This document shows, piece after piece, positions 1-64,000 of a DNA stretch of 64,000 bases. A program made the position numbers and the translations under genes. Where the stretch lies: positions 25,001 through 89,000 of the forward strand of contig JBEKNW010000001.1 of NCBI GenBank assembly GCA_049522435.1. Reading direction: 5' to 3'. Origin of the DNA: Xanthobacteraceae bacterium (GTDB lineage Bacteria > Pseudomonadota > Alphaproteobacteria > Rhizobiales > Xanthobacteraceae). How positions within the stretch are numbered: the first letter of the stretch is position 1; the number at the start of each line of letters is the position of its first letter. The notes under the pieces are model-generated. The model saw only the letters and a list, made by a program, of their open reading frames with translations, was not told the origin of the DNA and did not search any database.

Positions 1-2
1 TG

Positions 3-599
3 ATGCATTTTGGCGCCGGATACGTAGATCCCCTTCTTGTCCCGGCGTACGACGCGCAGGAACAGGTCGAGATCGGCCTGCTGATGTGGGGCCTTGGAAC
101 GGTCACCCTTTGGATCGGTCATGGCTCCACCGATCACGATATTGGCGACTTGCGCGCGCTTGAGAAACAAGAGGAAACGCTTGTGATAATCGGTGCCGCG
201 TTCGGCATCGATGTCGAAGGTCACTGAATGGCAGGAGCCGATGGCGTCAAGGCCGACGCAGCGCTGGAAGCAGGTACCAGTGCGACGCCCCAACTCGCGC
301 TGCATCTCATGCTTGCCGACGAGATCGTCCGCCTTGGTCGGAACGTGCAGGAAGCGGTTGATCTGGATGCCGGCGATCTCGCTTCGCACGCCGCCGAGTT
401 CGGGTTGTTCGCTGGCGAGGCGATAGGTCTCCGCCATCGCATTGATCGACGGCCAGATCACCGGGTTGTCAACCGGCTCGTGCACCCGCTCGCCCCTGAA
501 GAACACATTCACGCGGCGCCCGCGCAGGGAAGCGATGTAATCGTCTGCCGTAACGATCGGTCGGGCAAAGTCGGCCCATAGCGTTTCGACGTCTTGCAT
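3..599 (-). CDS. HpaB/AbfD family protein (4-hydroxyphenylacetate 3-monooxygenase oxygenase / 4-hydroxybutyryl-CoA dehydratase family). N-terminal ~199 aa only; the C-terminus runs off the window.
   Basis: Not in the supplied ORF track because it is open to the window edge. Hand translation of the reverse strand from ATG at 597-599, with GAGGAGGA a few nt upstream, gives MQDVETLWADFARPIVTADDYIASLRGRRVNVFFRGERVHEPVDNPVIWPSINAMAETYRLA...IGGAMTDPKGDRSKAPHQQADLDLFLRVV. The 'YIxSLRxxRxVxxxGERV' N-terminus and the 'TDPKGDRS' motif are typical of this family. Confidence 0.65.
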   Translation of the reverse strand, partial: MQDVETLWADFARPIVTADDYIASLRGRRVNVFFRGERVHEPVDNPVIWPSINAMAETYRLASEQPELGGVRSEIAGIQINRFLHVPTKADDLVGKHEMQRELGRRTGTCFQRCVGLDAIGSCHSVTFDIDAERGTDYHKRFLLFLKRAQVANIVIGGAMTDPKGDRSKAPHQQADLDLFLRVVRRDKKGIYVSGAKMH

Positions 600-645
600 C
601 GCATCCTCCTCGTTTCGTCCGGTGGCCGGGCGACCGGCCCGCAAC

Positions 646-735
646 TTACGCCTTCAGGGCTTCACGCAACTTGTAACGAATGATCTTGCCTGAGCCAGTG
701 CGTGGCCACTCTCCTCCTCGGGTCTCACGTCGAAT
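646..735 (-). pseudogene. C-terminal remnant of an AMP-dependent acyl-CoA synthetase/ligase
   Basis: Reverse-strand translation ending at TAA (646-648) reads IRRETRGGEWPRTGSGKIIRYKLREALKA*. This is the terminal P-x-T-x-SGK-I-x-R motif of adenylate-forming enzymes. An in-frame stop lies only 29 codons upstream, and no N-terminal body is present. Confidence 0.45.
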
Positions 736-992
736 TCAACAAGCGATTTCGGTAACTTACGGTAGAATTCCCTGCACGTCGGAGCAGCGGATTCTTTGCG
801 CGCGAGCCCGCAAAACAGAGAGGGAACCGCTGCATCTGGTAAACTGAATGGTCTGCCGGTATAATCCCATGCCCCCCGCGAGCGACGTTCCTCCGATTAC
901 CACGGCGATGATCGAGCGCAACATTCGCCAGCGTCGACTCAAGGCATGGGAACGGCGCCGGCCGAACCACACGCGCTAACGCGGAGGTTTCC

Positions 993-2234
993 ATGAAGGA
1001 TGACGCGTCAATCGCCAAGCTGCGGATCGGCTTGATCGGCAGTGGCTTCATCGCCAAGTTCCACCTCCAGGCGCTGATCGCAGTTCGCCATGTCTCCGTT
1101 GCGGGAGTCTATAGTCCTACCGCCGCGCATCGCGAGGCGCTCGCCGCGGAAGCTAATGTGCTGGAGCTTGGCCCCTGCCGGCCGTTCGCTTCACTCGAAG
1201 CCATGCTGGTTTCCGGTGAGGTTGATGCCGTATGGATCGCTGCGCCGAACTTCACCCGGCTCGACATCATGCGAGAGATCCACGATCTGGTGAAATCCGG
1301 CCGGGCGAAGCTTGTCGGCGTGGTTTGCGAAAAGCCGCTAGGGCGGACGCTCGCCGAAGCGCGGGAGATGCTGCGCCTTGCCGGGGATGCCTCTCTGATC
1401 CACGGCTATCTGGAAAATCAGGTGTTCTCGAGCGCGGTCCAGCGCGGCAAGGACATCGTGTGGCGTCGCGCCGTGCCGATTTGCGGTCGTCCCTACCTGG
1501 CGCGCGCCGCCGAGGAGCATAGCGGGCCGCACATGCCGTGGTTCTGGCAGGGTCAACGGCAAGGCGGAGGTGTGCTCTCCGACATGACTTGTCACAGTGT
1601 CGAGGTGGCGCGCTTTCTGCTGACCGCGCCCGGCGCGCCGCGTAGCGACCTCAAGCTCGTGAGCGCCAGCGCCACTGTCGGCAACCTGAAATGGACCCGG
1701 CCGGAATATGTGGTAAAGCTCAAGCGCATGATGGGTGCCGAGATCGATTATGCCAAGCGGCCGGCCGAGGATTTCGCCCGCGGCGCGCTCACCTTCCGCG
1801 ATGCGCAAGGGCATGAGGTTTTGGTCGAAGCCACCAATTCATGGGCCTATGTGGGCGCCGGCCTGCGCATCCTGATCGAGCTCCTTGGCCCCGAATATTC
1901 CATGGAGTTCAGCTCGCTCAACACCGGGCTGAAAGTGTTTTTGTCGCGCGAGGTGACCGCCGGGCAGGGCGAGGATTTGGTCGAGAAGCAGAACGCCGAG
2001 CAAGGCTTGATGCCGGTGGTCGAGAACGAGGCGGACATCTACGGCTATATCGGTGAGGATCGGCACATGGTCGACGCTCTTCGTCACCGCCGGCGCCCGA
2101 TCGAGACCTTCGAGGACGGCGTCGGCGTGGCCGAGATGTTGATGGCGCTCTATCGCTCGGCGGAGATCGGCCAAGTAGTGAACTTGCCGGCTCCGGAACT
2201 GGAGACCTATGTTCCGCCGGTCGCGCGGCCGTAG
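993..2234 (+). CDS. Gfo/Idh/MocA family NAD(P)-dependent oxidoreductase
   Basis: 413-aa ORF. The N-terminal Rossmann signature LRIGLIGSGFIAKFHLQAL and the overall length and layout fit the family. Confidence 0.8.
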   Translation: MKDDASIAKLRIGLIGSGFIAKFHLQALIAVRHVSVAGVYSPTAAHREALAAEANVLELGPCRPFASLEAMLVSGEVDAVWIAAPNFTRLDIMREIHDLVKSGRAKLVGVVCEKPLGRTLAEAREMLRLAGDASLIHGYLENQVFSSAVQRGKDIVWRRAVPICGRPYLARAAEEHSGPHMPWFWQGQRQGGGVLSDMTCHSVEVARFLLTAPGAPRSDLKLVSASATVGNLKWTRPEYVVKLKRMMGAEIDYAKRPAEDFARGALTFRDAQGHEVLVEATNSWAYVGAGLRILIELLGPEYSMEFSSLNTGLKVFLSREVTAGQGEDLVEKQNAEQGLMPVVENEADIYGYIGEDRHMVDALRHRRRPIETFEDGVGVAEMLMALYRSAEIGQVVNLPAPELETYVPPVARP

Positions 2235-2335
2235 GTCACGAGACAGCCGACGCCCGACGGAAATGTTGCGGTCGGTGCCGTTCGCCTCGTTTCGATCGTT
2301 TCGGCATTGCTATTTTTGCTAGGCCGCGTTTGCTG

Positions 2336-3265
2336 TCAGTAATTTTTGTTGCGACATGCGCCTTCGGGTAATCGAGGTGGCAGCTTCGGCATGGGGGCCA
2401 GCAGTACGTCGGGCATGCACGCCTCAGTGCCGTACGTCGCCGCATCTGCACGGTGCGTCAGCGCTTGCCGGTACTCGCTCGGCGCGACACCGGTGTGCTG
2501 ACGAAAGAACCGGGTGAAATTGCATTGCGCATCGAAGCCGAGACGGCTCGCAACCGACGTCAGGCTCGCCTGGGAGCGGCTCATCTGCAGCATCGCCTCC
2601 TCCAGCCGCAGCGAGTTCCAGAATATGCTCGGCGTAAGTCCCAGTTCGTCACGGAACAACGAGAAAAAGTGAGGACGAGACAAGCCGGACTCTCGCGCCA
2701 CCGTTTCCATGTCGAGATTTCGCGCCATGTTGTTGCGCATGAGCGCCAGCGCCTTGCGAATCCTGAAATCGCGTGCGCTATGGTCTCGCTTTGCATCTGC
2801 GGTCGCCGCTTCACGGGACGCTATCAACGCGTGCTTCAGGAAGGCGGCCAAGGCGCAATCAAGCTCGACTTCGTCGCTCATATCATCAAGCAGCATGTCT
2901 CTCAACATCCACAGTTCTTCTCGCAGAGGCGCCGAGATCGCGATGTCGAGATGCGTGAAACTCCTGGGCGGATGAAGGGGCAACCTCCGCGACAGCCAAT
3001 CCGGGTCGAGATAGAACGACAGGCTCTGTGCTGCACCTGAGCTGCTGTCAACCTTCACGCAGTGCGGCACGAAGCGATCGATGATCGCGGCCTTCTTCGC
3101 GTCATGGCCGACCAGCGTCCCATTGACCAGGACGTGCGCCGGCGCTCCCGACAACCAGAAGCTCACGTTCGCGCTCGAATGAGCGTGCGTCACGAGTTCG
3201 GTCGTCAGTTCGAGAGCGGAAACGTGACCGAACGAGCCGTGGTGAACGCGAAATATCTTCGACAT
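2336..3265 (-). CDS. AraC family transcriptional regulator
   Basis: C-terminal double HTH: ...SGLSRPHFFSLFRDELGLTPSIFWNSLRLEEAMLQM...CNFTRFFRQHTGVAPSEYRQ. Start moved to the internal ATG (MSKIFRVHH, 3265). The track ORF extends to 3361. Divergent from the Mo-hydroxylase operon. Confidence 0.8.
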   Translation of the reverse strand: MSKIFRVHHGSFGHVSALELTTELVTHAHSSANVSFWLSGAPAHVLVNGTLVGHDAKKAAIIDRFVPHCVKVDSSSGAAQSLSFYLDPDWLSRRLPLHPPRSFTHLDIAISAPLREELWMLRDMLLDDMSDEVELDCALAAFLKHALIASREAATADAKRDHSARDFRIRKALALMRNNMARNLDMETVARESGLSRPHFFSLFRDELGLTPSIFWNSLRLEEAMLQMSRSQASLTSVASRLGFDAQCNFTRFFRQHTGVAPSEYRQALTHRADAATYGTEACMPDVLLAPMPKLPPRLPEGACRNKNY

Positions 3266-3528
3266 TGGGTTTCCACCCGAAACCACGGCTTCTGCTACAC
3301 TATGTCCTGCGAATTTGGCCGCTTTAGCTTGGATTAGAAATCCATCCGCGCCCGGCGTCAATGTGGGGCCCCCGCAGCCCTGGCAAAACCAGATAGATTG
3401 ATAAGCGCACCCGCCACGGTCCGGCTATGCTGTCGTTATCTACGGTTCGGCTTCGACGGACTGCTGCCGGGCATGCGGCGTCCGGCTTGGCACGCTCGCC
3501 GCGCCGCCGGCGAGAAGAGAGCGAACGA

Positions 3529-4341
3529 ATGACCCTTGCCTATCAAAGCTTTAATGATCCGCAGGCCGCCTCCCGCTTCCTGGCTGAACGGCAGGAGGCG
3601 CGGCTGCTGGGCGGCGGAACGATCCTGGTGCGGCGCGTGAACGAAGGCGATATCTCGATCGGCACCTATGTCCGCCTGCTCGCGCCGGAGCTCAAACAAA
3701 TCGACGTGACCGACGACATGGTACGGCTCGGTGCCGGCGTGACGATGTCGAGAATTGCGAAAACCCCTGGGCTTGCCTTCCTCGCTCCCGTCGCCAAGTC
3801 GATCGGCGGTCCGGCCGTCCGGTCGGCGGCGACGGTAGGCGGCAATCTTTTCGCGCGGAGCCCCTATGGCGATTTCGGTGTCGCACTGCTCGCGCTGGAT
3901 GCCGTCGTTTCCATCGCAAGTCCCGAAGGCTTCGGCGAATTCGATCTCGAGACGTTCTTCAAGTCGCGCACGCAACTCGCCGCCGCCTCCATCGTCACGG
4001 CAGTTCGCTTCCCTCGCCCCATGCCCGACGATTTTCGCTTCGTCAAAATCAGCCGTGTTAAGCCGAATGGCGCCGCCGTGCTGTCGATAGCTGCCGTGGT
4101 TTCGACGACGGAAGGCCGCGTTTCAGCAGCGCGTGTTGCCCTCGGCGCCATGGCGGGCACGCCTGTCCGCGCACATAGTCTGGAAGAGGCGCTAAAGGGA
4201 GCGGCGCTGACGCCGCACGAGATTGAACGAATAGTGGCGTCGGCCGTGGCGGATACGTCGCCTTCGTCCGACGCGATCGCAAGCGAATGGTACCGGAAGG
4301 CAGTGCTCCCCGTTCATCTCCGCCGGTTGCTTTCGAGCTGA
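3529..4341 (+). CDS. Molybdenum hydroxylase (xanthine dehydrogenase family) FAD-binding subunit, CoxM/NdhF-like
   Basis: LLGGGTILVRR...GAGVT...GGPAVRSAATVGGNL pattern of the FAD-binding domain. Start placed at MTLAYQSF (3529); the track ORF begins at 3427 with an Arg-rich extension. First gene of a four-ORF operon. Confidence 0.8.
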   Translation: MTLAYQSFNDPQAASRFLAERQEARLLGGGTILVRRVNEGDISIGTYVRLLAPELKQIDVTDDMVRLGAGVTMSRIAKTPGLAFLAPVAKSIGGPAVRSAATVGGNLFARSPYGDFGVALLALDAVVSIASPEGFGEFDLETFFKSRTQLAAASIVTAVRFPRPMPDDFRFVKISRVKPNGAAVLSIAAVVSTTEGRVSAARVALGAMAGTPVRAHSLEEALKGAALTPHEIERIVASAVADTSPSSDAIASEWYRKAVLPVHLRRLLSS

Positions 4342-4368
4342 ATTCCTCGATTTCCCGTGAGCTGCGTC

Positions 4369-4869
4369 ATGACAAAAGTACCTGTCCAAATGACCGTGAA
4401 TGGCGAAGAGCGGGCCGAATTCGTCGACAGCGGAACGACGCTTCTCAGGTTCTTGCGGGACAAGATCGGCGACCTCACGCCAAAAGCCGGCTGTCTCCAG
4501 GGAACTTGCGGCACATGCACGGTTGTGGTCGACGGGGAGCCTCGCCTCGCATGCATTACGCTGGCGGAGGACTGCCGCGGCGGGACCGTCGAGACGGTCG
4601 CGGGTCTCTCGGCGGATGGCAAATTGCATCCTTTGCAGCAGGCCTTGCTCGACCACTTCGCAGCCCAGTGCGGCTTCTGCACGCCCGGCATGCTCATGGC
4701 GGCGAAAGCGCTGCTTGATGCAAACCCCCATCCCGATCGGGCCGACGTGGAAGACGCGCTCAGCGGCAACATCTGCCGATGCACCGGCTATGAGCCGATC
4801 ATCAGAGCCGTCCTGTCCGTTTCCCGGAGCCATGCTCGCCGCGGCACACCGGAACGGGGAGCGGTGTGA
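4369..4869 (+). CDS. Molybdenum hydroxylase [2Fe-2S] small subunit, CoxS/NdhS-like
   Basis: Both cluster motifs are present: GCLQGTCGTCTV and CGFCTPGM...CRCTGY. An alternative GTG start lies at 4357. The stop overlaps the next start (ATGA-type junction at 4866). Confidence 0.85.
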   Translation: MTKVPVQMTVNGEERAEFVDSGTTLLRFLRDKIGDLTPKAGCLQGTCGTCTVVVDGEPRLACITLAEDCRGGTVETVAGLSADGKLHPLQQALLDHFAAQCGFCTPGMLMAAKALLDANPHPDRADVEDALSGNICRCTGYEPIIRAVLSVSRSHARRGTPERGAV

Positions 4870-6236
4870 TGGAGATACGCAAAAGCTATTTCGCCGACGA
4901 GCGCCGCGATGATCTCAAGGAGATCGGCCAGTCGAGGCAGCGCTCCGACACGGCCGGGCACGTCCGCGGCATCACGCCGTTCTATGCCGACCGGCACGTT
5001 CCAGCGCTCCTCCACCTCCGCATGGTCCGCAGTCCGCACCACCATGCACGGATCCTGCGGATCGATACGAGTGCGGCGGAGCGGCATCCCGGCGTCAAGC
5101 GGATCATTACGGCAAAAGACGTTCCGCACAATGTCTATACCGTGCTGAACCTGATCAATATCGGACCGGAAGACGAGCCGGTGCTTGCCTTCGACAAGGT
5201 ACGCTGGCTTGGCGAGCCTGTGGTCGCCATCGTCGCCGACAGCGAACGAGGCGCCTATGAGGCGGCTGCTTTGGTGCGCGTCGACTACGAAGAGCTTCCC
5301 GCAGTCTTCGATGTCGAGGAAGCGCTCAGGCCCGGCGCGCCCCTGGTCAACGAATATCATGGGCAAAATTATTATCGCTATGACAGCGGCGCGAGCCGCA
5401 AGGTCAAGCTCGGGGATGTGGAGGCAGGCTTCCGAAAAGCCGATCACATCCTGGAGGAGCGTTACGACTCCAGTCCCATGGAGCACGCGCCGACCGAGAC
5501 GACAGGGTGTATCGTGGTGCCCGATCAGAATAACCGTCTGACCTGCTATACCGGAACTCAGGCGATCTTCTTCACCCTCGATAACGCGTCGATCATCCTC
5601 GATATACCGGGCCAGCGCCTGCATTTCATCGGCGGCACTGCGGGCGGCGGCTTCGGGGGCAAGGTGGACTGCACCGTGGAGCCGATCACCCTGCTGGCCG
5701 CCATGCTCACCGGTCGGCCCGTCGCCTTCATCTACAATCGTTACGAAGAGATGCAGATCTCTTCAGCCAGGGCGGCCGAGCGTATCTACATCAAGGACGG
5801 CCTGACGAAAGATGGGCGAATCGTGGCCCGTCAGGTGCGATGCTATGTCGACTCTGGCGCCTATTCCCGCCATTCACCCTACGGCGCGCAGAAGGCGGCG
5901 GCGCATTTCCCGGGACCCTATTCGATTCCCAATGTCGAGATCGATTGCTATTGCGTCTACACCAATCGAACGCCGTCGAGCTCCATGCGCGGCTTCGGCG
6001 TCACTATCGCGGACTTCGCCCTCGAGGTCCAGATGGACAAGCTGGCGCGCATCATTGGAATGGACCCGCTGGAATTCCGTTTCATCAACGCCTACCGGGA
6101 TGGCGATATGAAGGCGCATCGTCAGCTCACGGAAGGGGCTGCGCTGATCGAATGTATGCAGGAGGCGTCCATCTGGGCAAATTGGCCGGTCGAATCCCGT
6201 TTCCTGAAGATGTCATCGCGCGAGAAGAGAGGGTAG
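4866..6236 (+). CDS. Molybdopterin-binding large subunit, N-terminal part (NdhL-like, 456 aa)
   Basis: Aldehyde oxidase/xanthine dehydrogenase a/b-hammerhead and MoCo domain motifs (GGGFGGK, SSSMRGFGVTIADFALEVQMD). Ends at TAG 6234-6236, in the same frame as the next ORF. Confidence 0.8.
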   Translation: MMEIRKSYFADERRDDLKEIGQSRQRSDTAGHVRGITPFYADRHVPALLHLRMVRSPHHHARILRIDTSAAERHPGVKRIITAKDVPHNVYTVLNLINIGPEDEPVLAFDKVRWLGEPVVAIVADSERGAYEAAALVRVDYEELPAVFDVEEALRPGAPLVNEYHGQNYYRYDSGASRKVKLGDVEAGFRKADHILEERYDSSPMEHAPTETTGCIVVPDQNNRLTCYTGTQAIFFTLDNASIILDIPGQRLHFIGGTAGGGFGGKVDCTVEPITLLAAMLTGRPVAFIYNRYEEMQISSARAAERIYIKDGLTKDGRIVARQVRCYVDSGAYSRHSPYGAQKAAAHFPGPYSIPNVEIDCYCVYTNRTPSSSMRGFGVTIADFALEVQMDKLARIIGMDPLEFRFINAYRDGDMKAHRQLTEGAALIECMQEASIWANWPVESRFLKMSSREKRG

Positions 6237-6239
6237 CCC

Positions 6240-7253
6240 ATGGCCAGGAAACGTGGCCGCGGCGTTGCGGCCGTCAATTACCCGACCGGCATGAATCTCG
6301 GCGGCGACCCGACACAGGCGCTGGTTCACTCCACCCCGACCGGCAATTTCATAGTGTCGCTCTCAAGTGTCGATCTTGGACAGGGAATGAAGTCGATCAT
6401 GGCGCAGATCTGCGCCGAGACGCTCGGCGTACCGACCGAGCGCGTCATCGTCGATACCGCGGACTCCGATACGGGACCGCATTGCATGGGAACGTTCGCC
6501 TCGCGGGGAACGCATCGCGCCGGCAATGCCGTGATCGCCGCCGCCAAGGAAGCCCGCGATGTGATGCTGGAGGTTGCCGCCAATATGCTCGAGGTGGATT
6601 CCCGCGACCTGCGGACGGATGGCACGGGAAATATCCATATCGTCGGCGTGCCGAGCAAATCGGTCTCGGTGACCGACGTCGCCTTGGCCGCGCACTTCCA
6701 ACAGGGCCGATCCATCTCCGGGCGCGGGATGTTTTTCATACCACGCTCCTATCCCTCGCCGACGGATGGAGCGATGAAGCCGTCGACCTGCTATGCCCAC
6801 GCCTGCACGATCGCGGAAGTCGAGGTCGACACCGAGACCGGCGAAGTCGATGTTCTGTCGCTCAAGAGCGTCTATGAGGTCGGCCGGGCCTTGAATCCAA
6901 AGATGGTCGAGCAGCAGCTCGTCGGCGGCACCTGGATGGGCATGAGCCACGCGCTCTACGAGACCACGGAGCCCTACTATCCCGCGCGCGACCATGGCGC
7001 TAGGGATTTCAACGAGTATCTTATGCTTGGCCTCGGCGACCTGCCCAAGACCGAGATCCGCATTATCGAACGGCCGGCGCCGGATGGTCCCTACGGCGCC
7101 AAGGGCCTCGGTGAGATGTGCGCGAATGCCCCCATTCCCGCCATTGCCAATGCAATCTTCGACGCAGTCGGCGTCCGCGTCGACAGCCTGCCGCTCTCTC
7201 CCGAGAAGATTCTGCGAGCGCTCCTGGCGAGAGGGAGCTCGGCAGCGGCATGA
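6240..7253 (+). CDS. Molybdopterin-binding large subunit, C-terminal part (NdhM-like, 337 aa)
   Basis: Starts MARKRGRGVAAVNYPTG, the usual start of MoCo domains 3/4. Contains the conserved active-site region PYGAKGLGEMCANAPIPAIANAI. The purine-rich GAGAAGAGAGGG lies 6 nt upstream of the ATG. Confidence 0.8.
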   Translation: MARKRGRGVAAVNYPTGMNLGGDPTQALVHSTPTGNFIVSLSSVDLGQGMKSIMAQICAETLGVPTERVIVDTADSDTGPHCMGTFASRGTHRAGNAVIAAAKEARDVMLEVAANMLEVDSRDLRTDGTGNIHIVGVPSKSVSVTDVALAAHFQQGRSISGRGMFFIPRSYPSPTDGAMKPSTCYAHACTIAEVEVDTETGEVDVLSLKSVYEVGRALNPKMVEQQLVGGTWMGMSHALYETTEPYYPARDHGARDFNEYLMLGLGDLPKTEIRIIERPAPDGPYGAKGLGEMCANAPIPAIANAIFDAVGVRVDSLPLSPEKILRALLARGSSAAA

Positions 7254-7546
7254 TCGACCCCAGATCCGTTGCTTTCGACCCGCAAGGCCGAATGCCATCG
7301 TGCGCGGCGCATTATCATGCCGTCTGAAACTTGCGCCGCCCCCCTTGTGCTGCCCCAGAAGCGCAAGTTATTAATCAAGTGAACTGCCAGCGATTTCACC
7401 ATATCGGCAGACGACAACAGAGATAGGGAAGGAGGCGCATGCGGGTCCCGTCCTCCCTTGATCGAGTTGGCGAGGCTCGCTCTTCTCGATGTTCGACGGC
7501 AGACCGCATCCTGACCTTACAATTAAACGAGCGGAGGAAATAGGCT

Positions 7547-8572
7547 ATGAATAAGCTCTTTGCTGCCGGCGTCGCGGCGCTGGCCCTGTGGTCCACGTCC
7601 GCCTACGCCGAGGACGGCTCGAAAATCGTCGTCGGCCTGTCCAACGGCTATTTCGGCACGGAATGGCGCAATCAAATGGTTGCCGGCGCCAACGAACAGT
7701 TCGACTTCTACAAGTCGAAGGGAATGGCCGGCCAGCTTATCGTGCAGCAGGCCGGCGCCGACACCAATCAGCAGATCCAAGATATCCGTAACATGATCCA
7801 GCAGCATGTTTCGGTCATCATGGTGAACGCCAATTCGGCGACCGCGCTCAACGGCGTTTTCGCCGAGGCGCACAAGGCCAACATTCCCGTCGTCTCCTTC
7901 GACCAGGCGGTGACCAGCCCCTATGCTGTCAATGTGACGGTCGATCACTATGCCTGGGGCATGCGCTATGCCGAATGGCTGGCGAAGGCACTCAACGGCA
8001 AGGGCAAGATCGTCGTCGTGGACGGCATCCCCGGCCACCCGGCGGCTGAAGCCCGGCGCAAGGCCGCGCTGGATACATTCGCCAAGAATCCCGGTCTGGA
8101 CATTGTCTGGCAGGGATATGGCTTATGGGATCAGGCCAAGGCCCAGGCCGCTATGTCGACGGTGCTCGCCTCGCAGCCGCAGATCGACGGCGTCTTCGTC
8201 GAGGATTCGATGGCGCTTGGCGTGATGCGGGCATTCGAGAACGCGGGCCGTCCCATCCCCACCATGACCGGCGAGACGCAGAAGGCGTTCCTGGAGGAGT
8301 GGAAAACGGTTCTTCTCAAGCAGCCGGACCTCAAGATATTCGCTCAGGTCAACCCGCCCGACATCAGCCGTACCGCCCTCGGCATTGCGGTGCGCATCGC
8401 CGCAGGGCGGACGCTTAAGCCGCTGAAGGACAATACCTACTATTATCCGATCACCACCTTCGTTGATTCGGCGGATCTCGACGCGACGCTGGCCAAGATG
8501 AAGGATAAGCCGAATGGCTACTTCCTCGCCACGTGGCTGAGCGAGGATCAGCTTGACGCTTTGTTCCAATAG
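7547..8572 (+). CDS. ABC transporter periplasmic substrate-binding protein (ribose/sugar-type, Peripla_BP family)
   Basis: Signal peptide MNKLFAAGVAALALWSTSAYA. The body resembles RbsB-type binding proteins. First gene of an ABC operon. Confidence 0.85.
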   Translation: MNKLFAAGVAALALWSTSAYAEDGSKIVVGLSNGYFGTEWRNQMVAGANEQFDFYKSKGMAGQLIVQQAGADTNQQIQDIRNMIQQHVSVIMVNANSATALNGVFAEAHKANIPVVSFDQAVTSPYAVNVTVDHYAWGMRYAEWLAKALNGKGKIVVVDGIPGHPAAEARRKAALDTFAKNPGLDIVWQGYGLWDQAKAQAAMSTVLASQPQIDGVFVEDSMALGVMRAFENAGRPIPTMTGETQKAFLEEWKTVLLKQPDLKIFAQVNPPDISRTALGIAVRIAAGRTLKPLKDNTYYYPITTFVDSADLDATLAKMKDKPNGYFLATWLSEDQLDALFQ

Positions 8573-8638
8573 AGAAGATGGCCGTCGAGGCGCACGACAT
8601 GCGCGCCTCGACGGCCGCATGGTGACGAAAGAGCGGCA

Positions 8639-10129
8639 GTGTCGATCCTGACCGCGCGGGGCGTGGTAAAGCGGTTCGGCGGCGTGGTGGCGCTGAACGG
8701 TGCGGAAATATCATTGTCCGCCGGTCGCGTCGGCGGCCTGCTCGGCGCGAACGGTGCGGGCAAATCGGTCCTCTCCGCCATCCTCGCCGGCGAGATCAGG
8801 CCCGACGAAGGCGAGATGTCCTTCGACGGCCGCCCGGTTTCTCATCCTTCACCGCGGGCAGCGCGCGATCGCGGCATCGTCATTGCCCATCAGCACGCCA
8901 GCCTGGTGCCGGACCTGCCGGTCTGGGAGAATCTGTTTCTCGGAGCCGAACGGCGCGGCCGGTTCGGCCTCATCGACCGGGAGGGCAGCCGCACGGCAGC
9001 GGCGGAAGCGTTGGCGCGGCTTTCCCCGGATTTCGATGTCGATCGCCTTGCCGGCGAGCTTTCGAGCGCGGAGCAGCAACTCGTCGAGATCGCGCGCGCC
9101 CTGCTGCGAAAGCCGCGCGTTCTCATCCTCGACGAACCGACCGCCAGCCTGGCGCATACCGAAGTCGAGCGTCTGTTCCAGGAAATCCGGAAACTGGCCG
9201 GCGAAGGGGTGGCAACGGTATTCATCTCGCACCGTCTGCCCGAAGTGGAGGAGATCTGCGACGATTTGGTGGTGCTCCGCAATGGGCAGACCGTCGGCAG
9301 TTGGTCCATCGGCGCCAAGCTCGATCACGACCGGCTGCTGTCGCTGATGACGGGCGAAACCGAAATCGCGGCGCACGAGCGGCTGGTACGCGACATCGGC
9401 CCGGTCGTACTGGAGGCGGCCGGGCTCGCCGTCACTCCGCGGCACGAAGGGGCGACGCTCGCGCTACGGTGCGGTGAAATAGTCGGGCTTGCCGGTCTAC
9501 AGGGCCAAGGTCAGGAAGAGATTCTCGAGGCGCTTGCCGGGGGGCGCCGTATTGCGGCCGGCCGGGTCCGGGTCGAGGGTGGCGAGCTGCGGCCGCGGCG
9601 GCCACGCGACATGATCCGCCACGGCGTGTGCCTGGTGCCCGGCGACCGCCATCGGCAGGGTCTCTTCATTGGTCAGTCGATAGAAGAGAATCTCGACTAC
9701 CCGTCAGCCTGCGTTCGTCGCCGGCCGTGGACCCTGCCTTTCGCCGAGATCCGCCGCAGCGCCCTTGAGATCATCAGGTGGCTGGGGATCAAGGCCAGCG
9801 GACCGACGCAAGCGGTCGGCGCGCTGAGCGGCGGCAACCAGCAGAAGGTGGTGATCGGCAAATGGCTGCCGCTCGCGACCAAGGTCCTGCTGCTGAGCGA
9901 CCCCGCGAAAGGGGTCGACGTCCGTGCCAAGGGCGAGATCTATGCCGCGGTCGAGCGTCTTGCCGCCGACGGCGCCGGCGTGCTGCTCTACGCGTCCGAC
10001 TTCCAGGAGTTGCTCAGCCTGTGCGACCGCGTGCTGGTCGTCTACGACGGGCGCATCGTCGGTGAGTTCGCGGGCGAGACGATGACCGAATATAACCTGC
10101 TCGCTGCCTCCTTCGGGCGCGCGGCATGA
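8639..10129 (+). CDS. Sugar-type ABC transporter ATP-binding protein (duplicated ATPase)
   Basis: 496 aa with two ABC cassettes: Walker A GANGAGKS, signature LSSAEQQ / LSGGNQQK, and Walker B ILILDEPT / LLLSDP. Confidence 0.9.
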   Translation: MSILTARGVVKRFGGVVALNGAEISLSAGRVGGLLGANGAGKSVLSAILAGEIRPDEGEMSFDGRPVSHPSPRAARDRGIVIAHQHASLVPDLPVWENLFLGAERRGRFGLIDREGSRTAAAEALARLSPDFDVDRLAGELSSAEQQLVEIARALLRKPRVLILDEPTASLAHTEVERLFQEIRKLAGEGVATVFISHRLPEVEEICDDLVVLRNGQTVGSWSIGAKLDHDRLLSLMTGETEIAAHERLVRDIGPVVLEAAGLAVTPRHEGATLALRCGEIVGLAGLQGQGQEEILEALAGGRRIAAGRVRVEGGELRPRRPRDMIRHGVCLVPGDRHRQGLFIGQSIEENLDYPSACVRRRPWTLPFAEIRRSALEIIRWLGIKASGPTQAVGALSGGNQQKVVIGKWLPLATKVLLLSDPAKGVDVRAKGEIYAAVERLAADGAGVLLYASDFQELLSLCDRVLVVYDGRIVGEFAGETMTEYNLLAASFGRAA

Positions 10130-11061
10130 GGGCCCTTCGCCACGCCGGCCTGCTGCCGAGCCTGGGAATGCTGATCGTCGTCTTCGCGATCAATGTCGCG
10201 CTCCAGCCCGGTCTCCTGACGCGCGGGTCTTTGTCCAGCAATATCGCCACCTTTGCCCCGACCGTGCTGGTCAGCGCCGCGCAGGCCATCATCGTGTTGA
10301 GCGGCGAACTCGATCTGTCCGTCGGGACCGGTGTGTCGATGCTCAATTGCGCATTGGCGACACTGCCGGAGCTCGCGGGTTGGGGCCTGTGGCCGACCCT
10401 CGCCGCGACCTTCGCGATCGCCCTGCTGGCCGGAGCGACGAACGGCGTGCTCGTCGCCTATCTGCGGCTGCCGTCGCTCATCGTCACATTCGCCACCAGC
10501 GCGATCTGGTTCGGTGTGGCGCTGATCTTCCGGCCGCAGCCGGGCGGCAGCGTCGACCCGGCATTCGGCGACTTCTACGCCGGCAGCGTCTGGGGTGTTC
10601 CGATCGCGCTGATCCTCATCCTTGTCGCCCTCGGTCTCTGGTCGGCGCTGCAACGCTATCCACTGGGGCGGCAATTGCTGGCGGTCGGAGGCAACTCCGT
10701 GGCCGCCTTCCATGCCGGCATTGCCGTCCGCTGGGTCAAGTTTTGCGGCTACTGCATCGCGTGGTGCTTCGTCTACCTTGGCTCCCTCGCCATCTCGGCA
10801 CAGACCCTCTCCGGCGATTCCCGGCTGGGTCTTCCTTACACCTTGACCTCGGTGGCGGCCGTGGTGATCGGCGGCATTTCGCTCGCCGGCGGCCGCGGCT
10901 CGGTCTGGGGTGCGGCGTTCGGCGCAATCGCGCTGGGACTCGTCGCCAATGTCATCTACTTCGCCGGCATCCCCAGCATCTATCAGGAGTTCTTCAAAGG
11001 CATCGTGATCTGCATGGCCTTGAGCTTCACCTTCATCGTCGGCCGGAGGAAAACCGCGTGA
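10126..11061 (+). CDS. ABC transporter permease (ribose-type)
   Basis: Multi-TM protein with the VVIGGISLAGGRGSVWG motif. The start overlaps the ATPase stop. Confidence 0.85.
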   Translation: MRALRHAGLLPSLGMLIVVFAINVALQPGLLTRGSLSSNIATFAPTVLVSAAQAIIVLSGELDLSVGTGVSMLNCALATLPELAGWGLWPTLAATFAIALLAGATNGVLVAYLRLPSLIVTFATSAIWFGVALIFRPQPGGSVDPAFGDFYAGSVWGVPIALILILVALGLWSALQRYPLGRQLLAVGGNSVAAFHAGIAVRWVKFCGYCIAWCFVYLGSLAISAQTLSGDSRLGLPYTLTSVAAVVIGGISLAGGRGSVWGAAFGAIALGLVANVIYFAGIPSIYQEFFKGIVICMALSFTFIVGRRKTA

Positions 11062-11999
11062 TCACATTCCTGCGCACCGGCGGACTGTTGCTGGCTCTTA
11101 GCGTTGTATTGATGGTCCTGGGAAATTTCGTTACGCCCGGGTTCCTCAGTTTCACGCAAGTCAGTACGCAGCTCAAGATCAGCGCGTTCCTCGGCCTGTT
11201 CGCGCTGTGCCAAACTTTCGTCCTCATCGCCGGCGGTGAAGGTATCGATCTCTCGGTCGGCGCCAACGGCTCGCTCGGCGGCATCGTCGGCGCCGCGCTT
11301 ATTCAGGGCCAGGATAGCGCCGTCCTGCCGGTCGCCATCCTCATGGGACTGGCCGGCGCCGCCGTCGGCACAATCAACGGGCTGGGCGTGGCGCTGTTCG
11401 GCGTGCCGCCCCTGGTGATGACGCTGGCGATCGCCAGCATCGTCAACGGCGGGCTGATCATTTTCGAATCGATCGCGCAGCCGGCAATCGCCGCGAGCCC
11501 TTTTCTGGCGCAGCTCGCCGGCCGCACCACCTTAGGCGTGCCCAACATCTTCCTCTTATGGATCGCCATCGGGCTGGCTGCGGTGTGGTTTCTCTCTGCC
11601 ACCGCCTGGGGCCGCAAGATTTTCGGCACCGGCGCAAACGCCCAGGTGGCGCTGCTCTCCGGCACCAATGTTCCGCTGGTGAAGATATCGGTCTATGCGA
11701 TCAGCGGGCTCGTCGCGGCGCTCAGCGGGTTTTGCCTCATCGGTTACGTCGGCGCGGCCTTTCTCGGCTTGGGCGACGCTTACGTGTTGTCGAGCATTGT
11801 GGTCGCAGTGATCGGCGGCATGTCGCTTGCCGGCGGCAGGGGATCCTATATCGGTGTCGCCGCCGCGGCCATTCTGATCACGGTCTTGACCAGCCTCTTG
11901 ACCACGATGCAGATCGGCGAGGCGGGACGCCAGATTGTGTTCGGCTGCATCCTCGTCGTTTTCCTGCTGCTCAACCGCCGCCTCGACCGCGCGGGCTGA
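11058..11999 (+). CDS. ABC transporter permease (ribose-type), second subunit
   Basis: In-frame GTG at 11058 overlaps the previous stop (GTGA). VITFLRTGGLLLALS...VAVIGGMSLAGGRGSYIG. The upstream 237 codons of track ORF 10347..11999 are an Arg-rich shadow frame over permease 1. Confidence 0.8.
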   Translation: MITFLRTGGLLLALSVVLMVLGNFVTPGFLSFTQVSTQLKISAFLGLFALCQTFVLIAGGEGIDLSVGANGSLGGIVGAALIQGQDSAVLPVAILMGLAGAAVGTINGLGVALFGVPPLVMTLAIASIVNGGLIIFESIAQPAIAASPFLAQLAGRTTLGVPNIFLLWIAIGLAAVWFLSATAWGRKIFGTGANAQVALLSGTNVPLVKISVYAISGLVAALSGFCLIGYVGAAFLGLGDAYVLSSIVVAVIGGMSLAGGRGSYIGVAAAAILITVLTSLLTTMQIGEAGRQIVFGCILVVFLLLNRRLDRAG

Positions 12000-12000
12000 A

Positions 12001-12038
12001 GGTTCACACCGCGGTCGCGAACCTGCCGGCATTTTTAC
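12001..12038 (+). terminator. Possible weak terminator or attenuator hairpin after the permease gene
   Basis: GGTTC-ACACCGCGGTCGC-GAACC imperfect hairpin, followed by TGCCGGCA and a TTTTT run. Confidence 0.3.
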
Positions 12039-12179
12039 GTTCCGACTCGTCGTGTCCTTCCCAAGAATCATATCCGCGCATCTGCCGGGTCGTCATTATT
12101 GACACCCCCAACTCGATTATCGATAAGTGACCGTTCAATGAAAAGACGCCCGGGAAGGACCGTCGTGGGGAGTCAAATC

Positions 12180-13952
12180 ATGATTGCCACTTTCTTTGGC
12201 GACAAAGAATTTCCGATTGAGTGGGACGAGGGGCAAAAGGAGCTGTTCTGGGTCTACGACGACTTGCACATCCCAAACCCTGTGTCGCCGATGTATGCTG
12301 ACATTGGCGGTTGGTGGTTGAGTTGCGACTACATGTTCCGCCGGTTTGGTACTCCGTTCGCATCGGATTGGTTGGTCAAGGTCATCAACGGTTATATTTA
12401 CAGTGCCGCGATTCCGGCGAAGCCGGACGTCCGTGCCGTGGCTTCGGAATACGGGGCTCGCTACATGGGTCGGACGCCGGTTGATGCGGCGTATTCGACG
12501 CAAATCGGCGCCTATCTCGGCTGGACGCTTCCTTACTACGCCGACCACTTTCTAGATTGGTGGCGCGAGCGTTTCCGTCCGGAAATGGAGCACAACTTCG
12601 TTCGTTTCGACACCTATGATTACGATGGCGCGAGCCTGCTCGAACTCGCGATTCTGCTCGAGGATGTCATCGACATTCACGACCGCCACTGGAAAATTCA
12701 CTGGCTGCTCAATTTCTCCCAATTCTCCGCGACCATGGCTCTCAACCAAGCGGTCGCCGAGGTGAAGGGCGAAGGCGACCGCGGGGAACTCATGGGACGT
12801 CTGCAAGCGTCGACCGAGGACCGCAACTGGGACTCGATCAAGGGGCTGTGGGAACTGAAAGAGTTCGTCAAGGGTGAGGGCGGAGATGTCGCCAAGGCGT
12901 TCAGGAAGCCCACGGCGAAGGACGTGCTCGCCGCCTTGAAGGAGAGCAAAGCTGGGCGCTCTTTCATTGCCAATCAGCTCGATCCCTATCTGAACGTTTT
13001 CGGCTATAAGTCCATGTGGGCACATGAATTCTCCTTCAAGACGTGGAAAGAGAACCCAGTGCCGGCGATCGAAGCCATTCGCGGTTACCTCGAGACGGAC
13101 TACGACTTCCGCACTGATCTCGAGAGGGTGGGTTGCGATCTCGAGGCCGCTAAGGCGCAGGTCATGGAAGGGGTTCCCGCCGGAGAAGGTCGTGACAAGT
13201 TGGCCCGCGCCCTCGCGCTGAGCCTGAAGATGAATCCGCTCACGCCTGATCATCACTTCTACATCGACCAAGGGACCAATGCGCGCGTTCGCGTCGTCCT
13301 AATCGCAATCGGGACGAAATTGGTTGCGCAAGGAGTGCTGCTCGACCCCGAGGACGTGATGTATCTGCACTACAACGAACTGCGTGCTGTCATGGCGGGC
13401 AGCTTCCCTGGGGATGTGCCGGAACTGGTGTCCGATCGCCGTGACCAGCGCGAGGACGCCTATAAGCTGCGTCCGCGCGATTGGGTGGGGACCGCTACCG
13501 ATGAAGCGCTGGCCTTCCCCTATCTGACGAACTGGGGATTCCCGGAGAAATTCCACCGCAAGCCCCCGACGAGCGCCGGCGTCATCAATGGGCTGCCCGC
13601 ATCGAGCGGGGTGGTCGAAGGAATCGCCAGAGTGCTGCTTACTCCCGATGATTTCGACAAAGTTCAGAAGGGAGAGATCGCCGTTTGCCGTACGACGAGT
13701 CCAGCCTGGGTGGTCTTGTTCACCCGGATCGGGGGTCTTGTGACCGATGCCGGGGGTATGGCCTCCCACCCCGCGGTTGTTTCCCGTGAGTTCGGCATTC
13801 CGGCCGTGGTCGGCACATCGGATGCGACGCTGCGCATCACAACGGGCGACCGGGTTCGCGTGAATGGCTCGACGGGACAGGTGGATGTTCTCTCCACGTC
13901 CGCGAAACAGGCGGCGCAAAAGGCGACGGAGGAGTCTCCCCTCCACATCTGA
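12180..13952 (+). CDS. PEP-utilizing enzyme mobile (phospho-His swivel) domain protein, phenylphosphate synthase PpsA-like (590 aa)
   Basis: The C-terminal ~90 aa are GLPASSGVVEGIARVL...GEIAVCRTTSPAWVVLFTRIGGLVTDAGGMASHPAVVSREFGIPAVVGT, the canonical swivel domain with the catalytic His. I could not assign the ~490-aa N-terminal body. Start placed at ATG 12180, preceded by GGGGAG. Confidence 0.7.
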   Translation: MIATFFGDKEFPIEWDEGQKELFWVYDDLHIPNPVSPMYADIGGWWLSCDYMFRRFGTPFASDWLVKVINGYIYSAAIPAKPDVRAVASEYGARYMGRTPVDAAYSTQIGAYLGWTLPYYADHFLDWWRERFRPEMEHNFVRFDTYDYDGASLLELAILLEDVIDIHDRHWKIHWLLNFSQFSATMALNQAVAEVKGEGDRGELMGRLQASTEDRNWDSIKGLWELKEFVKGEGGDVAKAFRKPTAKDVLAALKESKAGRSFIANQLDPYLNVFGYKSMWAHEFSFKTWKENPVPAIEAIRGYLETDYDFRTDLERVGCDLEAAKAQVMEGVPAGEGRDKLARALALSLKMNPLTPDHHFYIDQGTNARVRVVLIAIGTKLVAQGVLLDPEDVMYLHYNELRAVMAGSFPGDVPELVSDRRDQREDAYKLRPRDWVGTATDEALAFPYLTNWGFPEKFHRKPPTSAGVINGLPASSGVVEGIARVLLTPDDFDKVQKGEIAVCRTTSPAWVVLFTRIGGLVTDAGGMASHPAVVSREFGIPAVVGTSDATLRITTGDRVRVNGSTGQVDVLSTSAKQAAQKATEESPLHI

Positions 13953-13967
13953 TTAAGACGGCGTGAA

Positions 13968-14792
13968 ATGACCGGCTCGTCCTTTGTGCTATCCTTCGGC
14001 GACCCGCAGTGTCGTACTGTGAGCCTCAGCGGTGGGAAGGGCGGAAGCATGGCGACCATGATGCAGGAGGGACTGCCGGTTCCTCCAGGTTTCGTGGTCA
14101 CCTCTGCCGCGTTTACCGCCGCGGTTGACCAGGAGCGGCTACGAACTTGCTGCCGCGCCCGCGACATGACCGGCGCTCGGGAGATCGTCGCAGCGGCAAG
14201 GCCACCGGCGACGATCGTTGCCGAGCACTACGCCGTGCTCAATGGCCTAGTCGCGGTGCGTTCCTCGGCATGCGCGGAAGACTCCGAGGGAGCGAGCTAC
14301 GCCGGCCAGCAGGAGACCTATCTCAACGTCGATGGGCTTCCCGCCGTGCTCGAAAAAATCGTGGAGTGCTGGTTGTCTTTCTTCACCGACCGCGCCGTCT
14401 TCTATCGCGCCGAAAAGGGCTCCTTGGAGGACATTGCTATGGCTGTCGTCGTCCAACAGATGATCGACTCGAAGAAGTCCGGGGTCCTCTTTACCGTTGA
14501 CCCGGTGCACGGCCGCAAAGACCGAATGGTCGTTGAGGCCGCGTTCGGCCTCGGCGAGAATGTGGTCGATGGTGAGCATACTCCCGACCACTATTCATTG
14601 GATCGTAAGGGTATGATCAAGCGCAGCCACATCGTTGGCAAGCAGGTTCTAGACGAGACTGAGTTGAAGCTACTGGCGGCTCTGGGGCGGAAGTTGGAGG
14701 AAATGCACGGGTGCCCGCAGGACATCGAGTGGGCATTCGACCAGATCGGCGACCTCTTCCTCCTGCAGTCCCGGCCGATTACCGCCATCTAA
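13968..14792 (+). CDS. Stand-alone PEP synthase/PPDK N-terminal ATP-grasp (nucleotide-binding) domain protein, PpsB-like (274 aa)
   Basis: LSGGKGGSMATMMQEGLPVPPGFVVTSAAF...VAVRSSACAEDSEGASYAGQQETYLNV...DIEWAF...LFLLQSRPIT. Lies 15 nt downstream of the swivel-domain gene. Confidence 0.75.
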   Translation: MTGSSFVLSFGDPQCRTVSLSGGKGGSMATMMQEGLPVPPGFVVTSAAFTAAVDQERLRTCCRARDMTGAREIVAAARPPATIVAEHYAVLNGLVAVRSSACAEDSEGASYAGQQETYLNVDGLPAVLEKIVECWLSFFTDRAVFYRAEKGSLEDIAMAVVVQQMIDSKKSGVLFTVDPVHGRKDRMVVEAAFGLGENVVDGEHTPDHYSLDRKGMIKRSHIVGKQVLDETELKLLAALGRKLEEMHGCPQDIEWAFDQIGDLFLLQSRPITAI

Positions 14793-14959
14793 AAGGTCCG
14801 CAGATGAGGTGCGTAACCTACGAGCGCAACGGCCGGTGGAACCAAGCGTAGTGGCATGGCCGCGAACTCGGTGCCGCCGGCGCTTTGGAATTTACCAACG
14901 CTGGAACCTACTACTTCGGCGCGGGTTTGGCGCAAACCGACTGAGCCACGGAAAAGAAC

Positions 14960-15829
14960 GTGCGGCCGTTTCGCTGGGTGAGACCGACTAGCCTTCAGGA
15001 AGTGATCGGCTTCCTGGAGGAGCATGGCGCCGCCGCCGTGTTGCTCGCGGGCGGCACCGACCTCATCGTCGGTCTGCGCGACGGGAAGATAGCCCCGCGC
15101 GTAATCATCGACGTGAAACGTACAAGCGACCTGCCACCGATCATCACCGAAGCAGATGGTTGGCTCACGATCAGCGCGACAGTGGCGCTGAGCGATATCG
15201 AAAGGCACGAGACCGTGCGTTTCCACTTCCCGGCGCTTGCGGAGGCCGCAGGCGTGGTGGGATCCATCCAAATTCGTAACCGCGCCACCTTGGTCGGTAA
15301 CGTCTGCAACGCCTCCCCGGCCGCGGACACCGTTCCCGTGCTCGCAGTATACGGCGCTTTTGTAAAAGTGCTCGGCCCCGGTGGCGAGCGGCGGTTACCT
15401 ATCGTCGACTTCATTCAGGGCAACCGACGCACCGCCCTTGCTGCCGGCGAGCTCGCCACGGCCGTGAGCATCCCGTTTCCAAATCAGCCCTTCGGCGCTG
15501 CCTTCGCCCGAATTACACGGCGGCGCGGCGTCGACTTGGCCACCGTGAACCTCTGCTGCGGCATCGACAATGCCGGAGTGACGACTTTCGCATTCGGCGC
15601 CGTGTCGCCGCGCCCCCTGCTGCTGCGAGACGCTGGTGGCGCCCTAGCCGATCCATTTGCCGCAGCCGAGGCTAAAGCAATCGCGCTGGACGCTTTGATC
15701 TCGAAGGCCTCTCCTATCACGGACGTGCGTGCGAGTGCGCAATACCGTCTGGCGATGCTGAGGGTATTGGCAAAGCGAGCCCAACGCCGAGCTGCCGAAA
15801 GACTTGCCGATGGAAAGAAACATGGGTGA
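14960..15829 (+). CDS. Molybdenum hydroxylase FAD-binding subunit (CoxM-like)
   Basis: LLAGGTDLIVGLRDG...IRNRATLVGNVCNASPAAD, plus a CO-dehydrogenase flavoprotein C-terminal-like tail (RASAQYRLAMLRVL). Confidence 0.8.
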   Translation: MRPFRWVRPTSLQEVIGFLEEHGAAAVLLAGGTDLIVGLRDGKIAPRVIIDVKRTSDLPPIITEADGWLTISATVALSDIERHETVRFHFPALAEAAGVVGSIQIRNRATLVGNVCNASPAADTVPVLAVYGAFVKVLGPGGERRLPIVDFIQGNRRTALAAGELATAVSIPFPNQPFGAAFARITRRRGVDLATVNLCCGIDNAGVTTFAFGAVSPRPLLLRDAGGALADPFAAAEAKAIALDALISKASPITDVRASAQYRLAMLRVLAKRAQRRAAERLADGKKHG

Positions 15830-18644
15830 CACGAACCCAATCGAAATTACCGTCAACGGCCGACGCCACTCGTTGGATATCGGCTCCAACACCACCTTGT
15901 TGGACCTGCTGCGCGACACCTTGCACCTGTACGGTCCGAAAGAGTGCTGTGGCGTGGGCGAGTGCGGCGCCTGCACGGTGTCCGTCAACGGCCGCACCGT
16001 CAACTCCTGCCTAATGCTTGCCGTCGAGGCCGACGACGCCGAGGTGGTCACGATCGAAGGGCTCGGCGCCGGGGAACTCAACCCACTGCAAGAGGCCTTC
16101 ATCGACCACGGTGCGGTGCAGTGCGGGTTCTGCATCCCCGGTATGCTGATGTCCGCCCAAGCGCTACTCGACCAGGACCTGCAACCAGACGATGAGAAGA
16201 TTCGCGAAGGTTTGTCGGGTAACCTTTGCCGTTGCGGCGGGTACAATCGGATAGTCGAAGCCGTCCGCGCAGTGGCGACAGCGGGTGGAACCGGCAAGGA
16301 TACCCGCGCGAAGAAGTTTGCCGGCGACGATGCGGGATGTGGTCCGCATCGGCCAGACCACGCGCCCAGGCGCTACGGACAAAACGTCGAAACCTGCGTC
16401 GGCGCCAATGTGCGGCGTCTCGGCGGCCGCGAACGCGTGAGTGGAATCCAAAAATTCCTTGCGGACATCCCGCTTCAGGGCATGCTTCACGTCAAACTTG
16501 TCACCCTTGACGCGGCCCGAGCACGCATCGTCTCCATCGACACCACCGAGGCTCGCACTCTGCCCGGTGTCGTCGACATCATTACGGCGGACGATTTACC
16601 AACGCCGGTTCCGCGTTTCGGCCCGGTCTACAAGGACCGGCCAGTCCTCGCAGTTAGTGAGACCAAATACCACGGTGAGCCCGTGGCGGCCGTGGCGGCA
16701 GAGTCGAAGGAGACGGCCGAACTGGCGGTGTCCTTGGTGCGCGTCGAATACGAGGCATTGCCCGCGGCTTTCTCCGTGACGGGCGCGCTCGCGCCGGATG
16801 CGCCACTCGTGCAAGACCCGGCGCTCCGTGCCGGCGATCCGCTGGCCGCCACCAATGTCCTCAAGGAGCGGAGATATGGCTGGGGCGACGTCGACTCCGC
16901 GAAGGCCGACATCGTTGTCGAGAATTCTTATTCATTCCCGATGGTTACGCATTTTGCGATCGAGCCCCACGGTTTCATGGCGTTGGTCGAGAAAGACGGT
17001 CTGAAAATATGGAGTCCGGTCCAGCATCCGTTCCTGCTGCAGAGGATCATGGCGGAGCTCTTCGACCTGCCGTTGACCCAGGTGCGCGTATTTGCTCCAG
17101 ATCCGGGCGGTGGTTTCGGCGGGAAGCAAAACCCCAAGCTTGAGCCTCTAGTGACATACCTGGCGCTTCGCACTGGCCGCCCTTGCCGGCTGGTGCTCAG
17201 CCTGGAGGAGACATTCCAGGCCGTTCGGCGCACTGCCGCGGAGATACACGTACGCACCGGTTTCACCCGATCCGGGGAAATACTCTTTCAGGACATCAAA
17301 TCCGACTTTCTGGTCGGTGCCTATGCCGACATCGCGGAACGGGTCATGACCAAGGCGAACTATTTGGGCTGTGGCCCTTACCGGACAGCCAACGCCAGAA
17401 TCCACGCCCGGGCGGTGCTATCGCACACTACGCCTAGTTGCGCCTTTCGCGGCTTCGGCGCGCCGCAAATCGCTTGGGCAGTGGAGTCGCAGATGGACGC
17501 AGCGGCTCGGGAACTCGGCTTGGACGGGTTGAACATCCGAATGCGCAATCTTGCAAGGAAAGGGGATGAGGTCGTGCGCGGGGACACGCCCGCAGATGGC
17601 AACTGGCCGGAAACGGTGCGCCGTGCGGCGGAAGCGGTGGGCTGGAACACCCCGCTTGCTCCTGGGCGTGGTCGCGGGATTGCCGTGGGCATCAAGTCCG
17701 GCGCCACCACGGGTCTTTCAAACTCCACCATACGGCTGCTCGCCGACGGCAGCGTCATCATCTATGCCGGAACATCCGACATGGGCCAGGGGGCAAGGAC
17801 GATTTTCGCTCAGCTCGCGGCGGACGCGCTCGGCGCACCACTGGAAAAAGTGTCGGTGGTGATGGGGGATACTTCCGTAGTACCCTTCGACCTGCAAACA
17901 TCGGCGAGCCGGTCGACGGTGTTCATGGGCACTGCCATCGTTCGTGCTTGCGAGGACATCCACGAGCAATTGCGCGAGATGGCCGCCGACCTGCTTGGGT
18001 ACGCCAAGGCCGAAGTGAGCGTAGCGAGCGGCGTGGTGAACCTTCCGGACCGCGCATTGTCGATTGCCGAATTCATTGCAGGCAAGCTCGGGCCCTGGAA
18101 CGGCGAACTGATCGGCAATGGCCGGATGCGAAAACCGGCCGCGCCCGACCATCCGCTGGGTGGGACGCCGGCCTTTTACGAGTTCAACTGCACCGCGTTT
18201 GAAGTCGAGGTGGACACCGATACCGGCGAGATTCTCATTCACAAGCACGTCACCGTCGGCGATGTCGGGAAGGCGCTGAACCCACTACAGGTGGAGGCGC
18301 AGGATGAGGGCGCGGCTATCATGGGGCTCGGTCACACGTTGATGGAACATATCATTCTCGATGGCGAAGGACGTATCAGCAATCTCGGTGCCCTGGACTA
18401 CCGCATTCCGACTACCAAGGATGTCCCGCTAGCGCTGCAGGCGCTGAGTGTTGAGAACGCGGACGGCCCAGGACCTTACGGATCAAAGGGGGTCAGCGAA
18501 GGCGCTTTGCTCTGCACCGCCCCGGCACTTGCTGCGGCTTTAACCCAGGCGACCGGTGTCGTGATCAGGGACCTACCTCTGACGCCGGAGCGCGTGTGGC
18601 GGGCCATACAGGATGGCTCTGGCCGGGACAGGTCAGGCCGATGA
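15822..18644 (+). CDS. Fused [2Fe-2S] small subunit / molybdopterin-binding large subunit of a xanthine dehydrogenase-family hydroxylase
   Basis: N-terminus: CGVGECGACTV and CGFCIPGM...CRCGGY. A ~60-aa linker follows, then the hammerhead and MoCo domains (GGGFGGKQ, SCAFRGFGAPQIAWAVESQMD, PGPYGSKGVSEGALLC). The start overlaps the FAD-subunit stop by 8 nt. Confidence 0.85.
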   Translation: MGDTNPIEITVNGRRHSLDIGSNTTLLDLLRDTLHLYGPKECCGVGECGACTVSVNGRTVNSCLMLAVEADDAEVVTIEGLGAGELNPLQEAFIDHGAVQCGFCIPGMLMSAQALLDQDLQPDDEKIREGLSGNLCRCGGYNRIVEAVRAVATAGGTGKDTRAKKFAGDDAGCGPHRPDHAPRRYGQNVETCVGANVRRLGGRERVSGIQKFLADIPLQGMLHVKLVTLDAARARIVSIDTTEARTLPGVVDIITADDLPTPVPRFGPVYKDRPVLAVSETKYHGEPVAAVAAESKETAELAVSLVRVEYEALPAAFSVTGALAPDAPLVQDPALRAGDPLAATNVLKERRYGWGDVDSAKADIVVENSYSFPMVTHFAIEPHGFMALVEKDGLKIWSPVQHPFLLQRIMAELFDLPLTQVRVFAPDPGGGFGGKQNPKLEPLVTYLALRTGRPCRLVLSLEETFQAVRRTAAEIHVRTGFTRSGEILFQDIKSDFLVGAYADIAERVMTKANYLGCGPYRTANARIHARAVLSHTTPSCAFRGFGAPQIAWAVESQMDAAARELGLDGLNIRMRNLARKGDEVVRGDTPADGNWPETVRRAAEAVGWNTPLAPGRGRGIAVGIKSGATTGLSNSTIRLLADGSVIIYAGTSDMGQGARTIFAQLAADALGAPLEKVSVVMGDTSVVPFDLQTSASRSTVFMGTAIVRACEDIHEQLREMAADLLGYAKAEVSVASGVVNLPDRALSIAEFIAGKLGPWNGELIGNGRMRKPAAPDHPLGGTPAFYEFNCTAFEVEVDTDTGEILIHKHVTVGDVGKALNPLQVEAQDEGAAIMGLGHTLMEHIILDGEGRISNLGALDYRIPTTKDVPLALQALSVENADGPGPYGSKGVSEGALLCTAPALAAALTQATGVVIRDLPLTPERVWRAIQDGSGRDRSGR

Positions 18645-18702
18645 CATCGCCCATCCGGCTCGGAACATGTTTTTGCAGGACTGGACAAGGGAAGAGAGCA
18701 CA

Positions 18703-19389
18703 ATGAGGATCGTCGATCTGAGCCGAGAACTCTATCATCGCACGCCGAGCTATCCGGGACAGCCGCCTATCATCTACGGCGTGTGGAAGTCGCATGAAGA
18801 AGCATTCGTCGATTCCGGCTACGTACAGGGCAACGCGGTGATGTTCTTCTCCATGCCAGACCACGGCGGCACGCACATCGACGCGCCGCGCCACTTCGGC
18901 ATGAGCGGCACGCCGATCGACAAATACCCGCTGGAGAACTGCATCGTCCAAGGCATCTGCATCGACCTGCGCCACATCGCGCCGCGCGCGGAGATCACGC
19001 CGGCCGATCTCGAGGCTGCGGTGACGAAGGCGGGCGTGCCGATCCCGAAAAAGGGCACCGTGCTGCTTTGCACCGGCCATCACGCGCGCACGTTCCCGAC
19101 GCCGGCCTATGCGACGGATAATCCCGGGGTCAACGTCGCCGCGACCGAATGGCTGGCGCAACAAGGCATCGTGCATTTCGGCATCGATTCGATGCGGCCG
19201 GGACCGATGGGCAAGATCAACTCGTTGGTGCACAAGGCCTGCCTCGAACTCGACATCACGCACATGGAGAGCCTGTGCAATCTCGAAGCGTTGCTCGGCC
19301 AGGGCGAATTTCAGTTCATCGGCCTGCCGCTCAAATGGCGCGAGGGCACTGCCTCGCCGATCCGCGCGGTGGCGGTGTTCAACGATTGA
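18703..19389 (+). CDS. Cyclase family protein (kynurenine/aryl formamidase-like metal hydrolase)
   Basis: HGGTHIDAPRHF motif, length ~228 aa. Start at MRIVDLSREL, preceded by GGGAAGAGAG. Confidence 0.75.
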   Translation: MRIVDLSRELYHRTPSYPGQPPIIYGVWKSHEEAFVDSGYVQGNAVMFFSMPDHGGTHIDAPRHFGMSGTPIDKYPLENCIVQGICIDLRHIAPRAEITPADLEAAVTKAGVPIPKKGTVLLCTGHHARTFPTPAYATDNPGVNVAATEWLAQQGIVHFGIDSMRPGPMGKINSLVHKACLELDITHMESLCNLEALLGQGEFQFIGLPLKWREGTASPIRAVAVFND

Positions 19390-19579
19390 TGTTTTGGTCG
19401 CACGCTGCCGGATCATGAATTGTTCAAGGTTGTCACTTCGTGCTGTGCTGTTCATCCTTCGAACAGCGGATCGGCCATTGCGCGGCCGCCTACGAACAAG
19501 TAGTGTCCCGCCGCCGATCATGGCGAATTAAATCGTGACTGGATCAGCTTGAAACAACAACTCTTTGCGCGAGAGGCAC

Positions 19580-20425
19580 ATGGGACATCGATACACGCGA
19601 GAAGAAGTAGAGGCTCGCCTGCGCGCCACCATCTCAGCGGGCAGTCCGATAATCGTCGCGGGTGCCGGAAACGGGCTCTCCGCAAAATGTGCAGAGCTTG
19701 GCGGAATCGACCTGGTCGTCATTTACAATAGCGGCAAGTTTCGTATGGACGGCTTGCCGTCCATCTGCGGCCTGATGCCGTACGGAAATGCTAACGAGAT
19801 TGTGCTGGAACTTGGAGAGAATCATGTGCTTCCAGCCGTAAAGAAGACGCCAGTGATGGCCGGGGTATGCGGCACCGATCCTACGCGAAATATGCGCAGC
19901 TTTCTTAAGCAGCTCTGCGAGGTCGGATTTTCTGGTGTCATCAACTATCCGACCGTATCTCGGTTCGACGGAAATATTCGCCGTGACTTTGAGTCTGTTG
20001 GACTGGGCTTCGCCCGCGAAGTCGAAATGATCGCGACAGCTCGAGAGGTTGGCCTGTATACAACCTGCTATATCCGCACCCCCGAGGAAGGCGCCCAGAT
20101 GGCCCGAGCGGGCGTAGACTTGATCGTTCCTCATGTCGGGCTAACCAGCGGAGGAACGATTGGTTCAGGAGGAGCCATGTCCCTGGACGAAGCTGTAAAG
20201 GCGACACAGGATATCATCGATGTGGCGCGCGCTGTAAATTCCGATGTAATCGCCTTGGCGCATGGTGGACCGATAGAGAACCCGCAAGATGTCGCTTATG
20301 TTCTAGAGCGGACTACCGCACAGGGCTTCGTCGGGGCATCGAGCATTGAGCGGCTGCCAGTGGAGACCGCTATTGTAGGCGCAGTCCAAGCATTCAAGAA
20401 GCTTGCCGTGCCGGCAAGAAGATAA
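19580..20425 (+). CDS. Phosphoenolpyruvate hydrolase-like TIM-barrel protein (PF09370-type)
   Basis: SPIIVAGAGNGLSAKCAELGGIDLVVIYNSGKFRMDG...YGNANEIV...GFSGVINYPTV...HVGLTSGGTIG...LAHGGPI...GFVGASSIERLP closely follows the family pattern as I remember it. Confidence 0.7.
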   Translation: MGHRYTREEVEARLRATISAGSPIIVAGAGNGLSAKCAELGGIDLVVIYNSGKFRMDGLPSICGLMPYGNANEIVLELGENHVLPAVKKTPVMAGVCGTDPTRNMRSFLKQLCEVGFSGVINYPTVSRFDGNIRRDFESVGLGFAREVEMIATAREVGLYTTCYIRTPEEGAQMARAGVDLIVPHVGLTSGGTIGSGGAMSLDEAVKATQDIIDVARAVNSDVIALAHGGPIENPQDVAYVLERTTAQGFVGASSIERLPVETAIVGAVQAFKKLAVPARR

Positions 20426-20630
20426 TCATTAGCGAATTTCAGAACATCCATTAGTGTGATCGCCCGAGTGGTTTTTTGTGCCACCGTGATGATTGTCGGC
20501 TCGACGCAGATGTTCGAGGAAAGCGGGCAAAACGTGGATTCATCAACGAGCTCTTGGCCGCTCGCGGGTCTTGAGCCTGGGTGCAGTGTCCGCACGCGAC
20601 CTATTCGCTCAGTCCTTTACGGCTGACCGC

Positions 20631-21362
20631 TCACATCCCGAGATAGAATTGGCGGATCAGGTCGTTATTGTTGAGCTCGTCGGCCGAGCGGCCTTCGAAG
20701 GCGATCTTGCCGTGCACAATCACATAGCCGCGGTCGGCGATGCGGATAGCTTGGGTGAAATTCTGTTCGGCCATCAGCACGGTGAGCTGGTAGTGCTCCT
20801 TGAGCTGCTTGATGGCGTCGATGGTGCGGCTCACCAGTTGCGGCGCCAGCCCCACCGACGGCTCGTCCACCAGCAGGATGCGCGGCGCCAGCATCAGCGC
20901 GCGGGCGAGCGCCAGCATCTGTTGCTCGCCGCCGCTCATGCTGCCGGCGAGCTGATGGCGCCGTTCCGCCAAGCGCGGAAACGCCTCGAAGCAGAAAGCG
21001 AGATTGGACTTGATGTGCGCGCGCGCCTTGGGCCGGAAGGCGCCGAGCAAGAGATTTTCCTGTACCGTCAGTTTCGCGAATAACCGGCGCCCCTCCGGCA
21101 CCAGCGCGATGCCGATATCGACGATCTGCTCTGTTTTCATTCCGATAAGGTCATGCTTCTTGCCGTCGATTTCCACGACGATGCGGCCGGCGGTCGGCCG
21201 CACGATGCCCATCACGCATTTCATCAGCGTGCTCTTGCCGTTGCCGTTCGTGCCAAGCAGCGTGACCGTCTCGCCGGCATTCACGGTCATCGACACGTCC
21301 TCGATTACCCGCACCGCGCCATAAGCGGCGTACACGTTTTCGATGGTGATGCTATTGGCCAA
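20631..21362 (-). CDS. Branched-chain amino acid-type (Liv/HAAT family) ABC transporter ATP-binding protein, LivF-like
   Basis: GTNGNGKST, MSGGEQQMLALARAL, ILLVDEPSVGLAP, and the C-terminal ...RQFYLGM. Confidence 0.9.
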   Translation of the reverse strand: MANSITIENVYAAYGAVRVIEDVSMTVNAGETVTLLGTNGNGKSTLMKCVMGIVRPTAGRIVVEIDGKKHDLIGMKTEQIVDIGIALVPEGRRLFAKLTVQENLLLGAFRPKARAHIKSNLAFCFEAFPRLAERRHQLAGSMSGGEQQMLALARALMLAPRILLVDEPSVGLAPQLVSRTIDAIKQLKEHYQLTVLMAEQNFTQAIRIADRGYVIVHGKIAFEGRSADELNNNDLIRQFYLGM

Positions 21363-22086
21363 GATATGCCCTCACCACTTCGGGATCACGCACCACGTCT
21401 TCCGGTTTGCCATCGGCAACTTTCTTGCCCGACACCAGCACCGCCAGCCGCTGCGAGAATTTCATCACCGCGCTCATGATGTGCTCGATCAGGATGATGC
21501 TGATGCCGCGCTCATTCAGACGCATCAGCAATGCCAGGATGTCATCGATCTCCGAATGCGACAGCCCGGCCATGGATTCGTCGGCGATCAGCAGCTTAGG
21601 CTCGGCCGCCATGGCGCGAGCGAGCTCCAGCTTGCGCATCTCGACCTGGGTGAGGTGGCGCGGCAATTGCTTGGCCTTTTTCGCCAGCCCGAACATGTCC
21701 AGAAGTTCGAGGCAGTGCGCATCGAGATCGCCGACCGAGCGCAGCGGTCCCATACGGGCGTGCACGGTGTAGAGCAGCGGAATGCGCAAATTATCGGCAA
21801 GCGTCATGCTGTGGAACGGGCGCGGTAATTGGAAACTTCGGGCGAGCCCGCGACGAGTGCGCTGATGCGCGGCAAGCCCGTCTAGCGATTTGCCGTCAAA
21901 ATACACGGTGCCGTCTTCGTTCTGCAGGGTGCCGCAGATGCAATTGACCAGCGTGCTCTTCCCCGAACCGTTCGGGCCAATCAGCCCCAGCCGCTCGCCC
22001 GGATGCACCTCGAGGTCGATGCCGTCGAGGGCGACGAATCCGTAAAAGCGTTTGCTGATGTTGTCGACGTGCAGCAGCGGGGTCAT
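21352..22086 (-). CDS. HAAT-family ABC transporter ATP-binding protein, LivG-like
   Basis: GPNGSGKST, LLIADESMAGLS, and the C-terminal DPEVVRAYLGQ. Confidence 0.9.
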   Translation of the reverse strand: MTPLLHVDNISKRFYGFVALDGIDLEVHPGERLGLIGPNGSGKSTLVNCICGTLQNEDGTVYFDGKSLDGLAAHQRTRRGLARSFQLPRPFHSMTLADNLRIPLLYTVHARMGPLRSVGDLDAHCLELLDMFGLAKKAKQLPRHLTQVEMRKLELARAMAAEPKLLIADESMAGLSHSEIDDILALLMRLNERGISIILIEHIMSAVMKFSQRLAVLVSGKKVADGKPEDVVRDPEVVRAYLGQ

Positions 22087-23039
22087 CGCTGCCTCCGCGG
22101 GCGCAGGTACTCCTGCGCCAGCCCAACCAGGCCGTTGGGTGCGATAATGACGAAGGCCACCAGCAACAGGCCGACAATCAGCAGGTTGACCGCCGAAGAA
22201 ATGGTGACGGTCGCGATCTGCTGCAACGAGCCTAGCAGAATGGAGCCGACCAGCGGGCCGACCCAGCCGGTGGTACCGCCGATCATCGGCATGGCGATCG
22301 AATTGACCGTGTATTCCAGGCCGAACGCCGACGACGGCTGCAGATAACCAATGTAATATGGGAACGGCGCGCCGGCCATGCCCATGAAGGCGCCCGAAAG
22401 CGTGGTGGCGATCAGTTTCAGGCGCAGCGTCGGCACACCGGAAGCTTCCGCCGCTATCTCGTCGTCACGAATGGAGCCGAAGCCGAAGCCGAGCTGCGAA
22501 CGCTCAATCGTGCGCGCGGTGGCCAATGCGATCAGCGCCAGTGCCAGCATCAGCCCGAACAGATATTCGATGTAGTTGATCTGGAAGCCAGCGATATCGA
22601 CGGTATCCGGGCTGACGATGTAGGCGCCGCGCGAGCCGCCGACATAGTCCCAGTTCACCACCAGCGTTTGCAACACTACCGCGAGCGCCAGCGTGGCGAT
22701 GGCGAAGAACGCGCCGCGCAGCCGCAGCGTCAGATAACCCATGCCGAAGCCGACGATGCCGGACACCACCGCGCCGATCACCACCAGGACCGGCACCGGT
22801 AGCGGATAGAACTTGTACATGAACACCGAGCTATAGGCCCCGAGCGCGAAGAACGCGGCCGAGCCGAAATTCACATACCCGCAATAACCGCCGAGGATAT
22901 TCCAGGCCGTTGCCAGCACGATGAATTGCAGGATCGTGTAGCCGGCGAAATAGAAATAGTCGAGCTTCAGCCAATGGGCGAAGGCCAAGACGAGGAGGCC
23001 GACACCGATCGTGACAGTTGAGAATTTCACGACACCCAC
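22083..23039 (-). CDS. HAAT-family ABC transporter permease, LivM-like
   Basis: Multi-TM protein. The WNILGGYCGYVNFGSAAFFALGAY motif is typical of LivM. Confidence 0.85.
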   Translation of the reverse strand: MGVVKFSTVTIGVGLLVLAFAHWLKLDYFYFAGYTILQFIVLATAWNILGGYCGYVNFGSAAFFALGAYSSVFMYKFYPLPVPVLVVIGAVVSGIVGFGMGYLTLRLRGAFFAIATLALAVVLQTLVVNWDYVGGSRGAYIVSPDTVDIAGFQINYIEYLFGLMLALALIALATARTIERSQLGFGFGSIRDDEIAAEASGVPTLRLKLIATTLSGAFMGMAGAPFPYYIGYLQPSSAFGLEYTVNSIAMPMIGGTTGWVGPLVGSILLGSLQQIATVTISSAVNLLIVGLLLVAFVIIAPNGLVGLAQEYLRPRRQR

Positions 23040-23042
23040 GAG

Positions 23043-23918
23043 CTACCGTCCCAAAAGTCCTGCCGGCCGGAAGGCCAGCGTCAGAAGAAGGACACCGAAC
23101 GCCACCGCCGGCGCCCATGACGGACCGTAGAAGGTCGAGGTCAGGCTCTCGACCACGCCGAGCAGCATGGCCGCGATCAAGGTGCCTGGCATGCTACCGA
23201 GCCCGCCCAGCACGCAGATGGCGAATACGCGGCCGATATATTCGCGTCCGACCGATGGTTCGATCGGCTGGATGATGATGAGCAGCGCGCCGGCGATCGA
23301 GGCGGTGGCGATCGATATGCCGAAGGCGATGCGCTTGATGCGGATCGGATCAGCCGCCATCAATTGCAGCGCCAATTGGTCCTGCGACACCCCCATGACC
23401 GCGCGACCGAGAAAGGTGCGGCTGACGAACAGTTCGAGAACGCCGAACAGCGCGAGCGCCGCCAGGCAGGGCACCAGCATGCGCAGCGGCATGTCGATGA
23501 GGCCGATGTGGATGCTGGGGCCGATATAGGCGGCTTTGACATAGCGATAGTCTACGCCGAACACCAGGATTAGCGACACCTCGGTGACGAACATCAGGCC
23601 GAAGAAAAAGGCGAGCCCGCGCAGCGATTCCTGGCCGCGCTTTTCGAATGACAGGTAGTAGACCTGATAGACCAGCGCGCCGAGCGCGTAGAACGCCGGC
23701 AGTGCGATGATGCTCGCCACGATCGGGTCGAGGCCGAAATTGACGTTGATGAAATAGGCGATGTATGAGCCAAGGATGATGAAGGCCGGATGCGCGACGT
23801 TGACGATGTCGAGCATGCCGAACGAGATCGATATGCCGACCGTGACGGCGGCGTAGAAGCCACCGAGCAGCAGCCCCGCGACGATGGCGTTGATCAGGAG
23901 ATCGACGGAAATGTCCAT
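23043..23918 (-). CDS. HAAT-family ABC transporter permease, LivH-like
   Basis: MDISVDLLINAIVAGLLLGGFYAAVTVGISISFGMLDIVNVAHPAF. The track ORF extends to a GTG at 23942. Confidence 0.85.
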   Translation of the reverse strand: MDISVDLLINAIVAGLLLGGFYAAVTVGISISFGMLDIVNVAHPAFIILGSYIAYFINVNFGLDPIVASIIALPAFYALGALVYQVYYLSFEKRGQESLRGLAFFFGLMFVTEVSLILVFGVDYRYVKAAYIGPSIHIGLIDMPLRMLVPCLAALALFGVLELFVSRTFLGRAVMGVSQDQLALQLMAADPIRIKRIAFGISIATASIAGALLIIIQPIEPSVGREYIGRVFAICVLGGLGSMPGTLIAAMLLGVVESLTSTFYGPSWAPAVAFGVLLLTLAFRPAGLLGR

Positions 23919-24278
23919 ACGGGTCTCAACCGGCACATTCACTTAACGCAAATTGCATTGCAGGGAAATCACAGCCTGATACGTTTTGTTCTGCTGCTGA
24001 ACTCAAAAATATTCGATTAACCGGAATTCCCCGACTGAACCCTCGAACTGCCGTGGATGGTAGGCGTTTTCCGAACTGGCTGGACGCCCAGTTCGAGGGG
24101 CAGTTGGCTTTCGGCATTCCAAACCCTCCGAGACCGGACGGCTCGTGTCCGCTACTACTGCGAAGCCGACGCGCGGATAAAGTTCTCCAGGATGCCGCTC
24201 GCATGCAGCCCGCGTGGATACCGCAGAGGTCTGAACGTGTATCACGCAACTGTTAGAGCCACGCTCCCTAATCAGTTC

Positions 24279-25541
24279 TTATTTAACTGCATCGGCGTAC
24301 GGATAGATGAGATCTCCCGTTTTGTATTTCGCCGGCGCCACGATTGCTTGAACCGACACGTCCTTGAACTGATCGATGCCGTTACCTTTGATGTTTTGGA
24401 ATTGGACCTCCAACACGCGCGATTGGGCCCATTCCCCCTGTCGCCCGAATTTGACGTCGCCGACGACGGTGTTGAACGTGGCGCTGCTGATGTAGTCGAT
24501 GAGCTTGCTATCATCGAGGCTCTTGGTGGCCTCTACAGCGTGACCCAGCACCTGCAATTCTGCGTAACCCCACGGTGCAATATAGTAACCGAGAGGATCG
24601 ACGCCCTCCGCCGGCGCCCGTGCTTGGTATTTCTTGATAAATTCGAGCACGCCGGGGAATTCCATGGTCTTCACGGGTAGCCAGAAATCGTAGTTGACGA
24701 ATCCGTTGAGCAGCGGGCCCAATTGTGTCTTGAACACCGTTGCCTGCAGTCCGACCATCGCACCGCCGATCACCTTTGGTTTAAATCCAGCTTCATTAAC
24801 GGCGCGCACCATTCCCACCGAATCAAGCGGATAAGAACCGATAAAGACCAGGTCCGGGTTGGTCGCTTGGATCGCCCGGACGATCGAGGCAAACTCGGTG
24901 TTCGTCGGCGGGTAGGTTTTGTCGTAGACGATTTTCAGCCCGGCGGCCTTGGCGTCTATGCGCGCGCCTTCCATAGCGTTTTGTGAGAACTCCGCATCCG
25001 CCCCCACAATCGCGATCGTCTGCGGCTTCGGGTTCTGCGCCATCGCCGCGTCGAAAAACCCTTTAGCGAACGCGGGCTTCGGATCCGGACCGTCCGGGAT
25101 CATTGCAAAATAACCCGGATAATCGAAAGAGCTGTTAGCGGCAACCCCAAAAAGTCCAATGAACACCTTCTTTTTCCGGATGGCGATCGGTATGGCCGGC
25201 GCCAGCATGTTGGTGGCATAGCCGCCCATAATCAGGTCGACCTGGTCGATGTCCAAAAGCTTGGTGTAGATGCCCGGCACGGTCGAGGGATTGGACTGAT
25301 CATCGTAGTAAACGAGCTTGACCGGCCGGCCGAGCAGTCCACCTTGGGCATTGATGTCTTCCTCCCAGATCTTCATCGCCAGGAGCGCGGACTTGCCATT
25401 CGCCGCGAGCGGTCCGGTCAATGACATACCGAAGCCAATTCGTATTGGATCTGCGGCCCTGGCCGGCCCCCAGGCTACAGCAGTTGCCACGATTCCCGCG
25501 GCAACGCAGGCGATTGATCGAGACAATAGGTGATGAAGCAT
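24279..25541 (-). CDS. HAAT-family ABC transporter substrate-binding protein (LivK-like)
   Basis: Signal peptide, then DPIRIGFGMSLTGPLAANGKSALLAMKIWEEDINAQGGLLGRPVKLVYYDDQSNP. Confidence 0.85.
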   Translation of the reverse strand: MLHHLLSRSIACVAAGIVATAVAWGPARAADPIRIGFGMSLTGPLAANGKSALLAMKIWEEDINAQGGLLGRPVKLVYYDDQSNPSTVPGIYTKLLDIDQVDLIMGGYATNMLAPAIPIAIRKKKVFIGLFGVAANSSFDYPGYFAMIPDGPDPKPAFAKGFFDAAMAQNPKPQTIAIVGADAEFSQNAMEGARIDAKAAGLKIVYDKTYPPTNTEFASIVRAIQATNPDLVFIGSYPLDSVGMVRAVNEAGFKPKVIGGAMVGLQATVFKTQLGPLLNGFVNYDFWLPVKTMEFPGVLEFIKKYQARAPAEGVDPLGYYIAPWGYAELQVLGHAVEATKSLDDSKLIDYISSATFNTVVGDVKFGRQGEWAQSRVLEVQFQNIKGNGIDQFKDVSVQAIVAPAKYKTGDLIYPYADAVK

Positions 25542-25636
25542 TTGTTCCTCCCGGCCGTTATGCTACCGTTTTGTGGTGAAAAAACCGGACCCACATTAGG
25601 CTATCAATTTTCAGCGCGGTAGAAAGCTCTGTTTTT

Positions 25637-25653
25637 GTTATGCTTGGCATAAC
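25637..25653. promoter_or_regulatory. 17-bp palindrome GTTATGC-TTG-GCATAAC containing a T-N11-A core. Candidate LysR-type operator in a divergent promoter region.
   Basis: Perfect 7-bp inverted arms with a 3-bp spacer, read directly. Lies between the divergent genes 24279-25541 (-) and 25724-26566 (+). A LysR gene sits 1.1 kb downstream. Confidence 0.35.
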
Positions 25654-25723
25654 GCTAAGCTATTGAGTGAACTAAATGCCCCGGATCGGTTGCAATTGGG
25701 TGGGCAAGATTTATAAAAACAGC

Positions 25724-26566
25724 ATGCCGGAACAGACAACGAAGCCAATCCTAGTCTTCGGTGGGTGCTATAGCAATCTGGAGGCGACGCGGGCGATGCT
25801 CGGCGTCGTTGAGCGTCTTGGCTTTGCGCCATGCGACGTGGTCTGCACCGGAGATGTCGTCGCGTATTGCGCCGACCCACAGGCTACAGTTGAGTTAATC
25901 CGCGCCTCCGGAATTCGCGTCATTATGGGCAACTGCGAGGAAGCGCTTGCCGCGGCGGCAGATAATTGTGGGTGCGGCTTCGAGGAAGGCAGCGCATGCG
26001 ACCGGCTTTCCGTGCAATGGTACACATTCGCAGCTGCCCGCCTCGATGACGACGCGCGGAAGTGGATGAGGGGCTTACCGCAACACCTGGAAATTAACAT
26101 GTGCGGTCGCCGCCTTGTCGTGATTCATGGCGGCGGTAGGCAAATCAACCGCTTTATCTTTCAATCCACGCCGGTCTCGGTCAAACAGGAGGAGATCGAG
26201 TGGCTAAAATGCGACGGCGTCATTGCCGGCCACTGTGGATTGCCGTTCACGCAGCTGTTCGGTGATTATCTTTGGCACAACACCGGTGCTGTGGGCATGC
26301 CGGCAAATGATGGGACTTGCAGGACTTGGTACAGCATCCTGCGCCCGATGGCCGATGGAATTATGATCGAGCCGCTGCCTTTGATCTATGCAGCTGACGA
26401 GGCGTCGGCTAAGATGCAATCCTGTGGTCTCACCGGCGGTTACGACAAGGCTCTCCTGTCCGGGATATGGCCCAGTGCCGACGTATTGCCCGATATCGAA
26501 CGTGGACAGCAGGGTGTGGCACTCGACCTTGGCCCAGTCCACTGGTCGATAAGCGGAGTTGAGTGA
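25724..26566 (+). CDS. Calcineurin-like metallophosphoesterase-fold protein with substituted metal-ligand motifs
   Basis: ILVFGGCYSNLEA / CTGDVVAYCADP / VIMGNCEE / VIAGHCG line up with phosphoesterase motifs I, II, III and V. Start placed at MPEQTTKP; the track ORF starts at 25676. Confidence 0.6.
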   Translation: MPEQTTKPILVFGGCYSNLEATRAMLGVVERLGFAPCDVVCTGDVVAYCADPQATVELIRASGIRVIMGNCEEALAAAADNCGCGFEEGSACDRLSVQWYTFAAARLDDDARKWMRGLPQHLEINMCGRRLVVIHGGGRQINRFIFQSTPVSVKQEEIEWLKCDGVIAGHCGLPFTQLFGDYLWHNTGAVGMPANDGTCRTWYSILRPMADGIMIEPLPLIYAADEASAKMQSCGLTGGYDKALLSGIWPSADVLPDIERGQQGVALDLGPVHWSISGVE

Positions 26567-26798
26567 GAGTCGAAGGGGGGATTTTGCGGATTCTCTGCCG
26601 AGTCGCTGACCTAAGCGGCATGTGCACGCGGTTATCTATCGCTGTCACGACGTTTTGCGGAAGTTGCGAGAGAAAGCCGCATAAATTTCGACAACGCCAT
26701 AGGCACATCCGCCAATATTTCGGTCTTTCAGTATCCCCACCGATAGCGCACCCCCTGCATTCGGCTGGAGCGCGCCAAAACAACACCGGTGCGGCAAC

Positions 26799-27779
26799 AT
26801 GATCCCGTGTATCAGCTTTCGTCACCTGCAGTATTTTGTCGCGGTGTTCGAGGAAGGCAGCTTCACCAAAGCGGCCGAACGTGAGAGGTGTACCCAGCCG
26901 GCTCTGAGCGCGCAGGTACGAAATGTTGAGGAGCTCGTCGGCACAAGCCTTTTCGAGCGTTCGGTAACTGGGGCTGTCCCAACAGCGGCCGGAAAACGCT
27001 TTTATCGTCACGCAATTTCTATCCTCCGCTCGCTCCGCATGGCCGAAATCGACATGGCTCCCGTAACCGAACAGATTTCCGGCACCGTCCGCGCCGGCGT
27101 GATTCCATCTCTCGTGCGCGGAATCTTGCCGTCGTTCCTTCACGAATTCGTCGAAAAACATCCTGCGATCGACTTGCGTATAACGGAGTCGTTCAGTGGC
27201 ACATTGACAAGCTGGCTGCTGGCCCACGAGATCGATCTCGCGTTTGTAGTCGAACCTCCACGGCACGAGGGTCTGGAGATGGAGAAACTGGTGGAGGCGC
27301 CGGCGGTATTAATATCCAGCAAAGCATTTGGCCTGTCGCCCGGGCCGTTGCAGCTCTGCGATATACCGCCGGTAAAGATGATCATGCCCGGGCACCGCCA
27401 CAGCTTGCGAGCGACTATAGAGCGCGCCATTTGGACTCGATCATTGAAGGTGACGCGAATTTTGGAAATGGACTCGGTGCCGGGAATGATTACATTCGTC
27501 CGCAGTAGCTCAGATTGGGCAACAATCCTACCCTTCGCCGCTATTGTGCGCGACCGAGACGATCCAGACCTCATACTAAACCCGATTACGGACGCGCAAT
27601 TCGAAACCAATCTCTACTTGGTTCATTTGATACAGTTTCCACTTTCCCCAGCGGCACATGAGTTCGTCGAAGCCTTGCGTAGAGAGACAAACCGCACCCG
27701 CGATTTTCTGTCAAACGATGTCAAGGTTCGTTTTACCGCAGGCCGGCACAGGGCAAGGTCGGCAAAGTCCATACGATAA
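26799..27779 (+). CDS. LysR family transcriptional regulator
   Basis: N-terminal HTH: FRHLQYFVAVFEEGSFTKAAERERCTQPALSAQVRNVEELVGTSLFERS. The length of ~326 aa is typical. Confidence 0.85.
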   Translation: MIPCISFRHLQYFVAVFEEGSFTKAAERERCTQPALSAQVRNVEELVGTSLFERSVTGAVPTAAGKRFYRHAISILRSLRMAEIDMAPVTEQISGTVRAGVIPSLVRGILPSFLHEFVEKHPAIDLRITESFSGTLTSWLLAHEIDLAFVVEPPRHEGLEMEKLVEAPAVLISSKAFGLSPGPLQLCDIPPVKMIMPGHRHSLRATIERAIWTRSLKVTRILEMDSVPGMITFVRSSSDWATILPFAAIVRDRDDPDLILNPITDAQFETNLYLVHLIQFPLSPAAHEFVEALRRETNRTRDFLSNDVKVRFTAGRHRARSAKSIR

Positions 27780-27969
27780 TCAGTTTTTGCGACGCACCGA
27801 AATTAGTCTTTGAGATGGTAGCGGGAGTGGCGCGCAGGTCAGAAGATCATCTTATATCGTCCATAACACGATCGGATTAGATTGCCGATTTTCCATTCTA
27901 TAAGCTAACCATCTGGGCCGCGTGGTCGGCCAGAGCGTCCAATTTTCGAAGGATGAGGGAGACGGAATA

Positions 27970-29250
27970 ATGACCGACAAATATGGTAAATCTCCTCCGA
28001 TGGCGGGTGACAAAGATTGGGTCGGCAGCCTCAGTATGGACCGGCTGCGGAATGGCCGGCGCGACCGTGCTCAAGAGATCCTCTTTAAGAAACACAAGTT
28101 CGGCGCGTTTTTGTCGCTGAACGAGTGGAATACCCGCTATATCAGCAGCACCTACACACCGGCGTGGACGACGGGAAACTCGGGCCTGCGTTACGCGCTA
28201 TGGGTGAAGGGCGATCCGTGGCCGATCGTCTTCGAGCAGGGCGAAATCGGTTATCATACCGAGCGCAGCTCGCCGTGGCTGCCGAAGGGCTACGTGAGAT
28301 ATGCGATCACGGGCATGGGCTGGATCTCGCGCTGCATGGGCGAAGGAGCCCACAAGGACGCCACCAAACGGTTTGTCGATCAGATCTACGAGGAGCTGAA
28401 ACGCGGCGGCGTTCAGAACGAAGTACTGGCCCTCGACTTTAACGACCCCTCGATCGATGCGGCCTTTCAAGCGCGCGGCGTCAAGACCAGCAGTGAAGGC
28501 TACATGGCGATGCTCGAGACCCGGAAACTTAAACTTCCGGAGGAGGTCGCATGCCTGCGCAACACCTGCGTCATCGGTGATTCCATGTTCCAAGCGTTGA
28601 AAAACACCGCCAGGCCCGGCGTCACCGAGAATGAAGTTCTGGGCGAGGCGTTCAAAGCTTGTTACACGAATGGCGGCGAAGTCTATTCCGGGGTGTTTTG
28701 CACCTCCGGTCCCTATAGCTGGCCTAACCTCCGTGGCACGACTGGGCGCACGCTTGAGCCCAATGACGTCATCTACATGGACGTCTACAACACCGCCTGG
28801 AACGGCTACAAGACTTGCTACTATCGCACGTTCAGTCTCGGTGAGCCTTCCAAGGCTACGCGAGCGGCTTATCAGCGAGCCTATGATTGGCTTTACGGCG
28901 CCATCAACATCATCAAGCCCGGGATCACCACCAAAGAGATCGCCGAGAAGTGGCCGTCCGGACCGAAGGTGTGGGCCGACATCGGCGTCAAGACCGAGGA
29001 CCAGACCGCGGGCAGCAACTGGGCGCATGGCATCGGTCTGACCCTCTACGAGCCGCCGCTAGTTTGGCGCGCCTGCTCGCTCGAGTACCCAATGGTGATC
29101 GAGGAGGATATGTGCTTCGCGATTGAGACCCAAGAGGGCGATGGCGAGGGTCAGGGCGTTCGTATCGAAGAGGTGATCCACGTCACCAAGACCGGCGTCG
29201 AGATCCTTTCGCGGTGGCCAGTCAAAGAAATGACGGTCATTCCGTGCTGA
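27970..29250 (+). CDS. M24 (creatinase/prolidase 'pita-bread') fold protein
   Basis: PNDVIYMDVYNTAWNGYKTCYYRTF, WAHGIGLTLYEPP and GVRIEEVIHVTKTG match the M24 core. Start at MTDKYGK, preceded by GAGGGAG. Confidence 0.75.
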   Translation: MTDKYGKSPPMAGDKDWVGSLSMDRLRNGRRDRAQEILFKKHKFGAFLSLNEWNTRYISSTYTPAWTTGNSGLRYALWVKGDPWPIVFEQGEIGYHTERSSPWLPKGYVRYAITGMGWISRCMGEGAHKDATKRFVDQIYEELKRGGVQNEVLALDFNDPSIDAAFQARGVKTSSEGYMAMLETRKLKLPEEVACLRNTCVIGDSMFQALKNTARPGVTENEVLGEAFKACYTNGGEVYSGVFCTSGPYSWPNLRGTTGRTLEPNDVIYMDVYNTAWNGYKTCYYRTFSLGEPSKATRAAYQRAYDWLYGAINIIKPGITTKEIAEKWPSGPKVWADIGVKTEDQTAGSNWAHGIGLTLYEPPLVWRACSLEYPMVIEEDMCFAIETQEGDGEGQGVRIEEVIHVTKTGVEILSRWPVKEMTVIPC

Positions 29251-29259
29251 CGCGGCGTT

Positions 29260-29300
29260 CGCCCCCCGCCATCTGCGGCGGGGGGGCGCTTTTCCTTTTT
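29260..29300 (+). terminator. Rho-independent terminator
   Basis: Perfect 11-bp GC stem CGCCCCCCGCC / GGCGGGGGGCG with the 6-nt loop ATCTGC, followed by CTTTTCCTTTTT. Lies 10 nt after the M24 gene stop. Confidence 0.7.
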
Positions 29301-29324
29301 CGCGCATTCTCGGGGGTTCAGCGG

Positions 29325-29567
29325 ATGATCGTCTACACTTACGCTTGTCAAAGCTGCAAGCACACGTTCGATGCACTTGTAGCCTCCGCTCGCGAGCAAC
29401 CCGCCTGCCCGCTGTGCCGATCCGAAAACACGCTCTTTAATCCGGTCTGCCGGCCGTCGATCCGGCCCGCCAACAAGCGACGACGTGGTGTATTCGACAT
29501 GAGTTCGGGCAGTTGCCCGTGCGGGTGCGGCAACAAGCGAGCTCGAGCCGGGGCAGCGGCCATGTGA
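29325..29567 (+). CDS. FmdB-family zinc-ribbon protein (80 aa)
   Basis: MIVYTYACQSCKHTFDALV...CPLCRS is the classic M-x-x-Y-x-Y-x-C-x-x-C ... C-P-x-C ribbon. The C-terminus is Cys/Gly-rich (GSCPCGCG). Confidence 0.6.
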   Translation: MIVYTYACQSCKHTFDALVASAREQPACPLCRSENTLFNPVCRPSIRPANKRRRGVFDMSSGSCPCGCGNKRARAGAAAM

Positions 29568-29669
29568 GGCGAAGAGGGCGCCGAGTTACCGGGTGCTGAC
29601 ACCCTTAGGTTTCCGGAACTGTCGCCACCTTCAAGTTTGTAAATCCGCCCTTCCGATGGACATCGGATC

Positions 29670-30545
29670 ATGTCATCCGATTTCGCATTCTGGTTGGCAC
29701 TCGCGGTAAAGCTGGTGCTGACGGCTGGAATCGTCGTTACGGCCTCGTTCGTGACCGAGCATGCCGGGGCACTCATTGGTGCACTCGTGGTCACGCTGCC
29801 GGTCACCGTATGGCCTGCCTACGTGTTCCTTGCATTGGATCACGACACGACTTTCATCGCCGAGAGCGTGGTGGGCGGACTTGCGATGAATGCCGTGAGC
29901 GGCATTTATATGCTGATCTATATCGTATTGGCGCAAAGGCGCGGTCTCGTTGTCAGCCTGCTCACGGCGCTCACGAGTTGGCTCGTCCTGGCACTAGCGG
30001 CGCGTTTCGTCACCTGGACGATGAGCATTTCCGTCTTGGCCAATCTCGTCGTTTACCCGGTATGCATTTTGCTCACGAGCAGATTTCGCGACGTCGTTAT
30101 GCCGCCGAAAGTGCGGAAATGGTACGATGTACCATTGCGCACATTGCTGGTCTGCGCGCTGATGGGAACGGTGCTCGTGATCAGCAACGTGGTCGGACCA
30201 GTGGCCACCGGATTCGTTGCTGTCTTTCCGATTTCGACGACCAGCACCATGCTCATCCTGCAGCCCCGGATCGGGGGCCGAGCGAGCGCCGCAGTCATCG
30301 CCAATGGGCTGTTTGGGCTGGCGGGTATAGGCGCCGGATTAACTGCATTATACATTTCTCTCAAGCCACTCGGGATTGTGCCAGCATTGGTACTGGCGCT
30401 TATTGTCCCGGTGACGTGGAATCTGACAGTCTGGGCCGTCCGCACCCGCGGCGTGTTCTTTTGCCGCCGACCCGCGCATGGTTCGACGCATACCATCGAC
30501 TCCGTCTCGACACGGTCCAGCGAAGTAATACGCGCCAAAAATTGA
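29670..30545 (+). CDS. Integral membrane protein, unassigned (291 aa, ~8 predicted TM segments)
   Basis: Continuous hydrophobic helices (e.g. FWLALAVKLVLTAGIVVTASF, LIGALVVTLPVTVWPAYVFLAL). No motif I recognise. Confidence 0.5.
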   Translation: MSSDFAFWLALAVKLVLTAGIVVTASFVTEHAGALIGALVVTLPVTVWPAYVFLALDHDTTFIAESVVGGLAMNAVSGIYMLIYIVLAQRRGLVVSLLTALTSWLVLALAARFVTWTMSISVLANLVVYPVCILLTSRFRDVVMPPKVRKWYDVPLRTLLVCALMGTVLVISNVVGPVATGFVAVFPISTTSTMLILQPRIGGRASAAVIANGLFGLAGIGAGLTALYISLKPLGIVPALVLALIVPVTWNLTVWAVRTRGVFFCRRPAHGSTHTIDSVSTRSSEVIRAKN

Positions 30546-30730
30546 GGTTTCCTCGGAAGAATGTTGTCGATGACAAACCCGATGGAGCGCCTGGCCGAAG
30601 GAAGCCTGGCTGCAGTGATTCTCGAGTGACACATGAATTTCGAGCTTGTCCATAACGGGTCACGAATTGAGCGGATGCTCGACAAACTGACCGCCTGAAC
30701 GGGCCCGGAAAAATATTGGAGGGGAAGACC

Positions 30731-31639
30731 ATGCGGGCGGCGCTTGCGTTCACGCCATCGGAATCAAAGCGGCTAATTGCCAAAGGGGTAGTGGCGATGC
30801 CGGAGATGCGGTCTGCGCTGTCCGATGGAGAAATCGTAGTAGCCCACGGCTCTACCAACGTATACGTGGCTGAAGAGTTGTTGGGCTTCTGCCCGCAGCG
30901 GGAGCAGTTCATATCAGGCCAGGTGATCAACGGAGTGCTGTGCCAGACCGCGCCCGAGGACAAGCCACCGATCATTCGGATCATTCGCGGCCAGCTCATG
31001 GGCCCCAAGCCGACGATGGAGGAAACACTGCGCGGCTTCGGCGCGACCGGCGTGTTCATCAAGGGGGCGAACGCAGTGGACCCGGATGGCAACGCCGGCG
31101 TGTTATGCGCTCATCCGGAAGGTGGCACCATCGGCTTTGCCTACGGCATTATCAGCGCCCGCGGTCTTCAGCTGATCGTCCCGGTTGGGCTTGAAAAACT
31201 AGTGCCCTCGGTACCGAAGGCGGCGCGCCATCTGGGCCAAGAGACGCTGTATTATCATTCCGGTTTGCGGGTCGGCATGTTGACGATCACCAATGGCATA
31301 GTCGTCACAGAGATCCAGGCGCTGACGACCTTATTTGACGTGACAGCTGTCCACGTCAGCAGCGGCGGGGTCAACGGCTCCGAAGGCTCGGTAGTGATCG
31401 CGATTGACGGGGAGAAGGCGGAATTGGACCGGGCCATCAAATTCTACGAGGGTATCAAAGGTGAACCGCCGCTGAAGTCGCAGAAAGCGCTGTGCTTCAA
31501 CTGCCTGCCTACTTCGCCCAGCCTGATGAAATCCAAGGCGGAGCAATTCGCCGGGAGTGAGAAACGCCATTGCATTTATCAGGGCCGCCGTGAAGATGAG
31601 CTACCCGCTTTCTTCAAGCGGCGCGCGCCTGCCGGCTAA
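30731..31639 (+). CDS. Hypothetical soluble protein, unassigned (302 aa) with a C-terminal Cys motif
   Basis: ORF with codon usage like its neighbours, preceded by GGAGGGGAAG. Features are GSTNVYVAEELLG, GANAVDPDGNAGVL and the C-terminal CFNC...C. No family recognised. Confidence 0.45.
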   Translation: MRAALAFTPSESKRLIAKGVVAMPEMRSALSDGEIVVAHGSTNVYVAEELLGFCPQREQFISGQVINGVLCQTAPEDKPPIIRIIRGQLMGPKPTMEETLRGFGATGVFIKGANAVDPDGNAGVLCAHPEGGTIGFAYGIISARGLQLIVPVGLEKLVPSVPKAARHLGQETLYYHSGLRVGMLTITNGIVVTEIQALTTLFDVTAVHVSSGGVNGSEGSVVIAIDGEKAELDRAIKFYEGIKGEPPLKSQKALCFNCLPTSPSLMKSKAEQFAGSEKRHCIYQGRREDELPAFFKRRAPAG

Positions 31640-31672
31640 ATCCCAACCTCGCCAAAATACTAAGGGATTAAA

Positions 31673-32893
31673 GTGTCAAGTAGCACTTACCTTCGCGCGA
31701 ATGTAGCGCTTTTTGCTGCCGGATTTGGCACATTCTCGTTGCTTTATTGTGTGCAGTCGCTCATGCCGATCTTTTCTGAGGATTTTGGCGTCAGCCCGGT
31801 GACAAGCAGTCTTTCGCTATCGCTACCAACGGGTGTTCTCGCGATCACGATCTTTGTTACCGGATTCATGTCGGAATCATGGGATCGCAAGATGCTGATT
31901 AGCATCTGCCTGCTCGTCTCGTCAGTGCTGACGTTTGTGGCGGCGCTGTCGCCGTCCTGGATCGGTCTGCTGGCGGCTCGTTCGTTGCTGGGCATCGCCT
32001 TGGGCGGCGTGCCGGCTGTGGCGATGGCGTACTTGGCCGAGGAAGTTCGTGGTGTGGGCTTTGGATTCGCCATGGGTCTATATGTCGGCGGTACGGCATT
32101 GGGCGGGATGGCTGGGCGGGTTATAACCGGCTTCGTTGCAGGGTTCTGGTCCTGGCGTACTGCTCTATACACTGTCGCTGTCCTGGGGCTGATGACAAGC
32201 GTCGCGGTCTGGGTGCTACTGCCCCCCTCGGATCATTTCGTGCCGCAGCGGGGCCTCGGCTTTCGCGTCCGCGCGGCCGCGCTTTCGATGAACATCCGTG
32301 GTGCAGGCCTTTCCTGGCTGTTTCTAACAGCCTTCCTCCTCATGGGCAGCTTTGTAACGATATATAACTATTCCACTTATCGTCTAGTGGCGCCGCCCTA
32401 TAACCTGAACCAGACCGCTATCGGTGCTATCTTCCTGCTTTATCTCCTCGGCATGGTTGCTTCGGCGTTGTTCGGTCGACTCGCCGATCAATTCGGCCGC
32501 GGTCCAATGCTGGCGATCTCAATTGTGCTGATGCTATCCGGTTTACTCCTCACCACGCTGCAATCTCTGTCGACCATTATCGGTGGGATGGCCCTCCTGA
32601 CATTTGGCTTTTTTGCAGGCCATTCGGTTGCAAGCGGTTGGGTCGGTCACTTGGCTCCGGTAGCGAAGGGTCAGGCAGCATCCTTGTACCTTCTTGCCTA
32701 TTACCTCGGCGCCAGCATTATTGGATCCTATGGCGGTCAGTTCTGGGCTCATGGAGGCTGGAACGGTGTGGTGAAGCTCGTCGGCCTCCTCCTTGTCGCA
32801 GCGCTCATTATCTCGCTCCGGCTTGCTTTGCTGCGAACACCAATCATCAGCCGAGAGTCCTCTGTGGATTCTCGCGAACAAAGATTCCGATAA
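31673..32893 (+). CDS. MFS transporter
   Basis: 406 aa, 12-TM pattern. An MFS loop-like motif follows TM2 (MSESWDRKMLI). Confidence 0.8.
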   Translation: MSSSTYLRANVALFAAGFGTFSLLYCVQSLMPIFSEDFGVSPVTSSLSLSLPTGVLAITIFVTGFMSESWDRKMLISICLLVSSVLTFVAALSPSWIGLLAARSLLGIALGGVPAVAMAYLAEEVRGVGFGFAMGLYVGGTALGGMAGRVITGFVAGFWSWRTALYTVAVLGLMTSVAVWVLLPPSDHFVPQRGLGFRVRAAALSMNIRGAGLSWLFLTAFLLMGSFVTIYNYSTYRLVAPPYNLNQTAIGAIFLLYLLGMVASALFGRLADQFGRGPMLAISIVLMLSGLLLTTLQSLSTIIGGMALLTFGFFAGHSVASGWVGHLAPVAKGQAASLYLLAYYLGASIIGSYGGQFWAHGGWNGVVKLVGLLLVAALIISLRLALLRTPIISRESSVDSREQRFR

Positions 32894-32961
32894 GAGGATG
32901 GTCTCGGTAAGCCCGATGCCCGGTATTCTGAGTATGCCGCTGGAATAAAAAATTTGCACCT

Positions 32962-33777
32962 TCAAAGGCTGGAAACCAAATGTCCACCATCGACCGGAAG
33001 CACAGTTCCGGTAATAAATGCGCCGCCATCTCCCGCCAACAGCATCAGCGGCTCCACTAAATCCTCCAGGCGCGTTAGCCTTCGCATCGGAATACGGCGG
33101 ATCAAGGCTTTACCTTTCTCAGTCGTAAAGAACTCACGATTGAGATCGGTTTCGACGTATCCGGGCGCCAACGCATTGACTCGTATCTGGTGCCGAGCCC
33201 ATTCAAGCGCCAGCTGCTTCGTCAGTTGAATGAGTGCAGCCTTTGCCGTAGCATAGGCCGTTACCTGTCCGCCTTGTCGCAGCCCGAGAATCGAAGCAAC
33301 GTTCACGATTGACCCACCGCCCCCTTTTGCAAGCATATGCCGTGCTGCTTCACGAGCAACAAGCCAGCAGCCACGAAGATTGGTGTCGAGGATCCTGGTA
33401 AAGCTCTCCGGCGTCTGCTTGAGAGTCTCGACCATCTCCGTCACGCCGGCGTTGTTGATTAGAATCGTCGGCACACCCCAGCGCTCGACCATGGTCGCGA
33501 AGGCGGTCGTTACTGACTCAACTTGCGTTACATCCATTTCCACCGCGTGCGATGTTCCGCCTGCGCGGTCGATATCTGCGGCAGATTTCTGCAGTGCGTC
33601 CTGAGATCTCGCAGCCAAAATAACATGGGCGCCTTCGCGTGCGAGAACCTCCGCAAAGAATTTACCCAACCCACGAGAGGCGCCTGTGACGACAACGATG
33701 CGATTAATGAGTCGTGGGTGCACGGGTCCGCGTATCTCTGGCAACTTCTTCAGGTCGGCGTTCGAAAATTCATGCAT
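32962..33777 (-). CDS. SDR family (short-chain dehydrogenase/reductase) oxidoreductase
   Basis: VVVTGASRGLGKFFA (TGxxxGxG), NNAG, and the active-site Y-x-x-x-K in YATAKAAL. Start at MHEFSNAD, preceded by GGAAGGAA. Confidence 0.85.
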   Translation of the reverse strand: MHEFSNADLKKLPEIRGPVHPRLINRIVVVTGASRGLGKFFAEVLAREGAHVILAARSQDALQKSAADIDRAGGTSHAVEMDVTQVESVTTAFATMVERWGVPTILINNAGVTEMVETLKQTPESFTRILDTNLRGCWLVAREAARHMLAKGGGGSIVNVASILGLRQGGQVTAYATAKAALIQLTKQLALEWARHQIRVNALAPGYVETDLNREFFTTEKGKALIRRIPMRRLTRLEDLVEPLMLLAGDGGAFITGTVLPVDGGHLVSSL

Positions 33778-33829
33778 CGATCGCGTTCCTTCCACTGCCG
33801 GGTGACCCCTGCTCAATCAGTAGTGGCCT

Positions 33830-35194
33830 TCAAGCTGCCTTGCGTTTAGGCTCGAGCATCGCGAAGGCAGCAAGCACCTCGTCAATTGAACCCGCCGGCC
33901 AGCGGTCGACGAAGGCCTCCAGACGATCAAAGGCAGAAGACGGCACGTTCTGTTCGGTGCCAATTCGGCGGACCAGCTGGGAGACTCCGGCGCGATCATA
34001 GGCGTAATCGCGCGCGGTCATTCGCTGATCCTGCACGATGGTGCGGCCATCGGTCATCTCTGCCTCGATAACGGTGGAAAGCGTTGCAACCTTGTCATCG
34101 CTTACCAGTGCGATCCGGCCGATCAATTCGTTCACCTTGGGGTCGTTGTAGGTCGTCATCCGCTTCATATCCGGGACACCGTAGAGCAAGGTGGCGGCGA
34201 TGCAGAAGGGAATGCTCATCAGCGTGCCAGAGATGGAGTTGAATGGGCCGACTGCATCCATGCCGGCGTATCCGGTCTCATAGGGATTCATATGCACGCG
34301 AACGGCTTTGATGGGGGCATCCGCGATCTTTTCGCGCAACACGAGCGCGGCAGTTACCGGCGTCTGGTTGAAGGCACAGACCGGGTAGGGTTTGAACGCG
34401 ACGCGCAAAATCGCCCAATCCTCGCCAAGGCGTCGTGCGAGCGCTTCAACGTCGCAATCGCCGCGAGCAAAGGCACGCACGAATCCCGACTTGCCCTCGA
34501 ATGCGTGCGGCGCAGAAACTGAGCCCGCCTTGGCAAGCTCGGCCGCGAGCCAGCCGGTTTTTCCAACGACGCCGACCTGGTACCGCCACTCATCCGTGCC
34601 ATCGGCGAAGGACTGCAGGAGACCGCCCGCGAACGATGCCGCATTTGCGAGCGCCGCAGCGAGACGATCTTCGTCGAGGCCGAGGAGTTTTCCGGCTGCG
34701 GCCGCTGCTGCGATAATCCCGTAGACGGTGGACGCACGGAAGCCCACTGGTGTCGTCATGCCCGCATAAGCCTTCTCCAGAAGCCCACCGGCTTCGTAGC
34801 CGGCAACGAGCGCCGGTATGAGACGTTCCACCGGTAAGCGCCGCGCTTCGATCAGCGCGGTCAGCAGCGGGATAATAATGGTGCCGAAATGAGCAGCGCC
34901 GCAGGTATCCTCCTGGGCGCGCCCATGGAACAGGGCGGAATTGGCGACACAAGCCCCACCGATCGAGGTCTTACGGCCGTCGCCAAGGAGTGTTGCGCCG
35001 CCACGTTGCTCGCCATCCATGGCGAGGGCGGCCGTGCGAGCAACAATGGCATAGGGTGTATCGTGGCAGTCGAGCCCCATGGCGTAACCGTTGAGCAGGC
35101 ACACGCGCGCCTTCTCGACGACCTCGGCTGGCATGCGGGCGGTGTCAAGGCGGTGAATGAAACTCGCCATCTGCTGCGACAACGTGCTGGCCAT
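33830..35194 (-). CDS. MmgE/PrpD family protein (2-methylcitrate dehydratase-like)
   Basis: 454 aa. The N-terminus (FIHRLDTARMPAEVVEKARVCLLNGYAMGL) and overall pattern are typical of PrpD-family proteins. Confidence 0.8.
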   Translation of the reverse strand: MASTLSQQMASFIHRLDTARMPAEVVEKARVCLLNGYAMGLDCHDTPYAIVARTAALAMDGEQRGGATLLGDGRKTSIGGACVANSALFHGRAQEDTCGAAHFGTIIIPLLTALIEARRLPVERLIPALVAGYEAGGLLEKAYAGMTTPVGFRASTVYGIIAAAAAAGKLLGLDEDRLAAALANAASFAGGLLQSFADGTDEWRYQVGVVGKTGWLAAELAKAGSVSAPHAFEGKSGFVRAFARGDCDVEALARRLGEDWAILRVAFKPYPVCAFNQTPVTAALVLREKIADAPIKAVRVHMNPYETGYAGMDAVGPFNSISGTLMSIPFCIAATLLYGVPDMKRMTTYNDPKVNELIGRIALVSDDKVATLSTVIEAEMTDGRTIVQDQRMTARDYAYDRAGVSQLVRRIGTEQNVPSSAFDRLEAFVDRWPAGSIDEVLAAFAMLEPKRKAA

Positions 35195-35228
35195 GGAACC
35201 CTCCTTCGGGCGAAGCCCGGCTTAGTCT

Positions 35229-35560
35229 TATCGCAAGATACCGCTGCCGGATCCTCGCATTTGCTCGGAGACCCTCAATGGTATCGCGAAAAACGATCTG
35301 TCCCTTGTCGATCACAGTCGCCTCGGTTGCGATCCTGAGACAGAAGTGCATGTTCTGCTCGGCAATGAGAACGGTCGCGCCCATATCGCGCAAGCGACGA
35401 AGAAGTTCACCAATGCGCTGCACGACGATGGGGGCAAGCCCCTCGCTGGGCTCGTCCAGGAGGAGCGCAATCGGGTTCCCCATCAGGGTGCGTGCGATCG
35501 CTTCTTATTGCCGCTTATTCTGGAACATCCGTCACCAGCCGTCAAGGAACATGACTAGTG
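35229..35560 (-). pseudogene. Decayed LivF-like ABC ATPase gene (C-terminal two-thirds, no Walker A, internal stops)
   Basis: ORF 35145..35483 reads MGNPIALLLDEPSEGLAPIVVQRIGELLRRLRDMGATVLIAEQNMHFCLRIATEATVIDKGQIVFRDTIEGLRANARIRQRYLAI, which covers Walker B, the D-loop, the H-loop and the LivF tail. Upstream, the expected signature region reads FQNKRQ*EAIARTLM with in-frame TAA and TGA stops. Confidence 0.6.
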
Positions 35561-35569
35561 AATCACTAA

Positions 35570-36667
35570 TCATATTTGATCGTTGCGGGCATTGATCGCG
35601 AACAGCAGCTGGGCCGTCGCCGCCACGCTGCCGTCGCGGCGATTCTCGGTGACCCGCACGCTAACGTGCGCGACACCCTCGGCCCGTTGATCGCAGCGCG
35701 CCGAGGCGACGAGCGTCTTAGCGCGCGTTGTGGCAAGCAGACCGACCGTCAGATTGAGCAGCTTCGGGAAGCGTTTGCCACTGCGGCTGGCGACCGCTGC
35801 AGCCGCCGTTTCGATGAGTTCGATCACGATGCCGCGCCGCACCGCTCCGCTTAAATCTCGATGTGCCTCGGAGATCCGTGCATTGAGTATCGCCGAGGAA
35901 TCGTCGGCGCTGACCGATTCCATCCGCGGCGGCGCAGAGATTCCGCTACCCGCATTCGACGCGGGCAGGCGCTGACGCCGCGATCGATCGTTCACGTCCC
36001 CGAATGTAAAGCCCCCGGTGATGAACTTCAGGTATGTCTTAAGGACCCATGCTGGCAGCGGATCGTTTGCGCCTTCGCGATAGATGAAGTGATAAGAAAT
36101 ATAGTTGCGGGCGGCGAGCAGGATGCAGACGATGACGTCCAATTCTTCTTCGCTGTAGCCGCCGAGCTCTCCCTCCTGCTTGTTCCGCCGCAAGGACCGC
36201 AAATAGCCCTGGGTCATATTGTCCATGTGGTGGCGGAACGCCTTGGGGGAGAAAGTCTCGGCTTCGTTGAGGATCCGGTAGAATTCCGGCGTCTGGTGCA
36301 GGAACTCAAAAAACGCCTGAAAGCCGATCTGCTCGCGCTTGAGGCCATCCTTGCATCCGCCGAGACGTTTGCGGATATAGTCGAGCAATTGTTGACCCAG
36401 TTCGGGCAGCAGCTGATCAAAGAGGTCCTGCTGCGATTCGAAATAGTTGTAGAACGTCCCCTGGGCTACGCGCGACTTGGCAGTGATTTTCGCGACCGAA
36501 GCGTTGGCGTAGCCCTCGAGACCGACGATTTGCGTTGCCGCGGCAATCAATTTGCGGCGGGTTGCCGCCGATTTGTCAGCACGGGTCATGCCGCCGCGCG
36601 GGCGGGCTATCGTGGTCTTTAAGGCGCCGAGCTTGCCGCGGGTTGGCATTTTCACGTCCTGAAACAC
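35570..36667 (-). CDS. TetR/AcrR family regulator with an extra ~125-aa C-terminal hotdog (PaaI thioesterase-like) domain
   Basis: N-terminal HTH: RRKLIAAATQIVGLEGYANASVAKITAKSRVAQGTFYNYFESQQDLF. The protein is 365 aa, against ~200 for a normal TetR. The tail ...LSGAVRRGIVIELIETAAAAVASRSGKRFPKLLNLTVGLLATTRAKTLVASARCDQRAEGVAHVSVRVTENRRDGSVAATAQLLFAI follows the PaaI/4HBT pattern. Confidence 0.75.
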   Translation of the reverse strand: MFQDVKMPTRGKLGALKTTIARPRGGMTRADKSAATRRKLIAAATQIVGLEGYANASVAKITAKSRVAQGTFYNYFESQQDLFDQLLPELGQQLLDYIRKRLGGCKDGLKREQIGFQAFFEFLHQTPEFYRILNEAETFSPKAFRHHMDNMTQGYLRSLRRNKQEGELGGYSEEELDVIVCILLAARNYISYHFIYREGANDPLPAWVLKTYLKFITGGFTFGDVNDRSRRQRLPASNAGSGISAPPRMESVSADDSSAILNARISEAHRDLSGAVRRGIVIELIETAAAAVASRSGKRFPKLLNLTVGLLATTRAKTLVASARCDQRAEGVAHVSVRVTENRRDGSVAATAQLLFAINARNDQI

Positions 36668-36704
36668 AAGAAAGAAGCGCGCCGCCGGCGCGCCACATCG
36701 GTCT

Positions 36705-36730
36705 CCTCATGTCAAATGCATGACATGAGG
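36705..36730. promoter_or_regulatory. Candidate TetR operator: perfect 10-bp inverted repeat CCTCATGTCA-N6-TGACATGAGG
   Basis: Read directly. Lies in the 166-bp divergent region between the TetR-fusion gene and the E1 alpha gene. Confidence 0.45.
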
Positions 36731-36833
36731 ATCGGGCAACGGCAATTATGAATGGTGAGTCTATGTTCATTTTTGTGTTGACTCAAGTCTCTACCGGTCG
36801 CCATATTTAAAAAACAGGATTGCGGACGGTGCG

Positions 36834-37859
36834 GTGCGATCCCGTCAAGCCCGCAGCAGCGAGGCGCGATTGACTCGATCCCAGGCGAAGCTTTCGGCAT
36901 CCGAGCTGCTGCAGCTGTATGCCGGCATGAGGCTGGTCCGCGAAGTGGAACAGCGCCTGTCCGGGCTGTTCAGTGACGGGGAGATTCCCGGCTTCATTCA
37001 TCTTTCGATCGGTCAGGAGGCGGTTCCGATCGGAATCGTGGCCGCGCTGCAGCCGGGCGACACGCTTGCTTCGAATCATCGCGGCCATGGCCATGCGATC
37101 GCCAAGGGGCTCGATCTTTCGCGGTTCTTCCTGGAAATCCTCGGCCGGCGCGAAGGCTATTGCCGTGGCCGCGGCGGCTCCATGCATGTGGCGGACATGT
37201 CGGTTGGGATGCTCGGCGCCAACGGCATCGTGGGGGCGGGCCTCCCAATCGCGGTTGGCAGCGCGCTCGCTCATCAGCTGCGCAAGAATGGAAACATCGC
37301 CTCCGTGTTCTTTGGCGATGGCGCGCTAGCCGAAGGAGTACTCCATGAAAGCTTCAATCTGGCCGCGTTGTGGAGGCTTCCCGTCCTCTTCGTCTGCGAG
37401 AACAATGGCTGGTCCGAATTCTCGCCCGCCTCGCGCCAGATAGCCGCGGAAGCGCCGGGCCTTGCCCGCGCCTTTGGCATCGGAACTGAGACCGTGGACG
37501 GAAATGACGTCGTAGCCGTTCGCGCCGCTGCCCTCGCCGCAGTCGGACGAATCCGCGACGGCGACGGCCCGTTCCTGATCGAATGCAAGACCACAAGAAT
37601 ACGCGGCCATTTTGAAGGCGATCCTCAGAAGTATCGCGACGCGGCCGACCTCGAGGCGGCCGGGCGCAAGGATCCGATCAAGCGCGCCGAAGAAACGCTG
37701 CGCAAGATGGGCGTGTCGGAGGCCGATATCGCCGCCGCCGCGGACACGGCAGCGCGCCGCGTCGACGAGGCCGTCGCGATCGGGCGTGCCGGCACGTCGC
37801 CAATTCCCTCCGAGGCTCTGGCCGATGTCTATGCGAAGGTTGCGGAGGCGCGTCGATGA
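36834..37859 (+). CDS. Thiamine-diphosphate-dependent 2-oxoacid (pyruvate/acetoin/branched-chain type) dehydrogenase E1 alpha subunit
   Basis: TPP-binding motif FFGDGALAEGVLHESFNLAALWRLPVLFVCENNGWS. GTG start. Confidence 0.85.
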   Translation: MRSRQARSSEARLTRSQAKLSASELLQLYAGMRLVREVEQRLSGLFSDGEIPGFIHLSIGQEAVPIGIVAALQPGDTLASNHRGHGHAIAKGLDLSRFFLEILGRREGYCRGRGGSMHVADMSVGMLGANGIVGAGLPIAVGSALAHQLRKNGNIASVFFGDGALAEGVLHESFNLAALWRLPVLFVCENNGWSEFSPASRQIAAEAPGLARAFGIGTETVDGNDVVAVRAAALAAVGRIRDGDGPFLIECKTTRIRGHFEGDPQKYRDAADLEAAGRKDPIKRAEETLRKMGVSEADIAAAADTAARRVDEAVAIGRAGTSPIPSEALADVYAKVAEARR

Positions 37860-38830
37860 CCGAGGTCAGGTTCGGGCAAGCCGTCAACCGCGCGCTCGCC
37901 GATGCGATGGCGCAGGACCAAGCGGTGGTGCTCCTCGGCGAGGACGTGGCCGCCGCAGGAGGCCCCTTCGGCGTCACGCGCGGTCTTCTCGACCGCTTCG
38001 GCCCGGAACGGGTGCGCGACACGCCCATATCGGAGGCTGCCATCGTCGGCGCGGCGGTCGGCGCGGCGATGTCTGGCCTGCGGCCGGTCGTCGAGATCAT
38101 GTTCATGGATTTCGTGACGCTCGCCATGGATGCTCTGGTCAACCAGGCTGCCAAGGCGCGCTTTATGTTCGGCGGGCAAGTGTCCGTGCCGATCGTCGTG
38201 CGCATGCCGCACGGGGGCGGCATCAACGCCGGCCCGCAGCATTCGCAGTGCCTCGAAGCTTGGCTTGCCCATGTCCCCGGCCTCAAGGTCGTATGTCCAG
38301 CAAACGTGGCGGATGCCTATGCGCTTCTGCGCGCCGCGATCGACGACGACGATCCGGTGATCGTCATCGAGAACAAGGCTCTTTATGCGACCAAGGGCGA
38401 ATTGCCTGAGCCGAAACCTTCTGCGTCGATCGGGCAGGCGCGAATTGCAAGGCCGGGCCAAGACATTACCATCGTAACCTATGGCGCGATGGTGACAGTT
38501 GCTCTCGCCGCCGCGACCGAGCTCGAAAAAGAAGGCATCAACGCCGAGGTGATCGATCTGCGGAGCCTGCAGCCTTGGGATGAAACCGCGGTCTTGGAAT
38601 CGCTTTCTCGAACCCACCGCGTGGTCGTTTGTCACGAGGCTGTGGAGGCATTTGGCACCGGCGCCGAGATCGTCGCACGGCTGGCCGACATCGGATTCGA
38701 CGAACTCGACGGCCCCTTGGTCCGCGTCGGCGCGCCCTTTATGCCGCCGCCTTTCGCCAAGACGTTGGAAGACTGGTTCCGGCCCGACCCCGCGCGCGTG
38801 ATCGCGGCGGTGAAGCGGGCGATCGGGTGA
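37856..38830 (+). CDS. 2-oxoacid dehydrogenase E1 beta subunit
   Basis: VVLLGEDVAAAGGPFGVTRGLLDRFGPERVRDTPISEAAIVGAAVGAAMSGLRPVVEIMFMDF. The start overlaps the E1 alpha stop. Confidence 0.9.
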   Translation: MTEVRFGQAVNRALADAMAQDQAVVLLGEDVAAAGGPFGVTRGLLDRFGPERVRDTPISEAAIVGAAVGAAMSGLRPVVEIMFMDFVTLAMDALVNQAAKARFMFGGQVSVPIVVRMPHGGGINAGPQHSQCLEAWLAHVPGLKVVCPANVADAYALLRAAIDDDDPVIVIENKALYATKGELPEPKPSASIGQARIARPGQDITIVTYGAMVTVALAAATELEKEGINAEVIDLRSLQPWDETAVLESLSRTHRVVVCHEAVEAFGTGAEIVARLADIGFDELDGPLVRVGAPFMPPPFAKTLEDWFRPDPARVIAAVKRAIG

Positions 38831-38843
38831 GGGGAGGATCAAT

Positions 38844-39626
38844 ATGTCTGAGCGCGTCCTGGTGGAGAGTACCGATCATATTGCCGTCCTGACCATCAAT
38901 CGGCCGCAGGCGCTCAATGCCCTCGATGTACCAACCCTGCTCGAGCTCGAAGCCGCTTTCGAACAGCTCGAACGCGACGACGATGTTCGCGTCATCATCT
39001 TCACCGGCGCCGGCGACCGCGCCTTCGTGGCAGGAGGCGATATCGCTGATCTGAACTCGCGCAACGGCCTGGCGCATTACCGAGAATTCGCCGAAGTCGT
39101 GCATCGCGTTTTCCGGCGCATCGAGATTTGCGACAAGCCAACGATCGCTGCCGTCAATGGCTACGCGCTCGGCGGCGGCACCGAGCTCATTCTGGCGACT
39201 GACATCCGTATTCTCGCCGACACCGCCCGCCTCGGCCTTCCTGAAATTACGCTCGGCCTGTTTCCCGGCGCTGGCGGGACGCAGCGGATCATTCGGCAGG
39301 TGCCGCCCTGCCGCGCCAAGGAGATCATGTTCACGGGCGAGCAGATATCCGCTGCGGAGGCAGTCGCGATCGGGCTTGCGAACAAGGTGGTGCCGAAGGA
39401 GAGCGTTCTGACCGAGGCGCGCGGCCTCGCAGCGAAGATCGCGGCCAAGAGCCCGCTGGTGCTAAAATTACTCAAGCGGACGCTGATCAACGGCGCCGAC
39501 ATGCCGCTGTCGGCTGCGCTTCCTTACGAGCAGAGCATGATCGGTCTCGTGCTCGACACCAGTGATGCGCACGAGGGCTGCACGGCATTCCTCGAAAAAC
39601 GATTGCCGACATTTACCGGACGCTGA
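38844..39626 (+). CDS. Enoyl-CoA hydratase/isomerase (crotonase) family protein
   Basis: FVAGGDIADL and GYALGGGTELILATDIRILADTARLGLPEITLGLFPGAGGTQR, the oxyanion-hole and catalytic Glu region. Confidence 0.9.
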   Translation: MSERVLVESTDHIAVLTINRPQALNALDVPTLLELEAAFEQLERDDDVRVIIFTGAGDRAFVAGGDIADLNSRNGLAHYREFAEVVHRVFRRIEICDKPTIAAVNGYALGGGTELILATDIRILADTARLGLPEITLGLFPGAGGTQRIIRQVPPCRAKEIMFTGEQISAAEAVAIGLANKVVPKESVLTEARGLAAKIAAKSPLVLKLLKRTLINGADMPLSAALPYEQSMIGLVLDTSDAHEGCTAFLEKRLPTFTGR

Positions 39627-39630
39627 CGCC

Positions 39631-40731
39631 ATGACCGCGACGGATTTCGTCATGCCGAAGCTCGGGCTGACGATGACCGAGGGCACGATCGCGCGCTGGA
39701 GCGTCGCACCGGGCAGCCATTTTGAGGCCGGCGACGTCATCGTCGTCGTCGAGACCGACAAGATTGCTTACGACGTCGAAGCACCGGCTCCCGGTATTCT
39801 TCACGCGGTCCTGGTTTCCGAAGGCAATGCAGTTCCAGTTGGCACGCCGATAGGGCGATGGGAGGTCGGTGACGTCGAAGTCTCCCTTGACGCACCGGCG
39901 GAGGCTGAACCTGTGGTCGACGAACCCGCTGCTCCGCCGCGCATTGGTTCGGAAGAAATGCGTATTCCGGCAACGACGCCGTCCGCAGGCGACGGCGAAC
40001 GTATCCTGGCAACGCCTTATGCGCGGCGGCTGGCCCGGGAAGCAAGCATCGATCTTCGTTCGGTCAACGGCAGTGGCCCGCGCGGCCGGATCAAGGCGGC
40101 GGACGTCAATCGGGCAATCGCAGCGCGCGGATCCCGCGCTGTGGCGCCAGCGCACGGCCCCGTCGCCGAGCAGTCGCGGACCGCCGTGATTACCGCTGGC
40201 GCTGAGGTCGACATCACGCGACTTCTCACGCTCAATGCGGACATCAATCGGGGCGTGCCGACCTTGCACGCCGAACTCGTGCATTATGTTGCTCTGGCCG
40301 CCTCGCGGGCATTAAATATCGCCCCCGATCAATTGGTCATCGGGCTGGCACGGGGCCGCGATGGAGCGGCGGGAATGGCCAGCATGCTCAGAAAGGACGA
40401 CTGCCGGAGCCTCGGCGGCATCGTCGCCCGCATCGAGAGTAGTACCGCGGCTGACGCATCGTCGCCGCCTGGCACTCTTTGGATCGACCGCGCGCAGGAG
40501 GGCATTTCCTTCTTCTCGGCCGATCCGCCAGCCGGATGGCCGGCTTCAATCAGCGTCGGTTCAGTACGAAGTGAATTTCGCCCTGACCCCGAAGGCCAGC
40601 CGGTACGTGCGACCGCGGCCACTCTCGTGCTCGCGTGCCGTGCCGGGGAGTTCGACCCCGCTTCGACGCAGAGCTTGTTGGGCCGAATCCGCGCGCTGCT
40701 CGAAACCCCCCTCCTTCTCCTCGCTAGCTGA
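39631..40731 (+). CDS. Dihydrolipoamide acyltransferase (E2)-like protein: lipoyl domain, E1/E3-binding domain and a shortened, degenerate catalytic domain
   Basis: FVMPKLGLTMTEGTIARW...VVVETDKIAYDVEAP contains the lipoyl-Lys. LATPYARRLAREASIDLRSVNGSGPRGRIKAADV is the binding domain (PSBD). The C-terminal ~180 aa lack the DHRxxDG motif; the aligned stretch reads LVLACRAGEFDPA. Confidence 0.75.
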   Translation: MTATDFVMPKLGLTMTEGTIARWSVAPGSHFEAGDVIVVVETDKIAYDVEAPAPGILHAVLVSEGNAVPVGTPIGRWEVGDVEVSLDAPAEAEPVVDEPAAPPRIGSEEMRIPATTPSAGDGERILATPYARRLAREASIDLRSVNGSGPRGRIKAADVNRAIAARGSRAVAPAHGPVAEQSRTAVITAGAEVDITRLLTLNADINRGVPTLHAELVHYVALAASRALNIAPDQLVIGLARGRDGAAGMASMLRKDDCRSLGGIVARIESSTAADASSPPGTLWIDRAQEGISFFSADPPAGWPASISVGSVRSEFRPDPEGQPVRATAATLVLACRAGEFDPASTQSLLGRIRALLETPLLLLAS

Positions 40732-40745
40732 ATATAGGTGCGCCC

Positions 40746-41918
40746 ATGGATTTCCTTTTGTCAGAAGACCAAAAAATGATTGCGGAGACGGCGCGCAAGG
40801 TCGGGGATCAGTTCGGGCTCGACTATTGGCGCGATCTCGACGCCAAGAAGAGTTTTCCGGCCGAATTCTGGGGCGCGGTCTGCAAAGCAGGATTGTGCGG
40901 CGTCGCGCTTCCCGAACAGTACGGGGGGGCCGGCCTGGGAATGCTGGAAATGGCTTTGATCGTGGAGACCCTCGCAGCCTGCGGCGGCGGCTCGACGGTT
41001 GGCCAGCTATTCATGGTCAATCCGATCTTCGGAGGGGTCTCCATTGCGCGTTTCGGCTCCGCGGCCATGAAGTCCGAGCTGCTGCCCAAGCTGGTGGCAG
41101 GGGAGATCAATTGCTGCATGGCGTTGACCGAGCCCGATTCGGGTTCTAACAGTCTCGAAATAAAGACCTTCGCGACGCGGGAAGGCAACGGCTGGCGTCT
41201 CAACGGCCGCAAGATCTGGATTACCGCCGTCGATGCCGCGCAGAAAATGCTCGTCATCGCGCGAACTACGAAGGCGCAGGAAGTCAAGCGCCGCACCGAC
41301 GGCCTTTCGATGTTCATTATCGACGTGGAGCGCAAAGGCCTGACCTTCACGCCGATCGATAAGCTCGGCACCAACACCTTGTCTTCGTGCAGCGTCTTTT
41401 TCGAGGACGTGCGTGTCGACGGCGGCGAATTGGTCGGCACGCTCGACCAGGGCTGGCATGAGCTGCTCGATGTGCTCAACACCGAGCGGATCGTGACAAC
41501 CGCTGGTTTGGTGGGGGCCGGCGATCTTGCTCTTCGCCAGGCCGTCGCCTATGCGAACGAGCGGCGCGTCTTCGGCAATAAGCCGATCGGAACTTATCAG
41601 GGAATCCAGTTTCCCCTCGCCCAGTCATTTGCCGAGATCGAATGCGCAAGATTGATGAACTACAAAGCGGCGGCGCTGTTCGACAAAGGCCTGCCTTACG
41701 GATCGGAGGCGAACACCGCCAAGCTCATTGCTTCCCAGGCAGCCTCGACCGCAATTGAGAATGCGATGCAAACGCTCGGCGGAATGGGATACGCCAAAGA
41801 GATGCACCTTGAACGGTTGTGGCGTGACGCACGCCTATTCCGCTTCGCCCCGATCTCCGAGCAGATGATTCTCAATTTCATTGCCATGCAGAATCTTGGA
41901 TTGCCGCGGTCTTACTGA
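40746..41918 (+). CDS. Acyl-CoA dehydrogenase
   Basis: 390 aa. CMALTEPDSGSNS, and the C-terminal IYQGIQ...LGGMGYAKEMHLERLWRDARLFRFAPISEQM pattern. Confidence 0.9.
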   Translation: MDFLLSEDQKMIAETARKVGDQFGLDYWRDLDAKKSFPAEFWGAVCKAGLCGVALPEQYGGAGLGMLEMALIVETLAACGGGSTVGQLFMVNPIFGGVSIARFGSAAMKSELLPKLVAGEINCCMALTEPDSGSNSLEIKTFATREGNGWRLNGRKIWITAVDAAQKMLVIARTTKAQEVKRRTDGLSMFIIDVERKGLTFTPIDKLGTNTLSSCSVFFEDVRVDGGELVGTLDQGWHELLDVLNTERIVTTAGLVGAGDLALRQAVAYANERRVFGNKPIGTYQGIQFPLAQSFAEIECARLMNYKAAALFDKGLPYGSEANTAKLIASQAASTAIENAMQTLGGMGYAKEMHLERLWRDARLFRFAPISEQMILNFIAMQNLGLPRSY

Positions 41919-41939
41919 GGCGGCGCGAGGTGCCAACCG

Positions 41940-43427
41940 ATGATGAATCTATCAAGCTTCATTCGCTTCCATGCCATGCGGACACCGCAGCGAATTGCCG
42001 TCGTTTTCAAAGATCAACACATCACTTTTGCTGAGCTGTTGCATCGCATCGAGAAAACCGCAGGTTATCTCGCGGCGCAGGGCATAAGGCCTGACGACGT
42101 TGTCGCCGTTGTGATGAAGAACAGTGCAGCTTTTCTTGAACTTGCATTTGCTGTCAGTCATCTCGGTGCGGTATTTTTGCCCATCAATTTTCGCCTTGCT
42201 GCTGACGAGGTCGAGTACATCACCGGAAACGCGGAGGCGAAACTTGTGTTCGCGGATGCGGAATTCGCGGCCGCCGTTGAAAACATCCGGTCGACAATCC
42301 TCCTGGACGACGCGGCCCAGGACGACACCACCACTATTTCGGGGGACCATCCGCCAGCGCCAATGCATGTGCGAAAACCGGACGAACTGTTCCGCCTGAT
42401 GTACACGTCCGGCACGACCGATCGGCCGAAAGGGGTGATGCACACCTACGATAATTTCTACTGGAAATGCATCGATCATGTAATTGCGCTTGGGCTTAAT
42501 CAGGATGACCGCTTACTTGTGACAGGTCCGCTCTACCACGTGGGTGCATTCGACTTGCCAGGCGTCGCAGTGCTGTGGGTCGGAGGGATGCTTTGTATCC
42601 ACCGCGATTTCAACGTCGAGCGCGTGCTGAACTCAATTGCCACTGAGAAGCTTACGAGTGCCTGGCTTGCGCCCGTCATGCTGGGCGCCATTTTGGCTCA
42701 TCCGGATCGTGCGGCTTTCGACGTCTCGAGCTTACGTTGGGTCATTGGCGGCGGTGAGCGGACGCCAGAATCGCGGATCCGCCAGTTCTTCGAATATTTC
42801 ACGCAGGGCCGATACATTGATGCGTACGGGCTGACCGAATCGGGTAGCGGCGACACGTTCATGGAGGCGGGTCGCGAGATCGAGAAGATTGGATCGGTGG
42901 GGCGCGCGCTCGCACATGTCGAAGTCGCAATTTGCAATCCACAAGGACACCATCTGCCGGCCGGCGAGCCCGGGGAGATCTGCTTACGCGGGCCGAAGAT
43001 CACGCGAGGTTATTGGCGAGATGCGAAGAAAACGGCGGCTTGTTTCCACGGCGACTGGTTCCGCACCGGGGATGTCGGCTATCTCGACGAGGAGGGATTC
43101 CTCTATCTCACGGATCGCGTGAAGGACATGATCATCTCGGGTGGCGAGAACATCGCCTCTTCCGAAGTCGAGCGTGTCGTCTATCAGATGCCGCAAGTTC
43201 GCGAAGCGGCCGTCATCGGCCTGCCCGACGAAAAATGGGGGGAGCGTCCGGTCGTAGTGGCCGCGCTCAATGTCGGGCATAGCCTCGATTACGAGACGCT
43301 GGCAAAGCATTGTCGCGCGCACCTCGCAGGCTTCAAGGTACCGAAGCAATTGATTCTGCGGGAGCAGTTGCCGCGCAATCCCTCGGGCAAGGTGTTGAAG
43401 CGCCTGTTGCGGGATGAGCTCAAGTAG
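41940..43427 (+). CDS. AMP-dependent acyl-CoA synthetase/ligase
   Basis: LMYTSGTTDRPKGV (AMP-binding motif), YGLTES, GDVGYLDEEGFLYLTDRVKDMI, and the C-terminal LPRNPSGKVLKRLLR. Confidence 0.9.
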   Translation: MMNLSSFIRFHAMRTPQRIAVVFKDQHITFAELLHRIEKTAGYLAAQGIRPDDVVAVVMKNSAAFLELAFAVSHLGAVFLPINFRLAADEVEYITGNAEAKLVFADAEFAAAVENIRSTILLDDAAQDDTTTISGDHPPAPMHVRKPDELFRLMYTSGTTDRPKGVMHTYDNFYWKCIDHVIALGLNQDDRLLVTGPLYHVGAFDLPGVAVLWVGGMLCIHRDFNVERVLNSIATEKLTSAWLAPVMLGAILAHPDRAAFDVSSLRWVIGGGERTPESRIRQFFEYFTQGRYIDAYGLTESGSGDTFMEAGREIEKIGSVGRALAHVEVAICNPQGHHLPAGEPGEICLRGPKITRGYWRDAKKTAACFHGDWFRTGDVGYLDEEGFLYLTDRVKDMIISGGENIASSEVERVVYQMPQVREAAVIGLPDEKWGERPVVVAALNVGHSLDYETLAKHCRAHLAGFKVPKQLILREQLPRNPSGKVLKRLLRDELK

Positions 43428-43490
43428 GACTTGACCGGTGTAGTTGGCCGAAATCCTGACAAACATTGGCTGGAGCGATGAGCGAGCTTC

Positions 43491-44378
43491 TCAGCTTCCG
43501 CGGTAGGTGGAATAGGACCACGGCGTGACCAAGAGCGGCACGTGGTATTCGCCTTCGGGCTCGGCGACCGCAAAGCGCACCGGCACGATGTCGAGAAACG
43601 GCGGATCGGACACCGGTGCGCGCTGGCGCGCAAAATAGTCGCCGACGGTAAAGCGCAATTCGTAAATAGCGATCGGAATCGGCATGCCGGCAATCAGGGG
43701 CCGCTCCGTGCGTCCGTCGGCATTGGTCACGGCGCGTTCGATGATGCGCGAGGTGCCGCCGGCCCCGATTTCGCAGAGCTCGACCGCAACCCCCGCCGCA
43801 GGACGGCCGGAATGAATATCGAGCACATGCGTTGACAGCCGTCCATGCACCTTGAGACGATCGGGCGCCGCGACCCGTTGATCGAGCCGTAGCGCGGCGA
43901 TGCGAAGGATTTCGGCGAGCGCCGTCTCCCGCTCGGTCCTCGGATCGTTCCGCAGCCGCCGCTCGAACTCCCGCAGGATCGAATCCTTGCCGTGGCGACG
44001 CACGCACACGATAAAGGGCATGCCGAACTTCGAACGGTAGGTATCGTTCTGGCGGTGAAAGGTCGCGAATTCGTCCTCGCTCAGGCGATCGAGCCCCGCG
44101 CCGGCCTGTTCGGCTGTGGAGTCCGCGCTGAGTTTGCGCTCGCGCGCGGCTTTTCCGGCCAGATCGGGATGGCCGTTGATGAGCGCGCGCTTGCGGTCGT
44201 CACCAGCGCCGCGCACCGCGTCGATCATGGCCTGATTGAGCGCCGCCAAGCTGGCAAATGGCCGCTCCGCATAGGCTACTTCCGCAACCCAAGGCGCATG
44301 CTCCATCACGTCGCCCAAAGCGGCGATGAACGTCTGCTGGTCAGCGGAGTTGAGAGTGTCGAGCGGAACGGGATTCAT
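43491..44378 (-). CDS. Bifunctional OHCU decarboxylase / 5-hydroxyisourate hydrolase ('allantoin synthase'-type fusion)
   Basis: The N-terminal half (NSADQQTFIAALGDVMEHAPWVAE...HPDLAG) is UraD-like. The C-terminal half (LSTHVLDIHSGRPAAGVAVEL...YHVPLLVTPWSYSTYRGS) is transthyretin-like HIUase with the terminal YRGS tetrapeptide. Confidence 0.85.
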   Translation of the reverse strand: MNPVPLDTLNSADQQTFIAALGDVMEHAPWVAEVAYAERPFASLAALNQAMIDAVRGAGDDRKRALINGHPDLAGKAARERKLSADSTAEQAGAGLDRLSEDEFATFHRQNDTYRSKFGMPFIVCVRRHGKDSILREFERRLRNDPRTERETALAEILRIAALRLDQRVAAPDRLKVHGRLSTHVLDIHSGRPAAGVAVELCEIGAGGTSRIIERAVTNADGRTERPLIAGMPIPIAIYELRFTVGDYFARQRAPVSDPPFLDIVPVRFAVAEPEGEYHVPLLVTPWSYSTYRGS

Positions 44379-44393
44379 GCGGACGATCGAGCC

Positions 44394-45338
44394 TCACGCA
44401 ATCATCGGAGCGTCGGCGCAGAGATCGCGGTGCTCGCGGTGCCAGTGGCGCGCGATGTCGAGCCGCGTCGCGATCCAGATACGATCGAACCCGCCGATGT
44501 AATCGAGAAAGCGCGCCAGCCCTGCCGCGCGGCCGGGACGGCCGGCGAGGCGGCAATGCAGCCCGACCGACATCATTTTCGGCGCACGTTCGCCTTCGCT
44601 GTAGAGAAGGTCGAAGCTGTCGCGCAAATAGGCGAAGAAATCCTCGCCATTGGTGAAACCCTGCGGGTTGATGAAACGCATGTCGTTGGCGTCGAGCGTG
44701 TAGGGAATGATGAGGTGCGGCGCCTTTTTTGGCCCGTTCACCCAATAGGGCAGATCGTCGGCATAGGAATCGGAAGAATAGAGGAAGCCGCCGTCGGCGA
44801 GCACGAGCTTGAGCGTGTGCTCCGAGCTGCGGCCGGTGTACCAACCCAAAGGCCGTTCCCCGGTCGCTTCGGTGTGCAGGCGGATCGCCTCGCGCATATG
44901 CGCGGCTTCCTCGGTTTGCGAAAAGTCCTTGTAGTCGATCCATTTCAGGCCGTGGCACGCAATCTCCCAGCCGGCTTCGCGCATTGCGGCAACCGCCTGC
45001 GGGTTGCGGGCGAGCGCGGTCGCCACCGCGAAAACGGTCACCGGAATGTTGCGCGTGTTGAACAACCGCCACAATCGCCAAAATCCGGCGCGTGAGCCGT
45101 ATTCGAACATCGATTCCACGTTCATGTGCCGCTGGCCGGGCCACGGCGCGGCTCGCAGCACGTCCGAGAGGAAGGCTTCGGACGCGGCATCGCCGTGCAG
45201 GATCGAGCTCTCGCCGCCCTCCTCGAAATTCACCACGAACTGGACCGCAACACGCGCGCCGCCGGGCCAGCGCGGATCGGGCGGCGTGCGGCCATAGCCG
45301 AGGAGATCGCGTGGATAATCGCTGAACGGTGAGGACAT
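44394..45338 (-). CDS. puuE: Allantoinase, PuuE type (polysaccharide deacetylase fold)
   Basis: MSSPFSDYPRDLLGYGRTPPDPRWPGGARVAVQFVVNFEEGGE... is the typical PuuE N-terminus. Lies 15 nt upstream of the uraD-hiuH fusion. Confidence 0.8.
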   Translation of the reverse strand: MSSPFSDYPRDLLGYGRTPPDPRWPGGARVAVQFVVNFEEGGESSILHGDAASEAFLSDVLRAAPWPGQRHMNVESMFEYGSRAGFWRLWRLFNTRNIPVTVFAVATALARNPQAVAAMREAGWEIACHGLKWIDYKDFSQTEEAAHMREAIRLHTEATGERPLGWYTGRSSEHTLKLVLADGGFLYSSDSYADDLPYWVNGPKKAPHLIIPYTLDANDMRFINPQGFTNGEDFFAYLRDSFDLLYSEGERAPKMMSVGLHCRLAGRPGRAAGLARFLDYIGGFDRIWIATRLDIARHWHREHRDLCADAPMIA

Positions 45339-45520
45339 CGCGGCTCTCACTGTGCCCTAAGGAGCCCGTGCGCCGGCAAGCAGGGCGGAGAGGGTGACAA
45401 AAGCACCATGGCAGAGGGCCGGCGGGGTCTTCAAGTATCCACCAATTGACCGCGCCTGACGATGCCGCCATTAAGTCGGAACTTAAGGAACATCATGCGG
45501 TGACAAAAACAGTGGACCAG

Positions 45521-45652
45521 GCGGGACTTGGCGGTGAGCGACTTGGCGAGGCGAGGCTTGGCGAGGCTTGGCGAGGCGAGGCCTGGCGAGGCGGGACTTG
45601 GCGACAAGGGTTTTGGCGGCATGGGAATTGGCGACATGGGATTTGGCGAGAC
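45521..45652. repeat. Degenerate tandem repeat: about 9 units of ~15 nt with the core TTGGCG (nnTTGGCGAnnnGGG)
   Basis: Read directly: ACTTGGCGGTGAGCG / ACTTGGCGAGGCGAGG / CTTGGCGAGG / CTTGGCGAGGCGAGG / CCTGGCGAGGCGGG / ACTTGGCGACAAGGG / TTTTGGCGGCATGGG / AATTGGCGACATGGG / ATTTGGCGAGACG. Confidence 0.75.
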
Positions 45653-46853
45653 GATCGCAACCCGGCTTACCGAGCTGGCGGCGGTCAGCGATGAGGCCGG
45701 CCGCCTGACGCGACTCTATCTTGGACCGGCACACCGCAAGGCGGCCGACCTTGTCGCCAGTTGGATGCGCGAAGCGGGGATGTCGGCCCGGATAGACGCG
45801 GTGGGCAACGTCGTTGGCCGCTATAGAGCGCGTGACGGCGGACCGCTCACGCTGATGCTCGGATCCCACATCGACACCGTTCGCAACGCCGGCCGATTCG
45901 ACGGCGCGCTCGGGGTTGTCATCGCCATCGAGGTGGTGAAGGCCGCCTTCAAATCAGGCAAGCGCTTCCCCTTCGCCATCGAAGTGGTCGCCTTCGGCGA
46001 TGAAGAGGGTGTGCGCTTTGCGAGCACACTTGGCGGAGCTCGAGCGCTGGCGGGAACTTTCGATCTCAAAGCCCTTGACGAGGTCGGCGAAGATGGCGTG
46101 TCGCGCCGCCAGGCGCTGGTAGCATTCGGCTGCGATCCGTCGCGCCTGTCCGAGGAGGCACTTTCGCCGGATCGGGTCATTGGCTATGTCGAAGCTCACA
46201 TCGAGCAAGGCCCGGTGCTGGAAAAGGATGGTCTTCCGGTCGGCGTCGTGTCGGCAATCGACGGCATCACGCGCGGAATTGTCGAGGTCGATGGCGTCGC
46301 CGGTCACGCCGGCACCGTGCCGATGCCGATGCGCAGCGACGCGCTGGCGGCGGCGGCCGAAATGCTGATCGCGATCGAAAACCGTGCGCGGTCGCGACCC
46401 AACCTTGTGGCGACGGCCGGAAAAATTGACGTGCCCGGAGGGACAGCGAACACCATTCCCGGCCTGGTTCGCTTTACGCTGGACATCCGCAGCCCATCCG
46501 ACGCGGAGCGGCTGAAGGCAGTCAGTGACATCAGTGAAACGATCGCCTCGATCGCGCGAAGCCGGGGCGTGACGGCGCGGTTTTCGGTCGGCCACGAAGT
46601 GCCTGCCGCCCATTGCGACGATGGGCTTTCGGATCAGTTGGCTCAGGCGGCGGAAACCTGCGGAGTTACGCCCCGCCGGTTGCCCAGCGGCGCTGGTCAC
46701 GATGCGATGGCGTTCGATCGGATTATACCATTCGCCATGCTGTTCGTGCGTTGTCGCGGCGGGGTGAGCCACAACCCGGCCGAGTTCGCCTCGCCCGGTG
46801 ACATCGACGTTGCCGCGCGCGCTCTTTCGACCTTTCTCGACAGGATTGCATGA
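45636..46853 (+). CDS. M20-family amidohydrolase, allantoate amidohydrolase-like (AllC / ureidoglycolate amidohydrolase / N-carbamoyl-amino-acid hydrolase group)
   Basis: LTRLYLGPAHRKAADLVASWMREAGMSARIDAVGNVVGRY...GSHIDTVRNAGRFDGALGV...FGDEEGVRF. Start chosen at MGFGETIATRL (45636). The track ORF starts at 45528, inside the tandem repeat. The true start is uncertain. Confidence 0.7.
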   Translation: MGFGETIATRLTELAAVSDEAGRLTRLYLGPAHRKAADLVASWMREAGMSARIDAVGNVVGRYRARDGGPLTLMLGSHIDTVRNAGRFDGALGVVIAIEVVKAAFKSGKRFPFAIEVVAFGDEEGVRFASTLGGARALAGTFDLKALDEVGEDGVSRRQALVAFGCDPSRLSEEALSPDRVIGYVEAHIEQGPVLEKDGLPVGVVSAIDGITRGIVEVDGVAGHAGTVPMPMRSDALAAAAEMLIAIENRARSRPNLVATAGKIDVPGGTANTIPGLVRFTLDIRSPSDAERLKAVSDISETIASIARSRGVTARFSVGHEVPAAHCDDGLSDQLAQAAETCGVTPRRLPSGAGHDAMAFDRIIPFAMLFVRCRGGVSHNPAEFASPGDIDVAARALSTFLDRIA

Positions 46854-47272
46854 CGATGACCACGCTTCGCATCAAGGCGGGACCATACGAATTCGAGGCG
46901 CGGATGGAGGAAGAGCTGGCGCCAAAAACCTGCGCCAAGTTCGCCAGCATGCTTCCCTACCGCGCCCAGGTCATCCATGTCCGCTGGAGCGGCGAAGGCT
47001 GCTGGATTCCCCTCGGCGATTTCGATTTCGGGTTGGGTTATGAAAATCCCACCAGCCATCCGGCGCCGGGCGAGATTATCCTGTACCCCGGCGGCATCAG
47101 CGAAACGGAGATTCTGCTGGCTTACGGCGCTGTAAGCTTTTCAAGCAAAGTCGGGCAACTCGCCGGCAATCATTTCCTGACGATCATAAAGGGTCGTGAG
47201 AATCTGCCAGCATTGGGGCGCACGACCTTGTGGAAGGGCGCTCAGGACATTTCGTTCGAGCTTAATAAATAA
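46850..47272 (+). CDS. DUF3830 family (cyclophilin-like fold) protein
   Basis: LRIKAGPYEFEARMEEELAPKTCAKFASMLPYRAQVIHVRWSGEGCWIPLGD...GEIILYPGGISETEILLAYG...QLAGNHFLTI matches my recollection of DUF3830. The ATGA start/stop overlaps the preceding gene. Confidence 0.6.
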   Translation: MTMTTLRIKAGPYEFEARMEEELAPKTCAKFASMLPYRAQVIHVRWSGEGCWIPLGDFDFGLGYENPTSHPAPGEIILYPGGISETEILLAYGAVSFSSKVGQLAGNHFLTIIKGRENLPALGRTTLWKGAQDISFELNK

Positions 47273-47544
47273 GCGGCAATCGGTCTTGGACTCAAGGAAG
47301 CGGCCTGCGCATAATCTTGACTACGGCAGGCGGTGGCGGCACGTGCCTTGCTTGTCCGAACAGCGAGATTTGCGCGCCTGCCAATGACAGAAAACCAAGC
47401 GAAGACTGAAGCCGGCGAGACGCAAGACCCGACTTCTGGCGGCCAAGGTCATGGGCGCCGCGCGCGTGCGCATGCCGTTCGACGTCATGTTACATGCCAT
47501 GGCCGGCCTAACCTCGTGCGCAAACCGGCGCGTGAAATTCCAAA

Positions 47545-48903
47545 ATGACGCGGGGTGACGCGTCGGCACTGTGGATCAAGGATCCCCTAGCTATCTTGGC
47601 GGATGGCGCCGACCGTGGCGTCGTGCTGGAAGGCGGTCGCGTCGTGGAGACGGTAGCCGCGGGCCGGACGCCGACAACGCCGGACGTAAAAACATTCAAT
47701 GCCGGGGCGCATGTGGTGCTGCCGGGACTGATCAACACCCACCATCACTTCTATCAAACTCTCACTCGCGCCGTTCCCGCCGCGCGCGACCGCGAATTGT
47801 TTCCCTGGTTGCAGGCGCTCTATCCGATCTGGGCGCGGCTGACGCCGGAAGCGCTCGATCTCGGCATGACGCTGGCGATGGCCGAGCTTGTCCTTTCCGG
47901 CTGCACCACCACGACGGATCACCATTACGTTTTCCCGGCCGGGCTGGAAGACGGCATCGACATCGAAGTGGCCGCCGCGAAACGGCTCGGCCTGCGCGTT
48001 TTGTTGACGCGCGGTTCGATGAACCTGTCGCAGCGCGACGGAGGCTTGCCCCCGGATAGCGTCGTGCAAGACGAGGACACGATCCTCGCCGACAGCGAGC
48101 GCGTGGTGGCGCGTTATCACGATGCCGGCGAAGGCGCGATGGTTCAGATCGCGCTGGCGCCCTGTTCGCCGTTCTCGGTGACGACATCGCTGATGCGATC
48201 CACGGCGGATTTGGCGAAGCGTGTGAACGTGCGCATGCACACCCATCTCGCCGAAACCGAGGACGAGAACCGCTTTTGCCAAGAACTCTACAAGTGTCGT
48301 CCGCTCGACTATCTGGAGGATTGCGGCTGGCTCAACGATCGGGTCTGGCTTGCGCACGGCATCCATTTCAACGCCGGCGAGATCAAGCGGCTCGCGCGCG
48401 CCGGCACCACAATTTCCCACTGCCCGTGCAGCAATCAGAGCCTCGCATCCGGGACTTGCCCGGTCTGCGCGATGGAAGAGGCCGGAATGCGCATCGGCAT
48501 CGGCGTCGACGGCTCGGCGTCCAACGACGCGTCCAATCTGATGCAGGAGGTGCGCGCCGCGTTCCTCCTGCAGCGCAGCCGCTACGGCGTCACCGAGGTC
48601 AGCCACTTGGATGCGTTGCGCTGGGCGACGAAAGGCTCGGCCGCGTGTGTCGGGCGAACGGACATCGGCGAAATCGCCGTCGGCGCGATGGCCGATCTCG
48701 CGCTGTTCAAGCTCGACGAACTGCGCTTTTCGGGCAGCGGCGACCCGCTGGCCGCGCTGGTGCTGTGCGGCGCGCATCGCGCCGACCGGGTCATGGTCGG
48801 AGGCCGCTGGATCGTGGAGAGCGGCCAAATCCCGGGACTTGACCTCCGCGACCTCATGCAGCGGCACTCCGCGGCCGCTCTGACGCTGCAAGCCGGCAGC
48901 TGA
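47545..48903 (+). CDS. Amidohydrolase-superfamily deaminase, 8-oxoguanine deaminase-like
   Basis: LWIKDPLAILADG...VVLPGLINTHHHFYQTLTRA...HTHLAET...AHGIH...GVDGSASND are the metal-ligand motifs of the guanine/8-oxoguanine/atrazine-type deaminases. The N-terminus resembles 8-oxoguanine deaminases. Confidence 0.6.
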   Translation: MTRGDASALWIKDPLAILADGADRGVVLEGGRVVETVAAGRTPTTPDVKTFNAGAHVVLPGLINTHHHFYQTLTRAVPAARDRELFPWLQALYPIWARLTPEALDLGMTLAMAELVLSGCTTTTDHHYVFPAGLEDGIDIEVAAAKRLGLRVLLTRGSMNLSQRDGGLPPDSVVQDEDTILADSERVVARYHDAGEGAMVQIALAPCSPFSVTTSLMRSTADLAKRVNVRMHTHLAETEDENRFCQELYKCRPLDYLEDCGWLNDRVWLAHGIHFNAGEIKRLARAGTTISHCPCSNQSLASGTCPVCAMEEAGMRIGIGVDGSASNDASNLMQEVRAAFLLQRSRYGVTEVSHLDALRWATKGSAACVGRTDIGEIAVGAMADLALFKLDELRFSGSGDPLAALVLCGAHRADRVMVGGRWIVESGQIPGLDLRDLMQRHSAAALTLQAGS

Positions 48904-48958
48904 TGCGTAATGCAGCCTGGTTCACCGTCGAGCCCGTCCTTGCAGAAGGCGACTAACC

Positions 48959-49561
48959 ATGCAGACCTATACTGTCGACATCGCCGGTCAGCCGGTGACA
49001 CTGCCGATCGTACCGATCAACCAGCGGCTCGCTATATCGCTGTTGATGGTGATCGATATGGGAGTGCATTTCGGCGAGCGGATCGGCAAGGCTTTGGCCG
49101 CCAAGCTTGGACCGCTCAAGCCCGACATCGTCGTCGGCGCCGCAACGCTCGGCATCCCGGTCGTTATCGAAGTGTCGCGCGCCCTTGGTCTCGACCAATA
49201 CGTCATCGCCCAGAAGTCGCCGAAGATTCATTTGGCCGACGCGCTGGTCAAGGAAGTGGAATCGGTGACGTCGTCCGGCAAGCAGCGGCTGATGCTCGAC
49301 CGCCGTGCCGTGCCGCTGCTCGCGCAGCGACGCGTAGCGGTGGTCGACGACGTCGTGGCGACCGGCTCAAGTCTCGCCGCAACGTTTGCGCTGGTGCGCT
49401 CGGCTGGCGCCGACATCGTCGGGGCAGGCGTGATCCTTACCGAAGGCCACGAATGGGAGAAGACCCTGGGCGTCGATGCTCGTCTCGTCCATGGCCTGGG
49501 GCACATCCCGCAATTCGCGCTGGCCGACGGCAAGGCCGTACCGATGCCGGAGACGCTGTAG
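48959..49561 (+). CDS. Phosphoribosyltransferase (type I PRTase)
   Basis: PRPP-binding motif RRVAVVDDVVATGSSL, 200 aa. Confidence 0.7.
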   Translation: MQTYTVDIAGQPVTLPIVPINQRLAISLLMVIDMGVHFGERIGKALAAKLGPLKPDIVVGAATLGIPVVIEVSRALGLDQYVIAQKSPKIHLADALVKEVESVTSSGKQRLMLDRRAVPLLAQRRVAVVDDVVATGSSLAATFALVRSAGADIVGAGVILTEGHEWEKTLGVDARLVHGLGHIPQFALADGKAVPMPETL

Positions 49562-49622
49562 ATCGGCTTAGCATTGCTGGTTTTCGACGCGTAAACTAAG
49601 CGCAACTTGACAGGAGGTGGTC

Positions 49623-50633
49623 ATGAGCGATTTGCGCGACTTCATCGCCGGCATGCCGAAGTGCGAGCTGCATGTGCATCTGGAGGGTACGCTTGAGCCG
49701 GAAATGAAGTTCGAGCTGGCGAAACGGAACGGCATGACCCTTCCCTACAAGGATGCGGCTGAAATGAGGGCAGCCTACGATTTCCACGACCTGCCCTCCT
49801 TCCTCAAGATTTATTACGAGGGCATGAAGGTCCTGGTGCATGAGCCGGATTTCTTCGACCTGACTTTTGCCTACCTCGCCAAGGCGCATGCCCAAAACGT
49901 GCGCTACGTCGAGATGTTTTTCGATCCGCAACCCCACACCGGGCGGGGCGTGCCGTTCGACGTCGTGATTCGCGGCATTCGCCGGGCGCAGCTCGATGCC
50001 GAGCGTATCCTCGGCATAAAGAGCCAGCTCATCCTCTGCTTCTTGCGCGACTGGAGCGCCGAATTCGCCATGACGACTTTGGTGCAATCGCTGCCCTATC
50101 GCGAATGGATCATCGGCGTCGGATTGGATTCGGACGAAAAGAACAATCCGCCGGTGAAATTCCAGGCGGTGTTCGAGCGCGCCCGCCGCGAGGGCTATTT
50201 CCTGACCATGCATTGCGACGTCGATCAGCAGAACTCAACCGAGCATATCCGGCAATGTCTGGAGGAGATCGGCGTCAACCGCATCGATCACGGTGTCAAC
50301 GTGTTGGACTCAAAGGCGCTGATCGACGAGGTCGCGCACCGGCAGCTGGCGCTGACCGTCTGCCCCGTCTCCAACGCCTTCGTCACCAACGACAGCAAGG
50401 CGAAAGAGATCAAGCGCATGCTCGACCTCGGCATCCGCGCCACGGTGCATTCGGACGATCCGGCCTATTTCCGCGGCTATATCACGGAGAATTTCGTCTG
50501 CACCCAGGAGGAAGCCGATCTCGGGCGGAAGGAAGTCGTGCAGCTTTCCCGCAACGCGTTCGAAAGCACCTGGCTGCCGCGGGGGACCAAGGAGCGTTAT
50601 CTCGCCGAGCTTGAGGCATACGCCGCGCGCTGA
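49623..50633 (+). CDS. Adenosine/adenine deaminase family protein
   Basis: MPKCELHVHLEGTLEPE...MHCDVDQ...TVHSDDPAYF are the signature motifs. AGGAGG lies 6 nt upstream of ATG 49623. Confidence 0.85.
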   Translation: MSDLRDFIAGMPKCELHVHLEGTLEPEMKFELAKRNGMTLPYKDAAEMRAAYDFHDLPSFLKIYYEGMKVLVHEPDFFDLTFAYLAKAHAQNVRYVEMFFDPQPHTGRGVPFDVVIRGIRRAQLDAERILGIKSQLILCFLRDWSAEFAMTTLVQSLPYREWIIGVGLDSDEKNNPPVKFQAVFERARREGYFLTMHCDVDQQNSTEHIRQCLEEIGVNRIDHGVNVLDSKALIDEVAHRQLALTVCPVSNAFVTNDSKAKEIKRMLDLGIRATVHSDDPAYFRGYITENFVCTQEEADLGRKEVVQLSRNAFESTWLPRGTKERYLAELEAYAAR

Positions 50634-50656
50634 AGCGCCGGCGGACGGGGGTCAAA

Positions 50657-50680
50657 ATGGCCGGGCTTAAGCCCGGCCAT
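50657..50680. terminator. Perfect 24-nt palindrome ATGGCCGGGCTT/AAGCCCGGCCAT between convergent genes. Candidate bidirectional terminator.
   Basis: Read directly. No strong T-tract on either side, only TTTGA on the minus side. Followed by the short direct repeat GCGTTCTTG GCGTTCTTG. Confidence 0.4.
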
Positions 50681-50718
50681 CGCGTTCTTGGCGTTCTTGG
50701 AAAATAGAAGTCGGAGAA

Positions 50719-51801
50719 TCACTTCCCCGGAATCTTGTCGTCGATCCCTTTGACGTAGAAGTTCATGCTCAGGATTTGGCCGGGGTCGAGATGGGTGCCG
50801 CCCTTGCACTCCACCGTCTTACCGTCCTGATCGGTGATCGGACACTTGAACGGATGCAACGTGCCGGACTTGATCGCCGCTTGCGTATCCATCGCCATCT
50901 TCTTCACGTCGTCAGGCATGTTGGTATAGGGCGCCATCACGACCATTCCAGAGTCCAGCCCGCCCCAAGTGTCTTCGGACTTCCATTTGCCATCGAGCAC
51001 GGCTTGGGCGCGTTTGGTGTAATAGTCGCCCCAGTAGTCGGTGTCCGCAGTGAGCTGGGCATGCGGCCCGAACTTGATCATGTCGGAAGATTCGCCGAAG
51101 GAGTGGATGCCGCGCTGCTCCGCGATCTGCGTGGCGGCCGGTGAGTCGGTGTGCTGAGTAAGTACGTCGGCGCCCTGGTCGATGAGCGCCTTGGCGGCGT
51201 CGGCTTCCTTGCCCGGATCGAACCAGCTGTTCACCCAGATGATCTTCACCTTCATGTTCGGGTTGACCGACTGGGCGCCAAGCATCGTCGCGTTGATGTT
51301 GGAGATGACCTCGGGGATCGGAAACGAGACGATATAGCCGAGCACGCCCGTCTTCGACATCTTGGCTGCGATTTGGCCTTGGATGTAGCGGCCTTCGTAG
51401 AAGCGCGCGGCATAGGTGCTCATGTTGTTCGCGCGCTTGAAGCCCGTCGCGTGCTCGAAGAACACGTTCGGATATTTGTTCGCCACTTTCAGCGTCGCGT
51501 CCATAAAGCCGAACGAGGTGGTGAAAATGAGCTTGTGGCCGGTCCGTGCGAGCTGCTCGATCGCGCGTTCCGCGTCGGCGCCCTCGGGGACGTTCTCGAG
51601 AAAGGTCGTCTCGACCTTGTCGCCGAGCGCGTTCTCCATGGCCTTGCGGCCGACGTCGTGCTGGTAACTCCAGCCGAGATCGCCGATCGGTCCGACATAG
51701 ATGAATCCGACCTTCAGCTTTTCGGCGGCATAGACCCCGCCGAACGTTCCGGCCGCGACCGCGAGAACCGCGGCCATAGCGACGATGTTCCATTTCTTCA
51801 T
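50719..51801 (-). CDS. BMP-family (Med/PnrA-like) ABC transporter substrate-binding protein, nucleoside/purine type
   Basis: Signal peptide MKKWNIVAMAAVLAVAAGTFGGVYA, then KLKVGFIYVGPIGDLGWSYQHD. Start at ATG 51801, preceded by GGAG. Confidence 0.85.
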   Translation of the reverse strand: MKKWNIVAMAAVLAVAAGTFGGVYAAEKLKVGFIYVGPIGDLGWSYQHDVGRKAMENALGDKVETTFLENVPEGADAERAIEQLARTGHKLIFTTSFGFMDATLKVANKYPNVFFEHATGFKRANNMSTYAARFYEGRYIQGQIAAKMSKTGVLGYIVSFPIPEVISNINATMLGAQSVNPNMKVKIIWVNSWFDPGKEADAAKALIDQGADVLTQHTDSPAATQIAEQRGIHSFGESSDMIKFGPHAQLTADTDYWGDYYTKRAQAVLDGKWKSEDTWGGLDSGMVVMAPYTNMPDDVKKMAMDTQAAIKSGTLHPFKCPITDQDGKTVECKGGTHLDPGQILSMNFYVKGIDDKIPGK

Positions 51802-51886
51802 GACTTCACTCCGGGTTGAGAGGACGGGCGTATTTTCGCATTCCCATTCGAGTTCCCCGACGCGCCCGCTACGCGCCCGCGGGACG

Positions 51887-52837
51887 TTAGCGGTCAGGCA
51901 CGAAGACCATACCAAGTGACGCAGGCGCGGCGGACCCGGCAGTGCCACGCGTACGGGAAATCAACACGAGAACGACGACCGTGGCAAGATAGGGTAGCAT
52001 GTTCATCAGTTGCTGGGGTACGCCGAGGCGGAGCGGTTGCAAAGCGAGCCCTAGGATACTCACCGCTCCGAATAGGTAAGCGCCGACGACCAAACGGCCC
52101 GGCCGCCAGGAGGCGAAAACCACCAGTGCCAGCGCGATCCAGCCACGGCCCGAAGTCATGCCCGGAATGAAGAACGGAGTATAGGCGAGCGGCAGATAGG
52201 CGCCGGCCAACCCCGCGCAGGCGCCGCCAAACAGCACCGCCAGCATGCGAATTCTGAGCACCGGATAGCCGAGCGCGTGTGCCGAAGCATGATTGTCGCC
52301 GACCGCGCGCAGTACGAGGCCCGCGCGCGTGCGGTAGAGGAACAGCCAGATGGCGATCATGAGCGCCATCGAGACGTAGACGAAGGCATCCTCACCGAAC
52401 AAGATGCGGCCGACGACGGGCATGCCGGTCAAAAACGGCAGGTCGAGACGCGCAGCCGGTACGATCTTCTCGCCGACAAAGCGGGCGCCGATCAGGCCGG
52501 AAAGACCGACGCCGAGGATGGTGAGCGCCAAGCCGGTCGCCACCTGGTTGACCGCAAGCCCGAGCGTCAGGATGCCGAAGATCGCCGCCAGCGCCGCGCC
52601 GGCCAGGATGCCGCAAAGCGCCCCAACGAATACCGAACCTGACATGTAGGCGCCGGCGAAGCCGCAGGCCGCGCCCACAATCATCATACCTTCGACGCCG
52701 AGGTTGAGCACGCCTGCGCGCTCGACCACGAGCTCGCCGGAAGCCGCCAAGAGTAGCGGCGTCGAGGCGGTGACGACCGTCAGAATAAAGCTGACTGAGA
52801 AAATCAGCTGTAAGATTTCAATGAGCGATTCAAGCAT
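51887..52837 (-). CDS. ABC transporter permease (nucleoside/simple sugar type)
   Basis: Multi-TM protein. SGELVVERAGVLNLGVEGMMIVGA is typical of BMP-associated permeases. Confidence 0.85.
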   Translation of the reverse strand: MLESLIEILQLIFSVSFILTVVTASTPLLLAASGELVVERAGVLNLGVEGMMIVGAACGFAGAYMSGSVFVGALCGILAGAALAAIFGILTLGLAVNQVATGLALTILGVGLSGLIGARFVGEKIVPAARLDLPFLTGMPVVGRILFGEDAFVYVSMALMIAIWLFLYRTRAGLVLRAVGDNHASAHALGYPVLRIRMLAVLFGGACAGLAGAYLPLAYTPFFIPGMTSGRGWIALALVVFASWRPGRLVVGAYLFGAVSILGLALQPLRLGVPQQLMNMLPYLATVVVLVLISRTRGTAGSAAPASLGMVFVPDR

Positions 52838-53924
52838 GGGCAGGTATGGCTTTTCGCACGGTTCGCACTAGGCGGATGCGGTAGACGATGAGTGAATCAC
52901 AGGCGAGCACATAGAACAGCAGGATGCCCTGGAAGACCTTGGTGAGGTCGAGCGGAACCTTCATCGAGATTTGCGCCCCCTCGCCGCCAATGAAGGTCAG
53001 CGCGAGGAACAGCCCGGCGATCAAAATGCCCACCGGATTAAGCCTGCCGAGGAAGGCGACGATGATGGCGGTGAAGCCGTAGCCCGACGCCACCCCGGGG
53101 TCCAGATGCCCGATCGGTCCTGCCACCTCGATGATGCCGGCGAGCCCGGCGAGCGCCCCGGAAACCGCGAAGGTAAAGAGGACCAGCCGATTCGCACTGA
53201 AGCCGGAAAAGCGCGCCGCCTTCGGCGCCGCTCCGACCAGACGAATTTCAAACCCCATGATGGTGCGTCCAAGGAGCACCGTCACCAGCATCACGATGAT
53301 AAGTGCGATGACCGAGCCGGCATGCAAGCGGCCGGCCCCCTCGAACAATGTTGGCACGCTCGCCACCGGATCGAATGCCGCCGTAGTCGGGAAGTTCAGG
53401 CCCTGCGGATCGCGCCACGGCCCGCGCACCATATAGTCCATGCCGAGATTGGCGACATAGACCAGCATCAAGCTGGTGAGAATTTCGCTGGCGCCGAAAT
53501 AGACGCGGCAGATTGCCGGAATGAGGCCGTAGAGCGCGCCGCCGAGCGCACCAAGAAGTAGCATGACCGGCAGCACCCAGTACCCGGCATCGGTGCCGTT
53601 CGTGCGCACGGCGAGCCAGCTTCCGCACACGGCGCCGACGAGGAACTGCCCCTCAGCGCCGATGTTCCAAACATTCGCGATGTAGCAAAGCGAAAGGCCG
53701 ACCGCGATCATAACGAGCGGCGTCGCCTTGACGGCAATTTCTTGCAGCGTAAAGGCGTCAGTCAACGGCTCGATGAAATACACCGAAAGCGCATCGATGG
53801 GGTTTTTGCCCATGATCGCGAACAGAACCGCGAAGGTGACGACGGTGAGCGCAACGGCAATCAGCGGCGAGGCGACCGCGATCACCGTCGAGCGTTCGGC
53901 GCGCCGTTCAAGCACCAACTGCAT
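52830..53924 (-). CDS. ABC transporter permease (nucleoside/simple sugar type)
   Basis: Multi-TM protein with the NIGAEGQFLVGA motif. Overlaps both neighbours. Confidence 0.85.
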   Translation of the reverse strand: MQLVLERRAERSTVIAVASPLIAVALTVVTFAVLFAIMGKNPIDALSVYFIEPLTDAFTLQEIAVKATPLVMIAVGLSLCYIANVWNIGAEGQFLVGAVCGSWLAVRTNGTDAGYWVLPVMLLLGALGGALYGLIPAICRVYFGASEILTSLMLVYVANLGMDYMVRGPWRDPQGLNFPTTAAFDPVASVPTLFEGAGRLHAGSVIALIIVMLVTVLLGRTIMGFEIRLVGAAPKAARFSGFSANRLVLFTFAVSGALAGLAGIIEVAGPIGHLDPGVASGYGFTAIIVAFLGRLNPVGILIAGLFLALTFIGGEGAQISMKVPLDLTKVFQGILLFYVLACDSLIVYRIRLVRTVRKAIPAHA

Positions 53925-55491
53925 GCTTTGTCTCTCGCTCGTCCGCCGGCCGCTCGGTGTTCGCGCCGCCCATCAGCAATCCGAGCTTCTCGCGCGTCGC
54001 TTCGGCCGCTTCGAGCGGCGCCGACAGCCTGCCGTGGAACATCACCGCAATGCGGTCGGCAATCTCGGCCAATTCGTCCAGATCCTGGCTGACGACCAAC
54101 ACCGCGGCGCCGCGGGCGGCAAGATCGATCAGCGCCTGGCGAATGGTTGCCGCAGCGCCCGCATCGACGCCCCAGGTCGGCTGGCTCACCACCAGGACAC
54201 CGGGCTCGCGCAGGATTTCCCGGCCAACGATGAATTTCTGCAAATTGCCGCCTGAGAGGCTCACCGCTTCCGGATCGCGTTTGGCCTTGCGCACGTCGAA
54301 GGCCTTGGTCGTGCGGTCGACGCTTGCGAGGGTCGCCGGCCTGTCGACGAAGCCGTGCTTGACCATGCCGCTCGCGGCGTGGCCGGTGAGCAACGCGTTC
54401 TCGGACAATTTCATCCGCGGTGCGGTACCGTGGCCGAGCCGTTCCTCCGGTACGAAGGCCGCGCCCATGCGGCGGCGCTCGGTCACGCCGAGCAAGCCAG
54501 CCGCGTGACCGTCGATCACGATAGCTCCTTCGCCGGGCGATAGGCGCTCTCCGGACAGCGCGGAAAACAATTCATCCTGACCATTGCCGGAGACTCCCGC
54601 GATGCCGACTATCTCTCCGCCCCGCACCTCAAGCGACACCTCCTCGAGGTGCGTACCATGCGGATCGTCCGGCTCCAGCGAAAGCTTATAGATGACGAGC
54701 CGCGGCAACGATACGCCGCGGCCTGACACCGCCTTCACCTCGCCGATCTCGGCGCCGACCATCATGCGCGCCAGCGACGCGGCGGTCTCCCGGCGCGGAT
54801 TGCACGTCGCTACCTTCTTGCCGCCGCGCAGGATCGTCGCCGTGTCGCAGAGCCGTTTGACCTCTGCGAGTTTGTGGCTGATGTAGAGGATGGTGCGCCC
54901 CTCGCCCTTGAGCCGCTCCAGCACGATGAAGAGTTGATCGGCCTCCTGCGGCGTGAGTACGGACGTCGGCTCGTCGAGGATCAGGAGCTTGGGATTTTGC
55001 ATGAGCGCGCGTACGATCTCGATGCGTTGCCGCTCGCCGACCGACAGCTGCCAGACCTCGCGCTTGGGATCGAGCGGCAGCCCGTAAACCCGTGCGGTTT
55101 CCTCCAGCCGCTCGGAGATGGCGGCAAATGAGTCGGTCGCCGGCAGACCGAGCGCGACGTTCTCCGCCACGTTGAGATTCTCGAACAGCGTGAAATGCTG
55201 GAACACCATGCCGATGCCGAGGTCGCGCGCCTCGGAAGGACCGGCCAGTACGGTCTTTTGACCCATCCAGCGCAGTTCGCCGCCGCTCGGCTGGATGACG
55301 CCATACATCACCTTCACCAGGGTGGACTTGCCGGCGCCATTCTCGCCGAGGAGCGCATGGATTTCGGCGGGGAACAGGTCAAGGTTGATGCGGTCGTTGG
55401 CGAGAAAATCCCCGTACCGCTTGCTGATGGAAACGGCGCTCAACAGCGGCTCTGACCGCAAGGAACCGGCTTGTGGTGACGCGTCAAGCAT
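53908..55491 (-). CDS. ABC transporter ATP-binding protein (duplicated ATPase)
   Basis: GENGAGKST, LSVGERQRIEIVRAL, LLILDEPTSVL, and a second cassette with LSGGNLQKFIVGREI. Confidence 0.9.
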   Translation of the reverse strand: MLDASPQAGSLRSEPLLSAVSISKRYGDFLANDRINLDLFPAEIHALLGENGAGKSTLVKVMYGVIQPSGGELRWMGQKTVLAGPSEARDLGIGMVFQHFTLFENLNVAENVALGLPATDSFAAISERLEETARVYGLPLDPKREVWQLSVGERQRIEIVRALMQNPKLLILDEPTSVLTPQEADQLFIVLERLKGEGRTILYISHKLAEVKRLCDTATILRGGKKVATCNPRRETAASLARMMVGAEIGEVKAVSGRGVSLPRLVIYKLSLEPDDPHGTHLEEVSLEVRGGEIVGIAGVSGNGQDELFSALSGERLSPGEGAIVIDGHAAGLLGVTERRRMGAAFVPEERLGHGTAPRMKLSENALLTGHAASGMVKHGFVDRPATLASVDRTTKAFDVRKAKRDPEAVSLSGGNLQKFIVGREILREPGVLVVSQPTWGVDAGAAATIRQALIDLAARGAAVLVVSQDLDELAEIADRIAVMFHGRLSAPLEAAEATREKLGLLMGGANTERPADERETKHAVGA

Positions 55492-55735
55492 GGAAATCGC
55501 CGCGCTAGCCTGGTTTTACAAGGCTTCTTGCAGGCTTCGCTGCAAGGATCGTTCCATTATTTGGCGCGATCGTCAGCCCGCTCCCGGCGGCCATCATCCG
55601 ATAAAATCGGTGGGAGCAAAAGGAGGCAGTTGGGGAACCCTGCCCAAAACGACGCCAGGGCGACACGCTTGCACAGGTCGCGCCGGTTCTGTCATTCTGG
55701 ATTTGCCGGGGTCAGACGAGGGGGAACCCGACATC

Positions 55736-56932
55736 GTGGAGCTTATACTTGCTGAATCGGCAAGCGCCATCCTGCGGTGGCTGCATGTCATCGCCGGCAT
55801 AGCGTGGATCGGCAGCTCGTTTTATTTCATCCACCTCGATCTCAGCCTCAAGCCGCGCCCCGGACTGCCCGCTGGCGTAAAGGGCGACGAGTGGCAGGTT
55901 CACGGCGGCGGCTTCTACCACATGATGAAATACCTGGTCGCGCCGGCGCAAATGCCGGACAGTCTGACCTGGTTCAAATGGGAAGCCTACACGACGTGGC
56001 TCTCGGGATTTGCGCTGCTGGTTCTGGTTTATTATCTCGGCGCGGATCTCTTCCTGATCGACAAGTCGGTGCTCGATCTCACTGCGGTGGAGGCGGCGGC
56101 CATTGCCTTTGTCAGCCTTGTCGTCGCATGGCTTGCGTACGAAGGCCTTTGCCGATCCCCGCTCGGCCGCCACGAAGTCGCGCTGGCGCTCGTCGGCTAC
56201 GTCTTTCTCGTCGCGCTGACTTATGCCTTCACGCACGTATTCAGCGGGCGCGGCGCCTTCACCCAGATCGGTGCGCTGATCGGCACGATCATGGTCGCCA
56301 ACGTCTTCGTCATTATCATTCCGTACCAGAAGAAGACGGTCGATGCGATGCTCGCCGGAACGGAGCCCGATCCGTTTTGGGGTCAGGTCGGCAAGCAGCG
56401 CTCTGTGCACAACAACTATCTGACGCTTCCCGTCGTATTCTTGATGCTGAGCAATCATTATCCGCTGTTTTTTGCGACTCGATACAATTGGCTGATCGTC
56501 GCGATCGTGCTTGGCGTCGGCCCGGTGATCCGCCACTTCTACAATTCGCGCCACGAAGGCAAAGGCAATCCGTGGTGGACTTGGGGCGTGGCGGCGGCGG
56601 GCATGGCGGCGATCGCCTGGCTGTCGGCCGCCGGACCGCGCACGGCGACGATCGGCGCGCTGCCGCCAACGCCGAAATTCTCGGAGGTTGCCGACATCGT
56701 GATGTCCCGCTGCAGCATGTGCCATGCAGCCGAACCGGTCTGGGATGGAATCGCGGCGGCGCCGAAAGGCGTGATGCTGGACACCGACGAGCAAATTCGG
56801 CTGCATGCCTCGCTGATCGAGATCGTCGCCGTGCGCTCGAACGCCATGCCGCCGGGCAACGTCACGGAAATGACCAACGACGAACGCCTTGTCCTGGCAT
56901 CGTGGCTCGCTTCCGGCGCGGCGGCGAAGTGA
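55736..56932 (+). CDS. puuD: Urate hydroxylase PuuD (membrane cytochrome c-type urate oxidase)
   Basis: VELILAESASAILRWLHVIAGIAWIGSSFYFIHLDLSLKP... is the characteristic PuuD N-terminus. The body is multi-TM, and the C-terminus carries the CxxCH haem motif (CSMCHAAEPVW). GTG 55736 is preceded by GAGGGGGAA. Confidence 0.8.
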   Translation: MELILAESASAILRWLHVIAGIAWIGSSFYFIHLDLSLKPRPGLPAGVKGDEWQVHGGGFYHMMKYLVAPAQMPDSLTWFKWEAYTTWLSGFALLVLVYYLGADLFLIDKSVLDLTAVEAAAIAFVSLVVAWLAYEGLCRSPLGRHEVALALVGYVFLVALTYAFTHVFSGRGAFTQIGALIGTIMVANVFVIIIPYQKKTVDAMLAGTEPDPFWGQVGKQRSVHNNYLTLPVVFLMLSNHYPLFFATRYNWLIVAIVLGVGPVIRHFYNSRHEGKGNPWWTWGVAAAGMAAIAWLSAAGPRTATIGALPPTPKFSEVADIVMSRCSMCHAAEPVWDGIAAAPKGVMLDTDEQIRLHASLIEIVAVRSNAMPPGNVTEMTNDERLVLASWLASGAAAK

Positions 56933-56951
56933 AGCCGTACGGGAGCGATAC

Positions 56952-58289
56952 GTGGATGAAGATCCGGCAGACGTAAGTTTGCGTGCCATTCGCGGCCGGC
57001 TTTTGACCTTTTTGCGCGCGCCGGGCGGCGCCGGCGACGCGCAAAGTTATCGCTACATCGACGACGGTATCATCCTGGTGAAGGATGGCCGGATCGAACA
57101 GGTGGGACCGGCGGACGAGCTGATGGCGCGGCTGCCGGCAGCGACGCCGGTCGAGCATCATGCCGATGCGCTGATCCTGCCGGGATTCATCGACCCGCAT
57201 ATCCATTATCCGCAGACCCAGGTCATCGCATCCTACGGCGCCCAGCTTCTGGAATGGCTGGAGAAATATACCTTCGTCGAGGAGCAGAAATTTGGCGATC
57301 CCGGACACGCGGCACGCAATGCCGAATTCTTCCTCGACGAGCTCGCCCGAAACGGCACGACTACGGCCCTCGTTTATTGTTCGGCGCATCCGGTCTCGGC
57401 CGATGCGCTGTTCAGGGCCGCGCATCGACGTGGCGCGGGCATGATCGCCGGCAACGCAATCATGAACCGCAACGGCCCGCCGGGGTTGCTGGCACTCGCG
57501 CACACCGCCATCGCGGACAGCCGCGACCTCATCCGCCGTTGGCATGGCACCGGGCGGCAGCGTTATGCCGTGACGCCGCGCTTTGCCATCACGTCGACCG
57601 AGGAGCAGCTCGCGGCGGCGGGCGCACTGCTAAAGGAATTTCCGACCGTCCTGATGCAGACTCATCTCGCCGAAAATCACAACGAGATAGCCACGGTAAA
57701 GCGCATCTTTCCCGACGATCCGAGCTACACCGCCGTGTATGCCCGCTGCGGCCTCCTTGGCCCTCGTTCGCTGATGGGGCATTGCATCCATCTCGACGAC
57801 ACCGAAGTCGCGCTAATGCGCGACACGCAAACGGTCGCGGTGTTCTGTCCTACGTCGAACCTCTTCATCGGCAGCGGGCTCTTCGATTACGACCGCCTCG
57901 CAGCGGCGGGCGTGCGTATCGCGCTCGCCACCGACGTCGGCGGCGGCACGTCTTATTCCATGCTGCGCACCGCCGCCGAGGCCTACAAGGTGATGCAGCT
58001 GCAGGGCCAGAACCTGCCGGCGCTCGCCGCCTTCGATCTGATGACGCGCGGCAACGCCGCCGCGCTCGGCCTCGACAACGAGATCGGCACGCTCGTGCCC
58101 GGCGCCTTCGCCGATCTCGTAGTGCTCGACGCGCGCGCCACCCACGCCATGGAGCATCGCATGGAAGTGGCGCGCGATCTCGAAGAGGAACTCTTCGTCC
58201 TGATGACCTTGGGCGACGACCGCGCCGTGCGCCAGACCTATATCGCCGGCCGACCCGCGCTCGATCCTGCGAAGCCACCCGTTCCTTGA
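56952..58289 (+). CDS. guaD: Guanine deaminase
   Basis: LILPGFIDPHIHYPQTQVIASYGAQLLEWLEKYTFVEEQKF...QTHLAEN...GHCIHL...ATDVGGG. The start is uncertain: GTG 56952 has a GGGAG upstream, and the track ATG 56889 overlaps puuD. Confidence 0.8.
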   Translation: MDEDPADVSLRAIRGRLLTFLRAPGGAGDAQSYRYIDDGIILVKDGRIEQVGPADELMARLPAATPVEHHADALILPGFIDPHIHYPQTQVIASYGAQLLEWLEKYTFVEEQKFGDPGHAARNAEFFLDELARNGTTTALVYCSAHPVSADALFRAAHRRGAGMIAGNAIMNRNGPPGLLALAHTAIADSRDLIRRWHGTGRQRYAVTPRFAITSTEEQLAAAGALLKEFPTVLMQTHLAENHNEIATVKRIFPDDPSYTAVYARCGLLGPRSLMGHCIHLDDTEVALMRDTQTVAVFCPTSNLFIGSGLFDYDRLAAAGVRIALATDVGGGTSYSMLRTAAEAYKVMQLQGQNLPALAAFDLMTRGNAAALGLDNEIGTLVPGAFADLVVLDARATHAMEHRMEVARDLEEELFVLMTLGDDRAVRQTYIAGRPALDPAKPPVP

Positions 58290-58336
58290 GATCGCCTACG
58301 ACCTCGGTCGCACTGGCCGAGCGGCGGTCGGCACGC

Positions 58337-59329
58337 TCACACCGGCTGAGTTGCCGGGCTCGTCTGCGGCACTGAGACCCGCTCGCTCTCGATGAGGAGT
58401 TGCGCGGCGATCGCCGCGGCAATCACGGAGGGCTCTTTGCCCTTGATCTGCGCAATACCGATCGGACAAGCTAGACGGTCGATCTGAGTGTCCGCGAGGC
58501 CCATCTGCCGGGCCCAGTTGACGAACCGCGCCCGTTTGGTCTCCGATCCGATCAGGCCGACAAAATCAAACGTTCCCCGCTGTAACGCCCCGACCGTGAT
58601 GTCGAAGTCGAGCGCGTGCGAATGGGTCATGACAATGACCATGGCGTCACGCGGCGCTTCGGCGAATTCGCGATGAGCAGCGTCGGTGCAGGCGGTGACG
58701 ACGTTCTGGGGGACGTACTGCGGAAACTGACCCGGCCGGCTGTCAATCCAGCGGACGGTAAAGGGAAGCGGCGCGAGCGCGAGCACTACGGCGCGGCCGA
58801 CGTGACCCGCGCCGAACAGCAGCACAGGCTTGGTCACTTCGCCGAACCTTTCATTGAAAGACGTCTTCTCGAACGCCGTCACCGCCGTTCCCGTTCGTTT
58901 GCCGGCCGTGGCGTGCGGCGCGAGCATGCGCGCGATCCGTCCGTCCTCACCAAGTGAGCTCAGGGCCACGAAGGCTCCCGATTTCTCCGCCTCCTCGAAG
59001 CGCCGCACCGTCGCAAGATCGTTGGCGTCGAAGGTTTCGGTGAGCGTTTTCACCCTGCCGCCACAGCACTGGCCGAGATTGGGCCCCAACGGCCAATCGC
59101 GGAACTGCGCCTTGCCGCGGCCGGCCGCAAGTGCCGCGCGCGCCGCCGCAATCGCCTCGTATTCCAACTGGCCGCCGCCAATGCTGCCGAAAAAACCGCC
59201 GTCCGGTTGCAAGACGATGCGGGCGCCGGCCTCGCGCGGAACCGATCCGGCGGCGTCGATCACGCTCACCAGGCCGGCGCTGCCGTGCCGCTCGATCGCT
59301 TCCCGGATGCGGGCCCACACCTTCGTCAT
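58337..59329 (-). CDS. xdhC: Xanthine dehydrogenase accessory (MoCo insertion) protein XdhC
   Basis: GSAGLVSVIDAAGSVPREAGARIVL...FGSIGGGQLE and the Rossmann-like VLLFGAGHVGRAVV. Confidence 0.85.
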   Translation of the reverse strand: MTKVWARIREAIERHGSAGLVSVIDAAGSVPREAGARIVLQPDGGFFGSIGGGQLEYEAIAAARAALAAGRGKAQFRDWPLGPNLGQCCGGRVKTLTETFDANDLATVRRFEEAEKSGAFVALSSLGEDGRIARMLAPHATAGKRTGTAVTAFEKTSFNERFGEVTKPVLLFGAGHVGRAVVLALAPLPFTVRWIDSRPGQFPQYVPQNVVTACTDAAHREFAEAPRDAMVIVMTHSHALDFDITVGALQRGTFDFVGLIGSETKRARFVNWARQMGLADTQIDRLACPIGIAQIKGKEPSVIAAAIAAQLLIESERVSVPQTSPATQPV

Positions 59330-59360
59330 CTTACGCCCATTTCAAGCGTTGACCTCTTCA

Positions 59361-59406
59361 GAGCATGATCCGGGGTGGAATCCGGTCTTCCGAAAAGATC
59401 ATGCTC
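59361..59406. repeat. Palindromic intergenic element GAGCATGATC-N26-GATCATGCTC (REP-like)
   Basis: Perfect 10-bp arms read directly. The inner sequence ...GGAATCCGGTCTTCCGAAAAGATCATGCTC resembles a dispersed intergenic repeat I recall from Bradyrhizobiaceae-type genomes. Only one copy occurs in this window. Confidence 0.45.
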
Positions 59407-59438
59407 CACTAGATACTTCGAGCGCCAATCGATGCAAG

Positions 59439-61787
59439 CTAAGCCAATTGGCGCGCGAGCGGCGCGAGCGCGGCCACTGCATCGACCGGGCCGATCGCCT
59501 TGAGAATCGTTTCCGGGGTTGCGGGGGCGTCAAGCTCGACCGGCTTGCCCGGATGAAGCCAATGTATCGCATCCGCGATCGCCGCGAAGACCGAAATCGC
59601 CAGCATCAATGGCGGTTCGCCCACTGCCTTTGAGCGATAGATCGTTTCCTCGCGATTGCTGTGATCGAATAATTCCACCCGGAAGTCGGCCGGCACGTCG
59701 GAGGCGACGGGTATCTTGTAGGTCGACGGCGCGTGGGTGAGCAAGCGACCCTGCTCATCATAGATGAGCTCCTCGGTGGTCAACCAGCCCATGCCTTGGA
59801 CAAAACCGCCTTCGATCTGGCCGATATCGATGGCGGGATTAATGGAGCGCCCGACGTCATGGAGGATATCGACACGCCCGACCTTCATCTCGCCGGTGAG
59901 GATGTCGATCACGACTTCGCTGCATGCCGCACCATAGGCATAATAAAAGAACGGGCGACCTTTGGCTTTGGCGCGATCCCAATGCAGCTTCGGCGTCTTG
60001 TAGAACCCCGCCGCCGACAAATGCACCCGCCCGGCATGAGCTCTCTTGGTTAATTCGCCAAACGGAATGCTCTCGTTGCCGATGAATACCCGATCGTCGC
60101 GGAACGAGATGCGATCCTCGGAGACGTTCCAGGTCTCGCTGGCAAAGCGCGTCAGCCGCGCCCTGATTTCGCGCACCGCCTGCTGCACCGCCATTCCGTT
60201 CAGGTCGGTGCCGGCCGATGCGGCGGTGGCGGAGGTGTTCGGCACCTTGTCGGTCGAGGTGGCGGTGATGTGCACACGCTCGAGCCCGATGCCCAATTCT
60301 TCCGCGGCCACCTGCGCCACTTTCTGAAACAGGCCCTGGCCCATTTCCGTGCCGCCGTGATTGAGGTGAACGGAGCCGTCCTGATAGACGTGGACCAGCG
60401 CGCCGGCCTGATTGAGGTGGGTGAGTGTGAACGAAATTCCGAATTTTACCGGCGTCAACGCGATCCCTCTCTTCAGAATCGGAGAACGCGCGTTGAATTC
60501 CCTGATTTCGTTTCGCCGCAAGCGGTAATTCGATGAACGTTCGAGCTGCTCGATCAGCCGCGGCGCTACATCGTGATCTTCGACGGTTTGGCCGTAGGGG
60601 GTGAGGTCGCGCCCGGCGCTGTAGAGATTGGCCTTGCGCACGTCGAGCGGATCGAGGCCGAGATTCCAGGCGATGGCGTCGATCACGCGCTCGATCGCCA
60701 GCATTCCCTGCGGGCCGCCGAAGCCGCGGAACGCGGTGTTCGACACAGTGTTGGTCTTGACGCGCCGCGAATTGATCCTGAATTCGGCAAGGAAATAGCT
60801 ATTGTCGGCATGGAACATGGCGCGATCGACCACGCCGAGGCTGAGATCGGCGGAGCATCCGCACCGTGCGTCAAGATCGAGGTCGACGGCGCGGATGCGC
60901 CCATCGGCTTCATAGCCGACCGCGTACTCGACCGCGAAATCGTGGCGTTTGCCGGTCATCACCATGTCGGCGTCGCGGTCGAGCCGGAGCTTGCATGGCC
61001 GGCCGGTCGCGCGCGCCGCCAAGGCCGCGATCACGGCCCATTGCGTCGCTTGCGTTTCCTTGCCGCCGAAGCCGCCGCCCATACGGCGCACGCGGCAGGT
61101 CACGAACGAGTCCGGCAGCGCGAGAACGCGAGCGACGATGTGCTGCACTTCGCTCGGATGCTGGGTGGACGAATAGACCAGGATCGCGCCGTCCTCGCCG
61201 GGCACGGCGAGTGCGACTTGGCCTTCCAGATAAAAGTGCTCCTGGCCGCCGATGTGGAACGCTCCGGCGCTGCGTAACGGCGCCGCGGCAAGCGCCTTGG
61301 CGACGTCGCCGTTGATAAAGGCGTAGTCCGGAAGCACGCTCTCGCCGGCCACTCTGCCCTCTTCGACGGACACGTTCGGCTTCTCCGCATCGACCTCGAT
61401 CTTCCCGCGCAGCACCGCTCGCCGCGCCGCATCGCGCGACGTCGCAATCACCGCGAATACCGGCTGACTATGGAAATCGACACGGTCTTGCGCAAACACC
61501 GGTTCATCGGCAGTCGCCGGTGAAATATCGTTGTTTCCCGGGATATCCGCCGCCGTGATGACGGCGACGACACCCGGAACGTTGTGCACTTCGCTCAGAT
61601 CGACCCGGCGAATGGTTCCGCGCGCCACCGGCGAGCCGCCGACGGCGACATGCAGTGTCCCCGCCGGCTCCGGAATATCGTCGACGTACTCGGCGGCGCC
61701 TTGCACGTGCTTGGCGCCGCTGTCGTGCGGCAACGCCTTGTAGACATGGCGCAGCGGCGCCTGCAAAGCGGCGTCATTCGGCAGCAT
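59439..61787 (-). CDS. xdhB: Xanthine dehydrogenase molybdopterin-binding subunit XdhB
   Basis: HDSGAKHVQGAAEYVDDIPEP..., GGGFGGKETQ, FRGFGGPQGMLAIERVID, KRGIALTPVKFGISFT, SKAVGEPPLML. The start at MLPNDAAL overlaps the end of xdhA. Confidence 0.9.
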   Translation of the reverse strand: MLPNDAALQAPLRHVYKALPHDSGAKHVQGAAEYVDDIPEPAGTLHVAVGGSPVARGTIRRVDLSEVHNVPGVVAVITAADIPGNNDISPATADEPVFAQDRVDFHSQPVFAVIATSRDAARRAVLRGKIEVDAEKPNVSVEEGRVAGESVLPDYAFINGDVAKALAAAPLRSAGAFHIGGQEHFYLEGQVALAVPGEDGAILVYSSTQHPSEVQHIVARVLALPDSFVTCRVRRMGGGFGGKETQATQWAVIAALAARATGRPCKLRLDRDADMVMTGKRHDFAVEYAVGYEADGRIRAVDLDLDARCGCSADLSLGVVDRAMFHADNSYFLAEFRINSRRVKTNTVSNTAFRGFGGPQGMLAIERVIDAIAWNLGLDPLDVRKANLYSAGRDLTPYGQTVEDHDVAPRLIEQLERSSNYRLRRNEIREFNARSPILKRGIALTPVKFGISFTLTHLNQAGALVHVYQDGSVHLNHGGTEMGQGLFQKVAQVAAEELGIGLERVHITATSTDKVPNTSATAASAGTDLNGMAVQQAVREIRARLTRFASETWNVSEDRISFRDDRVFIGNESIPFGELTKRAHAGRVHLSAAGFYKTPKLHWDRAKAKGRPFFYYAYGAACSEVVIDILTGEMKVGRVDILHDVGRSINPAIDIGQIEGGFVQGMGWLTTEELIYDEQGRLLTHAPSTYKIPVASDVPADFRVELFDHSNREETIYRSKAVGEPPLMLAISVFAAIADAIHWLHPGKPVELDAPATPETILKAIGPVDAVAALAPLARQLA

Positions 61788-63255
61788 CGGCAACCATCCG
61801 GCGATTGGCGATACGCGTGACTTCCGGGCTGACGCCGGCAATTTCGGCGAGCGCCTTGATGACCAGATTGCCGGCGACGCGGCCGCGGTAAGTCGCGCTG
61901 GCGCGCAGATCGGTCAGCGGCTTGAAGTCCTTGTTGACGGCATCGGCGGCCGATCGCCAGCGACGCGGATCGGCGAGCGACAGCCCGCGCAGATTCTGTT
62001 CGACGGTCTTCGCCCGTTTGGGGACACCCGCCATTCCGCCGAACGCGACCCTTGCGTCGCTGATCCGGCCGCCGTCAACTTTCAGGTAAAATGCTGCCAG
62101 CACTGCGGAAATGTCCTCGTCAATGCGCTTGGTGATCTTGTAGCCGCGAAAATGCGTTGCTGGCGGCAGTTTTGGCACAAGCACGCGACGCACGAATTCC
62201 CCCGGTTTGCGGTCCTGCTTGCCGTATTCGAGAAAAAAGTCTTCCAAGGGAAGTTGGCGGATGCGGTCGCCGTGGCGCAACTCGAGCGTGGCCCCCAACG
62301 CGATCAGCATCGGCGCAAGATCGCCGATCGGCGAGCCGTTGGCGATGTTGCCGCCGACAGTGCCGCAGGCGCGCACCTGTATGGAACCAAAGCGCCGGAG
62401 CACCTCGGCAATATCGGGATCAATCGACCCCAGCACCGGCGCGGCGCGCGCCAGTGACACGGTCGCGCCGATCGCGTAGCCGTCGGCGGTCACGTCGATG
62501 TCGCAAAGCTCGGCGACGCGGCCGACATGGATGACCTTTTCGATCGCCGCCAGTTTTTTGGTGATCCACAGCCCAACGTCGGTGGCGCCAGCGACGATCG
62601 TGGCGTCGGCATGTTGCGCATAGAGCCGGGCGAGCGATTGCTCGCTCGCGGGTGCCGCAAAAAAGGAGGCATCATCGCCGACGACGATATCGGCCTTGTC
62701 GTCGAGCGCGCGCAGCGCCTGCAGCCGCGGCGCGGCGTTCCGGGTGAACCGGTCGTCGGCACCGCCATTACAGGCCTCCAGGCCGGCTTCCACAATCGGC
62801 CGGTATCCCGTGCAGCGGCACAAATTTCCGGCCAACGCGTCGTTGATCTTGTCGCGGCTCGAGACGCCGTTGCATTCGTGGTAATGGGCGAACAGGCTCA
62901 TCACGATGCCGGGCGTGCAAAATCCGCATTGCGAGCCGTGCTGACGGGCCATCGCCACCTGGACGGGATGCAACGCGCCGTCATCGGCAAGATCTTCGAC
63001 CGTGATCAACTCGGCTCCATCCAACTGGCCGAGCAGCGTGATGCATGAATTGACCGGCTCGTAGGCCAACTGGCCGCCGCGCTCGCGTACGAGTACAACG
63101 GCGCAGGCGCCGCAATCGCCTTCCGCGCAGCCTTCTTTGGTGCCGGTCGACCGTTCTTGCAGACGCAGCCAATCGAGCACGGTGGTGCGCGAAGGAAATC
63201 GGTCGAGGCGCACGGTGCGACCCCGTCTGAGAAATTGCAGAGAATCTCTTGTCAT
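61774..63255 (-). CDS. xdhA: Xanthine dehydrogenase small subunit XdhA ([2Fe-2S] plus FAD domains)
   Basis: GCAEGDCGACAVV, CGFCTPGIVMS...CRCTGYRPI, then the FAD domain (VAGATDVGLW...VGGNIANGSPIGD). Start at MTRDSLQF (63255). Confidence 0.9.
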   Translation of the reverse strand: MTRDSLQFLRRGRTVRLDRFPSRTTVLDWLRLQERSTGTKEGCAEGDCGACAVVLVRERGGQLAYEPVNSCITLLGQLDGAELITVEDLADDGALHPVQVAMARQHGSQCGFCTPGIVMSLFAHYHECNGVSSRDKINDALAGNLCRCTGYRPIVEAGLEACNGGADDRFTRNAAPRLQALRALDDKADIVVGDDASFFAAPASEQSLARLYAQHADATIVAGATDVGLWITKKLAAIEKVIHVGRVAELCDIDVTADGYAIGATVSLARAAPVLGSIDPDIAEVLRRFGSIQVRACGTVGGNIANGSPIGDLAPMLIALGATLELRHGDRIRQLPLEDFFLEYGKQDRKPGEFVRRVLVPKLPPATHFRGYKITKRIDEDISAVLAAFYLKVDGGRISDARVAFGGMAGVPKRAKTVEQNLRGLSLADPRRWRSAADAVNKDFKPLTDLRASATYRGRVAGNLVIKALAEIAGVSPEVTRIANRRMVADAAE

Positions 63256-63361
63256 GGCGCGCGCTGTGAACTCAACAATAATAGTCCGCCTAGCGGAAAG
63301 CACAACGAACGAACGAAGGCAAATAATGGCAAAGCCCTCGTTCTACATGCGTGGTCATCGG

Positions 63362-63455
63362 ATTGATCGATCGAAATCGTTGCCGTCCGCTCGAACGCCA
63401 TGCCGCCGGGCAACGTCACGGAAATCAATAACGACGAACGCGCTGTCCTTGCAAT
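63362..63455 (+). pseudogene. ~90-bp remnant duplicating the 3' end of puuD
   Basis: CGCTCGAACGCCATGCCGCCGGGCAACGTCACGGAAAT is identical to puuD 56832-56869 (38 nt). The flanks are similar (IEIVAVRSNAMPPGNVTEINNDERAVLA vs IEIVAVRSNAMPPGNVTEMTNDERLVLA). No upstream puuD body is present. Confidence 0.75.
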
Positions 63456-63908
63456 CCCACGACGATCTCGTCGATCATTGCTGCGGTGCACGGAACAAGC
63501 TCGTCGCCCAACCCTGGAAAATCATTTCTATCGGATTGCGCCAATGGGCGCACGGGTTCTAATCAATGGGACTTGGTATAAGCATAATCCGCTTCACTCG
63601 GCGTCTTACCTATTTTGATTCGGCTTTACAGAGGCCGCTCCTACGAGGCTCTACCTTTCCTCGACCGAATGCGGCCCGACGGGAAAATGATTGAGCTTGG
63701 GCGGTATGGCGATTTGCCCAAGGCATAATCAGCGCTGCTAAAAAACAAGCAGCAACATGCTGATACAATGAGCTCGGTTCTTCAGGCTCGTGATATTTCT
63801 GCAACCCTCCTACACAAATTGATATTTCCCCTCGCCGAACACCGCACGCCATTGCAATTTTCGTTGGACTGCATGACGTTAACCATCAGGCGGTCTGCAA
63901 GAAAACCG

Positions 63909-64000
63909 TTACGAACTGCTCGCCGCCTCTCCCGGAAGAGTCATCGGCACGCAGGTATCGGGAATCGGGCAGACTTTTGCGCACTGCGGGGTGTCGTACT
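63909..64000 (-). CDS. YfhL-like 4Fe-4S ferredoxin, C-terminal 29 codons only (gene enters from beyond the window)
   Basis: Hand translation of the reverse strand gives YDTPQCAKVCPIPDTCVPMTLPGEAASSS* with the stop at 63909-63911. YxTPxCxKVCPIP is the distal cluster motif of YfhL-type ferredoxins. Confidence 0.45.
   Translation of the reverse strand, partial: YDTPQCAKVCPIPDTCVPMTLPGEAASSS

Follow-up and report, generated by a model that had tools for sequence, protein, structure and literature searches.

The window, by which we mean the whole stretch of 64,000 nucleotides analysed here, carries a set of molybdenum hydroxylase genes in the order F-S-L-M, with F and S directly upstream of L and a regulatory gene on the other strand, among the following features:

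2336-3361, minus strand: transcriptional regulator of the AraC family, transcribed divergently from the operon (Pfam HTH_18, HTH_AraC)
3427-4341, plus strand: FAD-binding subunit, F (Pfam FAD_binding_5, CO_deh_flav_C)
4357-4869, plus strand: subunit with two [2Fe-2S] clusters, S (Pfam Fer2, Fer2_2)
4866-6236, plus strand: N-terminal piece of the Mo-binding protein, L (Pfam hammerhead and MoCoBD_1)
6222-6233, plus strand: GAGAAGAGAGGG, a purine-rich stretch resembling a Shine-Dalgarno sequence, within the final codons of L
6234-6239, plus strand: stop codon of L (TAG, 6234-6236) and a 3-nt spacer (CCC, 6237-6239), followed by ATG at 6240
6240-7253, plus strand: C-terminal piece of the Mo-binding protein, M (Pfam MoCoBD_2), bearing the glutamate of the catalytic GAKGLGE motif
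7547-11999, plus strand: ribose-type ABC importer (Pfam Peripla_BP_4, ABC_tran, BPD_transp_2), made up of a binding protein (7547-8572), a double ATPase (8639-10129) and permeases (10126-11061 and approximately 11100-11999)

Judged by domains and motifs, the enzyme is a molybdenum hydroxylase of the xanthine oxidase/CO dehydrogenase family. The division of its Pfam domains between the two large-subunit ORFs is clean, Ald_Xan_dh_C and MoCoBD_1 falling in the first and MoCoBD_2 in the second, and the hammerhead, MoCoBD_1 and MoCoBD_2 scores of 97, 235 and 204 bits compare with cut-offs of 27–31 bits. The GGGFGGK, RGFG and GxGE motifs are intact in L and M when these are aligned to the chains of 3HRD. 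Two of the starts probably lie downstream of the ORF limits. Orthologue alignments of the F ORF begin only at its residue 26–33, and F itself probably starts at the internal ATG near 3529. The start of L is more likely to be ATG 4869 than GTG 4866; this ATG overlaps the stop codon of S as TGATG, is preceded by GGGGAG and yields an L of 455 aa, the length of L in nearly all database orthologues (453–462 aa in the best 120 database relatives, the product of this size being publicly annotated as a separate 'xanthine dehydrogenase family protein molybdopterin-binding subunit'). Of the pieces of 456 and 337 aa given in the sequence-only reading, which was made from the DNA and its translations, the second therefore stands and the first is probably one residue too long.

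The two ORFs, 4866-6236 (456 aa from the GTG) and 6240-7253 (337 aa), occupy one reading frame, and just as that reading had described, TAG and CCC are all that separates the first from the ATG of the second. Positions 6222-6257 read GAG AAG AGA GGG TAG CCC ATG GCC AGG AAA CGT GGC, so that the protein across the junction runs through SSREKRG and the stop into PMARKRGRGVAAVNYPTG. The 6-nt distance between the end of the purine-rich stretch and ATG 6240 was also given correctly, and a predicted RNA fold of the junction places this stretch in an unpaired loop. The fold is no better than that of shuffled sequence (z = −0.01), and for this reason no regulatory hairpin is proposed. An in-frame stop inside an apparent single enzyme gene tempts the annotator to call a pseudogene, and the main value of the present case lies in annotation.

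The position of the break coincides with that seen in a crystallised enzyme. The best match in the PDB to L is NdhL (3HRD_A, E = 6e-67) and that to M is NdhM (3HRD_B, E = 3e-48) of the Eubacterium barkeri nicotinate dehydrogenase; L aligns up to residue 411 of the 425 residues of NdhL, and residue 3 of M lies on residue 2 of NdhM, which agrees with the claim that the junction falls at a boundary of the NdhL/NdhM type. The 3HRD chains score 230 and 168 bits with L and M, respectively; the next entry, 1RM6, the 4-hydroxybenzoyl-CoA reductase HcrA of Thauera aromatica, reaches 165 and 146 bits. On the HcrA chain, residue 441 of L corresponds to residue 425 and residue 5 of M to residue 435, which places the cut within a linker of about nine residues. 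HcrA itself differs: it is a single chain of 769 aa from another clade and works as a reductase with a CoA thioester as substrate. The likeness to the E. barkeri enzyme extends to the whole operon: its genes are ordered ndhF, ndhS, ndhL, ndhM (PMC10331938), the cut lies in the same linker and the pieces are of about 50 and 37 kDa. The four-subunit layout put forward in the sequence-only reading is thus borne out by the separate FAD and FeS subunits, the gene order and the expected Pfam domains.

The same reading had entertained, as the other possibility, a very recent nonsense mutation, which would have broken a single gene of ~795 aa by creating the TAG and left either a pseudogene of recent date or an impaired enzyme. 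The shared frame, with TAG-CCC alone between the ORFs, and the fact that none of the orthologues uses TAG at this place favour such an event. We compared the junction in 80 orthologous loci from Xanthobacteraceae, Lichenihabitans, Ancylobacter, Rhizobium, Mesorhizobium (about 60 loci), Chelatococcus and Hoeflea. All 80, as well as 8 of 8 loci of the sister clade, share the residue at which the protein is cut; each has a stop and a start of its own, usually in another frame, and neither a sense codon at this site nor one ORF of ~795 aa was seen in any of these 88, an alignment that had itself been proposed as the refutation test. L ends with TGA in 78 orthologues and with TAA in two; one of the latter is the closest orthologue (L029), which reads TAA ccg ATG at the matching site. 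The ATG and the Shine-Dalgarno-like sequence of the window are found exactly where all relatives have theirs, a Shine-Dalgarno-like 4-mer being present at −16 to −4 before the M start in 79 of the 80. The dN/dS values against L029 are 0.086 for L and 0.071 for M at dS of about 0.4, which means strong purifying selection on each half. We regard a nonsense mutation as having practically no chance of being the right explanation. Across these loci the cut appears as ancestral and kept by selection.

An error of sequencing or assembly at 6234 is no more credible. The genome is a metagenome-assembled draft of 317 contigs with 93.7% completeness, and the assembly of one relative (G022) does contain frameshifts in this hydroxylase gene; nevertheless, such an error would have to recreate by chance the gene boundary of 88 independent assemblies, in which the flanking Shine-Dalgarno sequence, spacer and ATG are conserved too.

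The in-frame arrangement is a separate matter. Any implication that in-frame TAG-CCC-ATG is special found no support: the spacer is 1 nt in 62 of the orthologues, 3 nt in 14, 2 nt in two, 4 nt in one and a 4-nt overlap in one. L and M are accordingly in frame in only 14 of 80, so the shared frame in the window, which results from the 3-nt spacer, is incidental. Programmed or leaky read-through of the TAG could in principle yield an L–M fusion of ~794 aa with a functional role beside the separate chains; the arrangement permits such a product here and in those 14 orthologues, and fused homologues of the same family, such as 1RM6, are functional enzymes. In the remaining 66 orthologues, however, the two genes are out of frame, and a fusion therefore cannot be a conserved requirement; the junction, moreover, has neither structured RNA nor an evident recoding signal. 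A relevant read-through product seems to us very unlikely.

These results make it highly probable that 3427-7253 is a four-gene molybdenum hydroxylase operon with a naturally split, conserved Mo-binding subunit; the split is common to every relative examined, and hence this is not a broken gene. The operon would encode the F, 2Fe-2S, L and M subunits of a cytoplasmic enzyme, whose usual Mo-binding subunit of ~790 aa would be made as two polypeptides, the linker between the molybdopterin-binding halves being cut as in NdhL/NdhM. Ribosomes finishing L may re-initiate on M at such a junction, where the stop of L and the start of M are −4 to +4 nt apart and the final L codons contain a Shine-Dalgarno-like sequence; this translational coupling would supply L and M in a 1:1 ratio, as the sequence and the 3HRD precedent suggest. 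By the same precedent, L and M would assemble around one Mo-pterin cofactor together with S and F. On this view the TAG is simply the stop codon that this lineage uses. The divergent AraC-type regulator, a homologue of which adjoins the operon in 73 of the 80 orthologous loci, may control its expression.

The split layout is old, common and ordinary, and the window locus adds one member to it. The two-gene design is stable and common to hundreds of Hyphomicrobiales genomes and to the crystallised E. barkeri enzyme, and the operon is widespread in rhizobia. In a quick maximum-likelihood tree of M domains, the window protein falls in a clade of 17 rows, all of them split (SH-aLRT 98); E. barkeri NdhM groups next to it, in a clade that also contains fused enzymes. 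The GRGRGIAVGIK element cited from the second hydroxylase of the window is real, and that protein is one of the rows of the tree set. The starred branches of the tree force at least seven changes between the split and fused states, a number to be read with the proviso that some short 'split' rows may be fragments. The Mo-binding subunit thus tolerates a break at this inter-domain linker and has passed between the split and fused forms several times, which may be of use to those expressing or engineering molybdenum hydroxylases. The outgroup members P0133 and P0140 also show the F-S-L-M order, with L genes of 455 aa where these are complete. The eight sister-clade loci, mostly out of frame, include a paralogue in the same genome; 24 congeneric genomes searched at the DNA level yielded only the sister (tail-bearing) clade and no copy of the window type.

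Among alphaproteobacterial systems, the NdrB1B2B3B4 set of Sphingomonas melonis TY is described as needed for nicotine degradation, with no activity reconstituted (PMC5239795). Like the window operon it is an alphaproteobacterial Mo-hydroxylase set, and its adjacent ndrB3 and ndrB4, both large-subunit-like, apparently represent, judged by their description, the same kind of split. The four-component 3-hydroxypyridine dehydrogenase HpdA1-4 of Ensifer adhaerens HP1 (bioRxiv 10.1101/2020.01.08.898148) was weighed as a proteobacterial four-subunit precedent, but the fourth of its components is an SRPBCC protein and not part of a split large subunit, for which reason it was rejected. It is a Hyphomicrobiales Mo hydroxylase with a separate SRPBCC protein, as are most orthologues of the window operon, but it is nearer in likeness to the second, dikinase-linked hydroxylase of the window than to the split one.

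The architecture should be kept apart from the substrate. NdhL and NdhM are the best solved homologues, with conserved catalytic motifs and the same gene order, from which one might suppose that the enzyme shares not only the architecture of nicotinate dehydrogenase but, as its orthologue, the function too. The identity to the 3HRD chains is, however, only modest, and the E. barkeri enzyme is related only distantly, its M domain branching in an adjacent sub-clade of the tree. In contrast to it, the window enzyme comes from an aerobic alphaproteobacterial lineage and lacks a nicotinate-pathway neighbourhood: no genes of this pathway were recognised among the neighbours in 1–27.8 kb of the window, where the AraC regulator, a GFO/IDH/MocA oxidoreductase, an HpaB-like protein and the sugar-type importer are found instead, and the orthologues carry a lactonase-type Amidohydro_2 gene, CoxD/CoxE-type maturases and an SRPBCC protein. 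The marker genes YqeB (TIGR03309) and YqeC (TIGR03172) served together with SelD as the proxy for selenium-dependent maturation of Mo hydroxylases, and neither YqeB nor YqeC turned up in the genome, which is 93.7% complete. A selD gene does lie about 10 kb before the window, but a selenium link through it was rejected: selA is present in the genome, while YqeB, YqeC and SelU were not found there, and selD is therefore accounted for by selenocysteine synthesis. Any identity as a nicotinate dehydrogenase thus found no support, and we think it improbable; judged by the genes present, nothing points to nicotinate or selenium for this enzyme.

A cytoplasmic Mo-dependent dehydrogenase acting on a substrate of the sugar or sugar-lactone type, and not on an N-heterocycle, is a tentative and rather unlikely suggestion for the orthologous group, prompted by the gene layout of most members, with its fuconolactonase-type Amidohydro_2, and by the importer. 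The ribose-type ABC importer is attached to the operon in the sub-clade of the window and is syntenic with it in L029, L030 and L031; the two may form a functional pair. Its NCBIfam matches are to sugar-binding proteins, every one below the cut-off. The one enzyme for which a sugar-type role has been demonstrated to date is periplasmic and of the IorAB type, deoxyribose dehydrogenase (PMC6365646).

In most orthologous loci the order of genes is SRPBCC, F, S, L, M, CoxD-like ATPase, CoxE-like VWA protein and fuconolactonase-type Amidohydro_2, S being found in 79 of the 80 loci and the four accessory genes accompanying 73–77 of them. The window copy is without all four; by this comparison it has lost them, and the importer is there instead. 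Maturation of the enzyme must consequently use genes located elsewhere, for example beside the paralogue on contig C2. The CoxD/CoxE-like neighbours of the orthologues match the NCBIfam 'MadB/MadC' entries below cut-off, and a literature search on those names gave nothing relevant. A promoter and terminator scan of 2200-8700 produced counts no higher than in shuffled sequence, so the operon limits are drawn from gene spacing only. The dikinase-linked hydroxylase operon located downstream is absent after the transporter in L029, and the two hydroxylase operons of the window are for this reason treated as separate modules. The genome as a whole has about 17 molybdenum hydroxylases, three of which are split, the third split paralogue being encoded on contig C236 with a GTGA overlap at its junction.

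The large subunit of the molybdenum (Mo) hydroxylase is encoded by two ORFs of the same reading frame, 4866–6236 and 6240–7253, whose junction reads ...GAG AAG AGA GGG TAG CCC ATG GCC AGG AAA CGT GGC... (TAG at 6234–6236, ATG at 6240). The in-frame TAG-CCC-ATG split claimed by the sequence-only reading is thus borne out by the sequence and the ORFs; that reading took it for either a four-subunit enzyme or a very recent nonsense mutation.

Genes of the operon (domains and subunits according to Pfam)
3427–4341, FAD subunit (F), directly upstream of the L/M set together with the 2Fe-2S gene
4357–4869, 2Fe-2S subunit (S), immediately 5' of L
4866–6236, N-terminal half of the Mo-binding protein (L), a/b-hammerhead and MoCoBD_1
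6240–7253, C-terminal half of the Mo-binding protein (M), MoCoBD_2

The four genes are tightly packed, L and M being separated by the stop plus 3 nt before the ATG. The true L start is very probably the ATG at 4869, which lies in a TGATG overlap with the stop of the Fe-S gene and is preceded by GGGGAG; L then has 455 aa, like nearly all of its relatives in the databases. An SD-like sequence lies within the last codons of L, ahead of M, while no special RNA fold was detected at the junction (z = −0.01) and promoter and terminator scans at the operon were uninformative. The F ORF opens with a 34-codon Arg-rich extension (3427–3528) absent from orthologues; translation probably begins at the ATG near 3529 instead, which would give F and the divergent AraC gene a common promoter region of about 170 nt.

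When 40 related genomes were searched at the DNA level, every good match to the split gene was divided into N and C parts, always at one query position. Eight of these loci, one of them a paralogue elsewhere in this genome (contig C2) and some from two other families, were mapped at the protein level; each has separate L and M genes, mostly in different frames and with a stop-to-ATG gap of 2–4 nt. Since these eight belong to the sister clade of the window enzyme and are not true orthologues, the latter were fetched, yielding 80 loci.

Orthologous loci, with identity where available
Xanthobacteraceae MAG, 94%
Lichenihabitans, 85%
Ancylobacter sonchi, 83%
Rhizobium sp., 80%
About sixty Mesorhizobium, ~78%
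Chelatococcus, Hoeflea, Aquamicrobium and others

In all 80, L stops at the same residue and M has its own start. The stop is TGA in 78 and TAA in two, M starts with ATG in 79 and TTG in one, and an SD-like purine tetramer occurs at −16 to −4 of the M start in 79. The spacer measures 1 nt (62 loci), 3 nt (14), 2 nt (2) or 4 nt (1), with a 4-nt overlap in the remaining one. The junction type is therefore conserved in 88 loci, sister clade included. The comparison of orthologues proposed by the sequence-only reading shows the split and the SD-like/start signals to be kept, but not the in-frame 3-nt arrangement: L and M share a frame because the spacer is 3 nt, which holds for fewer than one in five orthologues. 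At this site the nearest orthologue reads TAA ccg ATG, a single transition from the TAG of the window. Compared with this orthologue, at dS ~0.4, L has a dN/dS of 0.086 and M one of 0.071; more distant orthologues give similar values, and purifying selection acts strongly on both genes. The top 120 database relatives of L range from 453 to 462 aa, contain the first two domains only, and are already annotated by NCBI and JGI as separate Mo-binding subunits. Given the conserved split, the selection and the uniformly short relatives, we reject both a nonsense mutation and a sequencing error at the TAG. Not every frame break in L/M genes is biological: one relative's locus (L022, G022:C9:176000-185000) has frameshifts in both L and M, with matches spread over two frames, probably due to assembly error.

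The two chains of Eubacterium barkeri nicotinate dehydrogenase (PDB 3HRD) are the best solved homologues of L (3HRD_A, NdhL; E 6e-67, 230 bits) and M (3HRD_B, NdhM; E 3e-48, 168 bits), which, along with the universal split in the orthologues, supports a genuine four-subunit enzyme. Single-chain 4-hydroxybenzoyl-CoA reductase scores lower (165 bits for L, 146 for M). Residue 3 of M aligns to NdhM residue 2, L and M flank a linker of ~9 residues of the fused reductase, and these alignments also show GGGFGGK, the RGFG loop and the catalytic glutamate of GxGE. Translational coupling would supply L and M in equal amounts, and the two may assemble with S and F around one molybdopterin cofactor by analogy with 3HRD. 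In E. barkeri the four-gene layout is textbook knowledge (PMC10331938), and Sphingomonas melonis TY has been reported to carry a pair of genes that resemble the large subunit (PMC5239795); the 'four-component' HpdA of Ensifer differs, its extra component being an SRPBCC protein (bioRxiv 10.1101/2020.01.08.898148). The window operon is an ordinary further case of the known four-subunit design.

An exhaustive profile-free search with M gave 1,195 representatives at E <= 1e-30; outside the close family, split (330–350 aa) and fused (750–790 aa) proteins are interleaved at 35–43% identity. A quick ML tree built from 85 such domains of M puts the window in an entirely split clade of 17 rows (SH-aLRT 98), whose sister is a tail-bearing clade (support 100), and E. 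barkeri NdhM lies in a neighbouring clade of mixed forms. Starred branches force at least seven split–fused changes, an upper-leaning count as some short rows may be fragments. Two outgroup members of this all-split clade, located on contigs, are also split: P0140 has the F-S-L-M set with an L of 455 aa and a 1-nt junction, and the short contig of P0133 holds only the end of L with its 2-nt junction. The split is therefore old within the window lineage.

The genome encodes about 17 Mo-hydroxylase large subunits, three of them split: the window copy, the C2 paralogue and a pair at G000:C236:24-2128 with a GTGA stop/start overlap, whose contig ends inside M. This third M begins VKKRGKGMAVMWYP (VKKRGKG start), very like E. 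barkeri NdhM. In the sister clade (G000:C2:9364-10971 and L023–L028) L carries an extra Pro/Ala-rich C-terminal tail of 80–106 aa, variable in length with the frame kept in seven loci, which ends in a conserved RFSS-x-x-G-x-RRR, the AGGAGG Shine-Dalgarno of M sitting in the RRR codons. As the tail is missing from the window clade and from P0133 and P0140, it looks like a gain, judging from these sequences. The sister-clade operon is preceded by a flotillin-domain gene and then two tandem SRPBCC genes in four genomes of three families (L023:348-1307, L025:45-1343, L026, L027).

A divergent AraC-type regulator adjoins the operon in the window and in 73 of the 80 orthologous loci. Most orthologues have an SRPBCC (Polyketide_cyc2) gene ahead of F, and genes for a CoxD-like AAA ATPase (3' of M), a CoxE-like VWA protein and an Amidohydro_2 protein occur in 77, 73 and 75 loci, respectively. 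All four have been lost both in the window and in the nearest orthologue; in this genome they persist beside the C2 paralogue. In two orthologues (L030, L031) the CoxD-like and CoxE-like genes lie between M and a sugar-binding-protein gene, whereas only ~290 nt do so in the window (7254–7546) and the nearest orthologue (L029), which suggests a deletion of ~2.1 kb.

No curated NCBIfam equivalog scored above cut-off for the enzyme, placing it outside every named functional family, and the gene context gives no hint of nicotinate catabolism. The only solved relatives of the orthologues' Amidohydro_2 protein are the 4DLF/4DNM lactonase group, and its sole NCBIfam match, well below cut-off, is L-fucono-1,5-lactonase. 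A ribose-type ABC importer follows the operon in the window's sub-clade, and a GFO/IDH/MocA oxidoreductase lies upstream in the window. It is a reasonable guess that the substrate may be a sugar or a lactone. For deoxyribose, a Mo-dependent sugar dehydrogenase paired with a lactonase has been demonstrated, although that enzyme is periplasmic and of a different type (PMC6365646). On the contig of the window, selA and selD lie 10–19 kb before the window start (G000:C1:6252-7595 and 15150-16079), selD at 10 kb, and this pair indicates selenocysteine use. We considered selD as a sign of a selenium-dependent hydroxylase and rejected this, since it is accounted for by selA, and the selenium-hydroxylase markers YqeB and YqeC, as well as SelU, were not found in this 93.7%-complete genome.

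Among 24 congeners searched no tail-less copy of the window type was found, only the tail-bearing paralogue, and the nearest orthologues of 4866–7253 belong to other genera; the operon thus has the look of an accessory module with a patchy distribution. Two contigs labelled as uncultured Acidobacteriaceae MAGs (L088, L101) carry an F-S-L-M operon whose M is 78–79% identical to that of the window, about as close as the Mesorhizobium orthologues, which suggests horizontal transfer or mis-binning.

Follow-up and report, generated by a model that had tools for sequence, protein, structure and literature searches.

[quoted passage not shown]

The region at positions 12180-20425 of the analyzed 64-kb stretch, here called the window, raises the question of why a gene pair resembling PEP synthase should be followed by genes for a molybdenum (Mo) hydroxylase, a cyclase-family hydrolase and a TIM barrel protein, and on what substrate class such an assembly could act. 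The 6 co-directional genes listed in the earlier note were recovered with the same coordinates and domain calls from the open reading frames and a Pfam search (Table 1). From kinA to the PF09370 gene they were separated by 15 nt, 167 nt, an 8-nt overlap, 58 nt (or an overlap) and 190 nt. The sequence GGGGAG, a Shine-Dalgarno motif, was located 8 nt 5' of the kinA start. Further upstream, TTGACA and the motif CTCGATTATCGATAAGTGAC could serve as the promoter of kinA, judging from the letters alone; the motif was common to the upstream regions of the related loci L002 and L005, although the gene further upstream differs, and a consensus promoter scan did not call the TTGACA/CTCGATTATCGATAAGTGAC region before kinA. 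We read 12180-20425 as one catabolic operon built around a two-component ATP-dependent small-molecule dikinase and a hydroxylase with FAD, FeS and Mo cofactors.

Table 1. Features of the kinase gene cluster and its flanks, with positions in the window
Feature	Position	Strand	Size	Remarks
AraC-family regulator	2336-3361	-		HTH_18 and HTH_AraC; divergent
Second Mo-hydroxylase, 4 subunits	3427-7253	+		Pfam
Second Mo-hydroxylase, FAD subunit	3427-4341	+		
Second Mo-hydroxylase, FeS subunit	4357-4869	+		
Second Mo-hydroxylase, split Mo subunit	4866-6236 and 6240-7253	+		
CUT2-type ABC importer	7547-11999	+		Pfam
CUT2 importer, binding protein	7547-8572	+		
CUT2 importer, ATPase	8639-10129	+		
CUT2 importer, permeases	10126-11061 and 11058-11999	+		
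Promoter-like TTGACA and upstream motif	12099-12131	+		Ahead of KinA; motif at 12112-12131
KinA	12180-13952	+	590 aa	
KinB	13968-14792	+	274 aa	
CoxM1	14960-15829	+	289 aa	
CoxSL1	15822-18644	+	940 aa	Alternative ATG at 15810
Cyclase-family hydrolase (PF04199)	18703-19389	+	228 aa	ORF opens at 18613
PF09370 TIM barrel	19580-20425	+	281 aa	
Liv-type ABC importer	20631-25541			Downstream flank

The KinA protein contained a PF00391 swivel domain at residues 496-566 (Pfam), with the motif TDAGGMASH530, in which the catalytic H530 was invariant across 30 homologs. Its body of about 490 aa, which the earlier note had been unable to assign, is a substrate domain of the rifampin phosphotransferase type. 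KinA matched the NCBIfam profiles PRK08296, PigC, RedH and Rph (PigC and RedH at E = 2e-41 to 2e-44), the body carried the precomputed assignment PF27448 (Rph_4th), and in the structure prediction and Foldseek comparison that the note had proposed, the AF2 model (pLDDT 68) had significant PDB matches to rifampin phosphotransferase only (E about 1e-11, 480 columns). The KinA core was highly conserved, with 77% mean column identity. KinB is a stand-alone ATP-grasp component (PF01326 PPDK_N in Pfam, 242 bits); its matches in the PDB were the ATP-grasp domains found in PEP synthase and in rifampin phosphotransferase. The proteins were collinear with PpsA and PpsB of Azoarcus, at 25% identity for KinA and 34% for KinB, the latter lacking 2 internal stretches of about 25 aa each.

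Because of this domain, fold and motif evidence, KinA was identified as the substrate-binding and phospho-His swivel component, and KinB as the ATP-grasp component, of a distant member of the two-component small-molecule dikinases (PpsAB, CreHI, HpeHI, AcvAB). The split and order-permuted PEP-synthase/rifampin-phosphotransferase architecture proposed previously was thereby upheld, whereas PpsA/PpsB is not its only split precedent, since CreHI, HpeHI and AcvAB are characterized two-component phenolic dikinases (PMC12167813, PMC9618137). That the 2 genes are instead fragments of a normal ppsA, split by a frameshift or rearrangement and standing in a chance neighborhood, has next to no probability. 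PEP synthase profiles did match both ORFs, but the NCBIfam scores were far under the cut-offs (97 and 224 bits against 740 for TIGR01418, for example), no PEP/pyruvate TIM barrel (PEP-utilizers_C) was found by Pfam in either protein, and the swivel domain precedes the ATP-grasp domain. Moreover, of 82 loci spread over several phyla, 77 kept kinA and kinB as 2 neighboring genes, at 60% to 93% identity, and the whole operon was conserved. Domain content, two-gene conservation and operon conservation thus refute a broken ppsA.

Conservation of the neighborhood in other genomes, on which the earlier note had staked its reading, was found in 5 soil or peat alphaproteobacterial MAGs, in which all 6 genes recurred at 74% to 93% identity. 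The gene order was identical in L005, L006, L007 and L022, whereas the cyclase-PF09370 pair was located upstream of the kinase genes in L008. Since the set is conserved even where the order has changed, the grouping is not due to chance. The kinase lineage to which the window belongs was represented in at least 594 species genomes, usually with a Mo-hydroxylase adjacent. Genes for CoxL, CoxM and CoxS were located near the kinase pair in 39 of the 49 loci with full 10-kb flanks, and the linkage spans Alphaproteobacteria, Actinomycetota, Chloroflexota and Thermomicrobia.

A similar pairing has been described in Ensifer adhaerens HP1. In its 3hpd cluster, a Mo-hydroxylase converts 3-hydroxypyridine to 2,5-dihydroxypyridine, and both heterologous expression and gene knockout showed the adjacent PEP-utilizing/PPDK genes to be essential for that conversion (bioRxiv 10.1101/2020.01.08.898148). 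The window kinase is only a paralog of the 3hpd pair and forms a sister lineage to it. Blastococcus DSM 46838 carried both types on separate contigs, while the 3hpd copy was absent from the best 80 relatives (at least 60% identity) of the window kinase.

The hydroxylase next to the kinase pair consists of CoxM1, an FAD-binding subunit (PF00941 and PF03450 in Pfam), and CoxSL1, a fused 2x[2Fe-2S] and molybdopterin-binding subunit, with Fer2, Fer2_2, Ald_Xan_dh_C (hammerhead), MoCoBD_1 and MoCoBD_2 in a single polypeptide (Pfam). CoxM1 was 74% to 89% identical to its orthologs in window-type loci and 55% to 57% in actinobacterial loci, while CoxSL1 was 76% identical to the unfused CoxL of Georgenia soli, itself beside a kinase pair with 73% to 75% identity. 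The catalytic Glu was retained, the segment KGVSEGAL aligning with the Glu of NdhM, 4-HBCR, Qor and CoxL. The nearest solved structures were the Desulfovibrio aldehyde oxidoreductase, which has the same FeS-MoCo fusion, and then the alpha subunit of 4-hydroxybenzoyl-CoA reductase.

That the best solved relative of CoxSL1 is an aldehyde oxidoreductase and no heterocycle hydroxylase counts against an N-heterocyclic substrate. It would fit a route for carbocyclic phenols of the Cre/Hpe type, with phosphorylation followed by side-chain oxidation, CoxM1/CoxSL1 as an aromatic aldehyde oxidoreductase, and the phosphate removed last. All biochemically characterized two-component dikinases use carbocyclic phenols, and aldehyde dehydrogenase and FAH-family genes were present in actinobacterial relatives of the cluster. 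We nevertheless consider this route unlikely. The similarity to aldehyde oxidoreductases was modest and below every NCBIfam cut-off, no P450, alcohol dehydrogenase, carboxylase or ring-cleaving dioxygenase was found in the window-type operon by Pfam assignments, and the cyclase-family amidohydrolase would be left without an obvious role. The sole genetic precedent for a kinase with a Mo-enzyme, 3hpd, concerns an N-heterocycle. Nor is the operon the established phenol pathway, already set aside in the earlier note: tblastn searches of the 64-kb window with PpsC, ppcA/B, UbiD and UbiX queries taken from a canonical phenol cluster of Azoarcus (E <= 1e-3) gave no matches.

A companion Mo-enzyme encoded upstream also argues against the phenol route. 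Its nearest solved structure was NdhL of the Eubacterium barkeri nicotinate dehydrogenase (E = 6e-67), with which it shares the L/M split of the Mo subunit; this similarity and the split place the cluster in an N-heterocycle context. L002, L005, L008 and L014 all had this enzyme together with the kinase operon. In L002, L008 and L022, the CUT2-type importer was 88% to 97% identical and stood beside the second Mo-enzyme; its binding protein resembled ribose/sugar-type binding proteins, which counts against an N-heterocyclic substrate. In L002, L005, L008 and L022, the neighbor of the AraC gene (60% to 89% identity) was either the kinase operon or the genes of the second Mo-enzyme. The cluster is therefore larger than previously described, as the AraC gene, the second Mo-hydroxylase and the upstream importer travel along in relatives. 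ABC importers are indeed present on both flanks, but the downstream Liv-type importer was not conserved with the 6-gene set in the loci of relatives.

The 228-aa protein is a cyclase-family metal-dependent amidohydrolase (PF04199, 120 bits; motif HGGTHIDAPRH), with kynurenine formamidases and isatin hydrolases as PDB relatives. It was 91% to 92% identical in all 5 window-type loci; outside these, identities were about 30% to the type-T cyclase and 32% to 40% to plasmid-borne family members, none of which is characterized and one of which, on inspection, sat outside any nic cluster. Since identity to relatives outside the window-type loci was only about 30%, its chemistry is deduced from that of its family, in which HpoH and PKC have been implicated in the opening of 2,3,6-trihydroxypyridine (PMC6214936). 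Hydrolytic ring opening would also fit the operon's lack of a ring-cleaving dioxygenase in the Pfam assignments.

The 281-aa protein matched PF09370 across its full length (366 bits) and the structure 2P10 (Mll9387; E = 4e-84). Its identity was 81% to 92% in window-type loci and 58% to the Thermomicrobium copy, and its gene had a GC3 of 0.59, compared with 0.71-0.86 in neighboring genes. The usual partner of this family, UPF0261, is the demonstrated aromatic-hydroxyl kinase MarK (PMC12624787). As stated in the earlier note, no such partner was detected in the 64-kb window (tblastn with a Thermomicrobium Tm-1-like query, E <= 1e-3); in Thermomicrobium, PF09370 occurs together with both a UPF0261 kinase and the split dikinase. 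A phosphohydrolase candidate was located near the kinase pair in 49 of 50 full loci. His_Phos_1 and HD proteins occurred in 19 loci each and never together, while PF09370 never occurred with His_Phos_1, shared 4 loci with an HD protein and was the sole candidate in 7, including the window. Because this near-complementarity of families tracks the clades, it is confounded by phylogeny. PF09370, a family without demonstrated activity, is possibly the phosphatase, being the sole candidate inside the window operon.

The gene content, the domains and folds, the conserved catalytic His and Glu and the linkage of the genes are established by the sequence comparisons. From these components, we infer a substrate class, an order of steps and a role for PF09370, in a scheme that we judge to be evenly balanced between right and wrong: O-phosphorylation, Mo-hydroxylation, dephosphorylation and lactam opening of a hydroxylated N-heteroaromatic compound. 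KinB would present ATP and His530 of KinA would be pyrophosphorylated, keeping the beta-phosphate with release of AMP and Pi; conversion of ATP to AMP and Pi via phospho-His is established for HpeHI and PpsAB, and HpeH alone transfers phosphate between phenols (PMC12167813). In the helical rifampin-phosphotransferase-like domain of KinA, the phosphate would pass to a ring hydroxyl, of the pyridinol or phenol type, on the growth substrate. This substrate, most probably a hydroxylated N-heteroaromatic, may arise from a parent compound that the adjacent importer takes up and the nicotinate-dehydrogenase-like enzyme converts. CoxM1/CoxSL1 would use the phospho-ester and not the free hydroxy compound, introducing a water-derived OH beside the ring nitrogen. 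The phosphate would then be removed, with the PF09370 barrel as candidate, and the cyclase-family hydrolase would open the polyhydroxylated lactam ring. A precedent for a kinase, an enzyme specific for the phospho-intermediate and a phosphatase is provided by HpeCBA, which works only on phosphorylated substrates, and HpeD, which then dephosphorylates the product (PMC9618137). Points against the scheme are that the 3hpd study detected no phosphorylated intermediate, that the window kinase is a paralog of the 3hpd pair, and that PF09370 also occurs alongside HD proteins and, in Thermomicrobium, a UPF0261 kinase. The O-phosphorylation, Mo-hydroxylation and amide opening outlined in the earlier note are plausible, whereas its phospho-enol processing, if assigned to PF09370, is speculative.

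The order could also be reversed, close to the lactam-oxygen variant in that note: the Mo-hydroxylase would make a pyridone or lactam, the dikinase would phosphorylate its lactam or enol oxygen to give an imidoyl or enol phosphate leaving group, and the cyclase and PF09370 would open or substitute the ring. With 2 Mo-hydroxylases encoded, one could precede the kinase, and PF09370 is classed among PEP-handling TIM barrels. In PigC and RedH, whose profiles KinA also matches, the same machinery activates a carbonyl oxygen for condensation. We regard the reversed order as rather unlikely, because 3-hydroxypyridine was wholly unconverted without the 3hpd kinase genes, the hydroxylation itself thus requiring them (bioRxiv 10.1101/2020.01.08.898148), every characterized two-component member phosphorylates a pre-existing phenolic OH, and most loci of the window kinase lineage contain a single Mo-hydroxylase.

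It is very unlikely that the dikinase acts off the pathway, by activating or maintaining the Mo-hydroxylase through protein or cofactor phosphorylation, or by trapping a compound in the cell with no mechanistic link to hydroxylation. The 3hpd study detected no phosphorylated intermediate (bioRxiv 10.1101/2020.01.08.898148), and scavenging or trapping was proposed by the HpeHI authors as a rationale for phenol phosphorylation (PMC12167813). However, KinA retains the full small-molecule-binding domain of rifampin phosphotransferase/PpsA, with a highly conserved core and a matching fold, almost every locus of the pair also has a dedicated phosphohydrolase candidate, and an adjacent importer leaves less need to trap a compound that diffuses passively.

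The earlier note knew of no described pathway with this gene combination. The pairing of a dikinase with a Mo-hydroxylase has in fact been reported once before, for 3-hydroxypyridine breakdown, and never explained; what is still undescribed is a pairing that also includes a cyclase hydrolase and a lone PF09370 protein. The window holds an uncharacterized variant, with a fused FeS-MoCo subunit, a cyclase hydrolase, PF09370 without UPF0261, and an upstream nicotinate-dehydrogenase-like enzyme and ABC importer. Besides this variant, what is new is the sister lineage of the kinase pair itself, present in at least 594 species genomes and usually located beside a Mo-hydroxylase.

The six operon genes lie on the plus strand at exactly the positions proposed in the earlier note, according to reading of the ORFs, and every one of its domain calls, including all of those named by Pfam family, was recovered in a profile scan (see table). 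None of the six proteins reached an NCBIfam equivalog cut-off, and thus none of them is a named, curated enzyme. The locus is an uncharacterized variant of dikinase-assisted Mo-hydroxylase catabolism, a type of system that has been described before but whose mechanism is unexplained. As judged from the sequences, a complete and apparently functional two-component dikinase (KinA and KinB) and a complete Mo-hydroxylase (CoxM1 and CoxSL1) were shown to be encoded and inherited together.

Positions and content of the features identified in the window
Feature	Position	Strand	Description
AraC gene	2336-3361	divergent	
Second Mo-hydroxylase	3427-7253	+	four subunits; nearest solved relative Eubacterium barkeri nicotinate dehydrogenase
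CUT2-type ABC importer	7547-11999	+	3' of the second Mo-hydroxylase
KinA	12180-13952	+	590 aa; PEP-utilizers swivel PF00391 at residues 496-566, the sole Pfam domain found
KinB	13968-14792	+	274 aa; stand-alone PPDK_N ATP-grasp PF01326, 242 bits; 15 nt 3' of KinA
CoxM1	14960-15829	+	CoxM-type FAD subunit (Pfam)
CoxSL1	15822-18644	+	940 aa; two [2Fe-2S] domains, hammerhead and both MoCo-binding domains in one polypeptide (Pfam)
Cyclase protein	18703-19389	+	PF04199, 120 bits against a cut-off of 23; HGGTHIDAPRH corresponds to metal motif HxGTHxDxPxH
PF09370 barrel	19580-20425	+	TIM barrel; domain spans full length (Pfam)
Liv-type importer	20631-25541		not conserved with the six-gene set
Metallophosphoesterase	25676-26566		not conserved with the six-gene set
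MmgE/PrpD gene	33830-35194	-	upstream of acyl-CoA block
TetR gene	35570-36667	-	upstream of acyl-CoA block
Acyl-CoA block	36834-41918		E1 alpha and beta dehydrogenase components, enoyl-CoA hydratase, acyl-CoA dehydrogenase
OHCU-decarboxylase/HIU-hydrolase fusion	43491-44378	-	
PuuE-like gene	44394-45350	-	polysaccharide-deacetylase family
M20 amidohydrolase	45528-46853		
Amidohydro_1 protein	47545-48903		
Phosphoribosyltransferase	48959-49561		
Adenosine deaminase	49617-50633		
Bmp-type nucleoside ABC importer	50719-55491	-	
XdhC	58337-59329	-	
XdhB-type Mo subunit	59439-61841	-	800 aa
Probable XdhA	61774-63303	-	

The start of KinA is preceded by a good Shine-Dalgarno sequence and, about 50 to 80 nt upstream of the gene, by TTGACA and the motif CTCGATTATCGATAAGTGAC (12112-12131). 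This motif is common to 2 related loci (L002 and L005) despite a different upstream gene there, which suggests that the six genes have their own promoter. A promoter and terminator consensus scan was uninformative, with counts no higher than expected from shuffling, and an Rfam scan of the whole window identified no element, and hence no Moco riboswitch.

The KinA protein was collinear with PpsA from Azoarcus sp. KH32C over residues 14 to 572 with 25% identity, and KinB was 34% identical to PpsB, with 2 deletions of about 25 amino acids each. In Azoarcus, this reference pair belongs to a canonical phenol cluster that also contains PpsC, ppcBDAG, UbiD, and UbiX. An AlphaFold2 model of KinA built from 30 homologs (pLDDT 68, pTM 0.70) contained a confident helical core at residues 110 to 430. 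A Foldseek search of the PDB with this model, as proposed earlier, gave significant matches only to rifampin phosphotransferase, RPH (E ~1e-11, 480 columns, TM ~0.5). The catalytic histidine is contained in TDAGGMASH530PAVVSRE, which fits the T/SxxGGxxxH motif and lies no more than about 60 residues from the C terminus, and T522, G525, G526, S529, and H530 were invariant across the 30 homologs. According to Pfam and Foldseek, KinA thus combines a helical rifampin-binding-like substrate domain with a C-terminal swivel and has no PEP/pyruvate TIM barrel. In HpeH/HpeI, ATP is converted to AMP and Pi via a phosphohistidine that swivels to a rifampin-binding-like substrate domain (Dexter et al., PMC12167813), and KinA/KinB fit this description. 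Because the PpsA alignment, the RPH fold match, the histidine motif, and the HpeH/HpeI description agree, the body of about 490 amino acids in KinA, previously considered unassignable, can be assigned as an RPH-type substrate domain. The PpsAB collinearity, fold match, and motif likewise bear out the proposal of a split PEP-synthase/rifampin-phosphotransferase-type pair.

PpsA/PpsB is not the only split precedent, as had been thought, since HpeH/HpeI, CreHI, and AcvAB also have two components. Like KinA/KinB, the systems PpsAB (phenol), CreHI (4-cresol), and HpeHI/AcvAB (hydroxyphenylethanones) consist of 2 proteins encoded by adjacent genes in a catabolic setting, one being an ATP-grasp component and the other a rifampin-binding-like domain joined to the swivel histidine. 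A serine precedes the histidine in the KinA motif, as in PpsA and CreH. However, KinA is only 25% identical to PpsA, compared to about 45% among HpeH, CreH, and PpsA, and the pair is therefore placed, on these identity values, in a distant, separate lineage of the two-component dikinase subfamily. Furthermore, KinB is about 100 amino acids shorter than its counterpart in the phenolic dikinases, and the partner enzyme is a Mo-hydroxylase and neither a carboxylase (UbiD-type or biotin) nor a P450. The window lacks the PpsC and HAD phosphatase of the characterized phenolic systems, and tblastn searches of the window with PpsC, ppcA, ppcB, UbiD, and UbiX from Azoarcus gave no match, consistent with the earlier view that this is not the phenol pathway. 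The sole solved structure matching most of KinA, that of RPH (PDB 5HV1, 5FBS, 5FBT, 5FBU), has the same 3 functional modules at about 20% identity, but in a single polypeptide ordered ATP-grasp, substrate domain, swivel, whereas the ATP-grasp module in the window is a separate downstream gene; RPH is also an antibiotic-resistance enzyme and not catabolic. KinA/KinB are predicted to convert ATP to AMP and Pi and to transfer the beta-phosphate to a phenolic hydroxyl.

The Mo-hydroxylase of the operon has an FAD subunit, two [2Fe-2S] domains, hammerhead and two MoCo-binding domains, and a catalytic glutamate, as in the xanthine-oxidase family; KGVSEGAL in CoxSL1 aligns with the catalytic glutamate region of NdhM, 4-HBCR, Qor, and CoxL. 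This family also contains nicotinate dehydrogenase (3HRD), aldehyde oxidoreductases (1DGJ, 1SIJ), and 4-hydroxybenzoyl-CoA reductase (1RM6), although all matches of the window enzymes to these were far under the equivalog cut-offs. CoxSL1 resembles the Desulfovibrio aldehyde oxidoreductase in its FeS-MoCo fusion and catalytic glutamate, but differs from it in having a separate FAD subunit. The ranking of PDB matches raised the alternative of a reductive dehydroxylation like that of 4-hydroxybenzoyl-CoA reductase. This was dropped, as the match of CoxM1 to the beta-subunit profile of that enzyme was partial (best stretch residues 2 to 117) and reached 117 bits against a cut-off of 405.

The cluster is larger than the earlier note reported and also includes a second Mo-hydroxylase, which has the same NdhL/NdhM split as the E. 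barkeri enzyme, a CUT2-type importer, and an AraC gene. This module was found with the kinase operon in 4 related loci (L002, L005, L008, L022), with 60% to 97% identity and in a different orientation. The binding protein of the importer had generic sugar-type matches only and gave no substrate clue. A perfect 16-bp GC-rich hairpin was observed at 8580-8616, directly after the stop of the binding-protein gene (7547-8572). Such hairpins are typical intra-operon mRNA stabilizers or attenuators that raise the expression of the binding protein relative to the downstream transporter genes.

To study conservation, relatives were collected from one genome per GTDB species. KinA relatives were present in at least 594 species genomes, and the best 79 of these loci were 60% to 93% identical to the window protein. 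The gene for KinB adjoined that for KinA in 77 of 82 loci, which rules out that the pair is a broken ppsA gene. CoxL, CoxM, and CoxS were all present in 39 of the 49 loci with full 10-kb flanks. The exact six-gene operon was found in the same order in 4 of the 5 metagenome-assembled genomes (MAGs) with window-type loci (L005, L006, L007, L022), with 74% to 93% identity. The recurrence of the operon, together with the adjacency of KinB and the linkage of CoxL/M/S, rules out a chance neighborhood. In the fifth MAG (L008), the pair of cyclase and PF09370 genes was found on the opposite side of the kinase genes. The six genes thus stay together despite a changed order, which we take as good evidence, at the level of gene content, for a functional linkage of the six genes. 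It was also noted that KinB, CoxM1, and CoxSL1 gave only partial tblastn matches at 11785-15210 in L008, covering about 60%, 50%, and 57% of their lengths, due either to sequencing frameshifts in the long-read assembly or to decay of the operon after the rearrangement. Outside the phylum, Georgenia soli contained an unfused CoxSL1 ortholog of 76% identity beside a kinase pair of 73% to 75% identity, which, on the sequences compared, represents a striking conservation between phyla. A megablast search of the operon against the PLSDB plasmids gave no match.

De novo clustering of all ORFs, combined with tblastn presence/absence searches with annotated proteins, divided the wider family into 3 architectures, referred to as types T, G, and W. 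Type T was found in the Thermomicrobium roseum megaplasmid, Thermoleophilia, Gaiellales, Ktedonobacteria, and a Devosia MAG, and contains genes for KinA, GntR, cyclase, KinB, an HD-domain protein, CoxM/L/S, an FAH-family hydrolase, and ABM, sometimes with SRPBCC, and sometimes with PF09370 together with a Tm-1-like UPF0261 gene. Type G, in Georgenia and other Actinomycetes, contains KinA, KinB, FAH, ABM, His_Phos_1, aldehyde dehydrogenase, a CoxSL1-type hydroxylase, a metallo-beta-lactamase-fold (MBL) protein, and GntR. Type W, represented by the window and the 5 MAGs, contains KinA, KinB, CoxM1, the fused CoxSL1, a divergent cyclase (30% identity to type T), and PF09370 without UPF0261, plus AraC, the Ndh-like enzyme, and the importer. 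FAH, ABM, His_Phos_1, HD, MBL, GntR, SRPBCC, and UPF0261 were not detectable across the 64-kb window.

The type T cluster of T. roseum (NC_011961.1, 56-73 kb) is like the window in having KinA (50% identity), KinB (45%), CoxM/L/S, a cyclase-family protein, PF09370 (58%), and an ABC importer in one co-directional cluster. It differs by the presence of FAH, ABM, the HD-domain protein, GntR, and the Tm-1-like UPF0261 protein, and its cyclase and Mo subunits are only 30% to 38% identical to those of the window. We observed that this locus (56118-73327) encodes the split dikinase as well as the UPF0261 protein, and thus both kinds of kinase for aromatic hydroxyls, co-directional with PF09370, cyclase, FAH, ABM, HD-like, CoxM/L/S, GntR, and Liv-type ABC importer genes. 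In some close relatives, a small gene for an EthD-family protein, a dimeric alpha/beta-barrel of the ABM superfamily, was located just upstream of KinA (L002 9433-9744, L005 ~2775-3081, L009 21055-21360); it is missing from the window and seemingly frameshifted in L005.

The central pairing of a dikinase with a Mo-hydroxylase is already in the literature, contrary to the claim that no described pathway has such a combination. For HpdA, the four-component Mo-hydroxylase of Ensifer adhaerens HP1, conversion of 3-hydroxypyridine to 2,5-dihydroxypyridine was shown to depend on the adjoining orf9 (PPDK) and orf10 (PEP-utilizing mobile subunit), and knockout of either gene abolished growth (Wang et al., bioRxiv 10.1101/2020.01.08.898148). 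These authors drew attention to CreHI and PpsAB, observed no intermediate, and did not settle what role the pair plays (bioRxiv 10.1101/2020.01.08.898148), and a full-text literature search found no later publications on the link. This 3hpd cluster and the window both have an adjacent split swivel/ATP-grasp pair beside an FAD/FeS/Mo hydroxylase with an ABC importer close by, and the 3hpd pair is genetically indispensable for hydroxylation. Its distribution across the tree is likewise wide but patchy. However, the 3hpd cluster contains HpdA1-4 with a separate SRPBCC (CoxG-like) subunit, the hpdBCDE maleamate-pathway genes, and GntR, none of which is in the window, where the FeS-MoCo fusion, cyclase hydrolase, PF09370, AraC, and second Ndh-like enzyme are found instead. 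Searches of the window by tblastn gave no match to 4 SRPBCC/CoxG proteins from related loci (E <= 1e-3) or to GntR, the window regulator being AraC, and the 2,5-DHP dioxygenase, deformylase, amidase, and maleate isomerase families were absent from the 46 Pfam-scanned window ORFs.

The 3hpd cluster of Blastococcus sp. DSM 46838 is located on contig NZ_FOND01000033 (supplement, bioRxiv 10.1101/2020.01.08.898148). A second copy in this strain (tunisiensis; L027), on NZ_FOND01000004.1, is 70% identical to the window KinA, whereas the 3hpd copy falls below the 60% floor of the best 80 of at least 594 KinA relatives. Since Blastococcus carries both copies on different contigs, we infer from these copies that the window and 3hpd pairs are probably paralogous lineages with different substrates. 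The L027 locus had been considered as proof of 3hpd orthology, which was dropped because the 3hpd cluster sits on the other contig; its gene order is GntR-KinA-KinB-FAH-ABM-aldehyde dehydrogenase, with no Mo-hydroxylase within 10 kb. The published Gaiella 3hpd gene order also differs from that of type T.

The cyclase protein scored 69 bits against the arylformamidase profile TIGR03035 (cut-off 223) and therefore cannot be counted as an equivalog of kynurenine formamidase. It shares the PF04199 family and its metal motif with this enzyme, isatin hydrolase, and HpoH/PKC, and family members hydrolyze formamide or lactam C-N bonds. HpoH and PKC, from pyridine-ring pathways, are implicated in the hydrolytic opening of 2,3,6-trihydroxypyridine (PMC6214936), a role that is proposed. 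Outside the window-type loci, the identity of the cyclase protein was about 30% to the type T cyclase and 32% to 40% to uncharacterized plasmid-borne members, and matches to solved kynurenine formamidases and isatin hydrolases were weak. A cyclase on an Arthrobacter plasmid, from a strain whose name suggests nicotine soil, was 32% identical, in a context that is not a nic cluster, and was not taken as an ortholog.

The PF09370 protein of the window matched Mll9387 (2P10) over residues 4 to 275 (E = 4e-84). The GC3 value of its gene (19565-20425) is 0.59, compared to 0.71 to 0.86 in the other operon genes and neighbors, which may reflect a different history or expression level. PF09370 usually forms a unit with UPF0261, as 2 genes or fused, and is found in this form in the plant virus-resistance protein Tm-1. 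As the earlier note stated, this partner is absent: tblastn found no UPF0261 in the 64-kb window, nor in the 5 window-type loci of the MAGs. MarK, a bacterial UPF0261 protein for which kinase activity on aromatic hydroxyls was demonstrated in 2025 (PMC12624787), is a stand-alone kinase, whereas the window has PF09370 without UPF0261; phosphorylation of a ring hydroxyl would be the first step in both pathways. In type T loci, by contrast, PF09370 was always accompanied by UPF0261, in 7 loci besides that of T. roseum with about 76% identity in PF09370. In these loci and in Thermomicrobium, the split dikinase is present alongside both UPF0261 and PF09370, which weakens the idea that PF09370 has replaced the UPF0261 kinase by non-orthologous displacement.

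In characterized phenolic pathways, the next enzyme, such as HpeCBA, accepts only the phospho-ester, and a dedicated phosphatase, such as HpeD, acts later (PMC9618137). A dephosphorylation step is supported here by the presence of at least one candidate phosphohydrolase in 49 of the 50 full-flank loci (the window and loci from L001-L083). His_Phos_1 and HD, each in 19 loci, never overlapped in this set, which looks like non-orthologous replacement of one function. PF09370 and His_Phos_1 were never found together, and PF09370 was the sole phosphohydrolase candidate in 7 loci, including the window. This distribution points to PF09370 for the dephosphorylation step in the window, but it tracks the clades, and PF09370 also occurs beside HD and UPF0261 in type T, so that this role is considered less likely than not. 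In the window, PF09370 belongs to a pathway that would begin with phosphorylation and lacks the kinase with which it is usually paired, and this yields a hypothesis on its role that can be tested.

The right half of the window (43491-63303) contains a purine salvage and catabolism island, whose Xdh-type genes join the two Mo-hydroxylases, giving 3 xanthine-oxidase-family enzymes within 64 kb. Between this island and the cluster is a block of acyl-CoA/branched-chain-type catabolic genes unrelated to the kinase operon.

The chemistry proposed in the earlier note is plausible. In the order proposed here, an N-heteroaromatic substrate would first be O-phosphorylated at a ring hydroxyl by the dikinase, CoxM1/CoxSL1 would then hydroxylate the phospho-ester, the phosphate would be removed after hydroxylation, and the cyclase-family hydrolase would open the resulting lactam. 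In Mo-hydroxylases, a Mo-bound hydroxide attacks electron-poor carbons, and a ring O-/OH group is strongly electron-donating. A phosphate ester in its place should for this reason render the ring more open to attack by the hydroxylase, and phosphorylation would also shield polyhydroxypyridines, which are air-sensitive. An N-heterocycle is favored by the 3hpd precedent, by the Ndh-like companion enzyme, and by the probable ring opener, which is an amidohydrolase and not a dioxygenase. This reading is weakened by the aldehyde oxidoreductases as nearest structures of CoxSL1, by the sugar-like importer binding protein, and by the aldehyde dehydrogenase and FAH genes of type G clusters, which are typical of carbocyclic aromatic routes.

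Tentatively, and with the odds still against it, we suggest that in this cross-phylum cluster family of at least 594 species genomes, ATP-driven O-phosphorylation readies electron-rich hydroxy-N-heteroaromatics for Mo-hydroxylases, with the window PF09370 as a (hetero)aryl-phosphate phosphohydrolase. Mo-hydroxylases are textbook examples of self-sufficient enzymes for which water and an electron acceptor suffice, and the need of some of them for an ATP-consuming dikinase has been unexplained since a single genetic report in 2020. If true, the suggestion would define a general strategy of phospho-activation for nucleophilic hydroxylation and give the widespread PF09370 family its first function. 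The results are also relevant to how pyridine-type pollutants and naturally occurring N-heterocycles are degraded in soil and peat. The compact six-gene version provides a convenient system for working out the chemistry, and the coupling of dikinase and Mo-hydroxylase is not a one-plasmid curiosity, but a module that is widely distributed, exists in several paralogous lineages, and is combined with downstream enzymes that can replace one another.

Follow-up and report, generated by a model that had tools for sequence, protein, structure and literature searches.

An E2-like protein of a proteobacterial operon that has apparently lost its acyl-transfer site and kept its lipoyl arm and docking domain

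Introduction

What can an E2 protein do if its acyl-transfer site is gone? In structure as well as in catalysis, E2 forms the centre of every 2-oxoacid dehydrogenase complex, and to our knowledge catalytically dead E2 paralogs are textbook material only for the eukaryotic pyruvate dehydrogenase complex (PDH), as the E3-binding protein (E3BP). The question is raised by a gene in a 64,000-nucleotide stretch of DNA from a Xanthobacteraceae bacterium, referred to here as the window. A sequence-only reading of the window had proposed that this gene encodes an E2-like protein with an intact lipoyl domain, an intact peripheral-subunit-binding domain (PSBD), a shortened C-terminal domain and an Arg-Ala pair in place of the catalytic Asp-His. 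That reading suggested a lipoyl carrier or scaffold analogous to E3BP or, alternatively, a hand-off of the acyl group to another enzyme of the cluster. Here we used profile searches, alignments, structure models, phylogeny and substitution rates to analyze the gene and its relatives.

Results

The E2-like gene lies in a conserved six-gene operon

The operon of the window has the order E1 alpha, E1 beta, crotonase, E2, acyl-CoA dehydrogenase (ACAD) and AMP-ligase. In the features listed below, canonical E2s are called live and E2s without the catalytic His are called dead.

33830-35194, - strand: MmgE/PrpD-family gene, a frequent operon companion
35570-36667, - strand: TetR regulator, 365 aa, a frequent operon companion
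36834-37859, + strand: E1 alpha, 2-oxoacid decarboxylase partner (the E1 alpha/beta pair matches PF00676, PF02779 and PF02780)
37856-38830, + strand: E1 beta, 2-oxoacid decarboxylase partner (same three Pfam families for the pair)
38844-39626, + strand: enoyl-CoA hydratase (crotonase), flanked by E1 beta and E2 in all versions of the operon
39631-40731, + strand: E2-like gene, 366 aa, with lipoyl domain, PSBD and degenerate core domain (ORF translation and Pfam)
40746-41918, + strand: ACAD, kept 3' of live and dead E2s alike
41940-43427, + strand: AMP-forming acyl-CoA ligase, kept 3' of live and dead E2s alike

The start codon of the E2-like gene is 4 nt past the crotonase stop, the family alignment starts at the same Met, and 14 nt separate the end of the gene from the start of ACAD. 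The same six-gene order is conserved around the close homologs of the gene.

The lipoyl arm and the docking domain are intact

Within the E2-like gene, the following features were located.

39643-39855, + strand: lipoyl domain, residues 5-75 (PF00364, Biotin_lipoyl, 64.6 bits)
39760-39762, + strand: codon of the lipoyl-lysine Lys44, within the motif VETDKIAYDVEAP
40003-40107, + strand: peripheral-subunit (E1/E3) binding domain, residues 125-159 (PF02817, E3_binding, 53.9 bits)
40162-40728, + strand: shrunken domain of predicted E2 core fold, residues 178-366 (189 aa), without a PF00198 match (AF2, Foldseek)
40486-40488, + strand: Asp286, opposite the oxyanion Ser/Thr of the canonical 'G-x-x-T-[IV]-S-N' strand (alignments)
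40639-40647, + strand: Arg337-Ala338-Gly339, opposite the catalytic Asp-His-Arg (alignments)
40702-40728, + strand: C-terminal helix ETPLLLLAS, corresponding to the 'LExPxxLL' terminus of canonical E2 cores (conservation)

The Pfam matches bear out the proposal that both N-terminal domains are intact: the lipoyl domain, with a lipoylatable Lys in the (E/D)TDK motif, and the PSBD are both present. A family search covering 5.8 billion proteins found at least 120 protein clusters (a lower bound) of 52-96% identity and ~355-370 aa, each with only the two N-terminal Pfam domains. In a 35-sequence alignment, Lys44 in VETDKIA with its surroundings and the PSBD motif TPxARRLAR...GSGPxGRI were invariant or nearly so, and so were the C-terminal residues G190, H218, G238, C258, R259, W284, P299, P300, R313, D319, E358, P360 and L364. 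The last three belong to the C-terminal helix and are invariant both in the family and in the entire clade of dead E2s described below; in E2 cores, this helix mediates the inter-trimer contact. When the core domain was searched with phmmer against 1.84 billion representatives, only 43 matches were obtained at E<=1e-3. NCBIfam E2 models matched only through their N-terminal halves, far under their cut-offs.

The core domain has lost the catalytic residues

PF00198 did not match the E2-like protein in Pfam, even when the last 200 aa were scanned separately at E<=10, and a six-frame PF00198 search of the genome matched four loci, none of them the E2-like gene. The core domain is 189 aa long, whereas the PF00198 profile has 232 positions, in agreement with the shortening noted earlier. 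In hhalign, the domain aligned with the four canonical E2s of the genome at 90.8% probability (E=1.4e-7), starting at template column 33 of 245.

Residues 332-343 of the protein, LVLACRAGEFDP, contain the site of interest. R337-A338 faces the Asp-His of DHRxxDG in three independent alignments, namely the family profile against human E2p, hhalign, and MAFFT with canonical E2 orthologs of the same operon, so that the Arg-Ala replacement first seen by eye holds. In the first of these, residues 281-364 align to the end of E2p; 'GTLWIER' of the family profile faces 'GTFTISN' of human E2p, and 'LTaRAseLD' faces 'LSCDHRVVDG'. The alignment with the same-operon canonical orthologs gives the clearest evidence for the loss of catalytic residues, as follows.

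Canonical LVLSVDHRVLDG against window LVLACRAGEFDP: D to R337, H to A338, R to G339, D342 kept, G to P343
Canonical GGAITVSNAG against window GTLWID-RA: Ser to D286
Canonical ARRLxxAKQxIPHFYL segment: deleted in the window protein
Canonical hairpin of ~20 aa, 'PEANRVWDD...': deleted in the window protein
Part of a canonical helix: deleted in the window protein

The deletions total about 55 residues, including the conserved N-terminal segment. DHRxxDG is thus absent, with R337-A338-G339-E-F-D342-P343 in its place, and the oxyanion Ser/Thr of the T-x-S/T-N strand is absent in every alignment; the register of D286 is less certain than the His position, since hhalign in global mode deletes the strand and the other two alignments give D286. 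Taken together, the missing PF00198 match and the other residues found in the catalytic His and Ser columns confirm that the window protein, as judged from its sequence, has lost the acyl-transfer site and kept the lipoyl arm and the docking domain.

The core domain is predicted to retain the E2 fold

Because the full-length AF2 model was of low confidence (pLDDT 63, and less than 50 for residues 231-281), a model of the core domain alone was used (pLDDT 84, pTM 0.84). In Foldseek, this model matched solved E2 cores with TMq of 0.73-0.82 and E of about 1e-11, and it matched a human E3BP model (6h60) with TMq of 0.79. The C-terminal domain is therefore predicted still to have the E2 core (CAT-like) fold.

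Dead E2s form one clade among live orthologs of the same operon

With ACAD as the anchor, over 500 loci with the operon were detected in Alpha-, Beta- and Gammaproteobacteria, and its carriers include Bordetella petrii and Piscinibacter sakaiensis. Most of the 80 operon loci that were fetched have a canonical E2 of 400-450 aa with DHRxxDG; Paraburkholderia xenovorans LB400, Azospirillum brasilense, Bordetella, Marinobacter, Sneathiella and others are such carriers. His-less E2s were found in Hyphomicrobiales-type MAGs (loci L019-L031, L005, L007 and L016-L018) and in one Immundisolibacter MAG (L085).

Intermediates also exist. L016 has 'SYAASEL' at the catalytic motif and still matches PF00198 with 30 bits; L025 and L026 have 'YDGAIVDH' and 'YDSTALDH', with 17 bits in L026, the one of the two that was scanned; and P0156 has 'LSCDQRAHSA'. 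The PF00198 score thus decays from 200 bits in the Azospirillum ortholog (L066, the one canonical ortholog scanned against Pfam) to 30, to 17 and to no match in the fully reduced forms.

In a maximum-likelihood tree, 15 dead E2s formed one clade with 100/99 support and a long stem, which is consistent with a single loss event. An independent loss in Immundisolibacter was considered and rejected, as the tree nests L085 within the single dead clade; its branch is very long (1.5), and horizontal transfer and long-branch attraction are indistinguishable in the tree.

Among relatives at the level of genus, family and class, the distribution is patchy. The ACAD of the operon was found in one of the 40 other species of the genus, and a core-domain match in five of 300 species of the family, all at <=40% identity, two of them (L013 and L014) being canonical DHR-bearing E2s of the same operon. 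Across the class, 300 genomes gave one marginal core-domain match (E=9.3e-6, with an in-frame stop). From the tree and the alignments, the window gene appears to be a lineage-specific, catalytically degenerate ortholog of the operon's own E2. What is new, as read from these sequences, is a widespread operon with a canonical E2 in which the putatively dead forms are a single, well-supported clade with graded intermediates. In the literature searched, we found no relevant paper on a bacterial operon-encoded dead E2 or on a pathway for an operon of E1, crotonase, E2, ACAD and ligase.

Selection acts unevenly along the E2-like protein

In the closest pair, the window and L019 (dS about 0.2), dN/dS was 0.52 for the E2-like gene, about 0.10-0.11 for E1 beta, 0.10 for crotonase, 0.08 for ACAD and 0.14 for the ligase. 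By domain, more distant pairs, in which dS is near saturation and dN/dS is approximate, gave 0.04-0.19 for the lipoyl domain, 0.05-0.14 for the PSBD and 0.17-0.32 for the core domain. The near-identical window-L019 pair gave 0.31 for the lipoyl domain, and the core domain ranged from 0.17 to 0.53 overall. By these domain values, the lipoyl arm and the docking domain are under strong purifying selection and clearly in use, and the core is constrained more loosely, but genuinely so. The neighbouring genes fell within 0.08-0.14 and the ligase within 0.07-0.14, and E1 beta was 85-94% identical to its orthologs. At an ACAD identity of 88-91%, canonical E2s were 67-75% identical and dead E2s 56-64%. 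The canonical E2s of the operon thus also outpace their ACADs in evolution, less so than the dead E2s.

Discussion

Relation to known systems

Eukaryotic E3BP, or protein X, has the same order of lipoyl domain, PSBD and E2-core-like domain as the window protein, and in fungi its core-like domain is likewise smaller. The catalytic His is missing from the core-like domain of E3BP, which is regarded as inactive, for a reason that is still debated (PMC10156792). With its E2-like topology and a core-like domain without the His, the window protein resembles E3BP by the criteria of that study (PMC10156792). Its PSBD motif is of a generic kind. Unlike E3BP, the window protein arose in a bacterial operon, independently and from the operon's own E2 according to the tree, and no catalytic E2 gene lies beside it, whereas E3BP is always paired with E2p. 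The window protein is thus a putative functional analogue of E3BP and, by its sequence relations, not a member by descent.

Its nearest live counterpart is the canonical E2 of the same operon in Paraburkholderia xenovorans LB400 (chromosome 3), Azospirillum brasilense and Sneathiella, which occupies the same position between crotonase and ACAD and has the lipoyl and PSBD motifs. The two share 'GVGSxRxxFRPD..G.P', the His of 'LTLTHF' and the C-terminal 'LExPxxLL'. The canonical proteins have IPHFY, TxSN and DHRxxDG in addition; the window protein has none of the three. The E2 of AcoC-type acetoin dehydrogenase (NF011457) likewise combines a lipoyl domain and a PSBD with a C-terminal domain that is not a standard transferase, and NF011457 was the top NCBIfam match of the window protein (101 bits against a cut-off of 307, covering only positions 2-141 of 372). 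We rejected an AcoC-type identity, as the match is not full-length and the C-terminal hydrolase part is unmatched; the predicted C-terminal fold is that of an E2 core and, unlike in AcoC, not an alpha/beta hydrolase.

Arms and transferases need not reside on one protein. Actinobacterial OdhA uses the lipoyl domains of E2p, so that the arm and the transferase are on different proteins. In vitro, the separately expressed catalytic domain of E. coli E2o accepts intermediates from, and thereby unloads, a lipoyl domain to which it is not covalently linked (PMC5986005).

Weighing the explanations

The window protein could still be an acyltransferase, with the compact domain transferring acyl groups from lipoyl to CoA weakly or via residues such as H218, C258 and R259. 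In E. coli E2o, H375A loses 54-fold, H375G keeps 13% and H375W keeps 60% of the activity, with 2-60% left after single His substitutions (PMC5986005), and given these activities the sequence leaves room for residual transfer. H218, C258 and R259 are, moreover, invariant or nearly so in the family of 52-96% identity, and the core domain is under purifying selection. The earlier inference that the protein without its His would not carry out standard transfer is therefore sound in the residue loss itself, but His loss alone is insufficient. Because E2o tolerates His substitutions, inactivity is argued from the joint loss of Asp, His, Arg and Ser, all replaced here, and from the deletions; in E2o, the effects of Ala substitutions at five active-site residues give about 125,000-fold when multiplied (PMC5986005). 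As for a relocated catalytic His, H218 was rejected: it is present in catalytic orthologs ('LTLTHF', 'ISVNHL') and is inherited from them, and it is gone, together with C258 and R259, from the L025/L026/L029 branch of the dead clade. Invariance across the entire dead clade is limited to Leu, Ala, Gly, Pro and Ile residues together with D194 and E358, its only polar invariants, both of which are common to canonical E2s; no other polar residue that could mark a replacement active site is invariant across the clade. This conservation pattern reads as that of a structural domain, and we consider continued transferase function unlikely. To a similar degree we doubt a complex that releases the free acid, in which the thioester would undergo hydrolysis, either spontaneously or with the scaffold as its site, the AMP-ligase would remake the CoA ester and the transferase would be dispensable. 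The ligase does lie two genes 3' of E2 in all 17 of the dead-E2 loci with enough sequence, and it is highly conserved, as its dN/dS shows. However, because it is found equally beside almost all canonical E2s, the ligase is ancestral to the operon and not a compensation; the thioester would be wasted and ATP then spent, and the operon gained no thioesterase. The compensation idea had come from one canonical-E2 locus without a ligase (L015), and we rejected it.

Decay is a further concern: the other operon genes might matter while the E2 gene is a relic heading for loss. In the closest pair the E2-like gene indeed changes at about 5 times the rate of its neighbours (0.52 against about 0.1), and residues 231-281, in the middle of the core domain, look nearly neutral. 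Nevertheless, at least 120 clusters preserve the open frame and the length, the lipoyl lysine and the PSBD scarcely vary if at all, E1 alpha and E1 beta are retained and constrained, and the core domain has a confident predicted fold and a dN/dS that stays under 1 in every longer comparison, which leaves a relic very unlikely. An artefact, in which a sequencing error or frameshift truncated a normal catalytic domain, would be in keeping with a draft genome of 317 contigs, but is refuted, as the same architecture and length recur in independent assemblies and the alignment is collinear up to the canonical C-terminal 'LExPxxLL'.

A probable non-catalytic carrier and scaffold

Overall, the window protein probably acts without catalysis, as a lipoyl carrier and a scaffold for docking, and would be a bacterial counterpart to the E3BP of eukaryotes. 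Of the roles suggested from the sequence earlier, this one fits best with the predicted E2-core-like fold and the structural type of conservation. We propose that E1 alpha/beta docks on the PSBD and then reductively acylates the lipoyl group on Lys44, that a housekeeping E3 re-oxidises the arm, and that the core domain would only oligomerise and present the arms, as E3BP does in eukaryotic PDH. As to how the arm is unloaded, the route we favour, with somewhat less than an even chance, is that a canonical E2, one of the genome's four, takes over the acyl group in trans and passes it to CoA at its own active site. A route in which the acyl group is hydrolysed off as the free acid and the AMP-ligase of the operon re-activates it has a clearly smaller chance, and residual activity of the degenerate core domain would be a third option.

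The operon has no gene for a partner catalytic E2. An orphan canonical E2 on contig C72 was considered as a dedicated partner and rejected: it occurs in essentially all 40 congeners (at >=70% identity in about 35 of the 40), the operon occurs in one of the 40, and the orphan gene, which gave no signal of partnership, is a core gene of the genus regardless of the dead E2. The suggestion that the acyl group is handed to another enzyme of the cluster found no comparative support, as operons with live and dead E2s have the same gene content and the ligase is ancestral.

Significance

The outcome known from E3BP appears here inside a bacterial catabolic operon without a second E2. Live orthologs and graded intermediates, with cultured bacteria such as Azospirillum and Paraburkholderia among the carriers, make up a natural series within one operon that is present in hundreds of proteobacterial genomes. 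Annotations of dead-clade proteins as 'pyruvate dehydrogenase E2' probably mislead about activity. A bolder proposal, which we regard as doubtful though conceivable, is that the dead clade may run a lipoyl-dependent 2-oxoacid dehydrogenase without any CAT-type transacylase, the arm being unloaded by hydrolysis or onto an acceptor other than CoA and the AMP-ligase then making the CoA ester. If true, such a transacylase-free mode would be previously undescribed for this enzyme class and would have arisen by stepwise decay of a live E2 whose intermediates are extant. Regardless, the pair of live and dead E2s offers a natural test of how a 2-oxoacid dehydrogenase complex may work without its central enzyme.

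E1 and E2 genes in the genome

The genome that contains the window (GCA_049522435.1) encodes at least seven E1 alpha/beta pairs, whereas only four canonical E2 proteins were found. Several further E1 alpha/beta pairs, on contigs C183, C137, C288 and C70, have no adjoining E2 with a PF00198 acyltransferase domain, which may partly be explained by the draft assembly and its short contigs. One canonical E2 (L002) is located on another contig:

Contig C72, 12645-13994, minus strand: canonical E2, 450 aa

The neighbourhood of this E2 contains no E1 genes; an aldehyde-dehydrogenase-like ORF lies on one side and a D-2-hydroxyacid-dehydrogenase-like ORF on the other. The C72 E2 is kept in about 35 of the 40 congeneric species searched, with 71-83% identity.

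Genes that accompany the operon

An MmgE/PrpD-family gene accompanies the operon in many genomes, and its position varies (window 33830-43427, L040, L046-L050, L057-L066 and other loci). In the closest relatives, the flanking genes encode EthD and a Liv-type ABC transporter. The window also contains a regulator gene:

Window 35570-36667, minus strand: TetR regulator, 365 aa, Pfam TetR_N

The TetR_N match covers only residues 40-85, and the C-terminal extension of about 150 aa has no Pfam match. TetR genes of similar length adjoin operons with a degenerate E2 that lacks DHRxxDG (dead E2; L019 and L017) as well as some operons with a canonical E2 (L050 and L075).

Several dead-E2 loci (L016, L018, L030, L031 and L020) gave split tblastn matches in the genes for the acyl-CoA dehydrogenase, ligase, E1 or E2. 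These could be frameshifts due to assembly errors, or they could mark the onset of operon decay.

Intermediate and shortened forms of E2

The homologous protein P0156 (371 aa) is an intermediate E2. It retains 'ITVSNVG' and the Asp of the catalytic motif, which reads 'LSCDQRAHSA' with His replaced by Gln, and lacks the N-terminal core segment IPHFY.

In betaproteobacterial forms of the operon and related ones (L038, L040, L074 and L079), E2 is shortened to about 330 aa. The lipoyl domain is retained, as is the catalytic domain, which is intact and carries DHRVxDG, and the C-terminus is changed to 'LE(L/A)P..LF(A/D)'. These four proteins lack TPxARRLA...GSGPxGRI, and no peripheral-subunit-binding domain (PSBD) is recognisable in them. 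The reduction of these PSBD-less E2 proteins is thereby the reciprocal of that in the dead E2.
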